Position numbers and translations under genes: made by a program. A DNA stretch of 64,000 nucleotides from Janthinobacterium lividum (GTDB lineage: Bacteria > Pseudomonadota > Alphaproteobacteria > Acetobacterales > Acetobacteraceae), in assembly GCA_050920955.1 (NCBI GenBank), contig JBPBQS010000159.1, positions 2,272-66,271 on the forward strand, written 5' to 3'. The notes beneath the pieces are model-generated. The model made no database searches. It was not told the DNA's origin and saw only the letters and a program-made list of their open reading frames with translations. Of this stretch, positions 1 through 64,000 are shown piece after piece; position 1 is the first letter of the stretch; each line of letters opens with the position of its first letter.

Positions 1-73
1 GCCTTACTTAGGGGATGCGTTCCAAGGGCGCAGCCTTTGGCGGAGTTTGAGGCGGAGCCTCAACCTTGCTTCC
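1..73. repeat. mosaic hairpin repeat copy 1 (one arm, cut by window edge)
   Basis: ...CTTAGGGGATGCGTTCCAAGGGCGCAGCCTTTGGCGGAGTTTGAGGCGGAGCCTCAACCTTGCTTCC; nearly identical to one arm of copies 5 and 19. Confidence 0.9.
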
Positions 74-1178
74 CTTCCCCTGCCCCGCCCCTCCGGCTAG
101 CGTCCGCGCCGTCACCGACCGGAACACGCCCGTGCTCGCTTCGCGCCACCTGCTTGCCATCGAGGGCATGCACCCGCCGCAGATCGGCGAGCTTCTCGAC
201 CTGGCCGAGAGCTACGTCCTGCTGAACCGCTCCGGCAAGACGCAGCGCGACACGCTGCGCGGCCGCACGGTGATCAACCTGTTCTTCGAGGACAGCACGC
301 GCACGCGGACCTCCTTCGAGCTGGCGGGCAAGCGGCTGGGCGCGGACGTGATCAACATGTCCGTGTCGAACTCCAGCGTGAACAAGGGCGAGACGCTGCT
401 CGACACGGCGGCGACGCTGAACGCGATGCACTGCGACCTGCTGGTGGTGCGCCACGCGCAGTCGGGCGCGCCGTCGCTGCTGGCGCAGAAGGTCGGCGCG
501 GCGGTGGTCAACGCCGGGGACGGCACGCACGAGCACCCGACGCAGGCGCTGCTGGACGCGCTGACGATCCGGCGCCGGCGGGGGCGGCTCGCGGGGCTGA
601 CGGTGGCGATCTGCGGCGACGTGGCGCACAGCCGGGTGGCGCGCTCCAACATCCACCTGCTCGGCACGATGGGCAGCCGGGTGCGCGTGGTCGGGCCGCC
701 GACGCTGATGCCGGCCGAGATCGGGCGGCTCGGCGTGGACGTGTTCCACGACATGGCCGAGGGGCTGCGCGGCGTGGACGTGGTGATGATGCTCAGGCTG
801 CAGCGCGAGCGCATGGGCGAGGGCGGGGGCGCGGCCCCGGTGCCGAGCGCGCGCGAGTACTTCCGCTTCTTCGGGCTGGACGCGGAGAAGCTGTCGCTCG
901 CTGCGCCGGACGCGCTGGTGATGCACCCCGGGCCGATGAACCGCGGCGTGGAGATCGACAGCGCGGTGGCCGACGACCTGGCGCACAGCGTGATCCGCGA
1001 GCAGGTGGAGATGGGCGTCGCGGTGCGCATGGCGGTGCTGGACCGGCTGGCGCGGCCGCAGGCGTCGGGCGGGGCGGGCGCGCAGGGCGTGGGGCGGGGC
1101 AACGCCAGCCTCGGCGTCGCGGGGCAGGAAGAGGACGACGAGGCCTGGAACGACAAGCCGTGGGGGGGCGAGTCGTGA
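66..1178 (+). CDS. pyrB: aspartate carbamoyltransferase catalytic subunit
   Basis: ATCase motifs are present: [28 protein letters not shown]. The TTG at 66 lies inside repeat copy 1; an in-frame GTG at 132 is an alternative start. Confidence 0.9.
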
Positions 1179-2545
1179 GCGACGTCCTGTTCGAGAACGT
1201 GCGGCTGATCGACCCGGCCAGCGGCACGGACCGGGTGGGCGCGCTGCTGGTGCGCGACGGGCGGATCGCGGACCTCGGCGACAACCTGGGGCGGCCGGAC
1301 GGGGCGGTGGTGGTGGACGGCACGGACTGCGTGCTGTGCCCGGGGCTGGTGGACATGCGCGCGGCGCTGGGCGAGCCGGGGCGCGAGTACCGCGAGACCA
1401 TCGCGTCGGCGGCGCAGGCGGCGGCGGCGGGCGGGATCACCACGCTGGCCGCGCTGCCCGACACGAAGCCCGCGATCGACGACCCCGCGCTGGTCAGGCT
1501 GCTGCGCGCGCGGGGCGAGGAGACGGGCTCGCTCACGATCCTGCCGTACGGCGCGCTGACGGCGGGCTGCGCGGGCGAGCAGCTCGCGGAGATGGGCCTG
1601 CTGCGCGAGGCGGGCGCGGTCGCGTTCACCGACGGGATGCGCGCGATCGGCAACGCCAGGCTGATGCGGATGGCGCTGGCGTATGCGCGCGGCTTCGGGG
1701 TGCGCGTCGTGGTGCACCCGGAGGAGCCGGCGCTGGCGGCGGGCGGGGCTGCGACGGAGGGGGAGCTTGCGACGCGGCTGGGGCTGCCGGGCATCCCGGC
1801 GGTCGCCGAGGCGATGCTGGTGGCGCGCGACATCCGCCTGAGCCGGCTCACCGGCGGCGCGCTGCACGTCGCGCACGTGTCGACGGCGGAGTCGGTGATG
1901 CTGATCCGCCGCGCCAAGGGCGAGGGCGTGGACGTGACCTGCGACACCGCGCCGCCGTACTTCGACCTCAACGAGACGGCGATCGGCGACTTCCGCTCCT
2001 ACGCCAAGCTGTCGCCGCCGCTGCGGCCGGAGAGCGACCGGCTGGGCGTGGCGGCGGGGCTGCTCGACGGCACGATCGACGCCATCGCGTCCGACCACCA
2101 GCCGCGCGACGCGGACGACAAGCGGCTGCCGTTCGCGCAGGCCTCGCCCGGCGGCTCGGGGCTCGCGACGCTGCTGGGGGTGAGTCTCGCGCAGGTGCAC
2201 GGCGGCTCGCTCGGGCTGGCGGCGATGGTGGCGCTGCTCACCGCGCGGCCGGCGAAGGTGCTCGGGGTGGCGGCGGGGACGCTGGCGCGCGGGGCGGCGG
2301 CGGACCTGTGCCTGTTCCACCCGGAGCGGGCGTGGAAGGTCGTCGCCGGGCAGCTCCCGGGCAAGGCGCAGAACACGCCGTTCGACGGCCGCGCGCTGGA
2401 GGGCCGCGTGTTCGGGACCTGGAAGGCGGGGCGCCTGGTGTTCGCGCACCCCGGCGGGCCGGCGGAGCGGGCGCGGGCGTTCGCGGCGCCCGGCATGGCC
2501 GACGGGGCGCAGGGGCCGGACGGGGCGGCGGAGGTCGGGCTGTGA
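1175..2545 (+). CDS. dihydroorotase-like protein (probable non-catalytic PyrC'-type)
   Basis: Amidohydrolase/DHOase fold (PGLVD..EPG, ASDHQP) with a GTGA overlap on the pyrB stop; the track start is 1160. The canonical DxHVH motif reads DMRAA. Confidence 0.8.
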
Positions 2546-3165
2546 CGGGCCTGCCGCTGCCGGGGCCGGGCAGCTACGCGGGCGCGGGGCTTCTGGTGGC
2601 GGTTCTCGCGTATCTCGCGGGGTCGGTGGCGTTCGGGCTGCTGCTGACGCGGCTGGCGGGGCTGGGCGACCTGCGCGCCGTCGGCTCGGGCAACATCGGC
2701 GCGACCAACGTGCTGCGCACCGGGCGGCGAGGGCTGGCGGCGGCGACGCTGCTGCTGGACGCGGCGAAGGGGCTGCTCGCGGTCGTGCTCGCGGGGTGGG
2801 CGCTCGGGGGTTGGGCTGCGGCGGTGGCGGCGGTGTGCGTCGTCGCGGGGCACTGCTTCCCGGCGTGGCTGCGCTTCCGCGGCGGCAAGGGCGTCGCCAC
2901 CGGGCTGGGCGCGATGCTCGGGCTGGACTGGCGCGTGGGGCTCGCAGCCTGCGCGGCCTGGCTGCTGGCCGCGTGGCTGAGCCGGGTCTCGTCGGTGGGC
3001 GCGCTCGCGGCCATGGCGGCGGGGGTCGCGGCGGCCGGGCTGCTGATGGCGGGGGCGGGGTGCGCGGCGGCGGTACTGGTCGCGGCCCTGGTGGTGGCGC
3101 GGCACCACGGCAACATCCGGCGGCTCGCCGCGGGGACGGAGCCGAGGATCGGGGCGCGGGCTTGA
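2542..3165 (+). CDS. plsY: glycerol-3-phosphate acyltransferase PlsY
   Basis: In-frame GTG overlaps the previous stop. GSGNIGATNVLRTG motif and a multi-TM profile. Confidence 0.85.
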   Translation: MTGLPLPGPGSYAGAGLLVAVLAYLAGSVAFGLLLTRLAGLGDLRAVGSGNIGATNVLRTGRRGLAAATLLLDAAKGLLAVVLAGWALGGWAAAVAAVCVVAGHCFPAWLRFRGGKGVATGLGAMLGLDWRVGLAACAAWLLAAWLSRVSSVGALAAMAAGVAAAGLLMAGAGCAAAVLVAALVVARHHGNIRRLAAGTEPRIGARA

Positions 3166-3168
3166 GAA

Positions 3169-3291
3169 GGAAGCATGAGGCGCTGCCTCAAACTCCGCCA
3201 AGGGAAGCCCCTTGGATGGCTTCCCTTAAGTCAAGGGATCAAAGGGTCCTCGGACCCTTTGCGGGTTTGGGCAGAGCCCATGCTTGCTTCC
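3169..3291. repeat. mosaic hairpin repeat copy 2 (full, two arms around CTTAAG)
   Basis: GGAAGCATGAGGCGCTGCCTCAAACTCCGCCAAGGGAAGCCCCTTGGATGGCTTCCCTTAAG + inverted arm ...AAAGGGTCCTCGGACCCTTTGCGGGTTTGGGCAGAGCCCATGCTTGCTTCC. Confidence 0.95.
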
Positions 3292-3304
3292 TGGCTTTCG
3301 CCCC

Positions 3305-4573
3305 GTGACGCCTTCGGAGGAGCTGGACCGGCTGCGCCTGGCGCGGACCGAGGGCGTGGGGCCGGTGACGTTCCGGCGCCTGGTGGCGCGGTTCGCGACG
3401 GCGGCGGAGGCGATCGACGCGCTGCCCGGGCTGGCGCGGTCCGGCGGGCGGGCGGAGGCGCCGCGCGTGCCGGGGCGCGACGAGGCGGCGCGGGAGCTGG
3501 AGCGGCTGGCGCGGCTGGGCGGGCGGATGCTGTTCCTGGGGGGCGCGGGGTACCCGCCGCTGCTGGCGCTGCTGGCGGACGCGCCGTCGGCGATCGCGGT
3601 ACTGGGGGACGTGGAGTGTCTGTCGGCGCGGGCGGTGGGGCTGGTGGGGGCGCGCAACTGCTCGACGAACGGGGAGCGGATGGCGGAGGCGCTGTCGACG
3701 GACCTGGCGGCGTCGGGGCTGGTGGTGGTGTCGGGGCTGGCGCGGGGGATCGACGCGGCGGCGCACCGCGGGGCGATGCACGTGGGGCGGACGGTGGCGT
3801 GCGTGGCGGGGGGGCTGGACTGCGTCTACCCGGCGGAGCACGCGGGGCTGCAGGCGGAGGTGGCGGCGCACGGGGCGGTGGTGGCGGAGTCGGCGCTGGG
3901 GGTGGCGCCGCAGAACCGGCATTTTCCGAAGCGTAACCGGGTCATCGCGGGGCTGTCGCTGGGGGTCGTGGTGGTGGAGGCGGCGCTGCGGTCGGGGACG
4001 CTGATCACGGCGCGGCTGGCGCAGGAGCTGCACCGGGAGATCTTCGCGGTGCCGGGCTCGCCGCTGGACCCGCGGTCGCGGGGGTCGAACGACCTGATAC
4101 GGCAGGGCGCGTGGCTGACGGAGTCGGCGCAGGACGTGCTGGCGAACCTGCCGGACCACGGGCCGGCGCTGGGCGGGGGGCACGAGGCGGAGCCGGAAGC
4201 GGACCCGGGCGAGGCGGGTGCGGGGGGAGGAACGACGGGGCCCGAGCCTGCGGTGTCGGCCCCTGCCCGGCCGCGACGGGGCGCGGGGCTGCTGCGGCGC
4301 GCGGGGCGCTCCGGGGTGGGCGACGCTGCGGGCGGGAGCGTGCCGGACGGCGGCGAGGAGGGGGGGCGCGGCGGCCGGGACGGGGCGGGCGGGGTGCAGG
4401 CGGCGGTGCTCGCGTGTCTCGGCGTGTCGCCGACGCCGGTTGACGAGGTGGTGCGCCGCTGCCACTTGTCCGCGTCTGCCGTCTCGTCCGCGCTGCTGGA
4501 GCTTGAGCTCGCCGGCCGGATCGAGACCCTTCCCGGGAACCGGGTTTGCCTGCTGATCGACACGGGGCCCTAG
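3305..4573 (+). CDS. dprA: DNA-processing protein DprA
   Basis: DprA/Smf Rossmann region (GLARGIDAAAHRGA) and a C-terminal winged-helix region. The track start TTG 3284 is inside repeat copy 2; GTG 3305 is more plausible. Confidence 0.85.
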   Translation: MTPSEELDRLRLARTEGVGPVTFRRLVARFATAAEAIDALPGLARSGGRAEAPRVPGRDEAARELERLARLGGRMLFLGGAGYPPLLALLADAPSAIAVLGDVECLSARAVGLVGARNCSTNGERMAEALSTDLAASGLVVVSGLARGIDAAAHRGAMHVGRTVACVAGGLDCVYPAEHAGLQAEVAAHGAVVAESALGVAPQNRHFPKRNRVIAGLSLGVVVVEAALRSGTLITARLAQELHREIFAVPGSPLDPRSRGSNDLIRQGAWLTESAQDVLANLPDHGPALGGGHEAEPEADPGEAGAGGGTTGPEPAVSAPARPRRGAGLLRRAGRSGVGDAAGGSVPDGGEEGGRGGRDGAGGVQAAVLACLGVSPTPVDEVVRRCHLSASAVSSALLELELAGRIETLPGNRVCLLIDTGP

Positions 4574-4606
4574 CACGCTGATGAGGCTGTGGCCCGAGGG
4601 TACTGA

Positions 4607-7342
4607 ATGACTGACGTCGTCGTCGTCGAATCGCCCGCCAAGGCCAAGACCATCAACAAGTACCTCGGGGACGGCTACACCGTGCTCGCCTCCTTCGGGC
4701 ACGTGCGCGACCTGCCGCCCAAGGACGGCAGCGTGCGGCCCGACGAGGACTTCGCGATGGACTGGGAGGCCGACGAGCGCGGCCAGCGCCAGATCACCGC
4801 CATCGTCAAGGCGCTCAAGGGCGCCGAGCACCTCTACCTCGCGACCGACCCGGACCGTGAGGGCGAGGCGATCTCGTGGCACGTCCGCGCCATGCTCGAG
4901 GAGAAGGGCGCGCTGCGCGGCGTCGACGTCCAGCGCATCACCTTCAACGAGATCACCAAGTCCGCCGTGCAGCGCGCGATGGAGCAGCCGCGCGAGCTGG
5001 ACCTGCCGCTGATCGAGGCGTACCTCGCCAGGCGGGCGCTGGACTACCTGGTGGGGTTCACGCTGTCGCCGGTGCTGTGGCGCAAGCTGCCGGGCAGCCG
5101 CTCGGCGGGGCGCGTGCAGTCCGTCGCGCTGCGCCTGGTGTGCGAGCGCGAGGCGGAGATCGAGGCGTTCCGGCCGCGCGAGTACTGGACGGTCGAGGCC
5201 CACATGGCCACGCCCGCGGGCGCGCCGTTCGTGGCGCGGCTGACGCACCTCGACGAGAAGAGGCTCGACCAGTTCGACCTGAACGCGGAGCCGCTGGCAC
5301 TGGCGGCCAGGGCGCAGGTCGAGGCGGGGGGCTTCGAGGTCGCCGGCGTGGAGCGGCGGCGCGTCAAGCGCAACCCGCCGGCGCCGTTCACGACGTCGAC
5401 GCTGCAGCAGGAGGCCAGCCGCAAGCTCGGCATGGGCGCGCAGGCGGCGATGCGCACAGCGCAGCAGCTCTACGAGGGCATCGAGCTGGGCGGCGAGACG
5501 ACGGGGCTGATCAGCTACATGAGGACCGACGGCGTCTCGATGGCGCGCGAGGCGATCGACTCGATCCGCGAGCATGTCGGGGCGGCGTTCGGCGAGCGGT
5601 ATCGGCCGGCGGCGCCGCGCGAGTACCACGCGAAGGCGAAGAACGCGCAGGAGGCGCACGAGGCGGTGCGGCCGACCGACGTCGCGCGCACGCCGGAGAT
5701 GATGGCGCCGTACCTGAACACGGAGCAGGCGCGGCTGTACGAGCTGGTGTGGAAGCGCGCGGTCGCGAGCCAGATGCAGTCGGCGGAGCTGGACCAGGTC
5801 ATCGTGGAGGTCGCCGACCCTGGCAGGCCGGACGGGCCGAAGCTGCGGGCCAACGGGTCGATCATCGCGTTCGACGGGTTCCTGCGCCTCTACCGCGAGG
5901 GCGTGGACGAGGGCGAGGAGGAGGAGAGCCGGATGCTGCCGCCGATGGCGGAGCGCGACCCCCTCGCCTGCCCCAAGGTGGACGCCTCGCAGCACTTCAC
6001 GCAGCCGCCGCCGCGCTACTCCGAGGCCAGCCTCGTCAAGATGATGGAGGAGCTGGGGATCGGGCGTCCCTCGACGTACGCCTCGATCCTGACCGTGCTG
6101 CGCGACCGCTCCTACGTGCGCATGGAGAACAAGCGCTTCGTGCCCGAGGACCGCGGCCGCCTGGTCACGGCTTTCCTCGCGAGCTTCTTCGAGCGCTACG
6201 TGGACACCGGCTTCACCGCCGGGCTCGAGGAGCAGCTCGACGAGATCAGCGACGGCACGGCGCAGTGGCGCGCGGTGATGCACGCGTTCTGGGCCGACTT
6301 CTCCAAGGCGGTCGAGCAGACGCGCGAGCTGAAGATCTCCGACGTCATCGACGCGCTGGACGGCGACCTCGGCGAGCACTTCTTCCCCGCGCGCGCCGAC
6401 GGGACCGACCCGCGGCTGTGCCCGGCGTGCCACGCGGGGCGGCTCGGGCTCAAGCTCGGGCGGCACGGCTCGTTCATCGGCTGCTCGAACTACCCGGGGT
6501 GCCAGTACACGCGGAGGCTGGCGATCGAGGGCGGCGAGGGCGACGGCGAGACCCTGAAGGAGGGCCGCCGCGAGCTGGGGCCGAACCCGGACGGCGGGCA
6601 GATGGTCACCGTGCGCCGCGGGCCGTACGGGCTCTACGTGCAGCAGGGCGAGGCGGACCCCGAGGACAAGAAGGTCAAGCCGAAGCGGACGTCGCTGCCC
6701 AAGGGCATGGACGGGGACGCGATGACGCTGGAGCAGGCGCTGGGGCTGCTGTCGCTGCCGCGCTTCGTGGGCACGCACCCCGAGGCGGGCGAGCCGATCG
6801 AGGCGGGCATCGGGCGCTTCGGGCCGTACGTGAAGATGGGCGCGATCTACGGCTCGCTCGACAAGGACGACGACGTGCTGGCGGTCGGGCTGAACCGCGC
6901 CGTCGACGTGCTGGCGCGCAAGCTGGCGAGCGTGCGCGCGCTGGGCGAGCACCCGAAGGACCGCGCGCCGGTGATCGTCAAGAAGGGGCGCTTCGGGGCG
7001 TACATCCAGCACAACACGATGGTCGCCAACGTGCCGCGCGGCGTGGAGATGGACGACGTGACGCTGGAGGACGCGGTGGCGCTGCTCGCCGAGCGGGGCA
7101 AGCCGCTCAAGGCCAAGCCGGGGGCGCGCAAGGCCAAGCCGGCGGCCAAGGCACCGGCCGCGAGGAAGCCGAAGGCGGCGGACGCGGACGCGGCGGATCA
7201 GGCCAAGCCCGCGGCGGCGAAGAAGGCGGCGCCGAAGAAGAAGGCTGCGGCGAAGAAGCCCGCGGCGAAGGCCAAGGCCAAGGCCGCGAAGCCGAAGGCC
7301 GCGAAGGCGGTCGCCAGCGCCGGGTCCGGCGAGGCGGACTGA
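4607..7342 (+). CDS. topA: DNA topoisomerase I
   Basis: 911-aa protein with a Toprim N-terminus (VVVESPAKAKTINKYLG), the active-site YMRTDG and one Cys4 zinc ribbon. It ends in a Lys/Ala/Pro-rich tail. Confidence 0.97.
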   Translation: MTDVVVVESPAKAKTINKYLGDGYTVLASFGHVRDLPPKDGSVRPDEDFAMDWEADERGQRQITAIVKALKGAEHLYLATDPDREGEAISWHVRAMLEEKGALRGVDVQRITFNEITKSAVQRAMEQPRELDLPLIEAYLARRALDYLVGFTLSPVLWRKLPGSRSAGRVQSVALRLVCEREAEIEAFRPREYWTVEAHMATPAGAPFVARLTHLDEKRLDQFDLNAEPLALAARAQVEAGGFEVAGVERRRVKRNPPAPFTTSTLQQEASRKLGMGAQAAMRTAQQLYEGIELGGETTGLISYMRTDGVSMAREAIDSIREHVGAAFGERYRPAAPREYHAKAKNAQEAHEAVRPTDVARTPEMMAPYLNTEQARLYELVWKRAVASQMQSAELDQVIVEVADPGRPDGPKLRANGSIIAFDGFLRLYREGVDEGEEEESRMLPPMAERDPLACPKVDASQHFTQPPPRYSEASLVKMMEELGIGRPSTYASILTVLRDRSYVRMENKRFVPEDRGRLVTAFLASFFERYVDTGFTAGLEEQLDEISDGTAQWRAVMHAFWADFSKAVEQTRELKISDVIDALDGDLGEHFFPARADGTDPRLCPACHAGRLGLKLGRHGSFIGCSNYPGCQYTRRLAIEGGEGDGETLKEGRRELGPNPDGGQMVTVRRGPYGLYVQQGEADPEDKKVKPKRTSLPKGMDGDAMTLEQALGLLSLPRFVGTHPEAGEPIEAGIGRFGPYVKMGAIYGSLDKDDDVLAVGLNRAVDVLARKLASVRALGEHPKDRAPVIVKKGRFGAYIQHNTMVANVPRGVEMDDVTLEDAVALLAERGKPLKAKPGARKAKPAAKAPAARKPKAADADAADQAKPAAAKKAAPKKKAAAKKPAAKAKAKAAKPKAAKAVASAGSGEAD

Positions 7343-7343
7343 C

Positions 7344-9734
7344 GTGGGGCCGCCTCCGGAGCCGGGCGAGGACGAGGTCGCGCCGCACGGGGACGAGGCC
7401 GCGCCGGAGTCGCCCGCGCCCGGCGGGCTGCCGTCGCGCGAGGCGGTGCGGCGGTTCATCCGCGAGAGCCCGGGCCGCGTTGGCAAGCGCGAGATCTCGC
7501 GCGAGTTCGGCCTGGGCGCGGAGCACCGCGTGGCGCTGCGCGGGATGCTGCGCGACCTGGCGTCGAGCGGCGCGGTGGCGCCGGCCGGGCACCGCCGGTT
7601 CACGCTGCCCGGGCGTCTGCCGGACGCGTGCGTGGTCCTCGTCACCGGGACCGACCCGGACGGCGACGCGCTCGCGCGGCCGCTGGACTGGCAGGGGGAC
7701 GGGCCCGCGCCGCTGGTGTTCATGGCGCCCGAGGAACGCGGGCGGCCAGCACTGGCACCGGGCGAGCGGGTGCTGGCGCGGCTCAAGCCGATGGGGACGG
7801 GGAAGTACGAGGGCCGCACGCTGAAGCGGCTGAGCGAGGCGCCGGCGCGCGTGCTCGGCGTGTTCAAGGCGGGCGGCGGCGACGCGGAGGACGGCGCGGG
7901 CGGGCGCGACCGGCGCGGGCGCGGGCGGTTCATGCCGCGCGGCACGGGCATCGCGCCGGCGCCGGGCGAGGGGCGGCTGATTCCCACGGACCGGCGCTCG
8001 AAGGCGGAGTGGCGCATCCCCGCGGGCGAGACGGACGGCGCGGAGCACGACGAGATCGTGCTGGCGCAGCCGCTGCCGTCCACGGGCTACGGGCTCAAGA
8101 CGGCGCGCGTGGTCGAGCGCCTCGGGAAGATGGGCGACGCGCGCTCGGTGAGCCTGATCTGCGTGCACACGCACGGCATCCCCACCGAATTCGACCCGGA
8201 GTCGGTGGCCGAGGCGGAGGCGGCGCGCGCGGTGCCGCTGGGCGAGCGCGCCGACCTGCGCGACCTCGGCCTGGTGACGATCGACGGCGAGGACGCGCGC
8301 GACTTCGACGACGCGGTGTTCGCCGAGCCCGACGTGGCGCGCGACGGCGAGGCGGAGAACCCGGGCGGGCACCGTCTCGTGGTGGCGATCGCGGACGTGG
8401 CGCACTACGTCCGGCCGGGCTCGGCGCTGGACCGCGACGCGGGGAAGCGCGGCAACTCGGTGTACTTCCCGGACCGCGTGGTGCCGATGCTGCCCGAGGC
8501 GCTGTCGAACGGCTGGTGCTCGCTGCGCCCCGGCGAGGAGCGGGGGTGCCTGTTCGTCGAGATGCGGGTGACGTCGGACGGGCGGAAGCTGTCGCACCGC
8601 TTCGGGCGCGGGCTGATGCGCTCGTCGGCGCGGCTGACCTACACGCAGGTCCAGGCGCTGCACGACCGCGACGCGGGCACCGGCATGGCGGAGCAGGCGG
8701 TGCTGGACGCGGCGCCGCCGGTGCCGGACGGGCTGGTGGGCGCGCTGTACGCGGCGTTCCAGGCGCTGCTGGCGGCGCGGCAGGCGCGCGGCACGCTCGA
8801 CCTCGACCTGCCCGAGCGCAAGGTGGTGCTCGACGAGGCGGGGCAGGTCGTGGCGATCGCGCCCCGGGCGCGGCTCGACAGCCACCGGCTGATCGAGGAG
8901 TTCATGGTGCTCGCCAACGTGGCGGCGGCCGAGGAGCTGGAGCGTCGGCACCGGCCGTGCATGTACCGCGTGCACGCGCCGCCGTCCGACGAGAAGCTGG
9001 AGGCGCTGCGGGCGTTCCTGCGCACCTTCGACCTCGCTTTGCCGCCGACGGGCGAGCTGCGGCCGAGCGACCTGGACCGCGTGCTGCAGGCCGTTGCCGG
9101 CACCGAGCACGCGGCCCTGGTCAACGAGGTGATGCTGCGCAGCCAGAGCCAGGCGGCGTACGACCCGGACAACATCGGCCACTTCGGGCTGTCGCTGGCG
9201 CGCTACGCCCATTTCACCAGCCCGATCCGGCGCTACGCGGACCTGCTGGTGCACCGCGCGCTGGTTTCCGGGATGCGCCCTGGCGACGGCGCGCTGCCGC
9301 ACGACGGCGAGGGCTCGGCGTCCGAGTACCCCGATATCGCCGAGCGCATCACCGGCACGGAGCGGCGCGCGGCGCTGGCGGAGCGCGACGCCGTGGACCG
9401 TTACCTTTCTGCCTACATGGCCGACAAAGTGGGCGCGGTGTTCGCCGCCCGCATCTCCGGTGTTGCGCGTTTCGGGCTGTTCGTCACACTGGACGACAGC
9501 GGGGCCAGCGGTCTGGTGCCCCTCAAATCCCTCCCGGACGACTACTGGATGCACGACGAGACGACCCAGTCCCTGGTCGGCCGCGCCACCCGCCTCGTGT
9601 TCCGCTTGGCACAGGCGGTCGAGGTGCGGCTGTCCGAAGCGACGCCGGTGACCGGCGGGCTGCTGTTCGGGATGCTGACCGGATCCGGCGGCGCCACGCG
9701 GCCCGGCGAGGGGAGCCGGTCCCGCCGCAGGTGA
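7344..9734 (+). CDS. rnr: ribonuclease R
   Basis: RNB catalytic region (DGEDARDFDDAV) and a C-terminal S1-like domain. It starts 2 nt after the topA stop. Confidence 0.9.
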   Translation: MGPPPEPGEDEVAPHGDEAAPESPAPGGLPSREAVRRFIRESPGRVGKREISREFGLGAEHRVALRGMLRDLASSGAVAPAGHRRFTLPGRLPDACVVLVTGTDPDGDALARPLDWQGDGPAPLVFMAPEERGRPALAPGERVLARLKPMGTGKYEGRTLKRLSEAPARVLGVFKAGGGDAEDGAGGRDRRGRGRFMPRGTGIAPAPGEGRLIPTDRRSKAEWRIPAGETDGAEHDEIVLAQPLPSTGYGLKTARVVERLGKMGDARSVSLICVHTHGIPTEFDPESVAEAEAARAVPLGERADLRDLGLVTIDGEDARDFDDAVFAEPDVARDGEAENPGGHRLVVAIADVAHYVRPGSALDRDAGKRGNSVYFPDRVVPMLPEALSNGWCSLRPGEERGCLFVEMRVTSDGRKLSHRFGRGLMRSSARLTYTQVQALHDRDAGTGMAEQAVLDAAPPVPDGLVGALYAAFQALLAARQARGTLDLDLPERKVVLDEAGQVVAIAPRARLDSHRLIEEFMVLANVAAAEELERRHRPCMYRVHAPPSDEKLEALRAFLRTFDLALPPTGELRPSDLDRVLQAVAGTEHAALVNEVMLRSQSQAAYDPDNIGHFGLSLARYAHFTSPIRRYADLLVHRALVSGMRPGDGALPHDGEGSASEYPDIAERITGTERRAALAERDAVDRYLSAYMADKVGAVFAARISGVARFGLFVTLDDSGASGLVPLKSLPDDYWMHDETTQSLVGRATRLVFRLAQAVEVRLSEATPVTGGLLFGMLTGSGGATRPGEGSRSRRR

Positions 9735-11680
9735 GCCGACCCCGCCGCCCCGCCTGCCCCGTCCGGTCCGGGTTCGCGTCCCCGTCGCGTGACAGCCGTG
9801 GCCGCCGCAGGCTCGCGGGCTGGGCCTGCGCGCTGCTGCTGGCGGGGGCGCCGGGCCCGGTCGCGGTGCGCGCGCAGCCGGCCGACGCCGGGGCCGCGGA
9901 GCCGGGCGAGCCGGCGGGGCCGGTCGTGGCGGCGCCGGTCGCGGCGCTGCCGGTCGTGGCGCTGCGGCGCGAGGCCGATGCGGGCCCGGACGGCGCGCAG
10001 CGTGGCGAGGCGGGCCGGGACGAAGCGGGCCGGCGCGAGACGGACACGGTCGACACCACCGGCCAGCCGGCCCCCCCGGTCGCGCCCGCGCCCCCTGCCC
10101 TGCCCGCGGACGCCGCGGCCGGACAGCAGGACGCGGCGGGGTTCGACACGCTGCTGGCCGGGCAGGTGATCGGCACCGCGCTGGCGTTCATCGCGCCGCG
10201 CTCGCTCGACCCGACCACGGTGCCGGGCCTCGCCGCGTGGGGCCTGCAGGGCCTGGCGACGCTCGACCCGTCGCTGCGGCTGCGCGTCGGCGGCGGCGTG
10301 ATCCGCCTCGACCTCGCGCCGGCCGCCACGGCGCCGGGCGGGGGTGCGGACGCGGCCGCCGAGCCCGCAGGGTTCGCGCGGCCGTTCCCGCCTGACGTGG
10401 ACGCCTCCGCCTGGGGCGCCGCGAGCGCGGCCGCGATGCGCTGGGCGTGGGACCGTTCGGCGACCCTGCGGGCGGCGGGCGGCGAGGCGCTGCTGCAGGG
10501 CTACTTCGACGAGATCTTCTCCCACCTCGACCCGTACTCCCGCTACGTGCCGCCGGACCGCGCGGAGCACGTGCGCGACCGTCTCGCCGGCCAGGTGGGC
10601 GTGGGCGTCGAGCTGGCCCGCCTCGGCGCCAACCTGGTGCTGGCCACGGTGGCGGCGAACGGGCCGGCGGCGCAGGCCGGGCTGCGCGCGGGCGACCGGC
10701 TGCTGGCCGTCGACGGCGTGCCGACCCGCGGCGCGCCGGTGGCCGCGGTCGCCGCGAGCCTGGTCGGCGAGGAGGACAGCGAGGTGCGCCTGCGCGTGGC
10801 GGGGCCGCACGAGGCGGCGCGCACGCTGGCGCTGCGCCGCGCCGTGGTGCCGCCCGAGACGGTGTTCGCCGAGCGGCGGCCGGGCGCTTCCGGCGTGCTG
10901 CTGTCGCTGCGCATCACCGCCTTCACCGCCGACACCGCGCAGCGCCTGAGCCAGGAGCTGGAGGCCGGGCTCGACTCCCGTGTCACCGGCCTGGTGATCG
11001 ACCTGCGCGGCGACCGCGGCGGGCTGCTGCGCCAGGCGGTCACCGCGGTGGCGCTGCTGCTCGACCAGGGCGTCGTGGCGACCACGGTGGGGCGCGACCC
11101 GGAGGCCTCGCGCGTGTGGCGCGTGCAGGGCGGCGACCTCGCGAACCGCCTGCCGATCGTGGTGCTGGTCGACGGGCGCACCGCGTCGGCCGCCGAGATC
11201 ATGGCGGCGGGTCTGGCGGACCAGCGGCGCGCGGTGGTGGTGGGCAGCGCCACGACGGGCAAGGGCGTGGTGCAGACGCTCACGGAGCTGCCGGACGGCG
11301 GCGAGATCTTCGTGACCTGGAGCCGGGTGCTGGCGCCGCGCGGCTGGCCGCTGCAGGGGCTCGGCGTGCTGCCGCAGCTGTGCACCAGCCTCGGCGCAGA
11401 GACCACGGCCCGCCAGCTCCGCAGCTTGGCGGCGGGCACGCAGGAGCTGGCGCCGGCGCTGCAGGCGTGGCGGGCGGCGCGGGCGCCGCTGGACGCGCAC
11501 GCGGTCGCGGAGATGCGCGGGGCGTGCCCGGCGGCGGAGGGGCGGGACCGGGACTTCGACACGGCGCGCGCCCTGCTGGGGCACCCGGGGGCGTACGCGG
11601 CGGCGCTGCTGCCGGCGCAGGAAGAAAGGTCGGGCTCTGCCCGAACCCGCAAAGGGTCTGAGGACCCTTTGATCCCTTGA
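9731..11680 (+). CDS. S41 family C-terminal processing peptidase (secreted)
   Basis: Has a PDZ segment (GLRAGDRLLAVDG), DLRGDRGG and GRTASAAEI motifs, and a signal-like N-terminus. Start is inferred as a GTG overlapping the rnr stop, since there is no ATG. The last ~20 codons run into repeat copy 3. Confidence 0.75.
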   Translation: MSRPRRPACPVRSGFASPSRDSRGRRRLAGWACALLLAGAPGPVAVRAQPADAGAAEPGEPAGPVVAAPVAALPVVALRREADAGPDGAQRGEAGRDEAGRRETDTVDTTGQPAPPVAPAPPALPADAAAGQQDAAGFDTLLAGQVIGTALAFIAPRSLDPTTVPGLAAWGLQGLATLDPSLRLRVGGGVIRLDLAPAATAPGGGADAAAEPAGFARPFPPDVDASAWGAASAAAMRWAWDRSATLRAAGGEALLQGYFDEIFSHLDPYSRYVPPDRAEHVRDRLAGQVGVGVELARLGANLVLATVAANGPAAQAGLRAGDRLLAVDGVPTRGAPVAAVAASLVGEEDSEVRLRVAGPHEAARTLALRRAVVPPETVFAERRPGASGVLLSLRITAFTADTAQRLSQELEAGLDSRVTGLVIDLRGDRGGLLRQAVTAVALLLDQGVVATTVGRDPEASRVWRVQGGDLANRLPIVVLVDGRTASAAEIMAAGLADQRRAVVVGSATTGKGVVQTLTELPDGGEIFVTWSRVLAPRGWPLQGLGVLPQLCTSLGAETTARQLRSLAAGTQELAPALQAWRAARAPLDAHAVAEMRGACPAAEGRDRDFDTARALLGHPGAYAAALLPAQEERSGSARTRKGSEDPLIP

Positions 11681-11745
11681 CTTAAGTAAAGCCATCCAAG
11701 GGGCTTCCCTTGGCGGAGTTTGAGGCGGAGCCTCATGCTTGCTTG
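11620..11745. repeat. mosaic hairpin repeat copy 3 (full)
   Basis: Same two arm types as copy 2 in the opposite order, with central CTTAAG. Confidence 0.95.
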
Positions 11746-11820
11746 ACCCGGCCGGCCACTCCCATCATGGTGCCGGCTCGAACCGCGGCAGCCCCGCGGC
11801 GATCGCGCGTGGAGTGCATC

Positions 11821-11988
11821 ATGGCCAAGTCCAACACCATCCAGATCCGGCTCGTGTCCACGGCGGACACCGGCTACTTCTACGTGACCAAGAAGAACGC
11901 CCGGGCGCAGACCGGCAAGATGGAGCTGCGCAAGTACGACCCCGTCGTCCGCAAGCACGTCGCGTTCAAGGAAGCCAAGATCAAGTGA
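11821..11988 (+). CDS. rpmG: 50S ribosomal protein L33
   Basis: The 55-aa sequence [26 protein letters not shown]... is recognisable, with a GGAG about 10 nt upstream. The longer track ORF begins in repeat copy 3. Confidence 0.95.
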
Positions 11989-11992
11989 TCCG

Positions 11993-12014
11993 GCGGCGGG
12001 CTTTCGCCCGCCGC
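11993..12014. terminator. GC hairpin between convergent rpmG and GST genes
   Basis: GCGGCGGGC-TTTC-GCCCGCCGC, a perfect 9-bp stem 5 nt after the rpmG stop. There is no U-tract. Confidence 0.45.
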
Positions 12015-12028
12015 ACGAGAGGGCCTCT

Positions 12029-12724
12029 TCAGCGCCGGGCGAATTGTGCCCCGCCGAACATGTTCTCGCGCATCTTGTCTGTGATCGGCCCGGCGCGGCG
12101 CCGGTCCGCGAGCACCGCCATGCCACGCTGCACGGCCGGGCGCGCGGCGATCGCGTCGTGCCAGCGCCGGACGGACGGGTAGTCCGCGAGGTCGATGCCG
12201 CGTTTTTCCGGGGCGGTGACCCACGGGAAGGTGGCGATGTCGGCGACGCCGTAGTCGTCGCCGGCGAGGAAGGCGGTCTCCGACAGGCGCTTGTCGAGCA
12301 CGCGGTGCAGGCGCGCGACCTCGTTCGTGTAGCGCTCGACCGCGTAGGGCAGGCGCTCGGGCGCGTAGCTGGCGAAGTGGTTGTACTGGCCGAACATCGG
12401 GCCGACGCCGCCCATCTGGAACATCAGCCACTGCAGCGCGGTGTAGCGCGCGGCCGGGTCGGCGGGCAGCAGGCGGCCCGACTTCTCGGCGAGGTAGACC
12501 AGGATCGCGCCCGACTCGAACAGGCGCAGCGGCGCGCCGCCCGGTCCGTCGGGGTCGACGATCGCGGGGATGCGGTGGTTGGGCGTGATCGCCAGGAAGT
12601 CGGAGCGGAACTGCTCGCCGCTGCCGATGTCGACGGGCACGACCGTGTACTCGAGCCCCAGCTCCTCCAGCGCGATGTGCACCTTCTGGCCGTTGGGCGT
12701 GGGCCAGCTCCAAAGCTCGATCAT
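12029..12724 (-). CDS. glutathione S-transferase family protein (YfcG/YghU-like)
   Basis: 231 aa starting MIELWSWPTPNGQKV, with ESGAILVYLAEK. It is the C-terminal part of an artefactual 799-aa ORF. Confidence 0.85.
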   Translation of the reverse strand: MIELWSWPTPNGQKVHIALEELGLEYTVVPVDIGSGEQFRSDFLAITPNHRIPAIVDPDGPGGAPLRLFESGAILVYLAEKSGRLLPADPAARYTALQWLMFQMGGVGPMFGQYNHFASYAPERLPYAVERYTNEVARLHRVLDKRLSETAFLAGDDYGVADIATFPWVTAPEKRGIDLADYPSVRRWHDAIAARPAVQRGMAVLADRRRAGPITDKMRENMFGGAQFARR

Positions 12725-12826
12725 CGGCAGTCCTCCTGGGCGGGTGCAAAGTCGACGCACGGCGTGCGGGACAACAATTCGTTCATACCGACGTGCCACG
12801 GTCACGCCTCCACAGAAGCGCACCCA

Positions 12827-13732
12827 ATGACCGCCGGTTTCGACGAACCCTCCCTGACGCTCCCCCGCAACGACCCCGCACACGCCCAGGGCCCGGCCAC
12901 GCCGGCGCGGCGCCGCGGGACGGCGCAGGACTGGATGCTGTTCCAGCCGCGGCTGTCGCTGCAGGGCGGGCGGCTGCGCGCGGTGGAGGCGGCGACGCGC
13001 ATGCCGCCGGCGCAGGCGGGGCGCACGGCGGGCGGCCTCGGCGGCACGGGGCAGGACGCGACGCAGGGCGGCAGGGCGGCGCGGCTGGCGGCCTGGCGGC
13101 TGGAGACGGCGGCATCCGAGATCGCGACCTGGCGCGACACGGGCGCGCGGCTGTGCGTGGCGGTGCCGGCGGAGCTGCACCCCGACGCGCTGCTGACGCT
13201 GCTGGGCGAGCTCGGCGGCGAGGGGAGCTGGGAGCACCTGGAGCTGGCCTGCACGGAGGGCTGGCTGTGGGCGCTGGACGGCGACGGGGTGATGGCGATG
13301 GCCGCGATCAGCGACCTCGGCGTGGCGTTCGCCGTCGAGGACTTCGGCGAGTCGAGCGCGAGCCTGTCGCTGCTGCGCCGCCTGCCGCTCGGGGTGGCGC
13401 GGCTGCACGCGTCGATGGTGCGCGACCTGGAGCGCGGCGCCGAGGACCGCGCGGTGCTGCGCGCCATCGTCGGCGCAGCCCACGCGATCGGGCTGCGCGT
13501 GGCCGCGACCGGGGTGGACACGCTGCGCCAGTGCGACACGCTGCGCGAGATCGGCTGCGACGAGGGCGTGGGCACCGCGCTGAGCCCGCCGCTGTCCTCG
13601 CGCCAGCTCTCGCGCTGGCTCGGCGGCGCGCGGCGCGGGGGCGGGGGCGATGCGGCGGGCGAGGCGGGCGAGCCGCGCGGGCCGTCCGAGGCCGGGCGGC
13701 GCGGGCGCGCGGGGCCGGCAGCGACCGCCTGA
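12827..13732 (+). CDS. EAL-domain protein, catalytic motifs degenerate
   Basis: EAL-fold signature order is retained (QP...EAA.RM, LELACTEG, EDFGESSASLSLL, ATGVD, GCDEGVG) but key residues are substituted. Confidence 0.7.
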   Translation: MTAGFDEPSLTLPRNDPAHAQGPATPARRRGTAQDWMLFQPRLSLQGGRLRAVEAATRMPPAQAGRTAGGLGGTGQDATQGGRAARLAAWRLETAASEIATWRDTGARLCVAVPAELHPDALLTLLGELGGEGSWEHLELACTEGWLWALDGDGVMAMAAISDLGVAFAVEDFGESSASLSLLRRLPLGVARLHASMVRDLERGAEDRAVLRAIVGAAHAIGLRVAATGVDTLRQCDTLREIGCDEGVGTALSPPLSSRQLSRWLGGARRGGGGDAAGEAGEPRGPSEAGRRGRAGPAATA

Positions 13733-13785
13733 GGCTTGCCGCGACGTAACTTGCGGCGGCCCGGCGTCTGCGCCAGCGTCGCGCC

Positions 13786-14256
13786 GTGATGAGCTTTTCC
13801 CGCGACGAACCGCGCGTTCCCGACCCCTCCAACCCTGCCGGGGAGCCTGCCGCGGACGCCCGCGTGCCGGACCCGGCCGCGCCGCCACGGCCCCTGTCGC
13901 CGGCGGCTGCGGCGGCGCGTGCGCGCGACACGGCGATCGCGGAGAGCATCCTGCGCCTGGTGGCCGCGCGTGGGCCGGCCGCCTCGATCTGCCCGTCCGA
14001 GGCGGCGCGCGAGGTCGCGGCGGCGGAGGGGCGCGCGGAGTGGCACACGCTGATGGGCAACGTGCGCAGGATCGCCGGGCGGCTGCAGGACGAGGGCCGC
14101 GTGCAGATCCTGCGCAAGGGCAGGCCGGCGCCCGCCGACGTGCGCGGCGTGATCCGGCTGCGGCTCGCGCCGTCCGGCGGCGCGGCGGACCCCGCGGCGC
14201 CCGGGCCGGCCGGGGACGAGGCGGGCGGCCCGGCGGCGGACGGGCCGGCGGCGTGA
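13786..14256 (+). CDS. DUF3253 domain protein
   Basis: The ICPSEAAREV...WHTLMGNVRR...RKGRP...RGVIRLRL pattern is typical of DUF3253. Confidence 0.65.
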   Translation: MMSFSRDEPRVPDPSNPAGEPAADARVPDPAAPPRPLSPAAAAARARDTAIAESILRLVAARGPAASICPSEAAREVAAAEGRAEWHTLMGNVRRIAGRLQDEGRVQILRKGRPAPADVRGVIRLRLAPSGGAADPAAPGPAGDEAGGPAADGPAA

Positions 14257-14768
14257 GCGTGGCCGGCTGGCTGCTCGGCTTCGTGCTGCCGCTGTGCGCG
14301 ACGCCGGGCGCGCAGGGCATCGCCGTGCCGGTGGCGCCCGCGTCGCTGCGCGCGATCGTGCGGCCGGGCTCGCCGAACCACGCGCTGGCGGCGCCGGCCG
14401 GGTTTTCCCCGGTGCCCGACGTCGTCACCCCGGCCTACGCCGTGCCGCCGGCGGCCCTGCTCGCCGCGATCGACGCGGTGGCGCTGTCGCAGCCGCGGGT
14501 GTTCGCGCTGGCCGCCGTCGCGGACGCGCCGTTGCGGCGCGACTACATGGCGCGCTCGGCGGTGTTCAACTTCCCCGACCTGGTCGCGGTCGAGGTGCTG
14601 CCCCAGGGCGACGGCGCGGGGCTCGTGCTGTGGTCGCGCAGCGTCTACGGGCGCTCCGACCTGGGCGCCAACCGGCGGCGGCTGGCCGGGTGGCTCGCGG
14701 CGCTCGACGCACGGCTCGCCTTGGCGGCGTCCGCACCCTCCCCTTCCAGTTCCCGGAGTGCCCCCTGA
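14253..14768 (+). CDS. DUF1499 domain protein
   Basis: In-frame GTG overlaps the previous stop (GTGA). Core sequence is FNFPDLVAVEV...LWSRSVYGRSDLGANRRR. Confidence 0.65.
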   Translation: MSVAGWLLGFVLPLCATPGAQGIAVPVAPASLRAIVRPGSPNHALAAPAGFSPVPDVVTPAYAVPPAALLAAIDAVALSQPRVFALAAVADAPLRRDYMARSAVFNFPDLVAVEVLPQGDGAGLVLWSRSVYGRSDLGANRRRLAGWLAALDARLALAASAPSPSSSRSAP

Positions 14769-16543
14769 TGCGCGGCCTTGGCCCGTTCCTTCGCGACGCC
14801 TGGTTCCTGGCCAAGCCCTACTTCCGGTCGGAGGAACGCCGGTCCGCCTGGCTGCTGCTGATCGTGATCGTGGCGATGAACCTGTCGCTGGTGGCCATGC
14901 AGGTGGTGCTGAGCTACTGGAACAACGCGTTCACCAACTCGCTCCAGGCGAGGGACTGGGACACGTTCCTGTCCCTGCTGTTCCGTTACCACGTCGGCGA
15001 GAACGGCTCGTTCATGCCCGGCTTCGTCTACATCGCGGTCGTCTACATCACCATCGCGGTATACGCGCGATACCTGCAGCAGTGGCTGAGCATCCGCTGG
15101 CGGCGCTGGCTGACCACAAGCTTCGTCAACGAGTGGCTCGCGGACCAGGCCTACTACCGCATCGGGCTGCGCAGCACCGGCGTCGGCGTCTCCGACGGCA
15201 CCGACAACCCCGACCAGCGCGTGTCCGAGGACGTGCGCGACTTCGTGTCCTCGACGCTCACGCTCGGCATCGACCTGCTGTCCAACGTGGTCACGCTGTT
15301 CAGCTTCGTGGGCGTGCTGTGGGGCCTGTCGGGACCGATCACCGTGCTTGGCGTCACCATCCCGGCCTACCTCGTGTGGATCGCGCTGATCTACGCCGTG
15401 CTCGGCACCGTGGTCGCGCACCTCGTTGGCCAGCCGCTGGCGATGCTCAACTTCACCCAGCAGCGCTACGAGGCGAACTTCCGCTTCGGCCTGGTGCGGG
15501 TTCGCGAGAACACCGAGGGCGTGGCGCTTTACGGCGGCGAGGCGGAGGAAAAGTCGGGGCTGCTCGCCCGCTTCTCCGACGTCTACGCCAACTTCCGCGC
15601 GATCATGAAGCGCACCAAGCTGCTCAACTCGGTGGTGATCGGCTACTCGCAGGTCTCCGGCATCTTCCCGCTCGTGGTGATGGCGCCGCGCTACTTCTTC
15701 GGCAAGCTGCCCCTCGGCTCGATGTTCCAGACGGTCGGGGCGTTCTCCCAGGTGCAGAGCGCGCTGTCCTGGTTCATCGAGTCCTACGCCACGCTCGCCA
15801 GCTACCGCGCGACCACCGAGCGTCTCGCCACCTTCGGCCGCGCCATCGAGTCCGCCCGCGCCAGCGCCGCCCTCGGCCGCACCGTCGGCGTCTCCGAGGC
15901 CGCCTCCGCCAGCCCCGACCTCGTGCTCGACGGCGTCACCCTGTCGCTGCCCGACGGCGCCACCCTGCTCGACCGCGTGCACCTCGACTTCCCACGCGGC
16001 CGCAACACCGTGATCAGCGGCCGCTCCGGCACCGGCAAGTCCACGCTGTTCCGCGCCATCGCCGGCATCTGGCCGTTCGCCCAGGGCACCATCCGGCGCC
16101 CGTCCGGCACCTCGCTGTTCCTGCCGCAGCGGCCCTACATCCCGCTCGGCACGCTGCGCCACGCCGTCTGCTACCCCGCGGCGCCCGGCGACTTCGACAG
16201 CGCCCGCGTGGAGGCCGCGCTGCACGACGCGGGCCTCGGCGCGCTGGCGGGCGCGCTCGACGACGACGCGCCCTGGGGCCAGAGGCTGTCCGGCGGCGAG
16301 CAGCAGAGGCTCGCCGTCGCGCGCGCCCTGCTCCTGCGCCCGGACTGGCTGTTCCTCGATGAGGCCACGGCGAACCTCGACCCCGAGTCCGAGTCCACGC
16401 TCCTGCACACCCTGCGCGAGCGGCTGCCGGGCACGACGATGGTGTCGATCACGCACGGGCCCGGGGCGGCGGAGGCCGGCGACCGGCTCGTGCGGTTCAG
16501 CCGTGCCGCGGGCGAGCAGGGGCGGCTCGAGGAGGCCGTCTAG
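14768..16543 (+). CDS. ABC transporter ATP-binding/permease fusion (SbmA/BacA-YddA-like)
   Basis: The ATG shares 1 nt with the previous stop. N-terminal TM domain, Walker A GRSGTGKST, LSGGEQQR and LFLDEATANLD. Confidence 0.9.
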   Translation: MRGLGPFLRDAWFLAKPYFRSEERRSAWLLLIVIVAMNLSLVAMQVVLSYWNNAFTNSLQARDWDTFLSLLFRYHVGENGSFMPGFVYIAVVYITIAVYARYLQQWLSIRWRRWLTTSFVNEWLADQAYYRIGLRSTGVGVSDGTDNPDQRVSEDVRDFVSSTLTLGIDLLSNVVTLFSFVGVLWGLSGPITVLGVTIPAYLVWIALIYAVLGTVVAHLVGQPLAMLNFTQQRYEANFRFGLVRVRENTEGVALYGGEAEEKSGLLARFSDVYANFRAIMKRTKLLNSVVIGYSQVSGIFPLVVMAPRYFFGKLPLGSMFQTVGAFSQVQSALSWFIESYATLASYRATTERLATFGRAIESARASAALGRTVGVSEAASASPDLVLDGVTLSLPDGATLLDRVHLDFPRGRNTVISGRSGTGKSTLFRAIAGIWPFAQGTIRRPSGTSLFLPQRPYIPLGTLRHAVCYPAAPGDFDSARVEAALHDAGLGALAGALDDDAPWGQRLSGGEQQRLAVARALLLRPDWLFLDEATANLDPESESTLLHTLRERLPGTTMVSITHGPGAAEAGDRLVRFSRAAGEQGRLEEAV

Positions 16544-16600
16544 GAAGCCAAGGCCAGGGCTCTGCCCTGGACCCGCCAAAGGCTCGCCTTTGGAAACCCC
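16543..16600. repeat. mosaic hairpin repeat copy 4 (solo arm)
   Basis: GGAAGCCAAGGCCAGGGCTCTGCCCTGGACCCGCCAAAGGCTCGCCTTTGGAAACCCC. Confidence 0.85.
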
Positions 16601-16663
16601 GACGGGGCTTGCGGCACGGACCGCGCGGCCTGTGCGGGTCCGGGGCGCGGCCCGGCCTTGCCG

Positions 16664-16987
16664 TCAGACCAGCGCGGCGAGCGACCCCAGCAGCAGCAGC
16701 GCGCGCGGCGGGATCAGCGTGTCGTCGTGGTGGCGCCCCTCGGTGGCCAGCACCACCGCCGAGGTCGCGGCCAGCACGAGCCCGCCCCAGCCGCGCGTGC
16801 GGTTGGACACCAGCAGCGTGGCGCCGCCGAGCTCCAGCGCGCCCACGACCTGGCGGGCCTGGTCGGACCAGCCCCAGCTGTGGAACAGCGCGCGCTGCGG
16901 CGCGAAGCCGGCGATCTTGGTGGCGCCGGCCAGGCCGAAGCCGAGGCCGAGCAGGGAGAACAGGAGCGGGGTGGAGCGTTGCGACAT
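16664..16987 (-). CDS. DoxX-like small membrane protein
   Basis: 107 aa with 3-4 predicted TM segments. Paralog of the adjacent gene, sharing FSLLGLGF.AG..K and WGW motifs. Confidence 0.6.
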   Translation of the reverse strand: MSQRSTPLLFSLLGLGFGLAGATKIAGFAPQRALFHSWGWSDQARQVVGALELGGATLLVSNRTRGWGGLVLAATSAVVLATEGRHHDDTLIPPRALLLLGSLAALV

Positions 16988-16997
16988 GGTGCGGGTC

Positions 16998-17336
16998 CTA
17001 GCGGGCGGCGCGCGGCAGCAGCGCGGTCGCAGCCGCGAGCAGCAGGGCGAAGCGGGGGGTGGCGTGGCGCGACTCGCCGTGGCGCAGCTCCTCGCTGAGC
17101 ACGGCCGACGACGCCGCGATCAGCAGCGCCGCGCCGAGGACGCGCGTGGCGCGGGGCGCCACCAGCAGGCCGCCGACGATCTCGGCCGCGCCGAGAGCCC
17201 GCATCTGGTCCTCGGTCCAGCCCCAGTTGCGGAACATCCCCTCGTAGCCGCGCTGCGAGAACACCTTGTCGGTGCCGGCGACGGCGAAGCCGAGGCCGAG
17301 GAGGGAGAACCAGAACGATTTGTTGCGCTTTGCCAT
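16998..17336 (-). CDS. DoxX-like small membrane protein (tandem paralog)
   Basis: Starts at MAKRNKSFWFSLLGLGFAVAG. The longer track ORF extends upstream toward repeat copy 5. Confidence 0.6.
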   Translation of the reverse strand: MAKRNKSFWFSLLGLGFAVAGTDKVFSQRGYEGMFRNWGWTEDQMRALGAAEIVGGLLVAPRATRVLGAALLIAASSAVLSEELRHGESRHATPRFALLLAAATALLPRAAR

Positions 17337-17383
17337 GGACCAGGAACGCGGCACGGGCGGGGGTTGTTCCCGAGGCAAGGCAA

Positions 17384-17503
17384 GGAAGCATGGGCGCTGC
17401 CCAAACCCGCAAAGGGTCCGGGGACCCTTTGATCCCCTTACTTAAGGGATGCGTTCCAAGGGCGCAGCCTTTGGCGGAGTTTGAGGCGGAGCCTCAACCT
17501 TCC
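17384..17503. repeat. mosaic hairpin repeat copy 5 (full)
   Basis: GGAAGCATGGGCGCTGCCCAAACCCGCAAAGGGTCCGGGGACCCTTTGATCCCCTTACTTAAG + GGATGCGTTCCAAGGGCGCAGCCTTTGGCGGAGTTTGAGGCGGAGCCTCAACCTTCC. Confidence 0.95.
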
Positions 17504-19368
17504 TGCTCGCCGAGGATGCGCAGCACGTCCTTGCCGTAGCGCTCCAGCTTCGACGCGCCGACGCCCTTGATCCGGCTCATCTCATCCAGCGTCGCGGGCC
17601 GCACCGCGACGATGTCGCGCAGCACGCTGTCGGCGAAGATGACGTAGGGCGGCAGCGACTGCGCGCGTGCCTGCTCCGTGCGCCAGGCGCGCAGGGCGGC
17701 GAACGGGCCCTCGTCGCCGGGCTCGGCGGGCACGCGGGCGCGCTCGGCCGAGCCGCCCGCGCGTCGGCTGCGTCGGTCGGCGCTCTCCTCGCGCTCGAGG
17801 TCGCGGTCGCGCACGAGGTCCTCCTCGCGCAGCATGACCGTGGCCTCGCCGCGCAGGATCGGGCGCGCGGTGTCCGGCTCCAGCGAGAGCGTGGCGTACT
17901 CGCCGCTCTCGGTGCGCAGGGCGCCGCGGGCGATGAGCTGGCGGATCACGCCGCGCCAGAAGCCGCGCGACTCCTCGGCGCCGATGCCGAACAGGGGGAG
18001 CTTGTCGTGGCCGTGGCGCTTGATGGCGTCGGTCTCGCGGCCGCGGAGCACGCTGACGATGTGCAGCGCGCCGAAGCGCTGGCCGGTGCGGTAGACGGCG
18101 GACAGCGCCTTGCGGGCGGCGTCGGTGCCATCGAACAGCTTGGCGGGGTTGCGACAGTTGTCGCAGTGGCCGCACTCGTCCGCGAGCGCCTCGCCGAAGC
18201 AGCCGAGCAGCGCGCGGGTGCGGCACGCCGTGGTCTCGGAGAGCGAGATCATCGACTCCAGGCGCGCGCGCATCACCTCGCGCTGCTGCTCGGGCGCCTG
18301 CGACTGCGCGAGCCAGTGCCGCGCGCGGGCAATGTCCTCGCCGCCGTAGAGCAGGAGCGTGTCGGCGCGCTCGCCGTCGCGCCCGGCGCGGCCGATCTGC
18401 TGGTAGTAGGACTCCGGGCTGTCGGGCATGTCGAGGTGGGCGACGAAGCGCACGTCGGGCCGGTCTATGCCCATGCCGAACGCGATGGTCGCGCAGATCA
18501 CCACCGGCTCGCCGGAGCGGAAGCGCGTCAGGCCGGCGCGCTTCTCGATCGGCGACAGCCCGGCGTGGAACGGGATCGCGACCCGCCCGTCCTGCGCCAG
18601 GCGCGCCGCGGTGCGCTCGGTCTTGTTGCGGCTGCCGCAGTAGACGATGCCGGCCTGCCCGGGGTGGCGGTTGAGGAACGCCGCGAGCTGCTGGGACTCC
18701 GACGCCTTCGCCGAGGCCGCGATGTGCAGGTTGTCGCGGTGGAAGCTCGCCGCGAACACGGCGGCGTCGTTCATGTCGAGGTTGGCGAGGATGTCGGCGC
18801 GCGTGCGCGGGTCCGCCGTCGCCGTCAGCGCCACGCGGGGCACGCCGGGGAAGCGCTGCCGCAGCCCCGCCAGCGCGCGGTACTCCGGCCGGAACTCGTG
18901 CCCCCACGCCGAGACGCAGTGCGCCTCGTCGATCGCGACCAGCGCCACCTCGATGCGCGACAGCCGGTCCAGCGTGGCGCCGGACAGCAGCCGCTCCGGC
19001 GAGACGTAGAGCAGGTCGAGCGTGCCGTCGGCCAGGGCGCGCGCCGTCTCGCGCGCCTCGTCGGGGTCCAGCTCGGAGTGCAGGGCGCCCGCGCGTATGC
19101 CGAGCTGTCGCAGGGCGGCGACCTGGTCGTCCATCAGCGCGATCAGCGGCGAGATCACGACGGCCGTGCCCTCGCGGCACAGCGCGGGGACCTGGTAGCA
19201 CACGGACTTGCCGCCGCCGGTGGGCATGAGCACGAGGGCGTCGCCGCCGTTCGTGACGTGCATCACGGCGTCGCGCTGCAGGCCGCGGAAGGCGGGGAAG
19301 CCGAACACGCGGGCGAGCACGGAGTCGGGGTCGCGGGCGGGGGGCGGCTGGAAGGCGGGGGCGCTCAT
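17494..19368 (-). CDS. recQ: ATP-dependent DNA helicase RecQ
   Basis: 624-aa protein with the DEAH box VAIDEAHCVSAWGHEFRP, a Zn-binding CxxCDNC segment and a C-terminal HRDC domain. Its stop codon lies inside repeat copy 5. Confidence 0.95.
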   Translation of the reverse strand: MSAPAFQPPPARDPDSVLARVFGFPAFRGLQRDAVMHVTNGGDALVLMPTGGGKSVCYQVPALCREGTAVVISPLIALMDDQVAALRQLGIRAGALHSELDPDEARETARALADGTLDLLYVSPERLLSGATLDRLSRIEVALVAIDEAHCVSAWGHEFRPEYRALAGLRQRFPGVPRVALTATADPRTRADILANLDMNDAAVFAASFHRDNLHIAASAKASESQQLAAFLNRHPGQAGIVYCGSRNKTERTAARLAQDGRVAIPFHAGLSPIEKRAGLTRFRSGEPVVICATIAFGMGIDRPDVRFVAHLDMPDSPESYYQQIGRAGRDGERADTLLLYGGEDIARARHWLAQSQAPEQQREVMRARLESMISLSETTACRTRALLGCFGEALADECGHCDNCRNPAKLFDGTDAARKALSAVYRTGQRFGALHIVSVLRGRETDAIKRHGHDKLPLFGIGAEESRGFWRGVIRQLIARGALRTESGEYATLSLEPDTARPILRGEATVMLREEDLVRDRDLEREESADRRSRRAGGSAERARVPAEPGDEGPFAALRAWRTEQARAQSLPPYVIFADSVLRDIVAVRPATLDEMSRIKGVGASKLERYGKDVLRILGEQEG

Positions 19369-19399
19369 GCGGGCATCATCGCAGGACGGGAGCCGGCAA

Positions 19400-19526
19400 G
19401 GAAGCGAGCATGGGCTCTGCCCATACCCGCAAAGGGTCCGAGGACCCTTTGATCCCGTTTACTTAAGGGAAGCCATCCAAGGGGCTTCCCTTGGCGGAGC
19501 TCGAGGCGGAGCCTCGACCTCGCTTC
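19400..19526. repeat. mosaic hairpin repeat copy 6 (full)
   Basis: Arm set as in copy 3; stem-1 variant is GTCGAGG/CCTCGA. Confidence 0.95.
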
Positions 19527-19926
19527 AGCGCCCGACGTCGATCTCGACGCGCCGGCTCGCGACGCCCGCGTCCGCCTGCGGGTCCGGCACGTAGGGCGCG
19601 CGCAGGATGCGCGTGGTGTTGACGCCCACGCTGGCGAGCGCCTCGGAGACCGCGTCGACGCGCTGGCGGGCCAGCGCCTGGGCACGGGCGCCGGTGGCGG
19701 CCTTGTCCTTGAGGTCGGCGTAGCCGTCGAGCGTGACCGCCTGGGACGGGTGCGCGTTGGCGACGCGGGCCGCCTCGACGATGGTGGTGCGCGCCGCGTC
19801 GTCGATGCGCGCCGAGTTGTCGCCGAAGAACACGTTGTAGGTGGGCGCGGTGGACCCGAGCAGCGAGCAGCCGGAGACGGCGGCAGCGCCAAGGGTTGCA
19901 GTCAGCAGGGTGGCGGCGCGGCGCAT
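19525..19926 (-). CDS. OmpA-family lipoprotein
   Basis: Lipobox AAVSGC and an OmpA C-like segment (VTLDGYADLKD...RQRVDAV...RRVEI). Confidence 0.7.
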   Translation of the reverse strand: MRRAATLLTATLGAAAVSGCSLLGSTAPTYNVFFGDNSARIDDAARTTIVEAARVANAHPSQAVTLDGYADLKDKAATGARAQALARQRVDAVSEALASVGVNTTRILRAPYVPDPQADAGVASRRVEIDVGR

Positions 19927-19987
19927 GGCATGGCTTTCCCGAAACGAGTGCCGCCTTCGTGCGCCGGCGCCGCGGGAGCGTCAACCG

Positions 19988-20020
19988 GGCCGGCGGGGCG
20001 CCTCGTGCGCCCCGCCGGCC
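19988..20020 (-). terminator. GC hairpin downstream of clpP
   Basis: GGCCGGCGGGGCGC-CTCGT-GCGCCCCGCCGGCC, a perfect 14-bp stem 7 nt past the clpP stop. There is no U-tract. Confidence 0.5.
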
Positions 20021-20026
20021 TCGGGG

Positions 20027-20743
20027 TCAGAGCTCCTTGGCGCTGGTGATGACGCGCGACATCATCCCGTAGGCGATGGCCTCCTCGGCGCCCATCCAGT
20101 AGTTGCGGTCGGTGTCCTTGCAGACCTTCTCGTAGGTCTGCCCGGTCTCGCGCGCGATCAGGCGGTTGAGGCGCTCGCGCATCTTGAGGATCTCCTGCGC
20201 CTCGATCTTGATGTCGGTCGCAGGGCCGCGGACACCGCCCATCGGCTGGTGCAGGAGGAAGCGCGTGTTGGGCAGGCAGTAGCGGCGCTCCTTCTGCCCG
20301 GCGAGGAAGATCAGCGCGCCCGCGCTCGCGACCCAGCCGGTGCCGATGACGCGCACCGGCGCCTCGGCGTCGACGAAGCGGATCATGTCGTGGATGGTGT
20401 CGCCGCTCTCGACGTGGCCGCCGGGCGAGTTGATGTAGACGTCGATCGGGTCCGCCGACGCGCCGGCCAGCGCCAGCAGGCGGCCGGTGACGTCGCGCGC
20501 CAGCTTGTCGTTGATGCCGCCGAAGATCAGGACCTTGCGCTGGTTGAACAGCCGCAGCTCCAGCTCGCTGATCGGCGAGTTCATCGTCTTGTCGGCCTCG
20601 GGCTCCTTCTTCTCCGGGCCCTGCGGCTCGGGGACGTCGGGGCTGTCGGGGTCCGGGGCGTCGGGGTCCTCGTCGTCGCCGCGGACGCGCAGGGCGGCGT
20701 GCTCGGCGTGCGTGGCCCAGCTCTGGGTGGGGTGGGACGTCAT
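20027..20743 (-). CDS. clpP: ClpP-family serine protease (orphan paralog with acidic N-terminal extension)
   Basis: Triad context is present: GWVASAGA, LLHQPMGG, DTDRNYWM. A GGAGA RBS sits before the ATG at 20743, and no clpX is adjacent. Confidence 0.8.
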   Translation of the reverse strand: MTSHPTQSWATHAEHAALRVRGDDEDPDAPDPDSPDVPEPQGPEKKEPEADKTMNSPISELELRLFNQRKVLIFGGINDKLARDVTGRLLALAGASADPIDVYINSPGGHVESGDTIHDMIRFVDAEAPVRVIGTGWVASAGALIFLAGQKERRYCLPNTRFLLHQPMGGVRGPATDIKIEAQEILKMRERLNRLIARETGQTYEKVCKDTDRNYWMGAEEAIAYGMMSRVITSAKEL

Positions 20744-20812
20744 GGGGCTATCTCCGTCGACTGCTATGCAAAATGTGGCGTCGACCAGGGAAAGTCGAGG
20801 GTCGGGGGCGAA

Positions 20813-20978
20813 GGAAGCAAGGCCAGAGGCTCCGCCTCTGGACTCCGCCAAAGGCTCGCCTTTGGAAACCCCGACTCCAGGCCGGCGGCACCAGCCGTCG
20901 CGGCGTGCCGCCGGCCTCATGTGCGCCGGTCCAGGGGCGCCGCCCCTGGCGGGTCCAGGGCAGCGCCCTGGCCTTGCC
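20813..20978. repeat. mosaic hairpin repeat copy 7 (composite, no CTTAAG; spacer with 12-bp hairpin)
   Basis: GGAAGCAAGGCCAGAGGCTCCGCCTCTGGACTCCGCCAAAGGCTCGCCTTTGGAAACCCC, then GGCCGGCGGCAC..GTGCCGCCGGCC, then an inverted arm ending CCAGGGCAGCGCCCTGGCCTTGCC. Confidence 0.85.
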
Positions 20979-22401
20979 TCGCCGCCGCGAGCGCCCCCGC
21001 GACGTGCCCGAGCAGGTCCTCGGCCAGCATCCCCTGCCCCGCCAGCGCGCCGGCGCGCCCGTGCAGCCAGACCGCGGCGCAGGCGGCCTCGAAGCGCGCC
21101 ATCCCCTGCCCCAGCAGCGACGCCGCGAGCCCGGCCAGCACGTCGCCCGACCCGGCCGTCGCGAGCCACGGCGGCGCGCTGTCGTTGACCGCGACGCGGC
21201 CGTCCGGGCTGGCGACGATCGTGTCGCTGCCCTTGAGCAGGACCACGGCGCCGGTGAGCGCGGCGGCGGCGCGCACGGCGGCGACGCGGTCGGGGCCGGG
21301 GGCGCCGAACACGCGGGCGAACTCGCCGGCGTGGGGGGTGAGCAGGGCTGCGCCGCGCAGGCGCTCGGGGTGGCCGGCGCAGGCGGCGAGCGCGTCGGCG
21401 TCCACCACGACCTCGCGCCCGGCGGGGAGCAGCAGCGGCAGGGCGCGTGCGGCCTCGTCGTGGCCGAGGCCGGGGCCGCACACCCAGGCGTTGCGGCGGC
21501 GGTCGGCGAGCAGCTCCGGCAGCGCGGCCTCGCTGACGATCAGGCCGGGCGGGCCGGCGCGGTAGACGTCGGCGCTGCCGCTCGCGGCCAGGGTGACCAG
21601 GCCGGCGCCGCCGTGCCGCGCGGCGCCGGCGGCCAGGCGGGCGGCCCCGGTCATCGCGGCGCCGCCGAGCACGGTGACGTGGCCGCGGGTGTACTTGTGG
21701 TCCTCCGCGCCGAGGACGGGGACGCGCCACAGGCCGGGGGCGTTGCGCCAGGCGCGCGGGCCCTCGGCGAGCGCGGCCTCGAGGGCGGCGCCGGGCATGC
21801 CGATGTCGGCGACGTGCAGCGTGCCGCACAGGGCGCGGCCGGGCAGCAGCAGGTGGCCGGGCTTGGCGCGCACGAAGGTCACGGTGCGCCAGGCGGGCGC
21901 GACCCGGCCGCGCGGCTGCCCGGTCGCGCCGTCCAGGCCGCTCGGCACGTCGACGGCGAGCACGCGCCGGGCGGCGGCCAGGGTGTCGGACACGGCGGCG
22001 TCGAGGTCGCGCGACAGACCGGCGCCGAACACCGCGTCGATCACCAGCCCGGCGCGGCCCGACTCCGCGGGCGAGAACGGCACGACCGGGCCACGCCACC
22101 GGGCGGCTGCCTGCGCTGCGTCGCTGCCGGGCGCGGGCGGGGCGAGCACGGCGACGGCCACCGGCCAGCCGGCGCGGGCGAGGAGGCGCGCGGCCACGTA
22201 CCCGTCGCCGCCGTTGCTGCCGGGGCCGCACAGCACCAGCGTCGGGCACGGGCGGGCGGCGGCCATCGCCACGCGGGCGACGGCGCGCCCGGCGGCCGCC
22301 ATCAGCGCGGTGACGGGGGCGCCGTGCGCGGGGGCGAGGCGGTCGGCGCGGCCCATCTGCGCCGGCGTGGGCAGGGCGAGTGCGAAGGCGGGGTCGTTCA
22401 T
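20917..22401 (-). CDS. nnr: bifunctional NAD(P)H-hydrate repair enzyme (epimerase/dehydratase)
   Basis: YjeF_N motif CGPGSNGGDGY plus a C-terminal kinase-like GSGDVLAG. The last 20 codons are encoded by repeat copy 7. Confidence 0.9.
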   Translation of the reverse strand: MNDPAFALALPTPAQMGRADRLAPAHGAPVTALMAAAGRAVARVAMAAARPCPTLVLCGPGSNGGDGYVAARLLARAGWPVAVAVLAPPAPGSDAAQAAARWRGPVVPFSPAESGRAGLVIDAVFGAGLSRDLDAAVSDTLAAARRVLAVDVPSGLDGATGQPRGRVAPAWRTVTFVRAKPGHLLLPGRALCGTLHVADIGMPGAALEAALAEGPRAWRNAPGLWRVPVLGAEDHKYTRGHVTVLGGAAMTGAARLAAGAARHGGAGLVTLAASGSADVYRAGPPGLIVSEAALPELLADRRRNAWVCGPGLGHDEAARALPLLLPAGREVVVDADALAACAGHPERLRGAALLTPHAGEFARVFGAPGPDRVAAVRAAAALTGAVVLLKGSDTIVASPDGRVAVNDSAPPWLATAGSGDVLAGLAASLLGQGMARFEAACAAVWLHGRAGALAGQGMLAEDLLGHVAGALAAARQGQGAALDPPGAAPLDRRT

Positions 22402-22490
22402 TTCGTCCTCGTGCGGCGCCCGTGGGCAGGGCAGCGTATCATGGCGGCGGCGCGCGGGCCCGGCGGGCGTGCGGCAGGGGGAGAGCTCCG

Positions 22491-23138
22491 ATGGCGGTGG
22501 TGGTGGCGGTGGCCCAGCAGAAGGGCGGCGCCGGCAAGACGACGCTGGTGGCGAACCTGGCGGCGGCGTGGGCGGGAACGCGTCGCGTGGGGGTGATCGA
22601 CATCGACCCGCAGCACTCGCTGGCGCGCTGGCACGCGCTGCGCGCCGCGCACGTGCCGAAGCGGCGCGACGCGCGGCCGCTGCCCGCGGTGCTGTGCTCG
22701 GACGCGGCGGGGTGGAAGCTCGCCAACGAGCTGGAGCGCATGGCGCGCGCGGCGGACGTCATCCTGGTGGACAGCGCGCCGCAGGTCGACGCCGACGCGC
22801 GGCGCGCGATCCGGGGGGCGGCGCTGGTGCTGGTGCCGGTGCAGCCGAGCCTGCCGGACTTGTGGGCGGCGGAGGGCACGATGGCGCTGGCGGCGGCCGA
22901 GAGGCGCCCGGCGCGGCTGGTGATGAACCGCGCGCCGCAGCGCTCGCGGCTGCGCACCACGGTCGAGGCGGAGGCGGCGCGTCGGGGATGGGCGCTGCTG
23001 CCGGCGGCGCTGGGCAGCCGCTCCGCCTATGCGCAGGCCTTCGCGCAGGGTATGGGCGTGAGCGAGACCAGCCCCGGCTCCGCAGCCTGCGTCGAGCTGC
23101 TGGCGCTGGTCGCCGCCATCGAGGAGATCCTGCCGTGA
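22491..23138 (+). CDS. ParA/MinD-like P-loop ATPase (orphan)
   Basis: Deviant Walker A QQKGGAGKTT; about 215 aa. Confidence 0.75.
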   Translation: MAVVVAVAQQKGGAGKTTLVANLAAAWAGTRRVGVIDIDPQHSLARWHALRAAHVPKRRDARPLPAVLCSDAAGWKLANELERMARAADVILVDSAPQVDADARRAIRGAALVLVPVQPSLPDLWAAEGTMALAAAERRPARLVMNRAPQRSRLRTTVEAEAARRGWALLPAALGSRSAYAQAFAQGMGVSETSPGSAACVELLALVAAIEEILP

Positions 23139-23614
23139 CCCCTGCGAGCCCGTCCGTTCTCTGGGGCCTGGTGCTTGCCGTGCACCTCGTCTCGATGGCC
23201 GCCTGGGTGGGCGGGACGATCTACGCGCTGGTGGTGGTGCGCAAGGCGCTCGCCGTGCTCGACCCCGCGCCGCGCCTGCAGGTGCACCTGATCACGCTGC
23301 GCCGCTTCTTCCTGGTGCTGTGGCACGCGGTCGTGCTGTCGGTGCTGACGGGCTACGCGATGGTGCTGGGCGCGTACGGCGGGTTCGCGCACCTGCACTG
23401 GTCGATCAACGTGATGAACCTGCTGGGCCTGCTGATGACGGCGGTGTTCCTCTACCTGTTCTTCGGGCCGTACCGGAAGCTGCGCCGGGCGATCCGGCCG
23501 ACGCCGGAGCTGCTGGGCCGGGTGCGGACGCTGTTCGCGGTCAACCTCGCGCTCGGGCTGGCGGTGGTCGTGGTCGCCTCGATCGGCGCGGGGCTGCCGG
23601 CGATCGGGCAGTAG
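23135..23614 (+). CDS. hypothetical 4-TM membrane protein
   Basis: GTG overlaps the parA-like stop (GTGA). 159 aa with four hydrophobic segments and high-GC3 codon use. Confidence 0.6.
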   Translation: MTPASPSVLWGLVLAVHLVSMAAWVGGTIYALVVVRKALAVLDPAPRLQVHLITLRRFFLVLWHAVVLSVLTGYAMVLGAYGGFAHLHWSINVMNLLGLLMTAVFLYLFFGPYRKLRRAIRPTPELLGRVRTLFAVNLALGLAVVVVASIGAGLPAIGQ

Positions 23615-23659
23615 CCGCCGGACCGCCGCGCCTTAACCCGGCGGAAACCGCGGCGGCGC

Positions 23660-24817
<1,158 letters not shown>

Positions 24818-24830
24818 GCACGGCGCCGCG

Positions 24831-26090
24831 TCACGCCGCGCAGAGCACCTCCCGCACCGCCGCGGTCAGCGCGTCGATCTCGCCGGCGTCCAGCGTGAAG
24901 GCCGGCGTGAGGTAGACGATGCGGCCGAACGGGCGCAGCCACACGCCCGCCGCGACGAAGCGCTGCCGCAGCGTGTCCAGGTCCGCGGTGCCGGCCTCGC
25001 CCGGCGCGTGCTCCAGCTCCACCACGCCGATCGCGCCCAGCACGCGCACGTCGCGCACGTTCCCGAGCGCCCGGCACGGCTCCAGCCCGCGCGACAGCGC
25101 CGCCGACAGCGACGCGACCTGCGCCAGCCGCGGCTCCTCGTCGAACAGCGCCAGGGAGGCGAGCGCCGCGGCGCACGCCAGCGGGTTCGCCATGTACGTC
25201 GGCCCGTGCATGAGCGCAGCACCCGCGTCGTCGGACCAGAACGCCGCGAACACCTCGGCCGAGGCCACCGTCGCGGCCAGCGGCAGCGTGCCCCCGGTTA
25301 GCGCCTTGGACAGCGTCACGATGTCAGGCGCCACCCCCGCCGCCTGGCAGGCGAACATCGCCCCGGTGCGGCCGAACCCCGTGAAGATCTCGTCGGCGAT
25401 CAGCAGCACGCCGTGCCGGTCGGCGAGCCTGCGCACCCGTCGCAGCGTGTCGGCCGCGTGGAACACCATCCCGCCCGCGCCCTGCACCAGCGGCTCGACC
25501 AGGATCGCCGCGACCTCGTGCGCGTGGCGGCCGAGCAGCGCGTCGAGCGCCGCCTCCGACGCGTCGTCGCGCGGCAGCTCCGCCGTGATCTGCGCGGGCA
25601 GCACGCCGGCGAAGCGCGCGTGCATCCCCCCGTCCGGGTCGCAGACCGACATCGTGGCGAAGGTGTCGCCGTGGTAGCCGTCGCGGAACGACACGAACCG
25701 CGTGCGCCGCCGCCCCCGGTTCAGGCTCGCTTGCACCGCCATCTTCATCGCGACCTCGACGGCCACCGAGCCCGACTCGGTGAAGAACACGCGCTCCAGC
25801 CGCGGCGCGCCCTCCGACAGCATCCCGACCAGCCGCTCGGCGAGCGCCAGCGCCGGCTCGTGCACCAGGCCCGCGAACATCACGTGCGGCATGCGGTCGA
25901 GCTGCCGGCGCACGGCGTCGGCGATGCGCGGGTGGTTGTAGCCGTGGCACGCGGTCCACCACGACGCGATGCCGTCGAGCAGCACGCGGCCGTCGGCCAG
26001 CTCGATCCGCGCGCCCTCTGTGCGGACGACGCGGAGCGGGGCGGGCGCGGTCTTCATCTGCGTGTAGGGGAGCCAGAGGCAACCGCTCAT
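24831..26090 (-). CDS. bioA: adenosylmethionine-8-amino-7-oxononanoate aminotransferase
   Basis: LWLPYTQMK, SWWTACHGYNHP and PLP-Lys TLSKALTGG motifs. The track TTG start at 26096 is inside repeat copy 8; ATG 26090 is preferred. Confidence 0.93.
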   Translation of the reverse strand: MSGCLWLPYTQMKTAPAPLRVVRTEGARIELADGRVLLDGIASWWTACHGYNHPRIADAVRRQLDRMPHVMFAGLVHEPALALAERLVGMLSEGAPRLERVFFTESGSVAVEVAMKMAVQASLNRGRRRTRFVSFRDGYHGDTFATMSVCDPDGGMHARFAGVLPAQITAELPRDDASEAALDALLGRHAHEVAAILVEPLVQGAGGMVFHAADTLRRVRRLADRHGVLLIADEIFTGFGRTGAMFACQAAGVAPDIVTLSKALTGGTLPLAATVASAEVFAAFWSDDAGAALMHGPTYMANPLACAAALASLALFDEEPRLAQVASLSAALSRGLEPCRALGNVRDVRVLGAIGVVELEHAPGEAGTADLDTLRQRFVAAGVWLRPFGRIVYLTPAFTLDAGEIDALTAAVREVLCAA

Positions 26091-26091
26091 C

Positions 26092-26219
26092 GGCAAGCAA
26101 GGTCGGGCTCTGCCCGAACCCGCAAAGGGTCCGAGGACCCTTTGATCCCATTACTTAAGTGAAGCCATCCAAGGGGCTTCCCTTGGCGGAGTTTGAGGCA
26201 GCGCCTCAACCTTGCTTCC
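26092..26219. repeat. mosaic hairpin repeat copy 8 (full; fills the bioB-bioA gap)
   Basis: GGCAAGCAAGGTCGGGCTCTGCCCGAACCCGCAAAGGGTCCGAGGACCCTTTGATCCCATTACTTAAG + GTGAAGCCATCCAAGGGGCTTCCCTTGGCGGAGTTTGAGGCAGCGCCTCAACCTTGCTTCC. Confidence 0.95.
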
Positions 26220-26220
26220 T

Positions 26221-27195
26221 TCACCCGGCCGTCGGCGTCATGCCCAGCCGCGCGAGGAGCGCCGCGTCGCGGTCCTCCCCCGGGTTCGGCGTGGTGAGCA
26301 GGCGGTTGCCGCCGAAGATCGACGCGGCGCCGGCGAGGAAGCACAGGGCCTGGGTCTCGTCGCTCATGCCCTCGCGGCCGGCGGCGAGGCGGATGGTGGA
26401 GTGCGGCATCAGGACGCGGGCGGCGGCGATGACGCGCACGAAGCGGATCGGGTCGGTGGCGGGCTGGTCGCCGAGGGGCGTGCCCTCGACGCGGACGAGC
26501 ATGTTGATGGGCACGCTCTCGGGGTGGCGCGGCAGGGTGGCGAGGGCGTGGAGGAGGCCGGCCTGGTCGTCCTCGTCCTCGCCCATGCCGACGATGCCGC
26601 CGCAGCAGACGTGGACGCCGGCGTCGCGGACGTGGCCCAGCGTGTCGAGGCGGTCCTGGTAGGTGCGCGTGGTGATGATGGCGCCGTAGTGCTCGGGCGA
26701 GGTGTCGAGGTTGTGGTTGTAGTAGTCCAGGCCCGCGCCCGCGAGGCGCCGCGCCTGGGGGGCGCTGAGCATGCCCAGCGTGGCGCAGCTCTCCAGGCCG
26801 AGGGCGCGCACGCCCTCGACCATCTCGCAGACCTCGTCGAGCTCGTGGTCCTTGGGCGAGCGCCAGGCGGCGCCCATGCAGAAGCGCGTGGCGCCGGCGT
26901 CGCGGGCGGCGCGGGCGGCGCCGAGCACCTCGGCGACGCGCAGCAGGCGGCTGGCGGGGATGGTGTGCTCGTGGCGCGCGCTCTGCGGGCAGTAGGCGCA
27001 GTCCTCGGGGCAGCCGCCGGTCTTGATGGACAGCAGGGTCGCGACCTGCACGCGGGTCGGGTCGAAGCGGGCGCGGTGGACGCTCTGCGCCTGGAACATC
27101 AGCTCGGGGAACGGCAGGGCGAGGAGTGCCTGGACCTCGGCGCGGGTCCAGTCGTGGCGGGGCGCCGGGGCATCGTGCAGGGTCGTCACGGACAT
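26221..27195 (-). CDS. bioB: biotin synthase
   Basis: Radical-SAM motif [21 protein letters not shown] sits 6 nt before the ATG at 27195; the track start is 27210. Confidence 0.95.
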
Positions 27196-27263
27196 GCGCG
27201 GGTCCTCCATCGGCGCCGGCGGCGCGTGGCGGCTGGTTTGGCCAGCCTGGAGGGCGCAGGCAA

Positions 27264-27289
27264 GGGGGCGCGTGCGGCGACGCGCCCCC
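27264..27289 (-). terminator. GC hairpin downstream of the RTX-like gene
   Basis: GGGGGCGCGT-GCGGCG-ACGCGCCCCC, a 10-bp stem 15 nt past the stop. Confidence 0.4.
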
Positions 27290-27304
27290 GGACCGGCGCG
27301 GCGG

Positions 27305-29521
27305 TCAGCCGACGGTGATCTGCGAAGCGGACACCTGGGCGCCGTACAGGGTGATCCTGGTGCCGTCGCCGAAGTTCAGGATGGTGCCGAACGCGCCGGT
27401 GGCGGCGGTGGACAGGGCGGCGGCGGCCTGCGGCGGGGTGAAGCCGGACAGGGCGAGGGTGTCGCCGGCCTTGAAGCCGACGATGCCGGCCTGGGCCCCG
27501 AGGCCCTGGGTCACGACGTACGTGTCGGCGCCGGCGCCCGCGAACATCGTGGCGGTGCCGGCGCCGAGGACGACGCGCGTGGGGCCGCCGCCTTCCACGA
27601 TCAGGGCGTTGCCGCCGGTGGAGAAGGTGTCGCTGCTGGCGGGCCCGCCGAAGGCCACGCCGCCCTGGGTCATGGCGAAGCTGTTGGTGCCGGTGCCGCC
27701 GACCATGGTGTCGCCGCCGCCGGCGCTGCCGGCGAAGCTGGTGGCCGAGGGGCCGCCGAACATCACCGCGCCCGAGCCCGCGCCGCCCGACAGGGTGGTG
27801 TTGCCGCTGCCGGCGACGAGGATGCTGCCCGTGGCCCCGCCGCCGGTCAGGGTGCTGGCGCCGCTGCCGCCGTAGAGGGTGTCGCTGCCGGTGCCGCCGC
27901 CCGCGACGTAGGCGCCGGCGCCCGCGACGAACACCAGGCTGCCGGCGCCGCCGTTGACCGTGGCGGCGGGGCCGGACGCGTAGACGATGTCCGTGCCGCC
28001 GCCGGCGTAGATGGTGTCGGTGCCGCGGCTGTTGACCACGTCGTTGCCGGCGGCGCTGGCGGCCACGGTGCTGGCGCCGCCGGCGGGGGTGACGAAGGTG
28101 GTGCCGGACGCCCCGGCGGTGGTGGCGACGCCGGCGGCCGTGGTGGTGCCGGCGGCGCTGGCGCCCGTGTCGCCGGGCGGCGCGATGCCGCCCGCGCCGG
28201 TCCCGGCCGTGCCGGTGCCGGTCGTGCCGGTGCCGGTCGTGCTCGTGCCGGTGCCGTTGTTGCCGGGGGGAGCGGCGACCCCCGCGCCCGTGCCGCTGGC
28301 GGGGACGGCGACGCCCGCGTAGGTGCCGACCGTGCCGGACCCGGAGGCGGCGTCGTTGGACACGCGGATCACCAGCGGGCCGTCGGGCGAGTTGGCGATG
28401 TCCAGCTCGGACAGGTTGGAGAAGGTCGCGACCGCGGTCGTGCCCTGGGTCGGGTCGAACACCTGGACCAGGGACTGCGCAGTGCCGAAGCGGATCACCG
28501 ACGGGCCGTGGCCGGACGTGCTCGGCGCCTCCTCGTCGCCCCAGAGCAGGACGTCGGCGCTGCCGCCGGGGCCCGCGAACACCACGACGTTCTCGTCGTA
28601 CTGCACGCCCTGCTCGTAGGGCGCCACGTCGAGCGACAGCGTGCCGCCCGCGGAGGACCCGCCCGCGCCGGACGAGATCAGCGCGCCCAGGTTCACGAAC
28701 GCGGCGCCGGCGGCGGTCAGCGTCCCGCCGGCGACCAGCGCGGCCGGCGAGGACGCGGCGCCGGTCGCGGCGGCGAGGAAGGTGGGCGGGAGCACGTTGG
28801 CGTAGGTCGTCACCGCGGCCGTGCCGGTGCCAGACGTGCTGGCGAGCGAGGAGAAGCCGAAGCGGAACTGCGCGTCGAGCAGGCCGTCGAGCAGCGTCGC
28901 GGGCGCGCTGCCGCCCAGGTTCGTCACGACGTACTGCGGATTGGCCGTCGTGGCGCCGATGGTGGCGGCGTCCTGCGCGGCGCCCAGGGCGTCGGCGGGC
29001 GAGGACAGCGCCACGTCGCCCGGGTTGATGTTGAGGAACGTCGGGCCGGCCTGCGCCGTGGCGGTGGCGGCCACCGAGGTCGCGTAGTTGATCGTGGCGA
29101 CGGCGCCGAGGCCGCTGCTCCCGGCGACGGCCTTGACGAGGTCGGCACTCGCCTGGTCGCCGGCGGCGTCCCCGGACAGCGCGCCGTAGGTGTAGCCGGG
29201 GTTGGCGACCAGGTCCGGCCCCTCGAGGAAGGCCACGGCGCCGGCGTGCCCCGCGTCGATCTGGCGGGCGGCGGCGATCAGGGCGGCGACGCTCTGGCCG
29301 GGCGCGAGCACCAGGTCGATGCGCACGCCCGCGGCAGCGAGGCTGGACAGCGTGCCGATCTGGGCCGCCGTGGTCGCCGTGGCGCGCACGCTGTTCAGGC
29401 CGAGCGCGGACAGCTCAGCGCGCAGGGTGGCCACGGAGTCGTCGGCGGACACGTTCAGGCCGACCTGCGGGTCGAAGGCCGCGGTCGACTGGATGCCATA
29501 GCTCTGGAAGGTGTCGCTCAC
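27305..29521 (-). CDS. large secreted Gly/Ala/Thr-rich repeat protein, RTX-like (candidate T1SS substrate)
   Basis: 738-aa protein with no N-terminal signal peptide and a GTG-rich low-complexity linker. It has C-terminal degenerate GGxGxD-type repeats ([35 protein letters not shown]) and an RTX-like tail. Confidence 0.65.
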
Positions 29522-29585
29522 GGTGGCTCCGTCTCGGGTGTGTCGGCCGCGGGCACGTCCTGCGCCTCGAAGCCGTCTGTCGGGA

Positions 29586-29648
29586 TTGTCTCAAAATTAA
29601 TACATGCATCGGCCGCGCAGGGATACATCATTCGTTAATTTTGTTGCA
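29586..29648. promoter_or_regulatory. AT-rich island with 10-bp inverted repeat in the divergent RTX-like/bioF intergenic region
   Basis: CAAAATTAAT (29592-29601) and GTTAATTTTG (29634-29643) match 9/10 as an inverted repeat. Each sits next to an ATACAT. This is the only markedly AT-rich stretch in the window. Confidence 0.4.
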
Positions 29649-29772
29649 CCGCACCACTGCGGCGCGAACATGGCAGGCAGCCCCCGCAATGCAAGGTTGC
29701 GCCCCGCGCCGCGATGGGCGACTGCACGCCGGCCCCGGACTCCCTCGTCCGCCGGCCCGCACGGAGCTCGCG

Positions 29773-30936
29773 ATGCACTCGCTCGACGCCTTCGCCCTGG
29801 ACAAGCTCGCGGGGCTGGAGCGCCGCCGGCTGCGCCGCATCCTGTCCGAGACCACGCGCGACGCCGCCGACCCGTCGGAGGCCGCGTGGGTCATGCGCGG
29901 CGGCCGGCGCCTGCTGTCGTTCTGCTGCAACGACTACCTCAACCTCGCGACCCACCCCGACGTGGTCGCCGCCGCCGTCGACGCGACGCTGCGCCACGGC
30001 ACCGGCGCCGGCGCCTCGCGCCTGGTCAGCGGCAACCACGCCCTGTTCGCCGGCCTGGAGTCCCGCCTCGCCCGCCTCAAGGGCACCGAGGCCGCCTGCG
30101 TGTTCGGCTCCGGCTACCTGGCCAACGCCGGGATCGTGCCCGCGCTCGTCGGGCCGCGCGACCTGGTGCTCGTCGACGCGCTCGCCCACGCCTGCCTGTG
30201 GGCCGGGGCCCAGCTCGCCGGCGCGCGCGTGGAGACCTTCCGCCACAACGACGTCGCCCACCTCGCCGCACTCCTCGCCTCGGAGCGCGCCGCCCACCCC
30301 CGCGCGATGATCCTGACCGACGGTGTCTTCTCCATGGACGGCGACCTCGCCCCCCTGCCCGCCCTGGCCGCGCTGGCGGAGTCGCACGACGCCTGGCTGA
30401 TGGTGGACGACGCGCACGGCCTGGGCGTCCTCGGCGCCGGCCGCGGCTCGGCGCACGCCTTCGAGCCCCCCGTCGCCGTGGCGCTGCAGATGGGCACGCT
30501 GTCCAAGGCCGCCGGCGGCTACGGCGGCTACCTCTGCGCGTCGCAGGCCGTGGTCGACCTGATCCGCACCCGCGCCCGCCCGTTCATCTACTCGACCGGC
30601 CTGCCCCCCGGCGTGGTCGCCGCAGCCTCGGCGGCGCTGGACGTGATCGCCGCCGACCCCGCCTATGCCGCGCGCCCCCTCGCCCTCGCCCGCCGCTTCA
30701 CCCGCGCCACCGGCCTGGCGGACGCGCAGAGCCCGATCGTGCCCCTCGTCCTGGGCACGGCCGAGGCGGCGCTCGCCGGGTCGCGCGCGCTGGAGGCGCA
30801 GGGGTTCCTCGTCTCCGCGATCCGCCCGCCCACGGTGCCCGACGGCACGGCGCGCCTGCGCTTCACCTTCATGGCGCGCCACACCGAGGACGAGGTCGAC
30901 CGGCTCGCGGAGGCGGTGCGGGGGCTGGCGGCATAG
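29773..30936 (+). CDS. bioF: 8-amino-7-oxononanoate synthase
   Basis: Starts MHSLDAFALDKL; PLP-Lys motif GTLSKAAGGYGG. The track ORF extends upstream to 29641. Confidence 0.92.
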   Translation: MHSLDAFALDKLAGLERRRLRRILSETTRDAADPSEAAWVMRGGRRLLSFCCNDYLNLATHPDVVAAAVDATLRHGTGAGASRLVSGNHALFAGLESRLARLKGTEAACVFGSGYLANAGIVPALVGPRDLVLVDALAHACLWAGAQLAGARVETFRHNDVAHLAALLASERAAHPRAMILTDGVFSMDGDLAPLPALAALAESHDAWLMVDDAHGLGVLGAGRGSAHAFEPPVAVALQMGTLSKAAGGYGGYLCASQAVVDLIRTRARPFIYSTGLPPGVVAAASAALDVIAADPAYAARPLALARRFTRATGLADAQSPIVPLVLGTAEAALAGSRALEAQGFLVSAIRPPTVPDGTARLRFTFMARHTEDEVDRLAEAVRGLAA

Positions 30937-30994
30937 GCAAGCAAGGTTGAGGCGCTGCCTCAAACTCCGCCAAAGGCTCGCCTTTGGAAACGCC
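30936..30994. repeat. mosaic hairpin repeat copy 9 (solo arm)
   Basis: GGCAAGCAAGGTTGAGGCGCTGCCTCAAACTCCGCCAAAGGCTCGCCTTTGGAAACGCC, directly after the bioF stop. Confidence 0.9.
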
Positions 30995-31213
30995 TGCTCG
31001 AGGCGCCTGGCAGGACCGGTCCGCGGGCCGGGAGACGGCACGCGACGTGGCGGAAGGCCCGGCACGGTCGAGGGTGGCCGCTCGCCCATGCGGCCGGTGT
31101 CCCGCGCCCCGGGTTCCGGGGACACCTGCTGGACTGGCCCGCGTCGCCGAACGTATGAGCGGCGACTTGATCCGCAAGGCTGGCTTCCGCTGCCTGAACG
31201 AAGAGGTGTCCGG

Positions 31214-32011
31214 ATGAGGGTCGTCAGACGGCTTCTGGCTGCGTCCGCCCTGCTGCTCGTCGCGGCGGCGCCCGCTCCGCCAGGCCTGGACGGCTGGTCG
31301 GGGACATGGACGCTCGACCGCTCCCGGAGCACGCTCGTCGGCACGTCCTTCCGGATCACGCGCGTTCCGGCCGGATACCACTTCGACTTCGGCGCCACAC
31401 GGTTCGACGTCGGCGACGACGGCGCGTTCTACCCGACCGTTCCCGGAAGGGCGACCAGCCTCCGGGCGATCAGCGACCACGAGTGGGCGCGCGTCCACCG
31501 GGTGAACGGCACGGACGTCGACCGCAGCAGCCTCCGGATCACGCCGGACCACAAGGCGCTCGTCATCGACACCGACGCGGTGATGCCGGACGGCCAGGTT
31601 CGGCATTCGCACGAGGTGGACGAAAGGGTCGGGCCCGGGCAGGGCCTCGCCGGCACCTGGCGCAGCACGGAACAGGGCGTCAACGTCGCCGAGACCCTCT
31701 CCCTGCAGCGGCTGCCGGACGGCAGGTGGCAGTGGGGAGCGCCGGCGGAAGGGAACTACTACGTGGTCGCCCCGGACGGCCCGCCCGCGGTCAACCAGGG
31801 GCCCCGGGCGGTGGGCAACGTCACCATGTCGCTCCGCACGGCGTCGCCGGTCGAGATGCGCTGGACGGTCATGATCGCCGGCAGGCCGTTCATGGAGGGG
31901 GTGGATACGCTCGGGCCGGACGGCCGCCTGGTCGAGACGAGCTGGACGGACCAGTTCCCCGACGAGCGACAGCGGGCAGCCTACGCCAGGGTGCGGCCGC
32001 CTTCCCGGTAG
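31214..32011 (+). CDS. hypothetical secreted protein
   Basis: Signal peptide MRVVRRLLAASALLLVAAAP. 265 aa, beta-rich, with no recognisable motif. It sits between bioF and bioD. Confidence 0.6.
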   Translation: MRVVRRLLAASALLLVAAAPAPPGLDGWSGTWTLDRSRSTLVGTSFRITRVPAGYHFDFGATRFDVGDDGAFYPTVPGRATSLRAISDHEWARVHRVNGTDVDRSSLRITPDHKALVIDTDAVMPDGQVRHSHEVDERVGPGQGLAGTWRSTEQGVNVAETLSLQRLPDGRWQWGAPAEGNYYVVAPDGPPAVNQGPRAVGNVTMSLRTASPVEMRWTVMIAGRPFMEGVDTLGPDGRLVETSWTDQFPDERQRAAYARVRPPSR

Positions 32012-32019
32012 CCACGCCC

Positions 32020-32685
32020 ATGCCCACCCTGTTCGTGACCGCGACCGGCACCGACGTCGGCAAGTCCTACGTCTCCGCCGGCCTGCTCCGCGCCGCCCTG
32101 GCGCGCGGCGCCCCCGTGTCCGCGCTCAAGCCGGTCGCCAGCGGCCACGACCCCGCGCGCCTCGGCGACACCGACGCCGCCGTGCTGCTCCGCGCCCTCG
32201 GCCGCCCGGTGACGGCCGAGTCGGTCGCCGCGTGCTCGCCGTTCCGCTTCGCCGCCCCCCTGTCGCCCGACATGGCGGCGCGGCGCGAGGGCCGCTCGAT
32301 CTCGCTGGAGGCCGTGCTGGGCGTGTGCCGGGCGGCCGAGGGGCCGGGGGCGCTGCTGGTCGAGGGCGTGGGCGGCGTGATGGTGCCGCTGGACGGGCGG
32401 CGCGGCGTGCTGGACTGGGTGGCGGGGCTCGGCTGCCCGGCGGTAGTGGTGGCGGGGAGCTACCTCGGCACGATCAGCCACAGCCTGACCGCCCTGGCGG
32501 TGCTGCGCGCGCGCGGCGTGCCGGTCCTGGCGCTGCTCGTCAGCGAGACCGAGGACAGCAGCGTGGGCCTCGGCGAGACGGTCGCGGCGCTGGCGGAGCA
32601 GGCGGCGCCGTGCCCCGTCCTGGCGGTGCCGCGCGGCGGCGGCGAGGCGGCGTTCGCGCAGGTCGCGGGGGCATGGCTCGGGTAG
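32020..32685 (+). CDS. bioD: dethiobiotin synthase
   Basis: P-loop TGTDVGKSYVS; 221 aa. Confidence 0.9.
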   Translation: MPTLFVTATGTDVGKSYVSAGLLRAALARGAPVSALKPVASGHDPARLGDTDAAVLLRALGRPVTAESVAACSPFRFAAPLSPDMAARREGRSISLEAVLGVCRAAEGPGALLVEGVGGVMVPLDGRRGVLDWVAGLGCPAVVVAGSYLGTISHSLTALAVLRARGVPVLALLVSETEDSSVGLGETVAALAEQAAPCPVLAVPRGGGEAAFAQVAGAWLG

Positions 32686-32811
32686 CAAGCATGGGCTCTG
32701 CCCAAACCCGCCAGGGGCGAGCCGCCCCTGGACCGGCCTCCTTAAGTGAAGCCAGTCCAGGGCGGCTCGCCCTGGCGGAGTTTGAGGCAGAGCCTCAACC
32801 TTGCTTGCTTG
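32685..32811. repeat. mosaic hairpin repeat copy 10 (full)
   Basis: Both arms carry the CCAGGG(G)CGAGCCGCCC(C)TGG hairpin-2 variant around CTTAAG. Confidence 0.92.
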
Positions 32812-35367
32812 TCACCCCCCGAGGTCGAGCGTCGCCCGCATCACCTCCACGTCGTCCGGGTCCCGCGCGAGGGTGAACCCGAGCCTGCGCGCGAAGGCGA
32901 GCATGGGCGCGTTCTCCCCCAGGATCAGCCCGCCGACGCGCGCCACGCCCTGCCCCTCGGCCCACTCGAGCAGGCAGCGCATCAGGGCGGTGGCGACGCC
33001 CTGCCCTTTCGCGGCGGGCTCGACGAGCACGGCGAACTCCGCCTCGGTGGCGCGCTCGCCGGGGCCGGGGCGGAGCAGGCGGCTGACGCCCACCGTGTCG
33101 GCCCCGCGTGTCGCGACGAAGGCCATCTCGCGGACGTAGTCGACCTGGGTGAGGCGCACGGTCTGCTCGGCGGAGAGCTGGGCGCGGCCGCCGAAGAAGC
33201 GGTAGCGGATGTCCTCGGGCGCCAGGCGGTGGAACAGCGCGTCGTGGGCCTGCGCGTCCTCGGGGCGGATCGGGCGCAGCAGGAAGGCCTCGCCGGAGGG
33301 GGCGGCGTAGGCGCGGGCCAGGTGGTCCGGATAGGGCGCGATGGCGAGGTCGGCGGCGGCGGGCGCCGGCGGCGGGCGCAGGCGGACCGCGGCGGCGACG
33401 GCGACGACCCCGGCGGGGGTGGCGAGCAGCGGGTCGAGCGACAGCGTGGCGAGCGCGGGCAGGTCGACGACCATCTGGCTGACGCGCACCAGAGTCTCGG
33501 CGACGGCGCCGGGGCTCGCCGCGGCGGTGTCGGCGTCGGTGGCGAGCAGGCGGCCGACGTCGGTGCGCCCGACCAGCGCGTGGGCGAGCACGAGGTTGAG
33601 CGGCGGCAGCTCGTGCGCCTGGTCGTGCACCACGCGGGCGGCGCCAGCGCCGGGCCCGAAGGCGATGGCGGGGCCGAACACCGGGTCGTCGGCGACGTGC
33701 ACCGACAGCGCGCGCGCCGGCGGCGGGCGGTGGCGCACCAGCACGCCCTCCGCGGACCCGCCGGCGAGCAGCAGCCGGGCCGCAGCACCCGCGCCGGCCG
33801 CGTCGTCGGCGTCGAGGCAGGCCTCGCCCCGCGCGTCGCGCCGCTCCAGGCTGACGGGGAGCCCGACGGCAAGGGCGGCGGCGGCGGCCTCGCCGGGGTC
33901 GCGGGCGATGCGCCAGGCGGGCACGGCGATGCCGTAGGCGGCCAGCAGCGCGAGCGACTCCTCCGGCCGCAGCACGTCGCGCCCCGCGCGGGCGGCACGG
34001 TCCAGCAGGGCGCGGGCGCCGGCGCGGTCGGGGTGGAGGTCGGCGAGCGTGCCGGGCGGCAGCTCGCGCGCGGCGGCGGCGGCGTGGCGCTGCTGCACCA
34101 GGTGCAGGAAGCCGCGCACCGCCTGCTCGGGCGAGGCGAACACCGGCAGCCCGGCGTCGGCGAGCGTGGCGCGCAGGCCGGCGCCGGTGCTCTCGCCGAG
34201 CACGCAGGCCAGCAGCGGCACGCGCGTGGCAGCCGCGCAGGCCGCCAGCGCCGCGACGCCGGCCTCGTCGGCGACCCCGGTGGGCGCGAGCACGGCGAGC
34301 ACGCCGCCCAGCCCGGGCTCGGCGGACACCATGGCGCAGGCGTCGGCGAGCCGCGTCGGCGCGTCGGCCGCAAGCTGGAGCACGCCGCGCTCGATCGTGA
34401 CCGGCAGGCTGGCGCGCAGCGCGGCGGCGGCGGGCTCGCCCAGCCGGTGCAACGCGATGCCCGAGCCGAGCGCCGCGTCCGCGGTCAGCCGCCCGAGGCT
34501 GATCGAGCCGGTCACGATCGCCAGCGTGTCGTGGCGCGCGGGCCGTGCGCGCGTCAGGGTCTCGGCGGCGGCGAGCAGGTCCTCGTAGCGCCGCACGCAC
34601 AGGATGCCCGCGCGCCGCAGGGCGGCCTCGAACACCGCCTCCGCCGCGCCGTCCTCGTCGAGCAGCCGCCCGCCCGGCCGGATCGCCACGACCGGGCGCA
34701 GGCGCGAGGCGGCGCGGGCGGCGGAGATGAAGCCGCGCCGGTCGTGCAGCCTGCGCATGTCGAGCAGGATCGCGCCGGTGCCGGGGTCGCGCGACAGCCA
34801 GTCCAGCGTGACCGCGAAGCCCAGCCCCAGCCCCGCGTTGTTGCCGACGCCGACGATGTGGCTGAACCCCACGCCGTTCGGCCCCGACCAGTCGAGCACG
34901 GCGCGGCACAGCGACGCGGACTGCGACACGAGCGCGACGCGCCCCGCGCGCGGCGGCAGGTGCGCGAGCGAGGCGTTCAGCCCGATCGCCGGCACGCACA
35001 GCCCGAACGAGTTCGGCCCCATCGCGCGCACCCCCGCCGCGAGCCCGGCCTCGCGCAGCGCCGCGTGCCCCCCGGGCATGGCCGAGGTGACGAGCGCGAG
35101 CGTCGTGCCGCGCCGCCCCAGCGCCGCGAGCGCCGGCGCCACCTCCGCCGCCGGCGTGGCCACGAGCGCGAGGTCGGCGGCCTCCGGGAGCCCCGCCACC
35201 GCCTCGGGCGTGTCCGCGCGCAGCACCCGGCCGCGGAAGCCCGCGAGGTTGGCGGCCAGGCGCGCGCCGTCCGCGGTCGCGGCGCCGAGCAGCACGACGC
35301 TGCGCGGGCGGAACAGCCGCTCGGCGCGCAGCGGGCCGGGGTCGGGGCGGTCGCTCGGCTGGGTCAT
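32812..35367 (-). CDS. bifunctional ADP-forming acetyl-CoA synthetase-like / GNAT protein acetyltransferase (Pat/YfiQ-type)
   Basis: 851 aa with a CoA-binding and succinyl-CoA-synthetase-like N-terminus, an ATP-grasp region and a C-terminal GNAT (VEPAAKGQGVATALM). It is the C-terminal part of an artefactual 1598-aa ORF. Confidence 0.85.
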   Translation of the reverse strand: MTQPSDRPDPGPLRAERLFRPRSVVLLGAATADGARLAANLAGFRGRVLRADTPEAVAGLPEAADLALVATPAAEVAPALAALGRRGTTLALVTSAMPGGHAALREAGLAAGVRAMGPNSFGLCVPAIGLNASLAHLPPRAGRVALVSQSASLCRAVLDWSGPNGVGFSHIVGVGNNAGLGLGFAVTLDWLSRDPGTGAILLDMRRLHDRRGFISAARAASRLRPVVAIRPGGRLLDEDGAAEAVFEAALRRAGILCVRRYEDLLAAAETLTRARPARHDTLAIVTGSISLGRLTADAALGSGIALHRLGEPAAAALRASLPVTIERGVLQLAADAPTRLADACAMVSAEPGLGGVLAVLAPTGVADEAGVAALAACAAATRVPLLACVLGESTGAGLRATLADAGLPVFASPEQAVRGFLHLVQQRHAAAAARELPPGTLADLHPDRAGARALLDRAARAGRDVLRPEESLALLAAYGIAVPAWRIARDPGEAAAAALAVGLPVSLERRDARGEACLDADDAAGAGAAARLLLAGGSAEGVLVRHRPPPARALSVHVADDPVFGPAIAFGPGAGAARVVHDQAHELPPLNLVLAHALVGRTDVGRLLATDADTAAASPGAVAETLVRVSQMVVDLPALATLSLDPLLATPAGVVAVAAAVRLRPPPAPAAADLAIAPYPDHLARAYAAPSGEAFLLRPIRPEDAQAHDALFHRLAPEDIRYRFFGGRAQLSAEQTVRLTQVDYVREMAFVATRGADTVGVSRLLRPGPGERATEAEFAVLVEPAAKGQGVATALMRCLLEWAEGQGVARVGGLILGENAPMLAFARRLGFTLARDPDDVEVMRATLDLGG

Positions 35368-35547
35368 GGCGGTCCTGCTGGCCGGGGCCTGGGGCCGCGG
35401 ACCGGCCGGGGGCGGCGGGCGGCGGCGTGTCGCGGGCGAGCCTAGCACCGGGCCGGCGGCAAGGCGTGCGACCCCTGCCCCGCCGGCGCGTTGCAGGGCT
35501 GCGCGCGCCGCGTCGGCGTGCGGGCGGACGCGGAAGGGACGGCGGCC

Positions 35548-36504
35548 ATGATCGCGGATGATCCACGCTGGGACGCGGAGCTGCTCGGCCTGATGCGGGC
35601 CCGGCCGGAGGAGGCGCCCGCGCCCTCGCTCGACGCGCAGCGCCGCGCGGCCGACGCGGCGGGGGCGTCGGAGAACGCGGGCGGCCCGGCGATGGCCGAG
35701 ACGCGCGACCGCTGGGTCCTGGCGCGCGGCCGGCGCGTGCTCGTGCGGGTGCACCGGCCGCGCCTGGACGCGGCGCTGCCGGCGCTGGTGTTCCTGCACG
35801 GCGGCGGCTGGGTGTTCGGCTCGCTCGACACGCACGACCGGCTGATGCGCGAGCTGGCCGCGCGGGGCGACGTCGCGGTGGTGGCCGTGGACTACGCGCT
35901 CTCCCCCGAGGCCCCGTTCCCGCGCGCCGCCGAGGAGTGCGCTGGCGTGCTCGCCCGTGTCGCGGCCGAGGCGGCGGGCTGGGGCCTGGACCCGGCCCGC
36001 CTGGTGCTGGGCGGGGACTCCGCAGGCGGCAACCTGGCGTTCGCGACCGCCCTGCTGCTGCGCGACGGCGCCGCGGACCCGGAGGTGGCGGCGGCGTGGC
36101 GGGCGCTGCGCGGCGTGCTGGCGATCTACCCGGTGTGCGACGCGGCCATGGCGGACGCCTCCTACGCGGAGTTCGCGACCGGCTATGGCTGCGACGCGAC
36201 GGACATGGCCTGGTTCTGGGCGCGCTACGTCCCCGACGCGGCCGCGCGCGGCTCGCCGCTGGCCTCCGTGGTGCGCGCGCCGCTCGCCGGCCTGCCGCCG
36301 GTGCTGATCCAGGCCGCCGAGCTCGACGTGCTGCGCGGCGAGGGCGAGGCCATGGCCGCACGCCTGGGCGAGGCCGGCGTGGACGTGCGCCACGAAGTTT
36401 CCGCCGGCGCGCCGCACGGCTTCCTCGCGCACATGGCCGGCGCGGCGCGGGCGCGCGAGGCCCTGTCGCTGGCCGGGGAGTGGCTGCGCGCGCGATGCCG
36501 CTGA
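35548..36504 (+). CDS. alpha/beta hydrolase, HSL-family esterase/lipase
   Basis: HGGGW oxyanion motif and GDSAGGN nucleophile elbow. Confidence 0.85.
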   Translation: MIADDPRWDAELLGLMRARPEEAPAPSLDAQRRAADAAGASENAGGPAMAETRDRWVLARGRRVLVRVHRPRLDAALPALVFLHGGGWVFGSLDTHDRLMRELAARGDVAVVAVDYALSPEAPFPRAAEECAGVLARVAAEAAGWGLDPARLVLGGDSAGGNLAFATALLLRDGAADPEVAAAWRALRGVLAIYPVCDAAMADASYAEFATGYGCDATDMAWFWARYVPDAAARGSPLASVVRAPLAGLPPVLIQAAELDVLRGEGEAMAARLGEAGVDVRHEVSAGAPHGFLAHMAGAARAREALSLAGEWLRARCR

Positions 36505-37595
36505 GCGACGACGCGCCGCTCGTGGACGTGTCGCTCGCCGACGGCGCAAGCCGGCGCGACATCCTCGGCGAGGGCTGGTGCGAGGGCGAGCGCGACGGCA
36601 CCTGGACCGGCGACTCCGAGGCCCGGCTGCACCTGCCCCTGCCACCCGGCGCGGAGGCCTGCGTGCTGCGCCTCCACGCCGCCCCCTACCGCGTCGCGCA
36701 CAAGCTCGGCGCGCAGCGCGTGCTGGTGCTGGCCGACGGCCGCCTGCTCGGCCGCCTGCGCCTCGACGCGCCGGGCGAGGCCTCGCTCGCGATCCCGGCG
36801 GAAGCAGTGCGCGGCCGGCGCGTGCTGTCGCTGACGCTGCTGCTGCCCGACGCGCGCCGCCCGTCCGAGCTGGGCGACAGCGACGACCGCCGCCTGCTCG
36901 CCCTCTTCGTCGCCCGCGTGGCGCTCCTGCTCCCCGGGCCCGACGCGCCCTCCCCGTCCGCCGACGCCCCCCCGCCCGCTGACCGCGCGCTGCTGGAGGG
37001 CTTCGAGTCGCTGGGCTGGAACGAGGAGTTCGGCTTCGTGCAGCGCCGCGTCCTGGCGGAGCCCGCGGGCCTGCTGCGCTGGTCGTCCTGGCCGCTCGGC
37101 GCCGCCGTGCTGGCCGAGGCGCTCGACGCCGCGCTGTTCGGCGTGGGCGACCCGGCCCAGCTCGCGGTCGACGGCGAGGCCGACTCCTGGGTCGCCACCG
37201 ACCGCCGCTGGGGCCTGCGCACCGACACGCAGGTCGCGGTCCACGCGATGCCGGCCGACGTCCTGCGCGCCCGCGAGTCGGCGGCGCGCGGGATGCTGCG
37301 CGCGCGGCTGCTGTCCACGTTGCGCGAGGGCCGCCGCGTCCTGGTGCACCTGGAGCGCGACCCCGCCGAGCGCGGCGCTGCGGACGCGCTGGCGGCCGCG
37401 GTGGCGGCGTGGGGCGGGTGCCCGCTGCTGTGGGTCTCGCGGGGGCCGGAGGTCGCGGTGCGTCGGCGCGGCGGGCTGCTGGAGGCGACGCTGCCGCGGC
37501 TGGCGCCCCCGGGGAACCTGGCGCGGGTCGCGGAGGAGGACTGGCTGGCGGTGTGCCGGGAGGCGTGGCGGCTGGCGGGAGGCAGGCAGGCATGA
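36495..37595 (+). CDS. hypothetical protein
   Basis: 366 aa with a 10-nt overlap on the esterase stop and consistent high-GC3 codon use. No motif I can name. Confidence 0.55.
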   Translation: MPLSDDAPLVDVSLADGASRRDILGEGWCEGERDGTWTGDSEARLHLPLPPGAEACVLRLHAAPYRVAHKLGAQRVLVLADGRLLGRLRLDAPGEASLAIPAEAVRGRRVLSLTLLLPDARRPSELGDSDDRRLLALFVARVALLLPGPDAPSPSADAPPPADRALLEGFESLGWNEEFGFVQRRVLAEPAGLLRWSSWPLGAAVLAEALDAALFGVGDPAQLAVDGEADSWVATDRRWGLRTDTQVAVHAMPADVLRARESAARGMLRARLLSTLREGRRVLVHLERDPAERGAADALAAAVAAWGGCPLLWVSRGPEVAVRRRGGLLEATLPRLAPPGNLARVAEEDWLAVCREAWRLAGGRQA

Positions 37596-37761
37596 GGCTC
37601 CGCCTCAAACTCCGCCAAGGGAAGCCCCTTGGATGGCTTCCCTAAGCAAGGCCAGTCCAGGGCGGCTCGCCCTGGCGGGTTTGGGCGTAGCTGGCCAAAG
37701 GTTCCGACGACCCCCTTGGGTCGTTGGAAGGCCAGCGGAGGGAGAGCCCATGCTTGCTACC
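37581..37761. repeat. mosaic hairpin repeat copy 11 (composite with nested ~55-bp insertion)
   Basis: The left arm ends CCTAAG. The right arm GCGGGTTTGGGC|AGAGCCCATGCTTGC is interrupted by an extra hairpin module, CCGACGACCCCCTTGGGTCGTTGG. Confidence 0.85.
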
Positions 37762-39640
37762 CTTCGCGCTTCGCCTCCCGCGGCGCCCCTCCCCGCTCTA
37801 GCGTCAGCGCGGTGGCCACGAGTGCCACGTGCGAGAACGCCTGCGGGAAGTTGCCCACGAGCCGCCCGGCCTTGGGGTCGTACTCCTCGCTGAGCAGCCC
37901 GACGTCGTTGCGCAGGGCGAGCAGGCGCTCGAACAGGGCGACCGCGTCGTCGCGCCGCCCGTCCAGCGCGTAGGAGTCGGCGAGCCAGAAGGTGCAGGCG
38001 AGGAACGCGCCCTCGCCCGGCGCCAGGCCGTCGACGCTGCTCTCCGTGCGGTAGCGCAGCACGAAGCCGTCGACGAGCAGGTCCTTCTCGACGGCGGCGA
38101 TGGTGGCGACGACGCGCGGGTCCTCCCACGGCAGGAAGCCGACCTGGGGGATCAGCAGCAGGCTGGCGTCGAGGTCCTTCGAGCCGTAGCTCTGCGTGAA
38201 GCAGCCGCGCTCGGCGTCGACGCCGTTCTCGCAGATCTCGGCGTGGACCCGGTCGCGCAGCGCCTTCCAGTGGTCGACGGGGCCGGCGAGGCGGTGGCGC
38301 GTGGCGGTGCGTATGGCGCGGTCGAAGGCGACCCAGACCATGACCTTGGACAGGGTGAAGTGCTTGGAGCCGCCGCGCACCTCCCACATGCCCTCGTCGG
38401 GGAGCTGCCAGATGCTCTCCAGGTGCTCGAGGATGGCGCGCTGCAGGCCCCAGCCGCTGCGTGGCTGGCTCAGGCCGCCCTCCAGCGCCTGGTGCAGCGC
38501 GTCCATCACCTCGCCGTAGACGTCGAGCTGGAGCTGGCCGGACGCGGCGTTGCCGACGCGCACCGGCGAGGCGCCCTGGTAGCCGGGCAGCCAGGCGACC
38601 TCCCACTCGTCGAGCCTGCGCTCGCCGGCCAGGCCGTACATGATCTGGATCTGGGCGGCGTTGCCGGCGATGGCGCGGTGCAGCCAGTCGCGCCAGGCCT
38701 GGGCCTCGTCGAAGTAGCCGGCCTGCATGAAGGCGAACAGCGTCAGCGTGGCGTCGCGCAGCCAGCAGTAGCGGTAGTCCCAGTTGCGGCCGCCGCCGAG
38801 CTGCTCCGGCAGGCTCGTGGTGGCTGCGGCCGCGATGCCGCCGGTGACGCTGTAGGTCAGCGCCTTGAGCGTGAGCAGCGAGCGCAGCACCGCCTCGTGG
38901 TACGGCCCGGCGTAGGTGCAGCGCGCCGACCACGCGCGCCAGAACGAATCCGTCGCGGCCAGCGCCGCCTGCGGGTCGATCGCCTCGGGGAGCGGCAGGT
39001 GCGAGGGCACGTGCTGCAGCACGAAGGGCACGCACTGGCCGGTACGGACGTGGAAGTTCGCGGCCGTGACCATGTCCTCGCCGCGCAGCTTCACCGCGGT
39101 GCGCAGGACCACCATCTCCGGCCCGGCGATCGCCTGGACGCCGGCGCCCCCGGGCAGGCGCGTGACCCAGGGCACGGAGGTCCCGTAGTCGAAGCGCAGG
39201 CCGAGCCGCATCTGCATGTCGACGTGCCCGGTGCGGCCCTCGACGACGCGCACGATCGCCGAACCCGTCCCGCCCATGGGCATGAAGTCGGTGACGGCGA
39301 CGCTGCCGGTGGCGGTGGTGAACACGGTCTCCAGCACCATGCTGCCGGCCCGGTAGGCGCGCGTGGCCGTGGCGGCCTGGTCGACGGGGGCGAGCAGCCA
39401 GCGGCCGTTGTCGGTGGTGCCGAGCAGCGCCGCGAAGCACGCGCCGCTGTCGAAGCGCGGCCAGCACAGCCAGTCGATGGAGCCGTTGCGCCCGACCAGC
39501 GCCGCGGTCGTGGTGTCGCCGATCAGCGCGTAGTCCTCGATCGGCAGCGCCTGGGCGGGCGCGGGCCTCGCGGGCGGCGCGCCATCCTGGGCCGGACCCG
39601 CGGGATGCGCGTCCGGCGGCGTCTGGGCAGCCTGGGTCAT
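37757..39640 (-). CDS. glycoside hydrolase family 15 (glucoamylase/trehalase-like)
   Basis: N-terminal IEDYALIGDTTTAALVGRNGSIDWLCWPRFDS and a six-hairpin C-terminal region; 627 aa. Confidence 0.88.
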   Translation of the reverse strand: MTQAAQTPPDAHPAGPAQDGAPPARPAPAQALPIEDYALIGDTTTAALVGRNGSIDWLCWPRFDSGACFAALLGTTDNGRWLLAPVDQAATATRAYRAGSMVLETVFTTATGSVAVTDFMPMGGTGSAIVRVVEGRTGHVDMQMRLGLRFDYGTSVPWVTRLPGGAGVQAIAGPEMVVLRTAVKLRGEDMVTAANFHVRTGQCVPFVLQHVPSHLPLPEAIDPQAALAATDSFWRAWSARCTYAGPYHEAVLRSLLTLKALTYSVTGGIAAAATTSLPEQLGGGRNWDYRYCWLRDATLTLFAFMQAGYFDEAQAWRDWLHRAIAGNAAQIQIMYGLAGERRLDEWEVAWLPGYQGASPVRVGNAASGQLQLDVYGEVMDALHQALEGGLSQPRSGWGLQRAILEHLESIWQLPDEGMWEVRGGSKHFTLSKVMVWVAFDRAIRTATRHRLAGPVDHWKALRDRVHAEICENGVDAERGCFTQSYGSKDLDASLLLIPQVGFLPWEDPRVVATIAAVEKDLLVDGFVLRYRTESSVDGLAPGEGAFLACTFWLADSYALDGRRDDAVALFERLLALRNDVGLLSEEYDPKAGRLVGNFPQAFSHVALVATALTLERGGAPREAKREG

Positions 39641-39896
39641 GCGGGTCGGCTCCGGAAAGGTGGCGTGCTGATAGCAGATCGCGGCCGGGCCAGGGCAGGC
39701 CCGCGCGCCGAATCCGGCCCGCGCCTGCCCCGGCCGGGGGCGAAGCCGGCGCCGTGCGGGGCGTGCCGGCAGCCCGGCCTTGACATCGGGGCCGCGCGGC
39801 CCTCTTTACGGCGCCTGCGCGCGTTCCGGTTTTCGGGCGTGCCGGTGCCGGGTTCGCCCGGGGCCGGCCTGCTGCTCCGGGATGCGGGGCGGCCGC

Positions 39897-39973
39897 AGGG
39901 GTGTAGCTCAATTGGCTAGAGCGCCGGTCTCCAAAACCGGAGGCTGGGGGTTCGAGACCCTCCACCCCTGCCA
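39897..39973 (+). tRNA. tRNA-Trp (anticodon CCA)
   Basis: Cloverleaf drawn by hand: acceptor AGGGGTG/CACCCCT, anticodon stem CCGGT/ACCGG with loop CTCCAAA, T-loop TTCGAGA, encoded CCA. It holds the classic position upstream of secE-nusG. Confidence 0.9.
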
Positions 39974-40012
39974 GCCGGCCCGCCGTGCGCGGGCGCGGCC
40001 ATCCAGCGGGGT

Positions 40013-40216
40013 ATGCATACTGTGGCGACAAGTCCGGCGAAGTTCGTGCGCGAGGTCCGCGCCGAGGTGGGCAAGGTCACCTGGCCGTCGCGCAAGGAAA
40101 CGATGGTGACGACCGGCCTGGTGCTGGGGATGGCGGGGCTTGCGGCCGCGTTCTTCTTCATCATCGACCAGGTGATCGGGCTTGGCGTCCGCCAGCTCTT
40201 CCATGGCGGCTTCTGA
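40013..40216 (+). CDS. secE: preprotein translocase subunit SecE
   Basis: 67 aa with the FVREVRAEVGKVTWPSRKE motif and a single TM segment. Confidence 0.92.
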   Translation: MHTVATSPAKFVREVRAEVGKVTWPSRKETMVTTGLVLGMAGLAAAFFFIIDQVIGLGVRQLFHGGF

Positions 40217-40228
40217 GGAGTCTGGCCG

Positions 40229-40759
40229 ATGACCAAGCGCTGGTACGTGGTCCATGTCTATTCCGGCTTCGAGAAGAAGATCGCCCAGCAGATCAAGGAG
40301 CAGGCCGCCCAGAAGGGCTTGGCCGACCTGATCGACGAGGTGCTCGTCCCCGCCGAGGAGGTGGTCGAGCTGCGCCGCGGCCAGAAGGTCAACGCGGAGC
40401 GCAAGTTCTTCCCCGGCTACGTGCTGGCGAAGATGGAGATGACCGACGACACCTGGCATCTCGTCAAGGACACGCCCAAGGTCACCGGCTTCCTCGGCAC
40501 CAAGACGCGCCCCAGCCCGATCTCCGAGGCAGAGGCCGACCGCATCCTCAAGCAGAGCGCCGAGGGCGTTGAGAACCGCCGCCCCGCGATCCTGTTCGAG
40601 ATCGGCGAGCAGGTGCGCGTGGCCGACGGCCCGTTCACCAGCTTCAACGGCACCGTCGAGGAGATCGACGAGGAGAAGGGCCGCGTGAAGGTCAGCGTCT
40701 CGATCTTCGGCCGCTCCACCCCGGTGGAACTCGAGTACAGCCAGGTCGAGAAGGCCTGA
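40229..40759 (+). CDS. nusG: transcription termination/antitermination factor NusG
   Basis: NGN domain (WYVVHVYSGFEKK) and KOW domain (GEQVRVADGPFTSFNGTV). Confidence 0.97.
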   Translation: MTKRWYVVHVYSGFEKKIAQQIKEQAAQKGLADLIDEVLVPAEEVVELRRGQKVNAERKFFPGYVLAKMEMTDDTWHLVKDTPKVTGFLGTKTRPSPISEAEADRILKQSAEGVENRRPAILFEIGEQVRVADGPFTSFNGTVEEIDEEKGRVKVSVSIFGRSTPVELEYSQVEKA

Positions 40760-40799
40760 GCACGACGCCGGGCCCCCGCGCGGGGCCCGGCGCGACGCG

Positions 40800-41264
40800 C
40801 TACTTCTTCGCGGGCTTGTCGTCCGCGTCCTTGCCGGCCTTCGCCTCGTGCGCCGCCTTGGCGGCCCCGTGCAGCTCGCCGTCCTTCGACGCGCCCGTCT
40901 TCGTGTCGGACTTCGCGTCGGACTTCGTGTCGCCCTCGCCGGTGTCGGCGGACTCGGCCGCGGACGTCAGCGCCTCGCCGAGCGCCTTGATCTTTTCGGC
41001 GTTCTTGCTGTCCGTCTTGGAGGCGATCGCGACCGTCTCCTTGCCGAGCTTCAGCACGAGCTTCCTGACCTGCTCGGCGTGGATCGGGTCGGCGTGCAGG
41101 TGCTTCTTGAGGTTCTCGAGGTCCTTGACGATCGCCTTCGCCGCCGGCGAGTCGATCTTCTCCAGCGTGGCTTCCCAGCCCTCGATGTTCTTCGTGGCGG
41201 CGGCGATGGTGAAGCCCTTCAGGCCGTCCTTGATGTGCTTGATGGTGGCGTCGAACTGCGGCAT
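40800..41264 (-). CDS. hypothetical Lys/Ala/Asp-rich helical protein
   Basis: 154 aa starting MPQFDATIKHIKDGLKG. Its composition differs from the neighbours, with many AAG Lys codons. Confidence 0.55.
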   Translation of the reverse strand: MPQFDATIKHIKDGLKGFTIAAATKNIEGWEATLEKIDSPAAKAIVKDLENLKKHLHADPIHAEQVRKLVLKLGKETVAIASKTDSKNAEKIKALGEALTSAAESADTGEGDTKSDAKSDTKTGASKDGELHGAAKAAHEAKAGKDADDKPAKK

Positions 41265-41494
41265 GCGGCGTTTCCCTGCGGCGAGCCTGCCGCGTTGATC
41301 GCGGCGGCGTGCTCCCCACAGCGCCCCACCCCGGCCCAGGTTGCCAGAATGTTCGCCCAGCCCCGCGCCGGTGTGGCACATCCGCCGCAGCCCGCGCGGC
41401 GCGGCCTTGCGCTTCGCACCGCCGCACCAAACGACCCGGATCGTCGCGCGGGCGGAACGGGCGGCCCGCGATCCGGGGCCGCCGATCCGGCGTC

Positions 41495-41749
41495 CTAGTG
41501 GGCGCTGGCCGCCCCGGCGCCGCCGCCGTTGCCGCCCTTGGCGCCGTTGAGCGGGGAACCCGACGAGGTGCCGCCGCCCGCCGGCGTCCCGGCGCCCGAG
41601 GTCGTGGCCGCCGCCGTGCCGACCGCGGAGTTCCCGCCGGCCGGGGCGCCGCTGACGCTGGTGCCGTTCCCCGTGGGCGTGCCGCCCTGCGCGCACCCCG
41701 CAACCGCGAGGCCCGCGAGAAAGACCGCCATCGATCCGATCATGCGCAT
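41495..41749 (-). CDS. small Gly/Thr/Ser-rich lipoprotein
   Basis: Starts MRMIGSMAVFLAGLAVAGC (lipobox), followed by a low-complexity tail. Confidence 0.5.
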   Translation of the reverse strand: MRMIGSMAVFLAGLAVAGCAQGGTPTGNGTSVSGAPAGGNSAVGTAAATTSGAGTPAGGGTSSGSPLNGAKGGNGGGAGAASAH

Positions 41750-42005
41750 CGTGCACTCCGTTGTTCGAGAGGAAGCAGGTTCCGGCGGGACGTGATCAGG
41801 CCGCCCCTGCCCCGCCGGCGGCAGGGACTCCCGACCCATGACCCGGGACGGCGCGGCACGTCGTTACGGTCCCTGGACGAACCGGCACGGCGCGTCAACG
41901 CCCGCGCCGATGACACCGGGCAGGGACGGCGTCGCCGATGCCGGACCGTGCGCCGCGGGATCGCGCCGGCCGTCTCCCCGCCGCAGGATGCGGGCCGGAG
42001 CCGCC

Positions 42006-43313
42006 CTAGCGCCGCCCGATCCCGGTGTACTCGAAGCCCGCCTCGCGCAGCGCCTGCGGGTCGAACACGTTGCGCAGGTCGACCACCACGCGCCCCGCCA
42101 TGGCGCCTGCCAGCGCCGCGGGGGCGAGAGCACGGAACTCGCCCCACTCCGTGACCACGACCAGCGCGTCGGCCCCCTGCGCCGCATCCAGGGCCCCCGT
42201 GCAGTAGGCGACCTCGGGCGGCAGCATGGCGCGCGCCGCCTCCATGCCGACGGGGTCGAACACCCGCACCTTTGCCCCGGCCTCGACCAGCCGCCCCACG
42301 ATCGGCAGCGACGGCGCGTCGCGCATGTCGTCCGTCTCCGGCTTGAACGTCAGCCCCAGCACCGCGATCGTCCTGCCGTGCACCGAGCCGCCGCACGCCT
42401 TGACCACGCGCGCCGCCATCGAGGACTTGCGCGCGTCGTTCACGCCCACGGTGGCCTCGACCAGGCGCGACGGCGCCCCGTGGTCCTGGGCGATGCGCAT
42501 CAGGGCCAGCGTGTCCTTGGGGAAGCACGAGCCGCCATAGCCCGGCCCGGGGTGGAGGAACTTGCGGCCGATGCGCCCGTCCAGGCCGATGCCGCGGCTG
42601 ACGTCGTGCACGTCGGCGCCGACCTTCTCGCACAGGTCGGCCATCTCGTTGATGAAGGTGATCTTCATCGCGAGGAACGAGTTGGCCGCGTACTTGACCA
42701 GCTCCGCCGTCTCCAGCCCGGTGAACAGGATCGGCGTCTCGATCAGGTACAGCGGGCGGTACAGCCGGCGCATGACCTCGCGCGCGCGCTCGGTCTCGGC
42801 GCCGATCACGACGCGGTCGGGCCGCTGGAAGTCGCCGATCGCCGAGCCCTCGCGCAGGAACTCGGGGTTCGACGCGACGTCGAACTCGAGCGCGGGGTTG
42901 GCGTCGCGCACGATCTGCTCGACGCGCCGGCCGGTGCCGACGGGCACGGTGCTCTTGGTGGCGATGACGACGTAGCCGGTGGCGGCGCGCGCGACCTGCT
43001 CGACGGCGGCGTAGACGTAGGAGGTGTCGGCGTGGCCGTCGCCGCGGCGCGAGGGCGTGCCGACCGCGATGAACACGACCTCGGCGCCGGCGATGCCCTC
43101 GGCGATGCCGCCGGTGAAGCCCAGGCGCCCTGCGGCCACGTTGTCGGCGACGAGCTTGTCCAGCCCCGGCTCGTAGATCGGGATGCGCCCGTTCTGCAGC
43201 GCGTCGAGCCGGCCGGGATCGGCCTCCACCACCGTGACGGCGATGCCGAGGTTGGCGAAGCACGCCCCCGACACCAGCCCGACGTAGCCGCCGCCGATCA
43301 CCGCAATGCGCAA
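42006..43313 (-). CDS. ugd: UDP-glucose 6-dehydrogenase
   Basis: IAVIGGGYVGLVSG NAD fold and catalytic GGSCFPKD. A TTG start at 43313 is assumed; the track start is 43352. Confidence 0.9.
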   Translation of the reverse strand: MRIAVIGGGYVGLVSGACFANLGIAVTVVEADPGRLDALQNGRIPIYEPGLDKLVADNVAAGRLGFTGGIAEGIAGAEVVFIAVGTPSRRGDGHADTSYVYAAVEQVARAATGYVVIATKSTVPVGTGRRVEQIVRDANPALEFDVASNPEFLREGSAIGDFQRPDRVVIGAETERAREVMRRLYRPLYLIETPILFTGLETAELVKYAANSFLAMKITFINEMADLCEKVGADVHDVSRGIGLDGRIGRKFLHPGPGYGGSCFPKDTLALMRIAQDHGAPSRLVEATVGVNDARKSSMAARVVKACGGSVHGRTIAVLGLTFKPETDDMRDAPSLPIVGRLVEAGAKVRVFDPVGMEAARAMLPPEVAYCTGALDAAQGADALVVVTEWGEFRALAPAALAGAMAGRVVVDLRNVFDPQALREAGFEYTGIGRR

Positions 43314-43402
43314 CAGCCGTCTCCTTGCAACCCTCGCGAGCAGGAAGCACACCCGGCCCGCCGAATCCAGCGCGACGCCCCCCTTGCCCCGCTTCCGGAA
43401 TG

Positions 43403-43455
43403 GTTTCCAAAGGGCGAGCCCTTTGGCCGGTCCAGGGCGGCGCCCTGGCCTTGCC
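43403..43455. repeat. mosaic hairpin repeat copy 12 (fragment)
   Basis: GTTTCCAAAGGGCGAGCCCTTTGGCCGGTCCAGGGCGGCGCCCTGGCCTTGCC. Confidence 0.75.
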
Positions 43456-43503
43456 TTGGCCTCAGAACCGCCGCCTCAGAACCGGCGCCTCAGCCCGGGC
43501 GCG

Positions 43504-44805
43504 TCAGGACCGGCTGTCGGGCGAGACGACCATGCAGCTGCCGTGGCCGTGGCCGAGCTTCTCGCAGGCATGCACGGCGCCTTCGCGCGAGAGCCCGGTG
43601 ACGCGGGCGCGGTACAGCGTGGCGCCTGGGCCGTGCACGCCGGCGACCGCCTGGTGAGCCTGGCCGAGCTTTGCCGCGGCGCGTGCCTGGCCGGCGGCGG
43701 CGCTGGCCTGGGTCTGGTTGCCGTAGGCGCCGACCTGGATCGCCCAGTTGCCGGCGCCCCCGGCCTGGTGCGGCACGGCCTCGGCCATGGCCGGCGTGAA
43801 CAGATGGGCGCCGCCGTGGCGGGCCGCGAACGCCGCGGTCTGGAAGCTCGGCGCGGGGGCGAGGGCGCCGTGGCCGCGGGTGGAGGCGACCTGCGCGGGC
43901 CGCGCGGCGAAGCCGGACCAGGCGGGCGGCTCGGGCATGCGGTCGCGCGCGGAGAGCCGCTCGGCCTGGCGCTCGCTGCGCGCGGCGTACTGGTGCGGGG
44001 CGCGCGGCTCGGCGCGGGCGACGGCCACGGGGCGGGGCGCGCGGACGGGCGGCGGGGCCGCGTCCTCCTCGCCGGCGTCGGCGACCTCGGTGGCCTCCTC
44101 GGGCGCGGCGGTGGGCACGTGGTTCATCGCCAGCATGTCGGCCTGGCTGCGGTTGTTCGGGCTGGCGTCGCGGATGTAGGGCGCGATCATCGCGACATAG
44201 CGGCGCGTCTCGGCCGGCAGGTGGCGGCCGCGCGTGAGGTAGGCGTCGAGGTTACCGGGGCCCGCGTTGTAGGCCGCGAGGAAGCCGGGCGAGCCGTACA
44301 CGTCGTACATCTGCCGGATGTAGGCGGTGCCGGCGAGGATGGAGTTGTGCGGATCGTAGGGGTCGTTGCCGATGCCCTCGAACTGGCCGCGCATCTCGTC
44401 GAAGGTGGCCGGCATCACCTGCATCAGGCCCATGGCGCCGACGGGCGAGGTGACCAGGGAGTCGTTGTGGTAGAGGCGCCCGCCCGACTCGACGCGCATC
44501 ACCTCGCGGATCCAGCGGTCCGGCACGTCGAAGCGCGCGGCGGCCTCGGTGATGTAGGGCCCCCAGGGGTCCTCGGCCGGACCGGGCGGCGAGTAGTCGG
44601 TGCGGGCGTGCGCCTCGTACTGCGCGGCCTCCTGGGTCTCGGAGAGCTGCACGGGCGCGTGGCTGGCGCAGGCGGACAGCAGCGCCAGCGTGCCGGCCGC
44701 GCCCAGGAGGCGCAGGCGGGCCAGGGCAGGCGGGCGGGCCACGACAAGCGCCTGGGGCGGGAGCGCGGACGGATGGGGAGCCTGGGCGGGAAGGGGGCTG
44801 GGCAT
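43504..44805 (-). CDS. lytic transglycosylase (SLT domain) with C-terminal SPOR domain, lipoprotein
   Basis: Lipobox LLSAC and an SLT core (VMRVESGG, GLMQVMP, AYNAGPGN). The C-terminal SPOR-like segment reads WAIQVGAY...YRARVTGL. Confidence 0.85.
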   Translation of the reverse strand: MPSPLPAQAPHPSALPPQALVVARPPALARLRLLGAAGTLALLSACASHAPVQLSETQEAAQYEAHARTDYSPPGPAEDPWGPYITEAAARFDVPDRWIREVMRVESGGRLYHNDSLVTSPVGAMGLMQVMPATFDEMRGQFEGIGNDPYDPHNSILAGTAYIRQMYDVYGSPGFLAAYNAGPGNLDAYLTRGRHLPAETRRYVAMIAPYIRDASPNNRSQADMLAMNHVPTAAPEEATEVADAGEEDAAPPPVRAPRPVAVARAEPRAPHQYAARSERQAERLSARDRMPEPPAWSGFAARPAQVASTRGHGALAPAPSFQTAAFAARHGGAHLFTPAMAEAVPHQAGGAGNWAIQVGAYGNQTQASAAAGQARAAAKLGQAHQAVAGVHGPGATLYRARVTGLSREGAVHACEKLGHGHGSCMVVSPDSRS

Positions 44806-45025
44806 CCGGCGAAAGCCTCCATCGTGGCGGGACTGCGCGGCCGCGCGAGGATGGCCCGCAGCCCGCGCTGGGGATGCGGCCGGTGCGGCAGCCCGGGCGG
44901 CCGCCGCTCACGTGGCCCGTCAGGAACTCTGTCTAACCCCTTACAGGCGGCCGATGATCGAGGCAACCGGAAGCTGTGGGACACGCGACGGGACGGCCAC
45001 ACCGTGCCGGGAGCGACACGATCGC

Positions 45026-45122
45026 GCAAGGGGCAGGCCGGCGCGCCTGCCAGGACTGCAAGGGGCGGGCCGGCGTGCCCGCCAGGGGCGTGCGGGGGGC
45101 CGGCGTTGCCTGCCCCGGCGCG
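45026..45122. repeat. three tandem ~32-bp imperfect units upstream of wzm
   Basis: GCAAGGGGCAGGCCGGCGCGCCTGCCAGGACT / GCAAGGGGCGGGCCGGCGTGCCCGCCAGGGGCGT / a degenerate third unit. The first two units each contain a 7-bp inverted repeat. Confidence 0.6.
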
Positions 45123-45143
45123 AAGGAGTATCCGCGACCCGCC

Positions 45144-46007
45144 ATGAGCATCGCCCTCGATCATCCGGCCCCGTCCCTGGTGGGTTCCCACCTGGACCTG
45201 GAGGCCGTCTCCACCCGCCGCGCCCGCGACCGCCTCGCGGTGCGCGACGTCGCCGACGGGATGCGCCTGTGGCGACTCGCGGTGACGCTGGGCTGGCTCG
45301 ACATCAAGCTGCGCTACCGCGGCTCGGTGCTGGGCCCGTTCTGGCTGACGCTCTCGACGGCCGTGATGGTGGGCGCGCTGGGCGCGGTCTACAGCACGCT
45401 GTTCGGCATGAACCTGCGCGAGTTCCTGCCGTTCATCGCCGTCTCGCTCGTGATGTGGAACGCGGTCGGCACGCTGATCGGCGATGCCTGCGCCGCCTTC
45501 ACCCAGGCGGAGGGCACCATCCGATCGGTGCGCATGCCGTTCTTCCTGCACGCCATCCGCGTCGTGGTGCGCAATGCCCTAATCCTTGCGCACAACGTCG
45601 TGGTGTTCGTCGTCGTGTTCGCGGTCTACGGGGTGCTGCCCGGCGCCGAGGCACTCATGGCGCTGCCGGGCCTCCTGCTGTGGGTCGTCGACGCCTTCGC
45701 GACCTGCCTGCTGCTGGGCACGCTGTGCGCGCGCTTCCGCGACATCCCGCCGATCGTGGGCTCGATCGTGCAGATCGCCTTCTACATCACCCCCGTCATG
45801 TGGAAGCCCGAGCAGCTCGGCACGCGCGGCTGGTGGCTGCCGCTCAACCCGTTCGACGGCCTCCTCGAGGTCGTCCGCGCGCCGCTGCTCTCGCAGCCGA
45901 TCTCCCCGCTCGCGTGGGGCACGGCGCTCGGCTTCAGCGTCGTGCTGTGGGCGATGGCATGGGTCGTGTTCGCCCGCGTGCGCTCGCGGCTGGCGTTCTG
46001 GGTGTGA
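45144..46007 (+). CDS. ABC-2 type polysaccharide export permease (Wzm/KpsM-like)
   Basis: DIKLRYRGSVLGPFWLTL signature and six TM segments. Confidence 0.85.
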   Translation: MSIALDHPAPSLVGSHLDLEAVSTRRARDRLAVRDVADGMRLWRLAVTLGWLDIKLRYRGSVLGPFWLTLSTAVMVGALGAVYSTLFGMNLREFLPFIAVSLVMWNAVGTLIGDACAAFTQAEGTIRSVRMPFFLHAIRVVVRNALILAHNVVVFVVVFAVYGVLPGAEALMALPGLLLWVVDAFATCLLLGTLCARFRDIPPIVGSIVQIAFYITPVMWKPEQLGTRGWWLPLNPFDGLLEVVRAPLLSQPISPLAWGTALGFSVVLWAMAWVVFARVRSRLAFWV

Positions 46008-46015
46008 GGGCGGTG

Positions 46016-46149
46016 GGAAGAAAGCAAGGCCAGAGGCTCTGCCTCTGGACTCCGCGCAAGGCTCGCCTTGAGAATCCAATACTTAAGTCATGGGATCAAA
46101 GGGTCCTCGGACCCTTTGCGGGTTTGGGCAGAGCCCATGCTTGCTTGCC
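46016..46149. repeat. mosaic hairpin repeat copy 13 (full; between wzm and wzt)
   Basis: GGAAGAAAGCAAGGCCAGAGGCTCTGCCTCTGGACTCCGCGCAAGGCTCGCCTTGAGAATCCAATACTTAAG + inverted AAAGGGTCC-type arm. Confidence 0.93.
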
Positions 46150-46167
46150 TGCCTTCAGGGCCGCGCC

Positions 46168-46932
46168 ATGAGCGCCGTCATCATCGACAACCTGTCGGTC
46201 GACTTCCCGATCTACCACGGCAGCTCGCGCTCGCTGAAGAAGACGGTGCTCGCCGCAGCCTCCGGCCGCCTCGGCGAGGACCGGCAGAAGCGCGTGGTGG
46301 TGCAGGCGCTGCGCGACGTGTCGCTGCGTCTCGGGCGCGGCGACCGTCTCGGCCTGGTCGGCGGCAACGGCGCGGGCAAGACCACGCTGCTGCGCACGAT
46401 GGCGGGCATCTACGAGCCGGTGGTCGGCCGGGTGCAGGTGGACGGCAAGGTCACGGCCATGCTCGATCCCAACCTCGGCATGAACATGGACCTGACGGGC
46501 CGCGAGAACATCATGCTGCGCGGCCTGTACAACGGCTACAGCCGCGCGCAGACCAGGGTGCTCGAGGAGGACGTCGCGGACTTCGCCGGCCTGGGCGAGT
46601 TCATGGACCTGCCGGTGCGGTTCTACAGCTCGGGCATGATCGTGCGCCTGGGCTTCGCGATGGCGACCGCGGTGAGCCCCGAGGTGCTGCTGATGGACGA
46701 GTGGTTCCTGGCCGGCGACGCGGACTTCCTGGCCAAGGCGCGGGCGCGGCTGGAGAGCGTGGTGCGCGGCGCCGACATCCTGGTGCTGTCGTCGCACCAG
46801 CCGGCGATCATGCTGGAATGGTGCACGCGGGTGATCTGGATGGACCACGGCCGCATCCGCGAGGAGGGCCCCGCCGCGGAGGTCCTGTCTCACTACCTCG
46901 GCCACCCCGTCGCGGCGCCCGCGCCGGTCTGA
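46168..46932 (+). CDS. polysaccharide export ABC transporter ATP-binding protein (Wzt/KpsT-like)
   Basis: Walker A GGNGAGKTTLL, signature YSSGM and Walker B LLMDEW. The track ORF start at 46090 is inside repeat copy 13. Confidence 0.88.
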   Translation: MSAVIIDNLSVDFPIYHGSSRSLKKTVLAAASGRLGEDRQKRVVVQALRDVSLRLGRGDRLGLVGGNGAGKTTLLRTMAGIYEPVVGRVQVDGKVTAMLDPNLGMNMDLTGRENIMLRGLYNGYSRAQTRVLEEDVADFAGLGEFMDLPVRFYSSGMIVRLGFAMATAVSPEVLLMDEWFLAGDADFLAKARARLESVVRGADILVLSSHQPAIMLEWCTRVIWMDHGRIREEGPAAEVLSHYLGHPVAAPAPV

Positions 46933-46951
46933 AACCGCGGCCCTTCGTGAC

Positions 46952-47011
46952 GGTTTCCAAAGGCGAGCCTTTGGCGGAGCTCGAGGCGGAGCCTCGACCT
47001 TGCTCGCTTCC
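46952..47011. repeat. mosaic hairpin repeat copy 14 (solo arm)
   Basis: GGTTTCCAAAGGCGAGCCTTTGGCGGAGCTCGAGGCGGAGCCTCGACCTTGCTCGCTTCC. Confidence 0.9.
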
Positions 47012-49185
47012 TACGTCGTCATGACGACGTGCGCGCCCCCTTCCCGGGACAGCACGTTGAGCGCGACCTCGCTCCCGGTGCGCCGCAGCCGGGCGCTGAC
47101 GCGCCCCTCGCCGGCCGCCAGGTTGTGCAGCGTGACGTCGGGCAGGCACTCCGGGAGCACGGGCTGCTCGAAGCGTATCTCGCGGCGCTCCGGGTCGAAG
47201 GACAGCCCGAGGCAGGCGGACAGCATGGCCGGCAGCGCGGTGGCCGCCCAGGCCTGGGGCGAGCAGGCGACGGGGTAGGCGGTGGGGCCCTGGGCACGCC
47301 GGCGCGGCAGGCCGCAGAACAGTTCGGGCAGGCGGCGCAGCTCCAGGGTCTGGCAGGCGCCGAACAGCGCGTCGAACAGCCGCGCGGCCTCGGCCTTGCA
47401 GCCGTAGCGGGCGAATCCCATCGCGATCAGGGCGTTGTCGTGCGGCCAGACAGAGCCGTTGTGGTAGCTCATCGGGTTGTAGCGCGCCTCGCCCTGCGCC
47501 ACCGTGCGGATGCCCCAGCCCGAGAAGAACGACGCGCCCATCAGCCCGGCCGCGACCCGCTGCCCGTGCTCCGGCGAGGCGATCCCGGTGAGCAGCAGGT
47601 GCCCGGCGTTGGACGTGCGCACGCGGCACGCCCGCTTGGCGCCGTCGAGCGCGATCGCGTAGGTGCCGATCTCCTCGCACCAGAACGCGGCCTCGAAACG
47701 CGCGCGGAGCGTGTCGGCCACAGCGTCGAGCGCGCCCGCCTCCGCGTCGTGCCCGAGCCGGCGCGCGACGACGGCCGCGGCGCGGCGTGCGGCGTAGGCG
47801 TAGCCCTGCACCTCGCACAACGCGATCGGCCCCTCGGCGAGCGCGCCGTCGGCGTGGAAGATCGAGTCGTAGCTGTCCTTCCAGCCCTGGTTGGCGAGGC
47901 CCTCCTTGGTCTGGCGGTGGTACTCCACGAACCCGTCGCCGTCGCGGTCGCCGTACGTGTCGAGCCAGCCCAGCGCCGCCCGGACGTGCGGCCACAGCGC
48001 GGCGGCGGCCGCCAGGTCGCCGGTGCGCTCGACGTAGGCGCCGGCCAGCATGACGAACAGCGGCGTGCTGTCGACGCTGCCGTAGTAGTGGCGGAACGGC
48101 ACCTCGCGCAGCACCGCCATCTCGCCGTGGCGCACCTCGTGCAGGATCTTGCCCGGCTCCGCGTCGGCTAGCGGGTCCACCGCGGTCGCCTGGTGCGCGG
48201 CCAGGTAGTCGAGCACGCCGCGCGCGATCTCCGGGTCGAGCCACAGCGTGTGCAGCGCCGTGATCAGCGCGTCGCGACCGAACGCCGTGCTGAACCACGG
48301 CACGCCGGCGTACGGGTAAGGCCCGCCCGGCTTGTCGGTGACGAGCATGTAGAGGTCGCAGATCGAGCGCCGCATCGCCTCGTTGAACACCTCGTTCGAC
48401 GTGGCCACCGCAGCGGCACGGCTGCTCTCGCGCCGCAGCCGCCGCCGGCTGTCGAGCAGCGCGCGCAGGAACCGCGTGCCCGCCGGCTCCACGGGCGCCG
48501 CCTCGTCGCAGCCGACCTCCATGAACACCACGCGCTGGCCGTGCGCCGGCACCGCCAGCTCGAACACCGCGCGCCCCGCCTCCAGCACCGCCGGCGCCGG
48601 GTCGAAGCGCAGCCGCGTGGAGCGCCGCACGTCGTCCAGCCCGCGGTACGCCAGCACGACGGTGTCGGCCCCCACCTCCGCCTCCAGCCGCTCGCCCCGC
48701 TTCGCCCGCGTCATGCCACGCGCCTCGAACAAATCGGAAAAATCCGCGTCGAAGCGCAGCTCGACCCGCACCACGGTGTCCGTCTCGGCGTAGGACCGCA
48801 CCGACAACCGCTCGTGGCACGCCGCCTGCCACAGGAAGCGCGTGCGCCGGATGTGCAGCAGGTCGTGCTCCAGCACCAGGCGCTCCCCGTCGTGCAGGTC
48901 CGGGTTCGCCAGGTCGCACGTCAGCTCGGCGTTGTCGTCGCGCAGGATCGAGGACAGCAGCATCGGCCGCGCCCCGCCCACCAGCATGTCCAGCCGCGAC
49001 AGGTAGCGCGTGTCGCGGTGATACACCCCGTCGGAGCTGCCCGGCCCGCCGAACACGTCGCCCGCCGCGTCGAACACCGCGAAGGTGTCGCCGCTCTTGA
49101 GCGTGCGCGTGCGCCGCTCCTGCAGCGACACGGTCGCGGGGATGTAGAACTCGTCGGGCTGCGGGCCCGTCAGGGGCTGCGTCAT
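47011..49185 (-). CDS. amylo-alpha-1,6-glucosidase / glycogen-debranching-enzyme family protein
   Basis: Bacterial GDE_N-like N-terminus (LKSGDTFAVFD..GDV, GVYHRDTRYLS) and a GDE_C six-hairpin region (ANQGWKDS, HNGSVWPHDNA). Confidence 0.85.
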   Translation of the reverse strand: MTQPLTGPQPDEFYIPATVSLQERRTRTLKSGDTFAVFDAAGDVFGGPGSSDGVYHRDTRYLSRLDMLVGGARPMLLSSILRDDNAELTCDLANPDLHDGERLVLEHDLLHIRRTRFLWQAACHERLSVRSYAETDTVVRVELRFDADFSDLFEARGMTRAKRGERLEAEVGADTVVLAYRGLDDVRRSTRLRFDPAPAVLEAGRAVFELAVPAHGQRVVFMEVGCDEAAPVEPAGTRFLRALLDSRRRLRRESSRAAAVATSNEVFNEAMRRSICDLYMLVTDKPGGPYPYAGVPWFSTAFGRDALITALHTLWLDPEIARGVLDYLAAHQATAVDPLADAEPGKILHEVRHGEMAVLREVPFRHYYGSVDSTPLFVMLAGAYVERTGDLAAAAALWPHVRAALGWLDTYGDRDGDGFVEYHRQTKEGLANQGWKDSYDSIFHADGALAEGPIALCEVQGYAYAARRAAAVVARRLGHDAEAGALDAVADTLRARFEAAFWCEEIGTYAIALDGAKRACRVRTSNAGHLLLTGIASPEHGQRVAAGLMGASFFSGWGIRTVAQGEARYNPMSYHNGSVWPHDNALIAMGFARYGCKAEAARLFDALFGACQTLELRRLPELFCGLPRRRAQGPTAYPVACSPQAWAATALPAMLSACLGLSFDPERREIRFEQPVLPECLPDVTLHNLAAGEGRVSARLRRTGSEVALNVLSREGGAHVVMTT

Positions 49186-49247
49186 GGGCGTCCATCCTCG
49201 GGCCTGCGGGAAGGATGGACGCACGTGGCGCGGATGCACAGGGGCAC

Positions 49248-49376
49248 GGAAAGCAAGTAAGGTTGAGGCGCTGCCTCAAACTCCGCCAAGGGAAGCCCCT
49301 TGGATGGCCTTACTTAAGTAAAGGGATCAAAGGGTCCTCGGACCCTTTGCGGGTTCGGGCAGAGCCCGACCTTGTC

Positions 49377-49380
<4 letters not shown>
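49248..49380. repeat. mosaic hairpin repeat copy 15 (full)
   Basis: Arm set as in copy 2, with central CTTAAG. Confidence 0.93.
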
Positions 49381-50954
<1,574 letters not shown>

Positions 50955-50983
50955 GGACGCTTGCAGCACAACCCACCGCAGGA

Positions 50984-51128
50984 GGCAAGAAAGGAAGCAT
51001 GGGCTCTGCCCAAACCCGCCAGAGGCCTGAGGCCTTTGGAAACCCATCCCTGAAGCAGGAACCCCTTCCATGCGCCGGTCCAGGGCGGCTCGCCCTGGCG
51101 GGTCCAGGGCGGCGCCCTGGCCTTGCCT
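50984..51128. repeat. mosaic hairpin repeat copy 16 (composite, no CTTAAG)
   Basis: GGAAGCATGGGCTCTGCCCAAACCCGCCAGAGGCCTGAGGCCTTTGGAAACCC, a spacer, then GGTCCAGGGCGGCTCGCCCTGGCGGGTCCAGGGCGGCGCCCTGGCCTTGCC. Confidence 0.85.
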
Positions 51129-52469
51129 TCACCCCGCGTGCGTCGCCGCCAGGTCGCTCTCGATCTGCTCCAGGCTCCGCCCCCGCGTCTCCGGCACGAG
51201 CCGCCAGGTGAACGCGATCGCCGCGAGCGTCATCGCCGCGAACACCAGGAACGTCCCCCCGCTGCCGAGCGCGCGCACGAGGTCGAGGAACACGAGCGTG
51301 ACCGCGAGGTTCGACCCCCAGTTCGCGACGCTCGCCGTGCTCATGCCCCGCCCGCGCACGGCCAGCGGGAAGATCTCCGCGATCAGCAGCCAGAACACCG
51401 GCCCGAGCCCCACCGCGAAGCCCGCGATGTACAGCCCGAGCGCGCCCACCGTCACCGCCGCCAGCCCCGGCCCCGCGCCGAGCAGGAACGCCCCGGCCAG
51501 CACCAGCAGCGCGGCCGCCATCACCCCCATGCCCGCCAGCAGCAGCACACGTCGCCCCGCGCGGTCGATCAGCCGCATCGCGACCAGCGTCATCGCCACG
51601 TTGACTGCCCCGATCCCCACGGTGGCCAGGATCGCCGCCGACGCCGACGCCAGCCCCGCCGACTGCACGATGGTCGGCGCGAAGTAGATCACGGTGTTGA
51701 TGCCCGTGACCTGCTGGAACACCGCGAGCCCCACGCCGACCACCAGCGGCCGCCTGGCCTGCGGCGTGCGCAGCATCCGGCGCAGCGAAACCTCCTCCCC
51801 CCCGTGCCGCAGGTCCTGCTTCAGCGCGGCGAGCTCGCCCGCCGTCTCGCCGTGCCCGCGCAGGAAGCGCAGCGCGCGCTCCGCGTCCTGCGTGCGCCCC
51901 CGTGCGGCCAGCCAGCGCGGGCTCTCCGGCAGCACGAGCATCCCCGCCGCCAGCGCCACCCCCGGCACCACGCCAAGGCCCAGCATCCAGCGCCACCCGC
52001 CGTCGGTGCCGGCCAGCGCGTAGTCCACCACGTAGGACAGCAGGATGCCGAAGGTGATGCAGAACTGGTTGAGCGAGACCACCGCGCCGCGCTTCTCCGA
52101 CGGCGCGATCTCGGACAGGTAGAGCGGCGTCAGCATGGACGCGACCCCGATCGCCAGCCCCACCAGCAGCCGCGCCGCCAGCAGCACCCACAGCGCCCCC
52201 GCCATCCCCGACAGCAGCGCGCCCGCCGCGAACAGCACCGCCACGCACACGATCACCGGCCGCCGCCCGAAGCGGTCCGACAGCGCCCCCGCCCCCGCGG
52301 CCCCCGCCGTGGCGCCCACCAGGACGACGCCGGTCACCACGTCCTGCATCGTGGGCGACAGCGCGAAGCGCGCGCGCAGGAACAGCAGCGCGCCGGAGAT
52401 CACCCCCGTGTCGTAGCCGAACAGCAGGCCGCCCAGCGACGCCACGGCGGACAGCAGGAAGAAGCGCAT
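51129..52469 (-). CDS. MFS sugar porter family transporter
   Basis: LFGYDTGVISGAL, DRFGRR and PESPRWL motifs with 12 TM segments. Confidence 0.9.
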   Translation of the reverse strand: MRFFLLSAVASLGGLLFGYDTGVISGALLFLRARFALSPTMQDVVTGVVLVGATAGAAGAGALSDRFGRRPVIVCVAVLFAAGALLSGMAGALWVLLAARLLVGLAIGVASMLTPLYLSEIAPSEKRGAVVSLNQFCITFGILLSYVVDYALAGTDGGWRWMLGLGVVPGVALAAGMLVLPESPRWLAARGRTQDAERALRFLRGHGETAGELAALKQDLRHGGEEVSLRRMLRTPQARRPLVVGVGLAVFQQVTGINTVIYFAPTIVQSAGLASASAAILATVGIGAVNVAMTLVAMRLIDRAGRRVLLLAGMGVMAAALLVLAGAFLLGAGPGLAAVTVGALGLYIAGFAVGLGPVFWLLIAEIFPLAVRGRGMSTASVANWGSNLAVTLVFLDLVRALGSGGTFLVFAAMTLAAIAFTWRLVPETRGRSLEQIESDLAATHAG

Positions 52470-52482
52470 GGGCGGGGACTCC

Positions 52483-52609
52483 GGAAAGGAAGCATGGGCT
52501 CTGCCCAAACCCGCAAAGGGTCCGAGGACCCTTTGATCCCTTTACTTAAGTAAAGCCATCCAAGGGGCTTCCCTTGGCGGAGCTCGAGGCGGAGCCTCGA
52601 CCTTGCTTC
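52483..52609. repeat. mosaic hairpin repeat copy 17 (full)
   Basis: Near-identical architecture to copies 3 and 6. Confidence 0.95.
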
Positions 52610-53204
52610 ACTCCGCCGAGAACGCCGCGATCAGCCGCTCGATCGGGTCCCACGCGTAGGCGACCTGCGGCACGGACGTGCCGGCGACGAGCACGCTGTC
52701 GGCCATGACCGCCCGCCCGCCGATGCGCTCGTAGAACCACCGGCTGGGGTTGTCGCGCAGCACCCAGCAGAACGCCGAGCGGCACCCCAGCTCGGCCAAG
52801 TGCGCAGCCCCCGCCCCGATCAGGCGCCGCCCGAGCCCGCGGTCGCGCCAGTCGTCGAGCACGTAGAGCGTCTCGATCTCGCCCTCCCCGAGCGGCTGCG
52901 CCCGCGCGAGGGCGCCGCCCTCGCCCGGCACGGCGTCCGGCCGCGACAGCGTGCCCCAGGGCGTGACGCGCCTGGCGCGGCCCACGGTGACGAAGCCCGC
53001 GATGCGCGGCACGCCGGCGGCGGCGGCCACGAACACGCCGCCGTCGCGGATGGTGCGCTCGTACTCCGCCGCCTTGCGCCGCGCCGACAGCCCCGCGAGG
53101 AACGCGTCCGGCAGCAGCCCCGGATACGCGCTGCGCCACGCCGCGACGTGCACCGCGGCGATGGCCGGCGCGTCACCCGGACGCGCGCGGCGGATCGCGA
53201 TCAT
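52608..53204 (-). CDS. GNAT family N-acetyltransferase
   Basis: 198 aa with acetyl-CoA motif RDRGLGRRLI. Its start has an ATGA overlap with the rsmB stop. Confidence 0.8.
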   Translation of the reverse strand: MIAIRRARPGDAPAIAAVHVAAWRSAYPGLLPDAFLAGLSARRKAAEYERTIRDGGVFVAAAAGVPRIAGFVTVGRARRVTPWGTLSRPDAVPGEGGALARAQPLGEGEIETLYVLDDWRDRGLGRRLIGAGAAHLAELGCRSAFCWVLRDNPSRWFYERIGGRAVMADSVLVAGTSVPQVAYAWDPIERLIAAFSAE

Positions 53205-54592
53205 GCGTCCGCAGACCCTTCCGGCGACGGCGCACCCTCGTCCGCACCGACGGCGGCGTCCGCATCCGCCCCGCCCGCGTCTCCCGCGACCGGCGCGGCG
53301 GCGCTCCGCTGCAGCACGGCCGCGAAGAACCCGTCCGTCCCGTGCCGCCGCGGCGTCAGGCTCAGGAACGGCCCCGGCCCGGGCACCGGCGCGTCCAGCG
53401 TCCACGTCTCCGCGAGCGGCACGGCGGTGAACTCCGGATGACGGAGCAAAAACGCCTCCACCTGCGCCTCGTTCTCGTCGAGGAGCAGCGAGCACGTCGC
53501 GTACACCAGCCGCCCGCCCGGCCTGACCAGCCGCGCCGCGTCGTCGAGGATGCGCGCCTGCTTGGGCAGCAGCTCGTCGAGGTCCAGCTCGCGCAGCCTG
53601 AACCGCGCGTCCGGGTTGCGCCGCCAGGTCCCGGTCCCCGTGCACGGCGCGTCCACCAGCACGCGGTCGAAGCTGCCGCCGCGCCGCTTGACCCACTTGT
53701 CGCCCGGCTCGATCAGGTGGCGCTCGACGTTGTGCGCCCCCGCCCTGCGCAGCCGGCGCGTCGCCCCGTCCAGCCGCGGCCGCGACACGTCGCACGCCAC
53801 GACATGCCCGCGGTTGCCCATCGACGCCGCGATCGCCAGCGTCTTGCCCCCTGCGCCTGCGCACCAGTCCGCGACCCGCATGTCCGGCGCCGCGCCCACC
53901 ATGATGGCGACGAGCTGGCTGCCCTCGTCCTGGATCTCGATCAGCCCGGTCTGGAACGCCGGCCCCGACGTCACCGCGCGCCGCCCCGGCACCCGCAGCC
54001 CCCACGGCGACAGCGGCGTGGGCGTCGCCACGATCCCCTCGCGCTCCAGCGCCGCCCTGCCCTGCTCCAGCGTGCCGCGCAGAAGGTTCACCCGCAGGTC
54101 CAGCGGCGCCGGCTCCGACAGCGCCTCCATCTCCGAGTCCAGCGTCTCCCCGAACCGCGCGACGAGCCGCGGCAGCACCCAGTCCGGCACCTCCAGCCGC
54201 ACCGCGTCCGGCATGTCCGGGTGCACCAGCGTGTGGCTCTCGATCGCCAGCAGCGCCTCGCGCTCCTGCGGGATCAGCGTCGCCGGCGCGTACTGCCCCC
54301 CCGAGTAGCTCTGCGCCACGCCCGACGCCGACCACCCGTCCATCAGCAGCGACGCCGCGATCAGCATGCGCGGCGTGGGCGCCGTGCCCCCGCGCTCGAC
54401 CCACCACCCCAGCCGCCGCCGCGCCCGCAGCACCGCCCACGCCCGGTCCGACACCGCGCGCCGGTCGCCCGACCCGATGAACCGCCGGGCGCGAAAGAAG
54501 TCGTTGGCCACCGCGTCCGCCGGCCTGCGCGCGCGCTCCTCCACCTCGGTCAGCAGCTCCACCGCCGCCGCCAGCCGCGCCCCCGGCGTCAT
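53201..54592 (-). CDS. rsmB: RsmB/NOP-family 16S rRNA m5C methyltransferase
   Basis: NusB-like N-terminus, DAPCTGTGTWRRNPD and YATCSL motifs. Confidence 0.88.
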   Translation of the reverse strand: MTPGARLAAAVELLTEVEERARRPADAVANDFFRARRFIGSGDRRAVSDRAWAVLRARRRLGWWVERGGTAPTPRMLIAASLLMDGWSASGVAQSYSGGQYAPATLIPQEREALLAIESHTLVHPDMPDAVRLEVPDWVLPRLVARFGETLDSEMEALSEPAPLDLRVNLLRGTLEQGRAALEREGIVATPTPLSPWGLRVPGRRAVTSGPAFQTGLIEIQDEGSQLVAIMVGAAPDMRVADWCAGAGGKTLAIAASMGNRGHVVACDVSRPRLDGATRRLRRAGAHNVERHLIEPGDKWVKRRGGSFDRVLVDAPCTGTGTWRRNPDARFRLRELDLDELLPKQARILDDAARLVRPGGRLVYATCSLLLDENEAQVEAFLLRHPEFTAVPLAETWTLDAPVPGPGPFLSLTPRRHGTDGFFAAVLQRSAAAPVAGDAGGADADAAVGADEGAPSPEGSADA

Positions 54593-55266
54593 GCCCCCGC
54601 TCCCGCCATCACGTCATCCAGCCCCTCGAGCCCCGCCACGATCGCCGCCCGCCCCTCCAGCCCGTACTCCACCGGCCGCCCGTGCCGGTTCACCCAGCAT
54701 GTCCTGAACCCGAACCCGGAAGCCCCGAACGCGTCCCACGGGTTGGACGACACGAACCCGATCTCGGAGGCGGCACAGCCAAAATGCGCGGTCGCCAGCG
54801 CATACGTCCGCGGGTCCGGCTTGAACACCCCCGCCGCCTCCACGCTCAGCAGCGCGTCGAACAGCGGCGCGAGCCCCGCCGCCCCCACCTGCCCCGCCAT
54901 GCCCTCCGGCTCGCCGTTCGACAGCACCGCGCACGCCACCCCCGCCGCGCGCAGCCGCCCCAGCGCCGGCGCCACGTCCGGGTACGCGTCCAGCGTCCGG
55001 TTCTCACGCGCCAAATCCTCGACCACCGCGCCGTCCAGCCCGTGCATCGCAGCCACCACCTCCAGCGCCTCGCGCGACAGCGCCGAGAACGCGCGGTGCT
55101 CGCCGGCCAGGCTGCGCACCCACGTGTACTGCATCGTCAGCTCGCGCCACTCCCTGCTGACCGCCTGCCACTCCGGCCCCACGCGCGCGGCGTGGCGGCG
55201 CATCGGCGAGTCGACGTCGAAGACGGTGCCGAACGCGTCGAACAGCACGGCGCGAAGCTGGGGCAT
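54589..55266 (-). CDS. haloacid dehalogenase type II (HAD superfamily)
   Basis: Nucleophile motif LFDAFGTVFDV plus SNG and a C-terminal motif. Its stop overlaps the rsmB start. Confidence 0.8.
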   Translation of the reverse strand: MPQLRAVLFDAFGTVFDVDSPMRRHAARVGPEWQAVSREWRELTMQYTWVRSLAGEHRAFSALSREALEVVAAMHGLDGAVVEDLARENRTLDAYPDVAPALGRLRAAGVACAVLSNGEPEGMAGQVGAAGLAPLFDALLSVEAAGVFKPDPRTYALATAHFGCAASEIGFVSSNPWDAFGASGFGFRTCWVNRHGRPVEYGLEGRAAIVAGLEGLDDVMAGAGA

Positions 55267-55283
55267 GGGCTGGGGCTTTCGAA

Positions 55284-55408
55284 GGAAGCAAGGCCGGGCT
55301 CTGCCCGGACCCGCCAGGGCGAGCCGCCCTGGACTGGCCTCTTTTAAGGGGATTCCAAAGGCGAGCCTTTGGCGGAGTCCAGAGGCGGAGCCTCTGGCCT
55401 TGCTCGCT

Positions 55409-55410
<2 letters not shown>
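55284..55410. repeat. mosaic hairpin repeat copy 18 (full; centre TTTTAAG)
   Basis: GGAAGCAAGGCCGGGCTCTGCCCGGACCCGCCAGGGCGAGCCGCCCTGGACTGG... + ...CCAAAGGCGAGCCTTTGGCGGAGTCCAGAGGCGGAGCCTCTGGCCTTGCTCGCTTC. Confidence 0.92.
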
Positions 55411-56986
<1,576 letters not shown>

Positions 56987-57020
56987 CTAGCGGGTCGGGG
57001 CGGGGGGGATCAAGGCTTGC

Positions 57021-57155
57021 GGCAAAGCGAGCAAGCATGGGCTCTGCCCAAACCCGCCAGGGCGAGCCGCCCTGGACTGGCCTTACTTAAGTTGTGCGTT
57101 CCAAGGGCGCAGCCTTTGGCGGAGTCCAGAGGCAGCGCCTCTGGCCTTGCTTGCC
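57021..57155. repeat. mosaic hairpin repeat copy 19 (full)
   Basis: GCGAGCAAGCATGGGCTCTGCCCAAACCCGCCAGGGCGAGCCGCCCTGGACTGGCCTTACTTAAG + GTTGTGCGTTCCAAGGGCGCAGCCTTTGGCGGAGTCCAGAGGCAGCGCCTCTGGCCTTGCTTGCC. Confidence 0.93.
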
Positions 57156-58292
57156 TCACCCCCTGAAGCCCGTCGCCACGACGTAGAGCTCGCTCGACTC
57201 CCGCCGGCTCGCCGGCGGCTTGGCGTGCTTCACGACGGTGAAGTCGCGCCGCATGGAGTCCATCATCTCCTTCTCCGACCCGCCCTGCAGCACCTTCGCC
57301 ACGAACGCCCCCCCCGGCGACAGCACCTGCCGCGCGAACTCCAGCGCCTGCCCCGCCAGGTCGACGATGCGGATGTGGTCGGTCGCGGTGTGCCCGGTCG
57401 TGTTGGGCGCCATGTCCGAGAGCACGAGGTCGACCTTGCCGCCGAGTGCCGCCATCAGCCGCCCCGGCATCGACTCCTCGGTGAAGTCGCCGACCATCAG
57501 CGTGACGCCCGGCACCGTGTCGATCGGCAGCAGATCCAGCCCCACGACCTGCTTCGCGCCGCGCTTGACCGCAACCTGGCACCACCCGCCCGGCGCGGCC
57601 CCGAGATCGAGCACGCGCATGCCCGCACGGATCAGCCCGAACCGGTCGTCCAGCTCGATCAGCTTGAACGCGGCGCGCGACCGCCACCCCTGCTGCTGGG
57701 CGGCCACGACATACGGATCGTTGAGCTGGCGCTGCAGCCAGTGCTGTTGCGCGGTGGTGCGCCCGCGCGCGGTGCGCAGCGACACGGACATGTTGCGCGC
57801 GCCCTGCGTGGTGTCCGCCGACGCCGAGCGCGGCGCAGCGCTCGACTTGCGCGCCGGCGCCCCCGGCCGCGCGGCATGGGCCTTGGACTTGGCCGCCGTG
57901 ACGCGCTTGGCGACCTTGGCGGCCGCGGCGCGTGCCTTCATCGAGCGCGCCGGCGCCGCGGTCCCCGAACGCGCCTTCGGGGCCTCGACAGGCGCGGCCG
58001 CCTCGGGCCGAGGCGCGGCGGGCCTGGGACGCGGGGCGGACGCGGCGGGCTTCGCGGCGGCGGCGGGCTTGCCCCGAGTGCGCGCGGGCGCACCCGCCTT
58101 GCCGCCGCCGCGCGTCGCCGCGCGCAGCATCTCCGTGCCCGACGGCGCGGCGCGGCGCGCGGGCTTCGCGCCCGGCGGCTTGTCCCCGCCGGCGGCCGGA
58201 CGAGCGGCCTTGCCGCCCCCCTTGGAGTCGCGGCGCGGCGCCTTGCCGGGCGCGCCGGGGCGGCGGCCGGGCGGCTTCGACGCGCCGCTCAT
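57156..58292 (-). CDS. rlmE: 23S rRNA (uridine-2'-O)-methyltransferase RlmE/FtsJ, with possible 167-aa Lys/Ala/Pro-rich N-terminal extension
   Basis: WLQRQLNDPYV, DLGAAPGGW and LSDMAPN motifs. The long start forms an ATGA overlap with the ppx stop; a canonical-length start is the ATG at 57791. Confidence 0.85.
   Translation of the reverse strand: MSGASKPPGRRPGAPGKAPRRDSKGGGKAARPAAGGDKPPGAKPARRAAPSGTEMLRAATRGGGKAGAPARTRGKPAAAAKPAASAPRPRPAAPRPEAAAPVEAPKARSGTAAPARSMKARAAAAKVAKRVTAAKSKAHAARPGAPARKSSAAPRSASADTTQGARNMSVSLRTARGRTTAQQHWLQRQLNDPYVVAAQQQGWRSRAAFKLIELDDRFGLIRAGMRVLDLGAAPGGWCQVAVKRGAKQVVGLDLLPIDTVPGVTLMVGDFTEESMPGRLMAALGGKVDLVLSDMAPNTTGHTATDHIRIVDLAGQALEFARQVLSPGGAFVAKVLQGGSEKEMMDSMRRDFTVVKHAKPPASRRESSELYVVATGFRG

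Positions 58293-64000: not shown

Follow-up and report, generated by a model that had tools for sequence, protein, structure and literature searches.

The whole stretch of DNA that we analysed, which is 64,000 nt long and which we call the window, carries at about positions 26092 to 26221 one full copy of an intergenic repeat of about 130 nt with four hairpins. The copy lies between two genes encoded on the minus strand. The stop codon of the upstream gene, read as bioB, is at 26221 to 26223 (TCA on the plus strand, hence TGA) and stands 1 nt off the element, and the start codon of the gene read as bioA is at 26088 to 26090 (CAT on the plus strand, hence ATG), 2 nt off the opposite terminus. 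By eye, the translation MSGCLWLPYTQMK resembles the N-terminus of BioA, which is what we take this product to be. The bioB-bioA junction holds the element in five species, with the site conserved in the alignment.

The element consists of two inverted arms flanking a central CTTAAG, each arm being made of a purine-rich terminus, a hairpin A, a linker and a hairpin B. Read along the plus strand, the left terminus GCAAGCAAGG (26093 to 26102) appears in the position profile as a purine-rich (AAGN)2-3 repeat with its inverted partner at 26210 to 26219, and is followed by the left hairpin A (26103 to 26117; hairpin 1 of the preliminary description), which has the sequence TCGGGC-TCT-GCCCGA with a G-type core (GGGC/GCCC) and folds as DNA at -7.1 kcal/mol. 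Next come the left linker ACCCGC (26118 to 26123), which is unpaired in the local fold, near-invariant, and takes a form that follows the stem core type, and the left hairpin B, CAAAGGGTC-CGAG-GACCCTTTG (26123 to 26144), one among at least 14 paired stem types. The central palindrome (26154 to 26159) sits within a variable spacer (26145 to 26168). On the right arm, hairpin B (CCAAGGG-GCTT-CCCTTGG, 26169 to 26186) is seen in the sequence, in the DNA fold and in the alignment fold, and is followed in the sequence by the linker CGGAGT (26187 to 26192, the complement of ACTCCG), by hairpin A (TTGAGGC-AGC-GCCTCAA, 26193 to 26209), a homologue of the left hairpin A with an A-type core (GAGGC/GCCTC), and by the right terminus CCTTGCTTCC (26210 to 26219). 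The element therefore has terminal inverted repeats, GCAAGCAAGG ... CCTTGCTTCC, in addition to homologous inverted arms.

Searching the window with nhmmer retrieved further full copies on the plus strand at 11622 to 11744, 17380 to 17504, 19402 to 19526, 32683 to 32810, 52484 to 52610 and 57028 to 57153, and on the minus strand at 3166 to 3289, 46018 to 46149 and 49251 to 49376. It also retrieved a copy at 55286 to 55408 (plus), a diverged copy at 50990 to 51126 (plus) and a composite copy at 37584 to 37692 (minus) with a secondary insert of about 57 nt in one hairpin-A loop. Genome-wide, nhmmer found about 955 loci in 3.7 Mb, with about 1600 arms, 554 pairs of which face each other at a fixed spacing of 90-110 nt; about 3% of these genomes is this element. 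Most elements pair one G-core arm with one A-core arm, and the modules form mosaics. The family is specific to one genus of uncultured Acetobacteraceae, and a plasmid collection gave no match to the element.

Usually a copy starts immediately at a stop codon and occupies the gap between the genes. By crude GC3-based gene calls, on which all of these position statistics depend, 643 of 689 elements fall in DNA outside the accepted ORFs and an element stands between 26% of adjacent ORF pairs, i.e., in about a quarter of intergenic gaps. The gap from stop codon to element has a genome-wide median of 1 nt, with the stop codon preceding the purine-rich terminus at varying offsets of 2-22 nt. Divergent, convergent and tandem gaps hold elements at background proportions, and orientation relative to flanking genes shows a weak bias of 59:41.

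The preliminary description had listed seven variants of the hairpin-A stem whose two strands change together, and all seven were found genome-wide, with complementary halves in each. The stem counts were 267 for TTGAGGC/GCCTCAA, 259 for CCAGAGGC/GCCTCTGG, 257 for CCGGGC/GCCCGG, 232 for (A)TGGGC/GCCCA(A), 153 for CCAGGGC/GCCCTGG, 119 for TCGGGC/GCCCGA and 26 for CTGGGC/GCCCAG. TCGAGGC/GCCTCGA was counted 28 times by the strict linker pattern and 118 times by outer pairs alone, many arms of this type having the linker GCTCCGC; the linker forms are otherwise ACCCGC or ACTCCGC, and the hairpin-A loops are N-C-Y (TCT, GCT, CCT, TCC). With an anchor placed outside hairpin A to find the arms, at least five perfect pairs were present in 1243 of 1310 (about 95%). 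For hairpin B, the first anchor gave many background matches in coding DNA and was then limited to the nhmmer loci.

The reported covariation of paired hairpin-A positions was borne out by these arms. Of 1269 arms, 96.1% have both variable outer pairs complementary, where marginal frequencies with independent halves would give 27.0%. A covariation count on the genome-wide arm alignment, made on a random draw of 140 distinct arms, likewise gave a paired excess, with a score of 0.404 against 0.127 after shuffling (0 of 500 shuffles reached the observed score, and slid controls stayed at or below 0.168). Cells that had changed on both sides numbered 222, compared with 87.9 +/- 7.1 in shuffled data. 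Pairs 14-28, 15-27 and 16-26 each show 2-4 Watson-Crick types and few unpaired cells, except in the A·A allele. The abundant hairpin-A alleles are all self-complementary and have 26-270 copies, and mismatched haplotypes have 1-17. The outer alleles CCA, TC, AT and TT each occur on two or more cores; the base pairs reassort as units across cores.

The pairing has exceptions. The chimeric stem TCGAGGC/GCCTCAA is present in 15-17 copies, with further chimeras seen among orthologous comparisons, and a hairpin-A stem with an A·A end (CAT-type) has about 280 copies. A hairpin-B allele with an internal A·C mismatch has about 200 copies, so perfect pairing is not obligatory. In genome G000 of the genus about 4-5% of arms are mismatched, and stems are not perfect in 15 of 52 cases in G005 compared with 17 of 166 in G006 and 16 of 138 in G003; the family in G005 looks decayed, its density there being about a third. 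Furthermore, positions that do not pair covary as tightly, namely the stem core with the linker and the G/C of the terminus with the stem type, and as a result covariation by itself is no proof of a fold. The linkage of 5' core, 3' core and linker is three-way, with the combinations GAGG/CCTC/CTCC, GGG/CCC/CCC and GGGG/CCCC/CCCC.

RNAalifold applied to 34 whole elements predicted four local hairpins, and as DNA the element hairpins have folding energies of -4.6 to -12.7 kcal/mol. A long-range pairing of arm with arm, which single-sequence minimum free energy folds had suggested, was rejected: the alignment fold is local, loops and CAT-type alleles vary independently, and the two arms usually differ in core type. 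For the CAT-type allele, the two arms of an element were not associated (Fisher p = 0.60).

The copies are old and sedentary, with the same gene junctions occupied throughout the genus. For full G000 elements, the orthologous site was non-empty in 53 of 53 cases in G001, 44 of 44 in G006, 40 of 40 in G003 and 16 of 16 in G005, several of the sites in G003 and G005 carrying a shortened remnant only. Between G000 and G001, the 60 sites of G001 elements and the 53 of G000 elements (overlapping sets) are all occupied in both genomes. One clean empty site was found among 32 sites of G006 elements, with the element present in G006 and absent from G000. The G003 site orthologous to the window copy at 46018 to 46149 holds a GC-rich spacer where the element would be; since this spacer is unrelated sequence, the site does not count as cleanly empty, and it was dropped as a source of insertion boundaries.

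Parts of the element differ greatly in how fast they have changed. Between G000 and G001 orthologues, the hairpin-A core stems differ at 14 of 950 sites (1.5%) and the linkers at 7 of 634 (1.1%), compared to 10.0% at third codon positions. Loop position 2 differs at 0.9%, loop positions 1 and 3 at up to 20% and the centre at 24%. Divergence in the stem cores, at the middle loop base and in the linkers thus lies about ten-fold below that of third codon positions. The identity of orthologues (0.895, 0.762, 0.770 and 0.635) compares with 0.90-0.94 for the best of 120 paralogues, a contrast that chimeric copies made by the assembler could partly mimic, as the genus genomes are metagenome-assembled genomes (MAGs) from short reads.

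The roughly ten hairpin-A alleles are common to all sampled species of the genus, at frequencies that vary by species. In 98 orthologous hairpins, 25 had changed both halves (an allele switch), 23 the loop only and 13 one half only, although assembler chimeras of a 130-nt repeat could mimic part of this switching. At orthologous sites alleles swap as blocks that include unpaired neighbours (for instance CAT..A and GTC..G), and only about a third of hairpins have switched since G000 and G001 split. What we see is concerted evolution, in which copies exchange whole blocks drawn from about ten self-complementary alleles of hairpin A and at least 14 alleles of hairpin B. The stem variants are not the seven or more independent compensatory substitutions that they had been read as; they are about ten old, genus-wide alleles. 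Their replacement as blocks matches the founder picture that the preliminary description had given as the case that would refute its reading. Stems that stay paired through some ten old self-complementary versions swapped between copies are ordinary REP-type behaviour. One-sided and two-sided changes stand at 13:25, which by a rough estimate, and not by a fitted model, is close to the expectation for neutral conversion tracts of about 50-100 nt, so short-term selection against chimeric stems is not demonstrated by this ratio.

Searches for a means of mobility were mostly negative. A RAYT/Y1 transposase (PF01797) was found in 0 of 7 genus genomes, all of them MAGs and two at 98% completeness, while 6 of 14 controls were positive. 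The flanks of 509 elements and the clean empty/filled pair were examined for target-site duplications and showed none, a test that the fuzzy boundary of the element weakens. No autonomous partner was found either, as the 30 facing arm pairs lying 0.6-3.5 kb apart enclose unrelated ordinary ORFs, with the proviso that MAGs may miss insertion sequence (IS) copies. IS110-type transposases occur in only 2 of 7 genomes and IS4/IS5-type DDE transposases in 7 of 7. The IS5-like IS that we examined has unrelated ends and is inserted in the centre of an element elsewhere in the genome, which makes the CTTAAG centre a target for IS insertion. Secondary elements were also found inserted into hairpin loops, and insertion into a hairpin loop is a DNA event.

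Taking these results together, we consider it probable that the locus holds a resident copy of a REP/BIME-like family that is structurally constrained and evolves in concert. The block replacement would be gene conversion, and the recognised structure would be the local hairpins with the adjacent linker, a structure that may form in single-stranded DNA and would then necessarily form in transcripts of either strand as well. Copies and alleles whose halves pair would be kept and spread, leaving the stem sequence free to drift between alleles as pairing persists. The role of the element would likely be REP-like; it may serve as a protein-bound or nuclease-blocking cluster of hairpins directly behind stop codons and between cistrons. 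The earlier suggestion that the fold itself is under selection survives in part: pairing exceeds chance, the abundant alleles are complementary and resident copies are constrained, but the number of independent events is small. A bolder version would have the copies be vertically inherited, transposase-less elements, kept by the host at hundreds of gene ends ever since the genus arose and homogenised by conversion, not a parasite in transit, with hairpin A plus linker as the unit of a triple-helical or protein-read DNA/RNA signal. The linkage of core, core and linker follows a mirror-repeat code, as in an intramolecular pyrimidine-purine-pyrimidine triplex, which would point to such a signal and not to a plain stem-loop; taken as a whole, we see this conjunction as unlikely.

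The pattern could also have arisen without any present selection for pairing, if chance palindromes fixed early were copied ever since by neutral gene conversion in tracts exceeding the hairpin, the halves staying matched because they are only 11-13 nt apart. This account, against which the preliminary description had set its own reading under the name of founder subfamilies, is improbable in our judgement, though it agrees with the same ten or so block-swapped alleles being present in every sampled species, with switches bringing unpaired neighbours along, with the existence of chimeric stems (TCGAGGC/GCCTCAA, 15-17 copies), with covariation at non-pairing sites and with a ratio of one- to two-sided changes that fits tracts estimated at about 50-100 nt. 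It leaves unexplained the complementarity of every abundant allele, with 26-270 copies for complementary haplotypes and at most 17 for mismatched ones. Likewise, each outer pair moves between cores as a pair, which gives an interleaved linkage beyond what one linear tract produces, and stem cores and linkers are ten-fold below third-position divergence even though only about a third of hairpins have switched. Tract ends falling inside hairpins should moreover erode the match over the lifetime of the genus, yet the G000 mismatch is only about 4-5%. Quasi-palindrome correction is an established mutational process, and a hairpin might fix its own halves, through intrastrand template switching or through mismatch repair in the extruded hairpin, with no functional selection. 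That base pairs reassort as units would follow naturally, and the short, perfect, GC-rich stems with 3-nt loops and a stable DNA fold would suit the process, as would loop positions 1 and 3 changing at twice the third-codon rate, as if often single-stranded, and the loop-targeted insertions that show the DNA hairpin to be accessible. We still think it unlikely that templating accounts for the family, because it does not explain the equal conservation of the unpaired linker and loop position 2, because the A·C hairpin-B allele (about 200 copies) and the A·A-ended hairpin-A copies (about 280) persist, and because it predicts complementarity only, whereas the core sequence itself is conserved.

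If the family were instead a recently active MITE or REPIN, the stem types would be subfamilies from transposition bursts of a non-autonomous element and the hairpins would be transposase recognition sites. The terminal inverted repeats, the two homologous inverted arms, the high copy number, the one clean empty site (present in G006, absent in G000) and the IS4/IS5-type DDE transposases in all seven genomes have that look. Nevertheless, recent activity is very unlikely given that Y1/RAYT is absent from 7 of 7 genomes and IS110-type transposases are in only 2 of 7, that no target-site duplication and no autonomous element bounded by arms was found, that G000 and G001 have no presence/absence polymorphism, that no orthologous site of a full G000 element is empty in G006, G003 or G005, and that the modules are mosaic and not tree-like subfamilies. 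A strand-specific structured RNA (an sRNA, a cis-regulatory RNA or an intrinsic terminator), in which the fold matters only in the transcript, might be expected from the location of the element inside transcription units such as bioB/bioA and from its strong predicted RNA folds on both strands (-69 and -70 kcal/mol; z = -5.5 and -4.0). We regard this as highly improbable. The element has no match to an Rfam family, the best hit at the locus being PhotoRC-I at 12.7 bits (E = 0.59) and the only window matches to reach an Rfam gathering score being two tRNAs. No terminator-like site was found in 25900 to 26420, where the arms end in CCTTGCTTCC, nor any promoter-like site. The orientation bias is only 59:41, with all gap types at background proportions, and no strand-specific G·U signal was found: one hairpin-B allele reads as G·U or as A·C depending on the strand, and for this allele the A·C sense is the transcribed one in a ratio of 68:47.

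The preferred reading, a constrained resident family, invites comparison with REP/BIME elements of Enterobacteria and Pseudomonas and with REPINs, each of them two inverted REPs; all of these are likewise short GC-rich extragenic palindromes present in hundreds of copies, in inverted pairs and as module mosaics. REP/BIME elements also resemble ours in occupying transcribed intergenic space, often just past stop codons. Compensatory changes across the hairpin have been noted in REPINs (PMC3116915), evolution by gene conversion has been proposed for REPs (Higgins et al. 1988, as cited in PMC3116915), and REPs are known as IS insertion targets (PMC3184786, PMC12288879). In contrast to REPs, the element lacks a GTAG (or CGTC) foot, hairpin A having the foot AAGG or AAGC and hairpin B the foot CCGC; its unit is a fixed four-hairpin, 130-nt element with two unlike arms (G-core and A-core). 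It also differs from REPs and REPINs in lacking RAYT (PF01797) across the seven genomes and in having copies that are sedentary across the genus, and we find no support here for the long hairpin between arms by which a REPIN is defined. CGTC-tagged REPs of Alphaproteobacteria, reported missing in Acetobacteraceae (Di Nocera et al. 2013, PMC3733652), have 8-9-bp stems starting with A-T, short loops and unpaired tails, are mostly dimers and have no dedicated transposase known (PMC3733652). Hairpin B (CCGC, a CAAAGG... stem and a tail) has their general look, as compared by description and not by consensus, but the tag here is CCGC or AAGG.

Correia/NEMIS (Neisseria), ERIC and bcr1 (Bacillus) elements resemble ours in being 100-160 nt long, intergenic, bounded by terminal inverted repeats and co-transcribed with neighbours, and compensatory changes preserve a cruciform-like fold in bcr1 (PMC3184786). 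These families have target-site duplications and strain-variable positions, whereas we found no duplication and positions conserved across species. Integron attC sites, 60-140 nt long, are similarly imperfect palindromes directly past a stop codon; what is recognised in them is single-stranded DNA in its folded form, and it is their structure that is conserved rather than their sequence. Unlike attC sites, the element has by eye no RYYYAAC/GTTRRRY core sites, and its copies are dispersed among core genes in both orientations with no cassette array.

The family is probably a previously undescribed REP/BIME-like one. As a discovery it is modest, since stem compensation, gene conversion, stop-codon adjacency and IS insertion have already been described for other REP/MITE families. 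If our reading is true, the family would be a natural example of palindromic repeats persisting with no RAYT, their orthologous copies numbering in the hundreds across at least seven species, and of rapid allele turnover while the fold and the linker motif stay fixed. It would thereby bear on the old question of whether REP-like repeats are selfish, host-domesticated or self-homogenising, for which the naturally occurring paired, chimeric and mismatched alleles provide testable material. Some of the contig breaks in these MAGs, and some of their possible chimeric assemblies, are probably due to the element. For annotation, it matters that the element abuts or overlaps stop and start codons.

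A single element of about 130 nt spans positions 26093-26219 of the window and is built of two inverted arms. Read along the plus strand, it consists of the terminus GCAAGCAAGG, hairpin A (TCGGGC-TCT-GCCCGA), the linker ACCCGC, hairpin B (CAAAGGGTC-CGAG-GACCCTTTG), a variable spacer with a central CTTAAG, hairpin B' (CCAAGGG-GCTT-CCCTTGG), the linker CGGAGT, hairpin A' (TTGAGGC-AGC-GCCTCAA) and the terminus CCTTGCTTCC. Since the arms are inverted homologues, the name hairpin 1 in the preliminary description covers hairpin A in both of them. Two minus-strand genes flank the element, which takes up the entire space between them: 1 nt separates it from the upstream gene's stop codon (TCA at 26221-26223), and on the other side 2 nt separate it from the start codon (CAT at 26088-26090) of the following gene, whose N-terminus is bioA-like. 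An Rfam search returned no family match for the element, and no terminator-like or promoter-like patterns were found at its locus.

The preliminary description held that the stem of this hairpin varies between copies with both strands changing together, and this observation is confirmed. A regular-expression search on the invariant GGC-NNN-GCC core plus linker recovered about 1600 arms. Their stems belong to a small number of distinct types, every one of them complementary, among which are all of the variants first described, as well as CTGGGC/GCCCAG and rarer types. To avoid circularity, arms were also located by an anchor outside hairpin A, restricted to nhmmer loci. In this externally anchored set, at least five perfect pairs surround a 3-nt loop in 1243 of 1310 arms, and 96.1% of 1269 arms show complementarity at both variable outer pairs, as opposed to the 27.0% that the marginal frequencies of each half would predict. 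Among 140 randomly drawn distinct arms, paired cells made up 83.5% (66.9% in shuffles), cells changed on both sides numbered 222 (87.9 +/- 7.1 in shuffles), and the covariation score was 0.404, compared with 0.127 in shuffles (0/500) and at most 0.168 in slid controls. RNAalifold of 34 whole elements yielded four local hairpins.

The further claim that at least seven stem variants amount to paired covariation stands in that pairing is kept, but most of the variation does not consist of independent compensatory substitutions. The same ten or so hairpin-A alleles occur in all sampled species at differing frequencies: ATGGGC/GCCCAA accounts for 15% of the arms of the genome holding the window (G000) and is absent from the types listed for 400-kb samples of G006 and G003, other genomes of the same uncultured Acetobacteraceae genus, whereas CCAGGGGC/GCCCCTGG, a rare type in G000, ranks among the major ones in G006 and G003. 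Across 98 pairs of hairpin-A orthologues from G000 and G001, the latter also of that genus, with flanks 95% identical, 37 are identical, 23 differ in the loop only, 25 in both halves and 13 in one half. Changes on both halves convert one recognisable allele into another and carry unpaired neighbours along, with the switch between CAT...A and GTC...G altering the base before the stem and that between TT...AA-A and TC...GA-G altering the first linker base. Chimeric stems are directly seen (#7 and #35), and hairpin-B modules are also swapped whole at orthologous sites. Stem changes are block replacements from other copies rather than paired point mutations, most simply by gene conversion, a route already proposed for REP evolution (Higgins et al. 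1988, as cited in PMC3116915). Because alleles are swapped as blocks, the seven variants reduce to a handful of ancient events. All of these genomes are short-read MAGs. Some of the apparent switching could come from assemblers building chimeras of 130-nt repeats, but such assembly does not explain the allele-frequency differences between species at shared sites.

Although the variants are mostly not independent events, there is evidence that pairing is constrained. Every abundant hairpin-A allele is self-complementary (26-270 copies for complementary haplotypes, 1-17 for mismatched ones), the sole common exception being an outermost A·A. Base pairs act as units: each of the outer-stem alleles CCA/TGG, TC/GA, AT/A·A and TT/AA is found with the GGGC core as well as with the GAGGC core. 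As the 3' outer half has the 3' core half on one side and the linker on the other, such interleaved linkage is impossible from one linear tract. Between G000 and G001 orthologues, differences affect 14 of 950 hairpin-A core-stem sites (1.5%), 7 of 634 linker sites (1.1%) and loop position 2 in 1 of 106 cases, with codon positions diverging by 10.0% (third) and 2.6% (second). Above the third-position rate are loop positions 1 and 3 (20%), the centre (24%) and, because of allele switching, the outer stem (20.5%). Judged by these rates, resident copies are probably under purifying selection; as only about one-third of hairpins switched between the two genomes, we infer that homogenisation alone cannot yield the ten-fold deficit. 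At full G000 elements the orthologous site is non-empty in 53/53 cases in G001, 44/44 in G006, 40/40 in G003 and 16/16 in G005, with flank identity down to 84%, and several G003 and G005 sites, up to 96 nt shorter, are truncated remnants. Copies within a genome are at least 90% alike and orthologues fall to 0.76 and 0.64; the elements are ancient and evolve in concert with the fold retained.

The interpretation that the fold itself is under selection is only partly supported. The unpaired linker is conserved equally strongly, which shows a sequence-specific constraint beyond pairing, and its form is strictly tied to the stem core (GGGC with ACCCGC, GAGGC with ACTCCGC, GGGGC with ACCCCGC), so tight covariation arises without pairing. 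By our estimate, neutral tracts of 50-100 nt would produce a ratio of one-sided to two-sided changes close to the observed 13:25, and about 200 copies share a hairpin-B allele that keeps an internal A·C mismatch. Core and unpaired linker change jointly (GGGC/GCCC, GAGGC/GCCTC, GGGGC/GCCCC; for example at 26105-26123 and 26187-26207), the outer half between them reassorting freely, and the 3' core half plus linker form mirror repeats that fit the pyrimidine-motif triplex code. At loop positions 1 (T/G/C) and 3 (T/C), where divergence is double that of third codon positions, all stem alleles show the same recurring variants around a middle C that is invariant genome-wide, which suggests hypermutable exposed bases flanking a constrained one.

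Single-stranded DNA and any transcript would both allow the hairpins to form. The two strands of the element fold equally well, and the hairpin-B allele with G·U on one strand is transcribed more often in the A·C sense (68:47). Orientation bias relative to genes is only 59:41, and counts over tandem, convergent and divergent gaps (194 / 205 / 156 / 134) are proportioned like the background (738 / 722 / 574 / 499). Secondary mini-elements insert in hairpin loops, a DNA-level event, which points to loops exposed in DNA. From these strand and gap proportions, the fold symmetry and the loop insertions, we read the element as a strand-symmetric, REP/BIME-like structural element. Its reader is most likely a protein, a candidate that would also contact the linker; candidate functions include mRNA-end protection or processing, supercoiling and nucleoid-protein binding.

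The median gap from stop codon to element is 1 nt, with 365 of 711 gaps between -5 and +4, and convergent gaps are no longer with an element (150 nt) than without (163 nt). REPs in E. coli have likewise been reported close to stop codons. Genome-wide, the purine-rich (AAGN)n terminus (TGAAGCAAGG, TAGCAAGCAAGG, TAAGCAAGG; in the window at 17494-17503 and 20917-20978) is overlapped or immediately preceded by stop codons, and a start codon sometimes follows only 2-3 nt beyond the opposite end without a Shine-Dalgarno sequence, as at bioA.

By nhmmer, the window holds about 16 non-overlapping loci, 13 of them near full length, and the genome (3.71 Mb, 73% GC, 349 contigs) holds 955, amounting to about 3% of its DNA; 26% of adjacent ORF pairs have an intervening element. 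Hundreds of copies occur in each of the 7/7 genus genomes, and a sampling of 34 other genera gave weak matches in only 3. Hosts in a pattern scan were uncultured Acetobacteraceae MAGs, and the same architecture, diverged, is found in another genus of the family and two other alphaproteobacterial MAGs; the plasmid collection searched gave no match. JBPBQX01 (G001), an Acetobacteraceae MAG of this 73% GC lineage, is deposited as Janthinobacterium lividum, evidently a mislabel.

The closest known repeats are REP/BIME and REPIN, for which compensatory changes across the hairpin have been noted (PMC3116915), the alphaproteobacterial CGTC REPs, which are transposase-less and reported as missing in Acetobacteraceae (PMC3733652), and the structured MITEs bcr1 and Correia (PMC3184786). 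Unlike in REPIN-RAYT systems, no GTAG foot or RAYT was found and a long arm-to-arm hairpin is not supported, and unlike for MITEs, no target duplication, autonomous partner or insertion polymorphism between close relatives was found. No Y1/RAYT transposase was found in 7/7 genus genomes, an IS110-type transposase occurs in only 2/7, no target-site duplication was seen at the elements, and no autonomous element with these ends was found. A single clean filled/empty pair was seen, with the element present in G006 and missing from G000. At present the family appears to be sedentary. The element is a new family of an already known kind of repeat; by analogy it would work like REP/BIME, as a look-alike rather than a demonstrated member of those families.

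A secondary hairpin element of 55-57 nt (CCCTCCGCTGGCC-TTCCAACGA-..-TCGTCGGAA-..GGCCAGC) interrupts either the 3-nt hairpin-A loop or the hairpin-B loop in about 33 copies (window ~37572-37759, equal to C2:39843-40030; C61:5803-6002; about 30 others), with the loop trinucleotide apparently duplicated (TCY...TMC). Two such inserts are missing from the orthologous copy in G001, and no other part of the system is recently mobile. An IS5-family IS (DDE_Tnp_1, ends AGCTAGGGACAAAACC) sits in the central CTTAAG of an element outside the window, with CTTAAG on both sides (contig C3:56746-59238), and palindromic inserts occupy the same central TTAAG in two other MAGs (L053:~7000-7250; L091:~100-300); the AT-rich centre is an insertion target. 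G006 (C67:15247-15308) lacks about 1.5 kb matching window 51026-52571, between elements 50990-51126 and 52484-52610, a difference that could be a deletion or insertion via recombination between elements. Many arms carry an extra segment of 16-20 nt (e.g. CCGCCTTCAAGCATGG) in or beside hairpin A (G006 L136:12151-12319 and L143:6327-6506; G000 contigs C85, C111 and C205), which resembles the element terminus and may be the scar of a nested insertion or recombination.
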